A program made the position numbers and the translations under genes. Shown in pieces: positions 1-20,000 of a stretch of 20,000 nt of DNA. Source of the stretch: Chiloscyllium plagiosum (lineage: Eukaryota); assembly GCF_004010195.1 (NCBI RefSeq), contig NC_057718.1:45174007-45194006 (forward strand), given 5' to 3'. How positions within the stretch are numbered: the stretch's first letter is position 1; every line of letters begins with the position of its first letter. Below the pieces are notes generated by a model. The model was not told the DNA's origin. It saw nothing but the letters and a program-made list of their open reading frames with translations, and ran no database searches.

Positions 1-613
1 GTTTCCAATATAAACCGCCGATAAAAACACCTCAAGCCAGAAATTTAACAGAACAAAACGGCCACAGAATGCTCCGAGAACTAATCAATGACGCCCACCA
101 CAGACTCCGAAAATACAACCGGGAAATTGCGTGCCAAAAACCGTTATTCAAACAAGCAACAACTCAAGAATGGACAGATGCGGTAGAATGAGCCATAAAC
201 ACCAAACAACGACAAACACAGATAAAGAAAAATCGGGACCTGAAGAAAAAACTTGACAAGCTCACAAAAAAGGACAAAACCGATAACACAGGGGCATGGA
301 TAAAGAACGTATCAGACCGGACCCTATCAGACACAGAAGAAGCGGTATACTAGTCAAAGGATTAAATTTCAATTACCGAGACGCTGACAAGAAGGATTTC
401 CTAGCGGCATTAGAAACCACATTGAAGGACAACAATCTCATGGAAGAAACACAACAACCTATCAGACAGACAGTTACACCTACTCTGAGCCGAAAAAGGG
501 AAGGAAACAAACTGAACACACAAGAAAAGAAAGCCCTAGAAAACCTCAAAAAAGACAAAAACATTGTTATATTACCTGCAGACAAAGGTCGGCTCACAGT
601 CATCCTGAACAGA

Positions 614-891
614 GCTAAAAATCACACAACACCAGGTTATAGTCCAACAGGTTTAATTGGAAGCACACTAGCTTTCGGAGCGACGCTCCTTCATCAGGTG
701 ATTGTCGCTCCGAAAGCTAGTGTGCTTCCAATTAAACCTGTTGGACTATAACCTGGTGTTGTGTGATTTTTAACTTTGTACACCCCAGTCCAACACTGGT
801 ATCTCCAAACCAAATAAACCTGTTGGACTATAACCTGGTGTTAGGTGATTTTTAACTTTGAACACCCCAGTCCAACACCGGCATCTCCAAA
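614..891. mobile_element. Non-autonomous hammerhead-bearing PLE-derived insertion (family X), fold-back plus partial tandem, nested in the PLE ORF
   Basis: 69-bp inverted arms 616-684 / 704-772; direct repeat ~729-809 / ~812-890; flanks tcatcctgaacaga (600-613) and tcatccagaacaga (892-905). Removing it restores VILNR-RDYIEKANALL in the host ORF. Confidence 0.9.
666..700 (-). ncRNA. Minimal hammerhead ribozyme (family X, intact core)
   Basis: Reverse complement: cac CTGATGA a ggagc-gtc-gctcc GAAA gc TA gtg; stem I cac/gtg, palindromic AGCT stem III region. Confidence 0.85.
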
Positions 892-1549
892 TCATCCAGA
901 ACAGAAGGGACTACATCGAGAAAGCCAATGCACTACTCGTAGACACCAAGACCTACCAAAGGGTGGCGCTAGACTCAACCCCATAATTAGGAAACAAAAT
1001 TACATATCTCCTAAGAAAATTAGACAATTCCGGACAATTAAACAAGACGAAATTCCAGAAAATGAAACCCGACAGGACCAACACCCCACGATTCTACAGA
1101 CTACCCAAAATCCATAAACCAGGAACCCCTCCCCCAGACCTATAGTGTCACTATCCGGAACACCTACTTACAGACTGGCCAAAGAACTACACGCAAGACT
1201 GAAATACCTAGTAGAAGAGTCACAGCACTCCATCCACTCCACCCACGAATTCCTAAAAAACACCAAAATAGAGGAAGACGAAGCAATGATCTCATTCGAC
1301 GTAACAGCACTATTCACCTCCATCAACATCGACCTAGCAAAGGAAAAACTCGCCACACTTTTAGAACAGACCATCACACACAGACCAACCACCATCAATC
1401 ACATTACCAACGAAAACATCATGAAGCTAGTGGACCTGTGCCTCACCACCCACTTCACTTTCAACAACATAGTCTACAAACAAATCAACGGCACAGCCAT
1501 GGGATCTCCGCTATCAGGATTCATAGCAAAAGCGGTAATGCAAAGGTTA

Positions 1550-1619
1550 GAACAAACAGCCCTACCAATCATCAAACCAAAAATGAACAAACAGCCCTAC
1601 CAATCATCAAACCAAAAAT
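1550..1619 (+). repeat. Perfect 35-bp tandem duplication in PLE RT
   Basis: gaacaaacagccctaccaatcatcaaaccaaaaat at 1550-1584 and 1585-1619. Confidence 0.97.
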
Positions 1620-2595
1620 CTGGGTTCGCTACGTAGATGACACCTTTGCCATCACAAAACGAAACAAGATAGAAGAGACATTTAACATCATCAACAACAC
1701 CCTCACAGGCATAAAGTTCACCAAGGAGGAAGAAACTGACAACAAACTCGCATTTCTGGATGTCACCGTAGAAAGAAAGGACAAGGGAGAATTACAAACC
1801 TGCATATACAGAAAACTGACAAACACTGACCAAATACTCAACTACACCAGCAACCACCCCAACACACACAAACGAAGCTGTATCAGAACACTATTCCAAC
1901 GAGCCACCACACACTGCAGCACAGACGAACTTCGAAAAACAGAGAACCACCTATACGACGTATTCAAGAAGAACGGATACTCAAAAACACAGTGCGCAGA
2001 TTCCTCAAGAACAAACCACAACAAGCAGACAAAACACAGCCAGAAACCCTAACCACCTTACCATATATCAAAGAAGTTTCAGAAATGACAGCCAGACTAC
2101 TGAGACCCCTCAGAATCCGAGTAGCACACAAACCCACCAAGACTCTCAAACAAAAACTAACAAACTTAAAAAACCCAGTACAACCCAAGGACAAAACCAA
2201 CGTCATCTATAAAATTCCATGCAAGGAATGTCACAAACACTACATAGGACAAACAGGAAGAAAGTTAGCCACCAGGATACATGAACACCAGCTAGCCACA
2301 AAAAGACACAACCCCCTCTCCTTCGTAGCCCTACACACGGATGAAAAAACCCACCATTTCGACTGGGACAACACATCTATCCTGGGACAGGCTAAGCAAA
2401 GACATGCCAGAGAATTCCTAGAGGCCTGGCACTCCAACCACAACGCCATAAACAAGCATATAGATCTAGAGGTCATCTATCAACCCCTCAGAAAATGAAC
2501 ATGAAATGACATCACCACAAATCCCAGGAACCCCATCCAGGAGAAAGATATAAATAGAAAGCAGGAGACAACAGCTTCGCTTTACTTGGAGGTCG

Positions 2596-2635
2596 CCACT
2601 GATGACGTTACCTAGCCAGGTAATGAAACGTCTGG
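2596..2635 (+). ncRNA. Minimal type I hammerhead ribozyme at the PLE 3' end (intact core)
   Basis: cca CTGATGA c gttacct-agcc-aggtaat GAAA cg TC tgg: stem I cca/tgg, 7-bp stem II, palindromic ACGT in place of stem III, predicted cleavage after GUC at 2632. Confidence 0.88.
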
Positions 2636-3042
2636 ATATATCCTTTTTGCTTGAGGGAGAAAATAGCACAAACCAAAAAGCAATGGGAATTAATGGAGCG
2701 GTCTGAGAGTGAAGAGAAGCAGCACCCACCTGCATGTTTTGTTCTGCAATGAGGAAATAATGATGGCCACTTTGAGAAGATACATTGCTGAGAACCATTG
2801 TTTCCCCACTTCCTCTCAATTCTAGAAACTCGTCCTGCTCTGTCCACTCTCCAGTCATGCTCAATGCCAGATGAAGCTCCATTAGGTTATTCATGCCTCG
2901 AATTTTGTGTATTAGTGATTAAGTCAAGATATACTTCAGTTTTGACACACCACTCTAAAGTATTGAAGTTTTAAACAATTACGGAAAAGCAGCCAAAACT
3001 CAGACATTGCATTAGCAGCGAGAAGAATTCATCCTTTGTTAG

Positions 3043-3166
3043 AGACAAAAAAGTTGCAGATGCTGGAATCAAAGGTAGACATGCAGGAGGCTGGAAGAAC
3101 ACTGCAAGTCAGGCAGCATCAGGAGGTGGAGAAGTCAACATTTTGGGTGTAGCCCTTCTTCAGGAC
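3043..3166 (-). mobile_element. Short PLE-derived repeat (family Y-related) with decayed hammerhead
   Basis: Shares tgcagatgctgga...caggcagcatc with the family Y copies. Reverse complement of 3134-3166: gtc CTGAAGA a ggg-ctaca-ccc AAAA tg TT gac (stem I gtc/gac; GAAA lost). Confidence 0.75.
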
Positions 3167-4489
3167 CATCCAGAACAAAAGATCCAGCAACTAATTATCA
3201 ACTGGTTGCTGATCCCTTTGGATAACATTTGGGTGGGGTGGGTTTACAAGAGAAGATTTTGTAAATTCAATGGTATGAAGGGACATATGATGCTAAGGAA
3301 GCACACACACTGCAGTGTGGAACTAAAAAATGGCACTAATGTCAAAGCATCATTACACAATGATGGATGTTACAAATTTGCCTGTTTTATGTGCTCCCAG
3401 TTGTTTTTAGTTTGCCTGTACACACACCTTTGTAATTGCACGGTCCAGTGCACTTTCTATTCAAACTAAGCCTGTATGAAAACATGATCTTGACAATTGA
3501 GGAGATCCACAAAAATAGGTGCTAATGGAGCCCTTTTTGACCCTTGATCTCAGCGTAATGGCTAACTTTTACGGATCATTCTAGTCCTGCCGCATTCGGC
3601 TAGAAAGTCAGCAATGAGCACACACACCATACAGTTGGCTGTACTTTAGCAATTGATGATCAGAATCAGCATTAATTGCTATACCATAAGACTTCTGCTC
3701 TATCTTGAGGGTAAGTCTTGCTTCAGAGAGCTGGAAGGGTGTTAAACTCTGTAGTTCCAGCAGCATCACAAAACAACAGTGGCCACTGCTGGGACTACAG
3801 GCAGAAACAATGAAGAGGAGCTTGGATTGATAGGTCAATCCAGGCTCTCGCTAGGGCCAGGAAAGCAGTTGCTGGCAAAGAGGGTGGAGGGCCATGATGA
3901 GCGGTCAGATGGACCAAGCAAAAGAAGAAACATAATCTGGAGATGGAGCAGCATTGCCTCTGATGAGCATAGTGCTGGACCAATCCCATTGCAGGTAAAA
4001 TGGCGGTACAGGCAGGATGTGGACTATTAGTTGCCCATTTAAAAACCTCAAAAGCTCCAAGTATGTTCTAGCTGCCACTTCTCTCCCGTCCCTCACAAAA
4101 TATCAGACAACTTAGGAGTAGGTAGCAGGAAGGTCACGCACTGGATTTTACAGCATTCAAACCCACGAATTGATGCATGTAGCATCCAAACCATTCATAT
4201 ATTTAGGATGCGATACATGTAGAAACATAAATAAAGTGATAGAGATGTACAGCACAAATAAAGGCCTTTGGCTACCCTAACTTTGGCATCATTAATCAAG
4301 TCAGGTTGGTAGATGTGGAAAAGCCTGAAGAAATTCATCCCCATGAGTGAACTCCAAGCCACACATATCAGATACAATAGTATATGGAAATTGCATACAT
4401 ACTATCAACTGTTTTGTCTTCAAACTACAATGCAAAGTTTTACTTTAGCGGGTGTTGATTTCAAATAATGCTGAGAGCATTGTTATCAC

Positions 4490-4615
4490 CTGTTGGAAAT
4501 CCTTTTCCTTATCTTTTAACTTCTGTTCCATGTTGCGTCGTGTACTTTCAGCATTTTGTCTGTGACAACTCAATTCATCAGATACCTGCTTCAGCTTTTG
4601 TTCAACCATCAGACA
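4490..4615 (-). CDS. CENPF: CENPF internal coding exon (126 bp; probably human exon 8 equivalent); absent from the ORF track
   Basis: Hand translation: ctgattttgttAG|TGT CTG ATG GTT GAA CAA AAG...TTC CAA CAG|GTgata = CLMVEQKLKQVSDELSCHRQNAESTRRNMEQKLKDKEKDFQQ, matching recalled CENP-F YTALEQKLKKLTEDLSCQRQNAESARCSLEQKIKEKEKEFQE. Phase 0 at both ends. Confidence 0.94.
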
Positions 4616-4984
4616 CTAACAAAATCAGAAACAAATATGGATGTGACTTTTATATTCTGGAATGGATTCTAGTACCAATACAAGCAAGAGCAAATAATTT
4701 AAGAAATGTTTAGATTATGGAATATAATGCATAAAATGTGAAATTGAGGTTTCTTATTTGATTTTATGCTACTTATACCTACAAAGATAGACAAGTTGAT
4801 TTCGCAAAAGTTCTCACAGTTAGAGCTTATATCTTGATCAAATCAGGACATGGAATATTTTGCCTTTTGATTAAATAAATCCTCTGTTCTTAGCTGAAGA
4901 TGGTGGCTGGAATCTTTCTGAGTGGAGGTGGGCTAGCAAAAATAAATAACATGTAATGCAGGTGAAAAACACCATATCTCTCCC

Positions 4985-5456
4985 CCACCCTGAATTTGTA
5001 CTTGCAGAGTTACATTTTACTTTGCTCAAAAACTGCATGAATCCATGCAAGATTCTGTAAATCCATTTTTTAGATTAGAATCAGTCTGACCGTTGTGGCA
5101 CAGACAGTCTCACACAGGGCAGCTCCCACCTTCAATACATTATCTGGGCAAACATGACATCAATTGTTAAAGTTCACTTGAGAATGTAACTTTTTTAAAA
5201 AAAGGTTTTGCGATTTTCATATGAAAGAACTGAAACCAACATGGTCATTCTAAAAGATGAGAGACTTATCAAACAATCCAGGTCTTTTTTCAATATATAA
5301 CTTCAGTTACATCACACTGTAAACTTTTGCGATAAATTCTGTGTCTTACAGTCTTATTCTCCACAACCACCTGATGAAGGAGTAGCGCTCCGAAAGCCAG
5401 TGCTTCCAAATGAACCTGTTAGACTATAACCTAGTGTTGTGTGATTTTTAACTTTG
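4985..5456 (+). mobile_element. Family X PLE-type 3' non-coding fragment with hammerhead at 5368-5402
   Basis: 5368-5456 is homologous to the 614-891 insertion (cacctgatgaaggag...ctccgaaagc..gtgcttccaa..aacctgtt.gactataacct.gtgttgtgtgatttttaactttg). The 5' boundary is approximate. Confidence 0.7.
5368..5402 (+). ncRNA. Minimal hammerhead ribozyme with mutated cleavage-site U (probably inactive)
   Basis: cac CTGATGA a ggag-tagcg-ctcc GAAA gc CA gtg, versus gc TA gtg in the 666-700 copy. Confidence 0.75.
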
Positions 5457-5600
5457 AAGCAAATAAGCATGACAGATAAGAAGGAGAAAAGCTAACTTGG
5501 TAAGATGGGAATAAAATTGAAAAGATAAACTAAAAACAAATACAAAAAGATAAAACAATAAAGAGTAATGTTTAAAACTGATTAATAGTTCAGTAGCTAC

Positions 5601-5698
5601 CTGAAATAACAACAGAAAATGCTGAAAGCACTCAGCCAGTCAGACAGCATCTGTGCAGAGAGAAACAAAGATTTTTGTTTAGATTAATAACCTCTTAG
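5601..5698 (-). mobile_element. Left arm of an old fold-back PLE-derived repeat
   Basis: agaaaatgctgaaagcactcagccagtcagacagcatctgtgcagagagaaa is an inverted homolog of 7153-7204. Confidence 0.65.
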
Positions 5699-5700
5699 AG

Positions 5701-7125
5701 TACTGATTCTCAGCTCCAGGACATCTCTGCAGGACCTCCTTAGGAGTGACCTAAACCCAAGCATCCACAGCTTCTTCATCAATGACCTTCCCTCCATCAT
5801 AAGGTCAGAATGGAGATGTTCACTGATGATTACACAATGCTCAGCACCATTTGTGACTTCTCAGATACTGTTGCAGCCTATGTTCAAATGTAACAAGATC
5901 TGGACAATATGCAGGCTTGGGCAGACAAGTAGCAAGTAACATTTGCGCCACACAAATGCCACGCTATGACCATTATCAATAGGAGACAATCCAACCATCA
6001 CCTTCTGACATTCAATGATGTAACCATCACTAAAATCTATACTAACAATAGCCTGGGAATTAATCGTTGACCATAAACTCAAATGGATTCATCACATAAA
6101 CACAATGGCTACAAGACCAGACCAGAGGCTAGGAATACTGCGGCAAGTAACTAATCTTCTGATTCCCAAAAGCCTGTTCTTCACCCACAAGGCACAAGAC
6201 AGGAATGTGATGTAATACTCCCCACTTGCCTGGGTGAGTGTAGCTCCAACAACGCTCAAGAAGCTTGACACCATCCAGGACAAAGCAGCCCACTTGATTG
6301 GCACTACATCCATAAGCATCCACTTCGTCCACCACTAATGCTCAGTAACATCAGTGTGTATCATCTGCAAGATGCAGTGCAGAAATTCATCAAAGATCCT
6401 CAGACAGCACTTTCCAAACCGATGACCACGTTCATCTAGACGGGCAAGGGCAGTATATACATAGTCGAGCGTGTGTTACTGGAAAAGCACAGCAGGTCAG
6501 GCAGCATCCAAGGAGCAGGAGAATCGACGTTTCGGGCAGGAGCCCTTCCTCTGGAATGGGCTTGGGGAGTACAGTGAGAGAGAGATTCAGTGAGATCTTT
6601 GTTGAGATAGGAGGAGAACTTCTTAAAGGTAGGCATCCTTGGAAGAGGCTTTACGGTCAGGTTAAAATCAACTAGGAGAAAGGGAAGTCTGCAGATGCTG
6701 GATATCAGAGTCGAGAGTGTGTTGCTAGAAAAGCTTAGCACATCAGGCAGCATCCAAGGAGCAGGAGAAACGACGTTTTGGGCTGGAGTCCTTCATCAGG
6801 AATGATTCTTGATGCCTTTCCAGCAACACCTTCTCGACTCTGATCTCCAGCATCTGCAGACCTCACTTTCTCCCAGCATATACATAAGAACACCACTACC
6901 TTCAGGTTCCCCTCCTAACTTGTAAACATATCGCTGTTCCTTCACTGCCACTGGGTATAAATCCTGGCATTCTCTCCCTAACAGCATTGAGGTCTACCTA
7001 CAGCGCACGGAATGCACCAGTTCAAGTAGTCAGCCCATCACTACCTTCTCAAAGGCAACTAGGGACAGGCAATAAATGCTGGCCAGCCAGTGATGCCCAC
7101 ATCCCATAAATCACTACGAAAAAAG
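5701..7125 (+). mobile_element. CR1/L2-supergroup LINE (family A), 5'-truncated RT and 3' tail, interrupted at 6464-6873
   Basis: Degenerate RT (FINDLPSII..MFTDD at ~5776-5831); 3' tail ctagggacaggcaataaatgctggccagccagtgatgcccacatccc is shared with the copies at 13375 and 16965. Confidence 0.88.
6464..6873 (-). mobile_element. Family Y hammerhead/PLE-derived insertion: two tandem pLTR-like units plus an inverted tail
   Basis: Units ~6464-6557 and ~6680-6803, each with a decayed hammerhead; inverted tail 6805-6873; flanks cagtatatacata (6451-6463) and cagcatatacata (6874-6886). Confidence 0.85.
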
Positions 7126-7235
7126 ACAAAGATTCCATACCTGAATTAATTATTTCTCTCTTCACAGATGCTGGCTGACATGCTAAATATTTCCAGCATT
7201 TTCTAATATGATTTCAAATTTCAAACATCCACAGT
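7125..7235 (+). mobile_element. Right arm of the old fold-back PLE-derived repeat
   Basis: tttctctcttcacagatgctggctgacatgctaaatatttccagcattttct is the inverted homolog of 5614-5665. Confidence 0.65.
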
Positions 7236-7794
7236 ACTTTACTAGTTTTTAAAATCAGGAGAAATATATTCCACTAAAAATCAACAAACTAACCAGTAAC
7301 AATATTCTATGGATGAATAAAGACAAAATGAAACTAAGAAAAACACGTTGGGAAATATGATGTATTTATACATTTAATACTTTTTGCAATAAAAACTTTG
7401 ATTTTGCTGTTCTAACTCGAGAGTAATTGTCTCAAACAAATGAACTGCATACTGAAATGACATAGTTTTAAAGAATTCATCCGCTTGTTGCAGTCAAACA
7501 TCAAGTGGTAAAAGGGCAAAACTAGTCTTCCCCTTCTCACCTGGTTATAACAGGATACACTCAGGAATCACTAAAGTAAGCAAATCAGCTTTAGTAGGTT
7601 CATGAGGTAAAGCAACCAAGCACTGGGAAAAAAATTCGCGAAAAAAACTGAAAAGTCAGGGAAGTTAAACTTGAATTCAGGAAAACTTGGAATGCTATAT
7701 ACTGTTCAGGTAATCTTATTATAAAAATGCAAAAGCAGTAGAATCATTGTGTAAAAAGAAAAGTTTAAAAAGTTAATACCAGAATTGGTAAGAG

Positions 7795-8405
7795 TGAGTA
7801 CAGGAGTTGGAAGGTCATGTTGCGGCTGTACGGGACATTAGTTAGGCCAGTGTTGGAATATTGTGTGCAATTCTGGTCTCCTTCCTATTGGAAAGATATT
7901 GTGAAACTTGAAAGGGTTCAGAAAAGATTTACAAGGATGTTGCCAGGGTTGGAGGATTTGAGCTATAGGGAGAGATTGAATAGGCTGGGGCTGTTTTCCC
8001 TGGAGCGTCAGAGGCTGAGGGGTGACCTTATAAAGATTTATAAAATGATGAAGGGCATGGATAGGATAAATAGACAAATTATTTTCCCTAAGGTGAGCCA
8101 ACACATATCCAGAGGGCATAGGTTTAGGTTGAGAGGGGAAAGATAATAAAAGAGACCTAAGAGACCCCAACTCTTTCATACAGAGCGTGGTACGTATGTG
8201 GAATGAGCTGCCAGAGGAAGTGGTGGAGGCTAGTACAATTTCAACATTTAAAAAGCATCTGGATGGTTATATGAATAGGAAGGGTTTGGAGGGATATGGG
8301 CCAGGTGCTGCCAGTTGGGACTAGATTGGGTTGGGATTTCTGGATGGCATGGACGAGTTGGACCAAAGGGTCTGTTTCCATGTTGTAGGTCTTTATAAAT
8401 CTATA
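7795..8405 (+). mobile_element. CR1 LINE 3' fragment (HER1-like, family B)
   Basis: ORF 7817-8146 LYGTLVRPVLEYCVQFWSP..KDIVKLERVQKRFTRMLPGLEDLSYRERLNRLGLFSLE..RLRGDLI is the classic CR1 ORF2 C-terminus. The tail (gttggaccaaagggtctgtttcca) resembles the HE1 SINE tail. Confidence 0.93.
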
Positions 8406-8409
8406 AAAA

Positions 8410-8780
8410 CAGATGAGGAGTGACCTGACAGAGATCATTAATATAATAAAAAGGTTTGATCGGGTAGAAAGAGAAAATGTTTCTAATGCTGAAGAGGTAG
8501 AAAACTAGAGATCAGAAGTACAAGATAATCACTAATAAATACCACAGGGAATTAAGATCCTTCTTTACTCAGAATGGGAAGAATGTGGAATACAATACTA
8601 CAAAGAGCATTTTAGGGAAATATAATTGATTCATTGGAGGGATAGCTAGATAATCTTGTAACAAGAATGAAACTTCCTGATATAGTTAGGAGGAGGAGGA
8701 TGGGACAAGATTCATGCGAGCATGAATGCTGCCATGGGCCAGCTGGATCAAATGCTTGTTCAGTGTAGTACATTCAATGC
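8410..8780 (+). mobile_element. Older, highly decayed CR1 3' fragment (may continue from ~7690-7790)
   Basis: gatgaggagtgacctgacagagatc...ggtttgatcgggtaga...ctttactcaga...gaatgtggaa follows the CR1 RGDL...F.RV...WN pattern. Confidence 0.55.
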
Positions 8781-8967
8781 AACATTCTCATAAGATAAAC
8801 ATAAAAATGGAAAATTATTCAATGTCAAACAAGTAGTGTACATGAAAGAATAATGTATAGTTATTGATTTTAAAAACTGAATAAAATTAAACGAATTAGC
8901 TACATTATAATCATTCTAATTAAAATGACAAATTAGCTTAAAAGTGAATTAATGGATCTTACTGTAC

Positions 8968-9170
8968 CTTTGTACTGGCTTGTTCACACTGTGCAGTTAC
9001 CTTGGTCAATTCATCTCTGGACTTACTGAGTTTTTGTTCTTTCTCTGAAAGATCTACTTTAGCTTTATCAAACTGGAATTGGATTTCATGAAGTTTATTC
9101 AGATGATTTTTGATTTCTTTCTCCTGAGTTTTAAGTCGAAATTCCAGATCAGAAACTTTAGTTTGCAGGT
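8968..9170 (-). CDS. CENPF: CENPF internal coding exon (203 bp; probably human exon 7 equivalent), coiled coil
   Basis: ttttgttttgaAG|AC CTG CAA...GCC AGT ACA AAG|GTacag. G from the previous exon + AC gives Asp in frame. Peptide DLQTKVSDLEFRLKTQEKEIKNHLNKLHEIQFQFDKAKVDLSEKEQKLSKSRDELTKVTAQCEQASTK closely matches recalled CENP-F ELRNKINELELRLQGHEKEMKGQVNKFQELQLQLEKAKVELIEKEKVLNKCRDELVRTTAQYDQASTK. Confidence 0.95.
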
Positions 9171-9654
9171 CTTCAAAACAAAAAGTGCACACCTTTCATC
9201 AACTCTACAAATTAAGTATAACTGCAGTCCAACAATTAATCATTTATTCTGCTTGAAACATTTCAACACTTAAAACTATTTTATTCAAGAGCAATATTAC
9301 AGCTAGTACTAAAACACTTCAGAAAACACAGGGGCATCAGTAGGGTGTACAATAATAGAATGCAGTATATCTCAGGCTATTAGATCCAAAATTTATATTC
9401 AATTTATTATTCTAGCTTGTTGTTCTGATGTGTAAGTCATTATTTTGTAATTGTTCTACAAATGACAAATTTCTGTCAGTCAATACTTTTCACCTTTCAA
9501 ACAAGTATAGGTAATTCAATAAAATGAACCATTGTTGAATTTACTAATTTGACGTCATGTTTTATATGGAATTAGAAATTTAAATAAAAATATTGACAAC
9601 ATTGCGATTTTTAAACTGCTGGCTCATCAGTTATGCTTTCATCCTTATTTTAAT

Positions 9655-10460
9655 AAGTGGCCAACTGTTTGGTAAATGGAAGTATAATGTGGGAAAATGT
9701 AAAATCGTCAATTTTGTATAAAAAAAGCATATTATCAAAATGATGACAGATTGCAGAGCTCTGAGATACAGATGACTCTGGGTGTCCTACTGCTTACACC
9801 ACAGAAAGCTAAAGTGGAAGAAAGCAAATAATTAGGGAAGCTAATGGAATGTTATTTATCATGAGTGGAATTGAATAGAAAAGTAGGGAGGGTACGCTTC
9901 AGTTATGGAGCACTGATGAGACAACATCTGAGCATTGTGTGCAGTATTGATCACCTTATTTAAGATAGGATGTAAGTATGTTGGAAGCAGTTCAGTGGAA
10001 CCTTACTCAACTAATACATATTTTTGTCTTGTGAGGAAAGGTTTGGACAGGCTAGGCTGTATCCTCTGGAGTTTATAAGAGGAAGAGATGACTTAATTGA
10101 AGTAAGAGATCCTGAAGGATTTTGACAGGATAGATGTTGAGAGGATGTGACAGAATCTAGAACTATGGATTGTTGTTTAAAAATTAGGGGTTGTGCATGT
10201 AAAGAGATGAGGCAAAATATTTTCTCACAAAGGCCCATGTGTTTTTGGAACTTACTCTCTGAAAAGGTAATGAAACATTGACGTTTCAGTATTTTAAAGG
10301 TATAAGTAGATAAGCTTATTGCAAGTAAGGGGGCGGAATGGAATCAGATGTTGGTCAATATTCCGACTTATGGTTAAAATCAAATCAGCCATGATCTAAT
10401 TAAATAATGGAGCAGGTTTGAGGGCTGAATGACTTACTCCTGCTCCTTATTCATAACATA
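9655..10460 (+). mobile_element. Decayed CR1 LINE 3' fragment
   Basis: Remnants of W.M.YNVGKC, LE.CVQ.W, RLGLY.LE, RR.DLIE motifs; tail ggagcaggtttgagggctgaatgacttactcctgctcct. Confidence 0.8.
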
Positions 10461-11634
10461 CATTGATAAGACCACATAGTTAAATTTAAAACTGGCCAAT
10501 AATATGACAGCTTCGTGACTAATTTAAGGACTTAGCCAGTGAAATTTTCTCATTGTTATTGAAATCCGTTTTTCTCTGTAAAAATATGGACCATCCACTC
10601 TTGCACTGATAGCAAAACACTAACAGTTCGAAATGACTGTCAAATTGTGGAACAGAAAATTTAAATCATCATCCAGAAGCTGAAAATCATTAACTAAATC
10701 AAGTAAGGCACAATGTTAATATTAATTTCAAAAAGAATTAGGATTTCTGAACAAATACGTTGTGGCTGGCATAAAGATGAAGAAAGGTTGAAAAACATGT
10801 CAAGATGAATGACAGGAGTATATAGCAGTCCCAACACAAGATGATGTGGTCACTATGGATCATCATGAGGCCCTAGTGTATTTGAGTCAAGAGAAGACAA
10901 TGCTACATAAATAACACAAACATAAAAATGTTGACTTTGCATTACTATGTAGTACACCAGGAAACGAAAAAAGTACAAACGGTAACGTACTATAACCTGT
11001 AAAGAAAACATAAGAATTTCTTATATGCTCAATTAGTTGATTTACTCTAATTCAGGGCAATTAATTTAATGATTTTTAAAAATGCCATGGGATAATCAGA
11101 AAGATATAGATTTATAATCGGTGTAAAGATTAAATTGCAGAAAATATATATTATTTATCAAATAAAGGATTCTTAGGATTGGATGAACTCCTCTTCAATC
11201 TTTCGGAGTCTTCATTTAAACCCTGTTATAAATGTCTTCTACAAAATGAATTTGAGTAATCCACATCTTAGTGGATGCAAAGATATAGTACAAATTGATA
11301 CTAGTTTGGATGTAGTGAATACTTAACTGTGTGAAAGGTAAAAAGATTTACTCTTATGCAGTACAGAGATCAGTTCTAAAAGTTGAATTCAGGGTGCATT
11401 ACTTAGAATAAAGAATGTTAACTATAAGTAAGAAATTGAAGAACACTGCATCAAAGATTAGAATGATCAAAGTGAGATGGACAAATTGAGAAGTATATTT
11501 AGTGAAATGGGTATAATATTTGTTTGCACACTACTTGTGATCCTCATGCTTTATAGAATTATAAAATTGTTTATGAAAGCAATTTCTCTCAAAATGGTTA
11601 GTTATGAGTAATTACTTTTGGATCACTACAATAC

Positions 11635-11926
11635 CTTGATTTTGTAATTTCAGTTGGTCCTCCTGCTTAGAGGTGTCCACACTGTTATTAATCCAGCTTG
11701 TTGAGTGTGTAGTCTTTTGCAGTGATTTGGGACAATGCGTCAAGGGAGTTTCTTCTTGGTCCCATTGAAAATTCATGGCAATACCCTTCTTCATTGGGGT
11801 TTCTAGTGAATGAGAGGTTTGGTGACTTGGAGTTTGTTCTTGTTGCCATGGAAATACAAAAGAGGATCGCTGATGTGCCATATTCCGATGGCCAGTGGTG
11901 CTTTGAGGCTGCGTCTGGTTAGACAA
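11635..11926 (-). CDS. CENPF: CENPF internal coding exon (292 bp; probably equivalent to human exon 6)
   Basis: Minus strand ttcccatttttcAG|TTG TCT AAC CAG...CAA AAT CAA G|GTatt. Peptide LSNQTQPQSTTGHRNMAHQRSSFVFPWQQEQTPSH...EDQLKLQNQ resembles recalled human CENP-F (SQTLPQATMNHRDIARHQASSSVFSWQQEKTPSH...LLDQLKAQNQ). Ends in phase 1, compatible with the next exon. Confidence 0.92.
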
Positions 11927-12169
11927 CTGAAAAATGGGAAAAAAAATTCAATTCAGAAAGGAGTTCTCTAACAAGTGCTCTACTTTTAAATATGTTTGTT
12001 AATCTGAAACTGAGAACACTCCTATTGCTGTATGGATTTTAATTTATAGTCAGCATAGATATAAACCAGATTACAAAAGCAGGAAAGTGTATTCATTCAT
12101 TGTACAATCCAGGTCATCAGGAAAGTGTCTTGCTACATTAGAGATGAGAACTATCAAGAACTACCACAA

Positions 12170-12550
12170 TATTACTCAGCATTTATATGAAATTTCTAAA
12201 ATGGACTATATTGCAAAGTGCTTCAAAAAGGTATAACAAAAAAAATTGCCACCAAACCAAAGAAAATTAAGGGGGAGGAGCTAAAGCATTGTTAAAGAGC
12301 TGAATTTTAACAAGGATCCTAAAGGAGCATAGGGATGTGGAAAGGCTGAGAGCTCAGAGACAGAATTGCAGAGCATGGAGCCTAAGTATCTGAACACAGA
12401 GCTGCCAGTGGACGGAAAGGACAGGAGGTTTTCAAACTAGGTTTAGTAGAATGAACTGTAGAATCAATTGTATGATTGGCGTATCGTACAGAAATACAAT
12501 AGTTTAGCAATGAGGGCATTGAAAGATGAGAACAAACAAATATCCAATAT
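12170..12550 (-). mobile_element. Probable decayed L2-type LINE 3' remnant
   Basis: gcatttatat...aaagtgcttca...taaaggag...gaattgcagagcatggagcctaag pattern resembles recalled antisense L2 3' ends; strongly diverged. Confidence 0.45.
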
Positions 12551-13374
12551 AAATGTCCTATCTTGGTATTTTTTGCCGGATCCTGCAGGGTACTCACCTT
12601 ACTAATGTCTTTGTTGTGTCAGTCATTTGAACCATTTGACTTGGTCACTAGACCAATAATCATTACCACATTCTGCCAACACCTTGCCCCTGAGTGAAGC
12701 CTCCCCTCCAAACAAGGCTTTTGAGAAACTGCTTGCCAAATCACTACAGTGTTGGTGTGGCTTTTAACCACCAACTTATACTTTAGTCTCACTTCTCCTA
12801 CTCCATTGGCTCTATCCCCTGTTGAACAAGTCACCATTCCTCCCTTTAAAACCATGGTTTCTTCCCTCACTTTAAGCCCCAACAAATGTATCTCACTAAA
12901 TTATACTCCAAATTCCACCTTCCCATCCTCAAAAACTCATTACTGCTCCTCTGAATTCACTGCCTCCACCATCCCCACAGTCCATACAAAAGGTCTCTTT
13001 CATACAAGTCCTTCTACCCATTCTTACTGTCAGCCTCTTAAAATTACCCAGTGTCCATTTCCATCATCTCAAATTAATGTAGCATCTCCAAATGCTTCAT
13101 TGTCACTTTTGGCAGCCACAACCCTAACTCCATTACCGGGCCAACCTAAAATTACTGTCAGTGTTTCCAGTCAGCTGTGGATGCATGCAACTGCACACTC
13201 AGAGGGTCCTATGTAAGATGCTGTGGATGCAGTGTATACAAAATTGAAAAGTACCATGCATTAATACTAAGAAACCAAGTACAATGAAAACATTTAGAGG
13301 GAACATTGCTTTCAGCTGTATTTTTCATCTCAACTTTCTAGCTTTTGGCTCTCCAATTTCCCCAACACGCAATT

Positions 13375-15544
13375 GTTTTTTCTATTCATTCATGGGACAT
13401 GGGCATTTCTGGTTAGCCAGCATCCCTAATTGCCCTTGAGAAGGTGGTGCTGACCTGCCTTCTTGAACCACTGCAGTCTACATGCTGTAGGTTGAGCTAC
13501 AATGTCCTTACGGAGGGAATTCCGGGATTTTTACCTAGCAACAGTGAAAAATGGAGATATATTTCCAAGTCAGAATGTTCAGAGGCTTGGAGGGGAACTT
13601 CCAGGTGGTGGTATTCTCATTTATATGCAACGCTTGTCCTACTAAATGAAATCGCTTGTGGGATTGGAAAGTGCTGTCTAAGAAACATTGGTAAAGTTCT
13701 ACAGTCCATCTTGTAGATAGCACACACCGCTGTTAGCGAGCATCAGAAATTTATGCTTGTGGATGTGATGCCAATCATCAGGCTGTTTTGACCAGCATGG
13801 TGTCAAGCTATTTCAATGTTGTTGGAGCTGCACTCATCCAGGAAAGTGGGGAGTATAACTTCACATTTCTGGTAAATGATATACAGGCTTTGGAGAGACA
13901 GGATGCGAGTTATTCACTGCAGTATTACTCACTGTCCCGACCTGCTTTTGCAGCTGCTGTATTTATGTGGCAAGTCTAGTCGAGTTTCTAGTCAACAGTA
14001 ACAACAAAGTTGTTGATATTGGGGAGTCAGTGACGGTAACGCAACTGCATGTCAAGATGCAGTGATTGGATTATCTTTTATTGGAGATGGTCATTAGCAT
14101 TCATGTCACACAAAAGCACTGGTCAGCCCAAGCCTGGATATTGTTCAGATATTGTTGCTTTTGAACATGGACTGCTACAGTATCTGAAGAGTAACAAATG
14201 GTGCTGAAATTTATGCAATCAGCAATCATCGCATTTTCTGACTTTATAATGGTGGGAAGTCGCTGATGAAGCAGCTGAAAATGGTTTAGACCTAGGACAC
14301 TACCCCAAGGAATTCCTGCAAAGATGTCGTGGACCTGGGATGACTGACTTCCAACAATCACAATCATCTTCCCATGTGCCAGGTACGACTCAAACTAGTA
14401 CAGAGTTTCAGCAGATCAGAGCTGAAAATGTGTTGCTGGAAAAGCGCAGCAGGTCAGGCAGCATCCAGGGAACAGGAGAATCGACGTTTCGGGCATAAGC
14501 CCTTCTTCATGCCCGAAACGTCGATTCTCCTGTTCCCTGGATGCTGCCTGACCTGCTGCGCTTTTCCAGCAACACATTTTCAGCCCTAGTACAGAGTTTG
14601 CCTTCTGATAACCATCGATTCCAGTTTTGCTCGGTCTACTTGGATGCCATTCTGGGTCAAATGTGGGCTTGACATCAAGGATGGTTAATCTCATCTCACT
14701 TCTGGAATTCAGCTCTTTTAGACCATGTTTGAACCAAGGCTGTAATGAGGTCAGAAGCTGAGCGTCAAAAAACAGGTTATTGCTGAGTAGGTGTTGCTTG
14801 ATGGCACTGCTGATGACATCATTTTACGACGATTGAGAGTACACTAACCAGACAATGGTTGGCCAGGTTGATTATGCCCGGCTTTTTGCGTACAGCACAC
14901 ACCTAGGCAATTTTCCACAGTGTTAGGTAGATGCCAGTGTTGTATCTGTACTGGAAGAGCTTGGCTATGAGAGCAGTTCTGGAGCAGAAGTCTCCAGTAC
15001 TATTGCCCAAATCTCATCAGGGCCTCTGCTGTCTGGAATAATGTTGAGGACACCCAAGACAAATCCTTCCCAACTGTATACAACTGTGCCACCATCTCTG
15101 CTGGGTCTGTCCCGCCTGTGGGACAGAACATATCCAGGGGTAGTGGTGACTGGGACATTGTCTGTAAGGTATGATCCCATGCCAATTTAGTAAGGGGAAC
15201 TTTGCAGAGCAGACAGAGCTATTTCTGTCATTGTCTTTTCCAGTGGTCCTTCCGGGTTCAATCCGTCGTTGAGATTTTATAAAGATTGATACAACTGAGT
15301 GGTTTGCTAGGCAACTTCAGAGGGAAGTTGAGAGTCAACCGTATTCTAGTAATTCTGGAATGACATGTAATCCAGTCTAAGTGAGGGTGGCAGATTTCCT
15401 TGCCGGAAGGGAATTTTTCATGCTTTTCATGATCACCAATATATTAATTCCAACCTTTTCTTTACCGAATTCAAACCCAGATCCCCAGAACTTTAGCGGA
15501 GTTTCTGGATTAATAGTTTAGCAATAATAGGGCTATCGCCTCCG
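13375..15544 (-). mobile_element. Family A LINE retaining both ends, internally deleted, with SINE-like 5' region
   Basis: 3' tail at 13375-13445; RT remnants (AGIPWGSVLG, MIAD, IQAWAD in ORF 14101-14367); endonuclease fragment SYLTDNVP..PGYVLSHRRDRPSRDGGTVVYS (ORF 14965-15180) abutting GPDEIWAIVLETSAPEL; tRNA-like/Deu-like region 15288-15544. Confidence 0.82.
14409..14585. mobile_element. Family Y perfect fold-back insertion with 14-bp TSD
   Basis: 76-bp perfect inverted arms 14421-14496 / 14509-14584, 12-nt loop aagcccttcttc; exact flanking repeat ctagtacagagttt at 14395-14408 and 14586-14599. Confidence 0.96.
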
Positions 15545-16616
15545 TATACAATAATCAACATGTAGCCACTCTCTGGTGAGAGAAGCTAGCTAGGTGGCTT
15601 CAGAACACATGTGACAGGTGACCATCCCCCCACATTGAAAGATATTACCACAAGGTGCAAAGAACAATAGGAAAACTTGAGCTTTAACACCAAAGGAATC
15701 GGAGAGTTCAAAAGGTATATGAGAGAGAAATTGAAGACAGGTGTGAAAGGCTTTCTATAATAGGGTAGCAATGGCAGTTTGTAAAGGAACGAGGAGTGGT
15801 AGATAGGACACAGACTGCTTGAAATGACTGTTAACATGGAGATTATGAAGGAACATTGGATTGTCAGCAGCTAAATGGAAACAGGGTCAAAGGATCAATA
15901 GGTTTGATGCAACAAACTAGGTGAGGAAGACAGAATGAAAACTAGAGACAAGGTTTCAGGCTGCAAGCAGACAAGGGAGAGGAAAGCAGCAGATGGGCTT
16001 GAAGACAGTTTCAGACCTGGTCTAAGAAGTTCTTGATCTCCTAAACTTGTTAGGGATAAGGTAAGACTTATAACAGTTGATAGATGAAACATGAATTTAT
16101 TTTTAAAATTTGGAATGCCAGTGATTTTATAGTAACATATCAAACCTTGCCTTACTTTATTTTCCAGACAATTATATCTGTAATGATCAAACTCCATGCT
16201 TTTACAATTCCAGATGAAGATGCTACCTGTGAGAAGTGCTTGATTGGAGCTCATTAATAGAATTCATGACTATGGTGAAATTTGTGGCACAGGCAGGTGC
16301 AAAGTCTGGCAAGGTCTACCTTTGTTATTGGGAGCATCGTTTATGGGTAGGGCTTCATGGGGGGTGAACAGCAACAATTTTTCATTCCTGTCTAGCACAA
16401 AAGTAAACTGGGAAAGGTAGCCAAACTATGGTTTACCAGAGAAATTAGAGATAGTGTTAGATCCAATGAAGAAATATATAAATGGTCCAGAGAAAACAAA
16501 AATTTGAGGAATGGGAGCATGAATTTACAATAGGGAAGTTATACTTGACATCGTCAAAGAATTCCAGTAGATTTAGCTATTAGAATTGATGGAAGCGGAG
16601 AAAGTGGAGATCATTT

Positions 16617-16922
16617 GGGCGGCCCGGTGGCACAGTGGTTAGCACTGCTGCCTCACAGCGCCAGAGACCCGGGTTCAATTCCCGCCTCGGGCGACTGTCT
16701 GTGTGGAGTTTGCACGTTCTCCCAGTGTCTGCGTGGGTTTCCTCCGGGTGCTCCGGTTTCCTCCCACAATCCAAAGATGTGCAGGTAAGGTGAATTGGCC
16801 ATGCTAAATTGCCCGTAGTGTTAGGTAAGGGGTAAATGTAGGGGTATGGGTGGGTTGCGCTTCGGCGGGTCGGTGTGGACTTGTTGGGCCGAAGGGCCTG
16901 TTTCCACACTGTAATGTAAATG
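16617..16922 (+). mobile_element. HE1-type tRNA-derived V-SINE, young full-length copy
   Basis: Pol III A box tggcacagtgg (16628-16638), B box ggttcaattcc (16672-16682), V-domain gtgtggagtttgcacgttctcc..gtgtctgcgtgggtttcctccgggtgctccggtttcctcccaca, CR1-derived tail gggccgaagggcctgtttccacactgtaa; many CpGs retained. Confidence 0.93.
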
Positions 16923-16964
16923 TTTATTTGCAAATTTTACTCTTACACAAGACTGTGCAAAATT

Positions 16965-19405
16965 GTTTTTTTATTTATTCATTTTATGGGATGTGGGTAT
17001 CGCTGGCTGGCCAGCATTTATTGCCCACGCTTAGTTGCCCTTGAAAAGATGGTGGCGAGCTGCCTTCTTGAACCGCTGCAGTCCACCTACTGCAGGTTGA
17101 TCCACAATGCCATCATGGAGGGAATTCCAGGATTTTGAACCCAGTGACAGTGCAGGAATGGCAATGTATTCCCAAGTCAGATGGTGAGTGGCTTGGAGGG
17201 GAACTTGCAGATGATGGTGGAGTTCTCATACATCTACTGCTTTTGTCCATCTACATGGAAATGTTATGTGCTTAGAAGGTGGTATCTGAGGTTCCTTGGC
17301 AAATTTCTGCAGTGCATCTTGCAGATGGTATTCACTGGTGTTGTTGAGAGTTGGTGGTGCAGGGAATAGATGCGGTGCTAATCAAGCAGGCTGTTTTGTG
17401 CTGGATGGTGTCAAGCTTCTTGAGCATTGTCATGGCTCTCACTCCTGCCTTGTGCCTTATAGATGACAAGCTTTAGGGAGTCAGGAGGTGTGTTACTCGC
17501 CACAGTGTTCCTAATCTCTGACTTGCTCTTGTCGCCAATGCATTTATGTGGCGAGTCCAGTTTTGTTTCTCATCAATGATAACGCCCAGGGTGTTAAAGT
17601 AGGGGATTCAGAGATGGTAACACTATTGAATGTCAAAGGGCTCTTAGATCGTCTCTTGCTGGTGATGGTCAAACTCTGGCATTTGTGGTGTGGCACACAT
17701 GTTACTTGCCACTTGTCAGCCCAAGCCTGGATATTGTCCAGATCTTGTTGCATTTGGATACAGACTGCTTCAGTGTCTGAGGAGATGCGAATGGTGCTGA
17801 ACATTGTTCACTGATGATTGCACAACCCCACTTCTGAACCTTATAATAATGGGAAGGCCATTAATAAAAAGTAGCTGAAGAACTCCTGCAAAGATGTCCT
17901 GGAGCTGAAATGACTGACCTCCACCACCACAACCATCTTCCCATGTACCAGAAATGTTTTCCCCCGATATCTGTTCATTCCAGTTTTACTAGGGCTCAGT
18001 CATGCCACATTCAGTCGAATGTATCCTTGATGTCAAGGACTGTTATTTTCACTCCACCTTTGAAATATAGCTCTTTTGTCCATGTTTGAAAGAAAGCAGT
18101 TTTGAAGTCAGGAGCAGAGTAGCCCTAGCAGACCCTGGGGGTCACTGAGCACATTATTGCTGAGAAGGTGCTGTTCAATAGCACTGTTGATGGCACCTTC
18201 TTTCACTTTACTGGTGATCGACAGTAGACTGGTGGGGCTGTAATTGGCTGGTTTGTCCTGCTTTCTATGTACAGGACATACTAGGGAAAAATTCCACATT
18301 GTCAGGTAAATACCAGTTTTTTAACTGTACTGCAACAGCTTGGCTAGGGGAGCTGCAAGTTCTGGAGCACAAATCTTCAGCAGTAATGCCAGAATGTTGT
18401 CGGGGCCCGTAGCCTTTGCAGTATCCAGTACCTCCAAACATTTCTTGATATCACAGGGAGTGAACTGAATTGGCTGAAGACTGGTATCTGTAATGCTGAG
18501 GATCAATACAGGAGGCCAAGATGGATCATCTACTCAGCATTTTTTGGCTGTAGATTGCTACGAGATCTACACCCTTAACTTTTGCACTGACATACTGGGC
18601 TCTTCCATCATTGAGAACAGGTATATTTGTGGAGCCTCTTCCTTCAATGAGTTGTTTGATCATCCACTACCATTCACAACCAGATGTGGTACCACTGCAG
18701 AATTTAAATCTTATCTGCTGGTTGTGGGATCTCTTAGCTCTGTCCCTCACTTGCTGCTTATGCTGTTTGGCATGGAAGTGGTCCTATTTAGTGGCTTCAT
18801 CAGGTTGACACTTCATCTTCAGGTATATCTGGTGCTGCTCCTGGCATGCTCTCCTGCACTCGCCATTGATCCAGGGTTAATCCCCTCACTTGATGGTAAT
18901 AGTCGAGCGGGGGGATATACCAGGCCATGAGGTTACAGATTATATTGAAGTACAGTTCCACTGCTGTTGTTTGCCCAGAGAGCCTCATGGATGCCCCATC
19001 TTGAGTTGCTAAATCTGTTCAAAGTCTGTCCCATTTATTGTGCCTTCATTGTGCCACACAACACAATGAAGGCAGGACTTCATCTCCACAAGGAATGTGT
19101 GATACAGTCATAGACAGATGCATCTGCGCCTGGCAGATTCTTGACCTCATCCTTACCAATGCTTTTCCCTCTTGTTGGGTCCCTCACCACCTGCTGCAGA
19201 CCCAGTCGAGTAAGTATGTCATTTAGGATTCGACCAGGTCAAATGGTAGCACTGCTGGTAAGACACTCTTAGCGGTGGACAATAAAATCCCCCACCTGGA
19301 GTACATCTTGTGCCTTTGCCATCCTCAGTGCTTCTAAGTGTTGTTCAACATGGACTAGTGATTCATCAGTTGAGGGAGGAGGGTACGTGGTAATCAGCAG
19401 GTGGT
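16965..19405 (-). mobile_element. Family A LINE, ~2.4 kb, endonuclease to 3' tail, decayed
   Basis: Tail ...gccagcatttattgccc..ttagttgcccttga at ~17005-17045; minus-strand ORF pieces MQQDLDNIQAWADKWQV, PVHRKQDKPANYSPTSLLS, LDTAKATGPDNI..LLKICAPELAAPLAKL; EN LITTY.PP near 19375-19400. Confidence 0.92.
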
Positions 19406-19419
19406 ATCTTTACTCATCA

Positions 19420-19582
19420 TTAGAGTGGTCCTGGAAAAGCACAGCAGGTCAGGTAGCATCAGAGGAGCAGGAAAATCGACGTTTCAGGCAAAAGCCCTTC
19501 ATCAGCCCGTTTGCCTGAAACATCAATTTTCCTGCTCCTCAGATGCTATCAGACCAGCTGTGCTTTTCCAGCACCACTCTAA
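19420..19582. mobile_element. Family Y fold-back insertion, moderately diverged
   Basis: 73-bp imperfect inverted arms 19420-19492 / 19510-19582. Reverse complement of 19476-19505 is CTGATGA a gggc-tttt-gcct GAAA cg TC ga (hammerhead core intact, stem I 5' strand apparently lost). Confidence 0.88.
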
Positions 19583-19589
19583 CCTCATG

Positions 19590-20000
19590 TAAAGAGTAAA
19601 AGAGGGGGAGGTGTGGCATTGCTTGTCAAAGATAGTATTACAGCTGTGGAAAGGATGATGGATGAAGACTCGCCATCTGAGGTTAGGAATAGGAAAGGTG
19701 AGCTCACCCTGTTAGGAGTCTTTTACAGGCCTCCTAATAGTCCTAGAATCGTAGAAGAAAGGATTGCGAGGATGATTCAAGAGAAGAGTGAAAGTAATAG
19801 GGTGGTTGTTATGGGGGACTTTAACTTTCCTGATATTGATTGGGAAAGCTATAGCTCAAGTTCGTTAGATAGGTCAGTATTTGTCCAATGAGTGCAGGAG
19901 GGTTTCCTGACACAATACGTAGATAGGCCGACAAGAGGTGAGGCCATACTGGATTTGGTTCTGGGTAACAAACCAGGCCAGGTGTTAGAATTAGAAGTAG
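19590..20000 (+). mobile_element. CR1 (HER1-like) LINE ORF2 endonuclease fragment, 5'-truncated, runs off window
   Basis: GGGVALLVK...LLGVFYRPPNS...VVMGDFNFPDIDW...(stop)...FLTQYVDRPTRGEAILDLVLGN: APE endonuclease motifs. Confidence 0.93.

Follow-up and report, generated by a model that had tools for sequence, protein, structure and literature searches.

Hammerhead-bearing hairpins in a shark genome are probably short Penelope-like insertions built anew at each landing

In a stretch of 20,000 nucleotides of Chiloscyllium plagiosum DNA (hereafter the window), several fold-back sequences related to two families, X and Y, carry hammerhead ribozyme motifs. We consider it probable that these hairpins are short insertions of Penelope-like elements (PLEs), made anew at landing as two head-to-head copies of a capped 5' leader. 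Being end-pieces of ordinary PLEs that likely arise per landing, they represent a by-product already known rather than a new class.

The features of the window are collected in Table 1. All four fold-back insertions reported by the first-pass annotation are present as inverted pairs with arms that are 85-99% identical (606-684/704-782, 96%; 6672-6734/6814-6876, 87%; 14418-14496/14509-14587, 99%; 19407-19492/19510-19595, 85%), and the target site duplications (TSDs) of 13-14 bp claimed for three of them were recovered (601-613/893-905; 6451-6463/6874-6886, 13 bp with 1 mismatch; 14395-14408/14586-14599). Local matches to paralogous host repeats that run across the insertion point uninterrupted number 1, 16 and 11 at these three TSD-bearing sites (614, 6464 and 14409), respectively. 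The left flank of 14409 gave a filled junction in one run and no empty allele in the contigs of four runs. The insertion at 19420-19582 is an exception in having two untailed arms and no TSD; it is flanked by two CR1-like pieces of opposite orientation, and 0 of 18 matches span its site.

Other structural claims stood in part. A hammerhead had been assigned to all four insertions; a motif scan gives an intact core in two (697 and 19505, minus strand), whereas 14409-14585 lacks C3 and both cores of 6464-6873 are mutated. The proposed layout of an antisense arm followed by its inverted copy does not apply to 6464-6873, in which two antisense arms stand in tandem with ~113 nt of the element's putative ORF start between them, followed by a 60-bp sense piece; the intervening sequence also follows the tail in loci L032, L051, L224 and L256. 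The insertion at 614-892 is a hairpin as described, but with an additional 82-bp duplication of its right end; its centre has a 2-nt microhomology, and its tailed arm begins downstream of the inner end of the untailed one. In its core the palindrome AGCU replaces helix III, with features as in PMC4209133. For the supposed older fifth case (5601-5698/7125-7245) a pair was aligned (79% over 67 bp) with neither core nor clear TSD; it looks like the hairpin of an older relative, split by a CR1-like piece. The solo X copy has a TATA-like box near 5331 and a core at 5371-5399 with a mutated cut triplet.

Table 1. PLE-derived features of the window (signed numbers are relative to the hammerhead cut)
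Feature	Position	Strand	Remarks
Host: decayed Poseidon-type PLE (RT, GIY-YIG)	1..2640	+	own hammerhead at 2599-2632
Left TSD, X hairpin	601..613	+	13 bp; partner 893-905, 1 mismatch; within ORF of Poseidon-type PLE
X arm without tail	614..705	-	about +57 back to A(-36), likely RNA 5' end
Intact minimal type I hammerhead core, family X	669..697	-	motif scan
X arm with tail	704..809	+	-13 to about +91
X right end and tail, 82-bp tandem duplication	810..892	+	
Right TSD, X hairpin	893..905	+	
Further Y-related family: tailed arm and short sense remnant	3064..3190	-	
Solo X copy	4991..5456	+	5'-truncated, without tail
Older related hairpin, left arm	5601..5698	-	no core left
Left TSD, composite Y insertion	6451..6463	+	partner 6874-6886; in CR1-like piece
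Y arm without tail, core mutated	6464..6558	-	ends at likely RNA 5' end
Putative Y ORF-region start (sequence after tail)	6559..6671	-	probably reached by template jump
Second Y arm, tailed, core mutated	6672..6805	-	ends at likely RNA 5' end
Short sense Y piece, tailed	6814..6873	+	after 8-nt filler
Right TSD, composite Y insertion	6874..6886	+	
Older hairpin, probable right arm	7125..7245	+	tail-like end; 1.5 kb away
Left TSD, young Y hairpin	14395..14408	+	14 bp, exact; in CR1-like piece
Y arm, partial tail	14409..14509	-	+74 to -26; without C3 of core
Y arm without tail	14510..14585	+	about -13 to +63
Right TSD, young Y hairpin	14586..14599	+	
Y-type arm without tail	19420..19505	-	core at 19478-19505
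Y-type arm, likewise without tail	19512..19582	+	no TSD

Judged from their sequences, the X and Y arms are terminal pieces of two protein-coding PLEs of the Neptune type. The Penelope-like origin proposed earlier is borne out by longer copies, in which the arms are contiguous with RT and GIY-YIG coding sequence as read in frames from decayed copies: X copy L118 has RT, CxxxxCxxC and GIY-YIG, and Y copies L295, L297 and L299 have RT (RVT_1, E 3.8e-9) and GIY-YIG. Neither an X nor a Y copy was found full-length in one piece among 30 X and 14 Y long loci. The Y repeat may also stand ahead of the ORF, ORF-like sequence following the tail in L051 and four other loci; in L051 we take this sequence to be the ORF start because of an N-terminal motif, no Pfam match being obtained. 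For X no such arrangement was found. RT followed by a C-terminal GIY-YIG with CCHH motif, contiguous with the repeat, is the arrangement of EN+ PLEs and is present here, and the CX2-5CxxC finger between RT and endonuclease in both X and Y suggests their Neptune-type placement; in the accessible text of PMC8557442 this finger defines Neptune and is also common to Nematis. X and Y had been thought to share only the ribozyme core. Their ends are indeed without significant DNA similarity (best E 0.16), with a match of 11 nt in the core, but the two RTs show homology to each other (32% over 183 aa, E 3e-24). Inverted arms of ~70-840 bp occur among the 30 long X loci, of which L113 and L123 have L1-like non-overlapping inversions, and in 8 of the 14 long Y loci the 5' part is inverted or forms a hairpin, mostly with one arm tailed and one not. 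With hairpin arms ranging from 30 to over 1,000 bp, the short hairpins are one end of a continuum of inverted insertions, and the separate non-autonomous class, replicating as a hairpin, that had been proposed is not supported.

The expected high copy number was confirmed by 25,060 exact matches of a 40-mer of the Y arm. Head-to-head pairs account for 35 of 201 Y-type clusters and 25 of 63 X clusters in a sample of 138 stretches of 10 kb, systematically spaced; same-strand pairs make up 5/201 and 7/63, which is not the tandem-unit pattern of non-LTR retrozymes. Exact head-to-head junctions number 7,865 for Y and 3,285 for X, and the shortest form, with two 70-130 bp arms and lacking an ORF, extrapolates to ~9e4 Y-type and ~7e4 X copies. 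A TSD score of at least 9 was obtained for 59 of 67 Y hairpins, a set that mixes random, pattern-found and 13 hand-picked loci, compared to 12 of 139 random window pairs. Every hairpin has its own TSD, of the retro-type variable length (9-21 bp, mode 14-15, mostly 12-17 bp). The short inverted-repeat shape and the copy number might recall MITEs moved by a DNA transposase, a reading that we rejected, as the earlier annotation had done, and to which we give practically no credence: TSDs are not of fixed length, termini are unequal between ends and between copies, and the arms run on into RT and GIY-YIG genes.

Outer ends fall into two positions, the end of the tail (+94 to +102 in Y, about +90 in X) and its start (+55 to +65 in Y, +50 to +61 in X), with one arm carrying the 35-nt tail and the other lacking it. 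One longer and one shorter outer end were found in 34/34 clean Y and 19/19 clean X hairpins of the 138-locus sample; in the 67-hairpin Y set the tail class is not assignable in 8. Solo copies have the same two 3' modes. A head-to-head inverted 5' copy, a tail at one end only and a variable TSD are together what is found in an EN+ PLE insertion unit. The centres consist of 1-3 nt microhomology (36/67 Y hairpins) or short templated fillers. Among the 33 Y hairpins that are classifiable with hand-picked loci left out, 16 have an untailed arm extending further 5' than the tailed one, and thus neither arm contains the other; 8 are near symmetric, and 9 are compatible with a fold-back origin (X, n=29: 14 non-nested, 5 near symmetric and 10 fold-back compatible). 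In such an origin, one cDNA started from the tail end would fold back near the hammerhead, copy itself and join the other target end, with later deletion in the palindrome. This comes close to the self-priming proposed for palindromic junctions in the accessible text of Arkhipova 2013 (PMC3846280), and it would suit the centre microhomologies as well as the agreement of both arms at subfamily sites in 53/67 Y hairpins (shuffled mean 17, maximum 28); non-nested arms could likewise result from fold-back and then a deletion at the centre. We nevertheless regard it as unlikely, since in the 16 non-nested cases the tailed arm lacks 5' sequence that the untailed arm has, since the untailed outer end coincides with the end site of solo copies, which chance annealing of a self-copy would not predict, and since two-strand priming has been demonstrated in vitro (PMC11167929).

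The Y inner ends extend as far as A(-31) and those of X as far as A(-36), rarely further, and they lie ~31 nt behind a TATA-like box (for X, TATAAA at 32 nt upstream of A(-36); for Y, across diverged subfamilies, TTAT at 30-32 nt upstream of A(-31)). The Y 5' boundary coincides also with the end of hammerhead helix I. Among 73 young Y solos, 29 end in -43..-26 and 8 in -175..-44. An untemplated G adjoins A(-31) in 56 of 100 matches listed and 22 of 37 solos, against 15 of 100 matches listed and 7 of 31 at the control T(-29) (Fisher p 0.003), as counted by hand in one young subfamily from the first 100 matches listed on one contig; for X the local numbers are too few. In L1 insertions an extra G marks the cap, according to the accessible text of PMC11702581. 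An RNA start site at Y -31 / X -36 is therefore likely from these sequence features. Of two RNA runs, one had no reads here; in the other, whose library was not designed for such a purpose, reads have loose ends at -31/-30, +58 and +97..+99, but neither starts nor ends of molecules pile up. Among the datasets listed as containing the query, none is recorded as RNA, which weighs neither way. The hairpins had been described as hammerhead-centred, whereas their centre corresponds to the RNA's probable 5' end, a little upstream of the ribozyme, rather than to the cut site. No major pile of ends marks the ribozyme cut: exact arms ending at +5 to -3 gave 556 that pass the filter (as ~1/3 of such ends do) compared to 4,296 at -31, a rough ratio as the search patterns differ, and the ends at +1, about 16-31 of 100 among the matches listed (hand count), are in many cases explainable by microhomology. 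Stubs might also be extreme 5' truncations of the element's 3' end, with RT stalling past a folded or dimerised hammerhead, which would make the boundary structural rather than a cap. This seems even less likely than fold-back, given that the X ceiling at -36/-37 lies ~5 nt past helix I and tracks the TATA spacing, that the untemplated G is specific to -31, and that tandem copies jump from the boundary into the putative ORF start.

The first-pass annotation had viewed the hairpins as non-autonomous retroposons, transcribed and re-inserted as units by PLE proteins. The marks of such a hairpin master (a fixed junction, a fixed tail side, shared arm-specific changes) were not found. Some junction types are frequent (~8, 6, 4, 3 and 3 among 50 listed), as this reading would have it, yet they lie on microhomologies and recur independently across subfamilies and tail orientations, a given junction being found in several subfamilies, with the tail to its left or to its right and with both arms matching the subfamily. 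One hairpin found three times has a common flank of 1.4 kb at 97-98%. Loci L251 and L253, at different sites, have the same unusual, complex junction and two point changes in common, a pair that speaks against a per-insertion origin; only 2 exact copies of the L251 junction exist, at a distance of 260 kb from each other and with their tails placed on opposite sides. Transcription of a stub would be conceivable with an internal promoter, as in Drosophila Penelope (accessible text of PMC2377424), but the stubs have neither the TATA-like box, which lies upstream, nor the ORF-start region, which the anole protein requires for binding (PMC11167929). Altogether we hold re-insertion as units to be very improbable. 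In 5 of 50 X junctions among those listed the arms differ at a subfamily indel, for which slippage is also possible.

If the hairpins are made anew at landing, a promoter in the terminal repeat would start a capped RNA 4-8 nt upstream of the hammerhead, and the protein, predicted to be a dimer in the anole element, would make a staggered target cut. Each target 3' end would then prime reverse transcription at one of two internal sites bracketing the tail, synthesis of both cDNAs would proceed across the uncut hammerhead as far as the cap or part of the way to it, and their 3' ends would anneal by microhomology before repair. A solo stub would result if one strand primes nothing, and a long arm if the downstream repeat of a tandem transcript serves as the priming site. 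The ribozyme would be a passenger, predicted to be locked inside the hairpin in read-through RNA. An anole PLE studied in vitro cuts both strands and extends them from two start sites, one on each side of the tail, with unprocessed RNA as template (PMC11167929). More tentatively, and with some doubt on our side, integration might involve two primers and two templates, a mode unknown from LINEs, in which each strand copies its own capped, uncut RNA and the cDNAs are joined; the protein dimer would hold both RNAs, possibly paired via their palindromic hammerheads. Non-nested arms, the cap G and X arms differing at a subfamily indel are hints in this direction. If true, the two-template reading would account together for inverted pLTRs, the one-sided tail and tandems, with roughly 1e5 hairpins per family in the genome as a test set.

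The ribozyme motifs themselves have the core, the extra base after A9, helix II and the palindromic helix III remnant of minimal type I hammerheads. Loop II varies while the stem is kept in 140 Y and 64 X cores, and the full-length core region is present in one arm only in 40/67 Y hairpins, in both in 15 and in none in 12. Energy folding of monomer and dimer, a method that does not speak to activity, did not produce the active hammerhead fold, and no hammerhead family was matched in Rfam, the 20 matches being microRNA only and all below the gathering score.

The hairpins are mostly ordinary, and their value lies in mechanistic detail. The architecture is already present in the accessible text of PMC3846280, PMC8557442 and PMC4209133, an outcome that the first-pass annotation had itself named as refuting its proposal, the layout being published by Arkhipova 2013 and Craig 2021 and two-strand priming in vitro by Frangieh 2024. 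Among the literature covered (mainly open-access main texts) we came across no report of hammerhead hairpins in sharks or of a cap G at PLE stubs; the X and Y families may already be named in Dfam or Repbase. The data set is of interest because the accessible text of PMC8557442 and PMC3846280 regards the origin of the inverted repeats and tails of PLEs as unresolved and because the sole biochemistry comes from in vitro work. With tens of thousands of young stubs, both priming sites and the RNA 5' end can be mapped in vivo at base level; the stubs also argue for a hammerhead that is mostly left uncut in the copied RNA, and they make the hairpins useful for testing the PLE insertion mode. Moreover, such hairpins will be mis-annotated as MITEs or microRNA precursors, and many perfect ones could form double-stranded RNA inside introns.

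Among known systems, EN+ PLE insertion units as given in the accessible text of PMC3846280, PMC8557442 and PMC2377424 likewise consist of a 5'-truncated copy and a head-to-head inverted copy, with a junction palindrome, a 30-40 bp tail at one end only, variable TSDs and partial tandems. Compared to these descriptions, the shark TSDs are longer (8-10 in rotifer PLEs), the shortest form without ORF is very abundant and the ends are mappable at base level. The anole Poseidon element PAc (Frangieh et al. 2024, PMC11167929) similarly extends both strands from two starts on unprocessed RNA as a predicted dimer; it belongs to the Poseidon clade and was studied in vitro, whereas X and Y carry a Neptune-type finger, and its main text derives neither inverted arms nor a cap boundary from the reaction. 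The minimal type I hammerheads of metazoan PLEs (accessible text of Cervera and de la Pena 2014, PMC4209133) share the extra base after A9, the G10.1-C11.1 pair, the palindromic 15.2-16.2, the short helix I and the occurrence mostly as single motifs from truncated PLEs, while helix II has 4 bp here; in Schistosoma, hammerhead pairs 100-700 bp apart on opposite strands are already recorded there. Non-LTR retrozymes (accessible text of bioRxiv 10.64898/2026.07.22.740005) are also PLE-derived, non-coding and hammerhead-bearing, but form head-to-tail arrays with a core per unit, whereas the hairpins are head-to-head and probably made per insertion; the insertion at 6464-6873 has a two-unit tandem, but with both cores mutated. 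Finally, L1 twin priming (accessible text of PMC11702581) has in common that the second target end primes, that TSDs are 12-18 bp and that a cap G occurs at full-length 5' ends; the inverted part of L1 comes from upstream, nearly non-overlapping RNA, whereas both arms of the hairpins copy the same stretch.

The hairpins of X and Y, two Neptune-type Penelope-like element (PLE) families of Chiloscyllium plagiosum, possess a defined anatomy, coding partner elements, two modes of outer end, a 5' ceiling and an extra G at this ceiling. Each hairpin consists of two head-to-head arms, copies of the terminal hammerhead repeat with (tailed) or without (untailed) a 35-nt tail; solos are single arms. Signed positions are counted from the hammerhead cut, the last base of the triplet being 0, so that C3 falls at -27 (Y) or -28 (X).

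All four inverted pairs of the first-pass annotation are present in the window. The target-site duplications (TSDs) reported for three of them were recovered (13, 13 and 14 bp), at sites where paralogous host repeats run across without the insert; 19420-19582 has no TSD and also lacks such an insert-free repeat. This element has two untailed arms, is flanked by two CR1-like endonuclease pieces facing apart and may mark a rearrangement or target deletion. All were described as hammerhead-centred; the core is still intact in just two of them, 614-892 and 19420-19582. In predicted folds three elements form long hairpins absorbing the core on both strands. The insertion annotated as a fold-back at 6464-6873 does contain opposed Y pieces but is composite, and the probable older fifth hairpin is plausible but decayed.

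Repeat features in the window
Feature	Position	Description
Composite Y insertion	6464-6873	in order: arm without tail; ~113 nt from the putative start of the ORF; arm with tail; filler; short sense piece, also with tail
Y-related arm	3064-3190	additional arm, tailed, from a family related to Y, beside a short sense remnant; absent from the first-pass annotation
CR1-like pieces	~5700-7124, 7769-8400, 13380-15040, 16960-19419, 19583-20000
tRNA-like SINE	16617-16920	presumably resembling shark HE1

An almost full-length host PLE of Poseidon type occupies window positions 1-2650 together with genomic locus L031:9021-10000. It repeats the hairpin layout at the 3.5 kb scale, with a tailed inverted arm (699+ bp, 96.7% identical) followed by an untailed sense copy, and has a TSD-like repeat of 13-14 bp. 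The sense copy begins exactly at the first base past its own hammerhead cut triplet, a single instance which hints at a template with a ribozyme-made 5' end. An exact 35-bp tandem duplication (1550-1619) shifts the frame of its reverse transcriptase (RT). Loci L064, L088, L056 and L076 contain additional families of minimal hammerhead, which have a long helix II and are akin to the hammerhead at position 2599 in the window.

The proposed Penelope-like origin of the arms was borne out by RT and GIY-YIG endonuclease sequence contiguous with them: both lie upstream of Y arms (RVT_1 match, E 3.8e-9), and one X copy (L118) joins RT, a CxxxxCxxC finger and GIY-YIG to its arm. A finger between RT and endonuclease is a Neptune/Nematis mark in an excerpt of PMC8557442. 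Identity between the RTs of X and Y is 32%. At one locus (L051) conserved sequence behind the Y tail opens a reading frame, without Pfam match, which by one motif may resemble a PLE N-terminus. Because this ORF-like frame follows the tail, the coding RNA would, judging from sequence, also begin with the Y hammerhead and tail, an arrangement found in an anole element (PMC11167929). Y stubs lie in or beside X elements (L021:1595, L204, L283, L047:2213-2330, L136), several at the X tail, possibly reflecting a target preference for ends of other PLEs.

The high copy number claimed earlier agrees with 25,060 exact Y 40-mer matches genome-wide; exact head-to-head junctions with 35-64 nt gaps number 7,865 in Y and 3,285 in X. 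We sampled 138 stretches of 10 kb each, set at even intervals along 15 large contigs and amounting to 1.32 Mb non-N, with the window's two neighbours left out. Head-to-head pairs occurred in 35 of 201 Y-type clusters, a count that takes in distant relatives, and 25 of 63 X clusters (35/182 and 24/58 with one reference instead), and tail-to-tail pairs in one cluster of each. Extrapolation (assembly size 3.56 Gb) yields ~9 × 10⁴ Y-type and ~7 × 10⁴ X hairpins.

TSD-marked Y outer ends fall at +94..+102 (tailed) and +55..+65 (untailed). TSDs accompany 59 of 67 Y hairpins versus 12 of 139 chance pairs, with lengths of 9-21 (mode 14-15) that include 1-3 nt common to the element. Within the sample, every clean hairpin (34 in Y, 19 in X) pairs a long outer end with a short one, and the ends of solos fall into the same two modes. 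These match the two reverse-transcription start sites that bracket the tail, each used by one target strand (PMC11167929). We consider it probable that hairpins are two-strand-primed copies of capped, uncut PLE RNA, joined by microhomology. The promoter in the terminal repeat (pLTR) would give this RNA, the target would be cut with a stagger, both strands would prime reverse transcription on one RNA molecule or two, and the cDNAs would be joined via microhomology; tandems could arise by a template jump from the RNA 5' end to the ORF start.

Among 33 classifiable Y hairpins from loci that were not hand-picked, the untailed arm extends further 5' in 16, and therefore neither arm there is a simple copy of the other. 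A fold-back fits 9, and 8 are near symmetric; fold-back of one cDNA with later deletion we hold to be unlikely. All 67 Y hairpins divide into 32 untailed-further, 14 fold-back, 13 near symmetric and 8 unclassed, and X hairpins into 14, 10, 5 and 2. At C1:5010615, 14526728, 16182088, 22901396 and 26861148, among the X junctions listed, a 2-nt subfamily indel distinguishes the two arms, and in one case a second site does so too, possibly through copying from two different RNAs or slippage.

For 73 young Y solos, 29 5' ends lie in -43..-26, 8 in -175..-44, 25 downstream and 11 past the reference. In Y, A(-31) belongs to an initiator-like motif, YYATTC, and lies 30-32 nt past a TTAT box that diverged Y subfamilies have retained; in X, A(-36) lies 32 nt past TATAAA; by eye, the X junctions listed stop at -36/-37. 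Exact Y arms ending at A(-31) with a non-template next base number 4,296, and the ribozyme cut accounts for far fewer ends. Hand counts give G as this next base in 56 of the 100 rows listed and 22 of 37 solos; at the control T(-29) they give 15 of 100 rows and 7 of 31 solos (p 0.003; expected G ~26-29%). In full-length L1 insertions the cap leaves such an additional G as its signature, according to the portion of PMC11702581 consulted. That the boundary is instead a structural stall seems rather improbable. In RNA reads, which derive from many copies, both strands show loose ends at -31/-30, +58 and +97..+99; these mirror boundaries in the genome rather than molecule ends.

The separate class replicating as hairpins that the annotation had put forward was not upheld: long copies have the same layout (arms reach 840 bp in X and exceed 1 kb in Y) and junctions recur across subfamilies and tail sides. 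Five junction types recur among the 50 Y junctions listed, each at 1-3 nt microhomology; in the loci examined, 13 of them hand-picked for this purpose, recurrent junctions have either tail side, several subfamilies, matching arms and a TSD of their own. Subfamily sites are concordant between arms in 53 of 67 hairpins (shuffled mean 17). That hairpins are transcribed and re-inserted as units is very improbable given these recurrences and an X hairpin found three times with 1.4 kb of common flank, even though two X hairpins 260 kb apart (L251:1430-1665, L253:1464-1680) have two point changes and a complex junction in common. The latter, with different flanks, opposite tail sides and just two exact copies genome-wide, are alike by gene conversion, we would guess. 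Mobilisation as MITEs by a DNA transposase is scarcely credible.

The hairpins are a real, abundant and known by-product of Penelope-like insertion, and X and Y add new members to the family rather than a new class; their value lies in in vivo support for two-strand priming up to the cap. Within partial coverage of the literature's main texts, we found no paper mapping cap G or two-strand priming onto genomic PLE stubs, and the part of PMC6155905 seen has nothing on sharks. From the sections consulted, rotifer PLEs have head-to-head inverted pLTRs with palindromes at the junction, a tail on one side only and TSDs of 8-10 bp (PMC3846280), this inverted layout is a general PLE feature (PMC8557442, PMC8969392, PMC2377424), and truncated PLEs carry minimal hammerheads, opposite-strand pairs included (PMC4209133). 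Long X copies (L113, L123, L130, L131) have, besides duplicated inversions, non-overlapping 5' inversions similar to L1 twin priming. Retrozymes, in the text available (bioRxiv 10.64898/2026.07.22.740005), form tandem arrays, whereas the hairpins described here are head-to-head.
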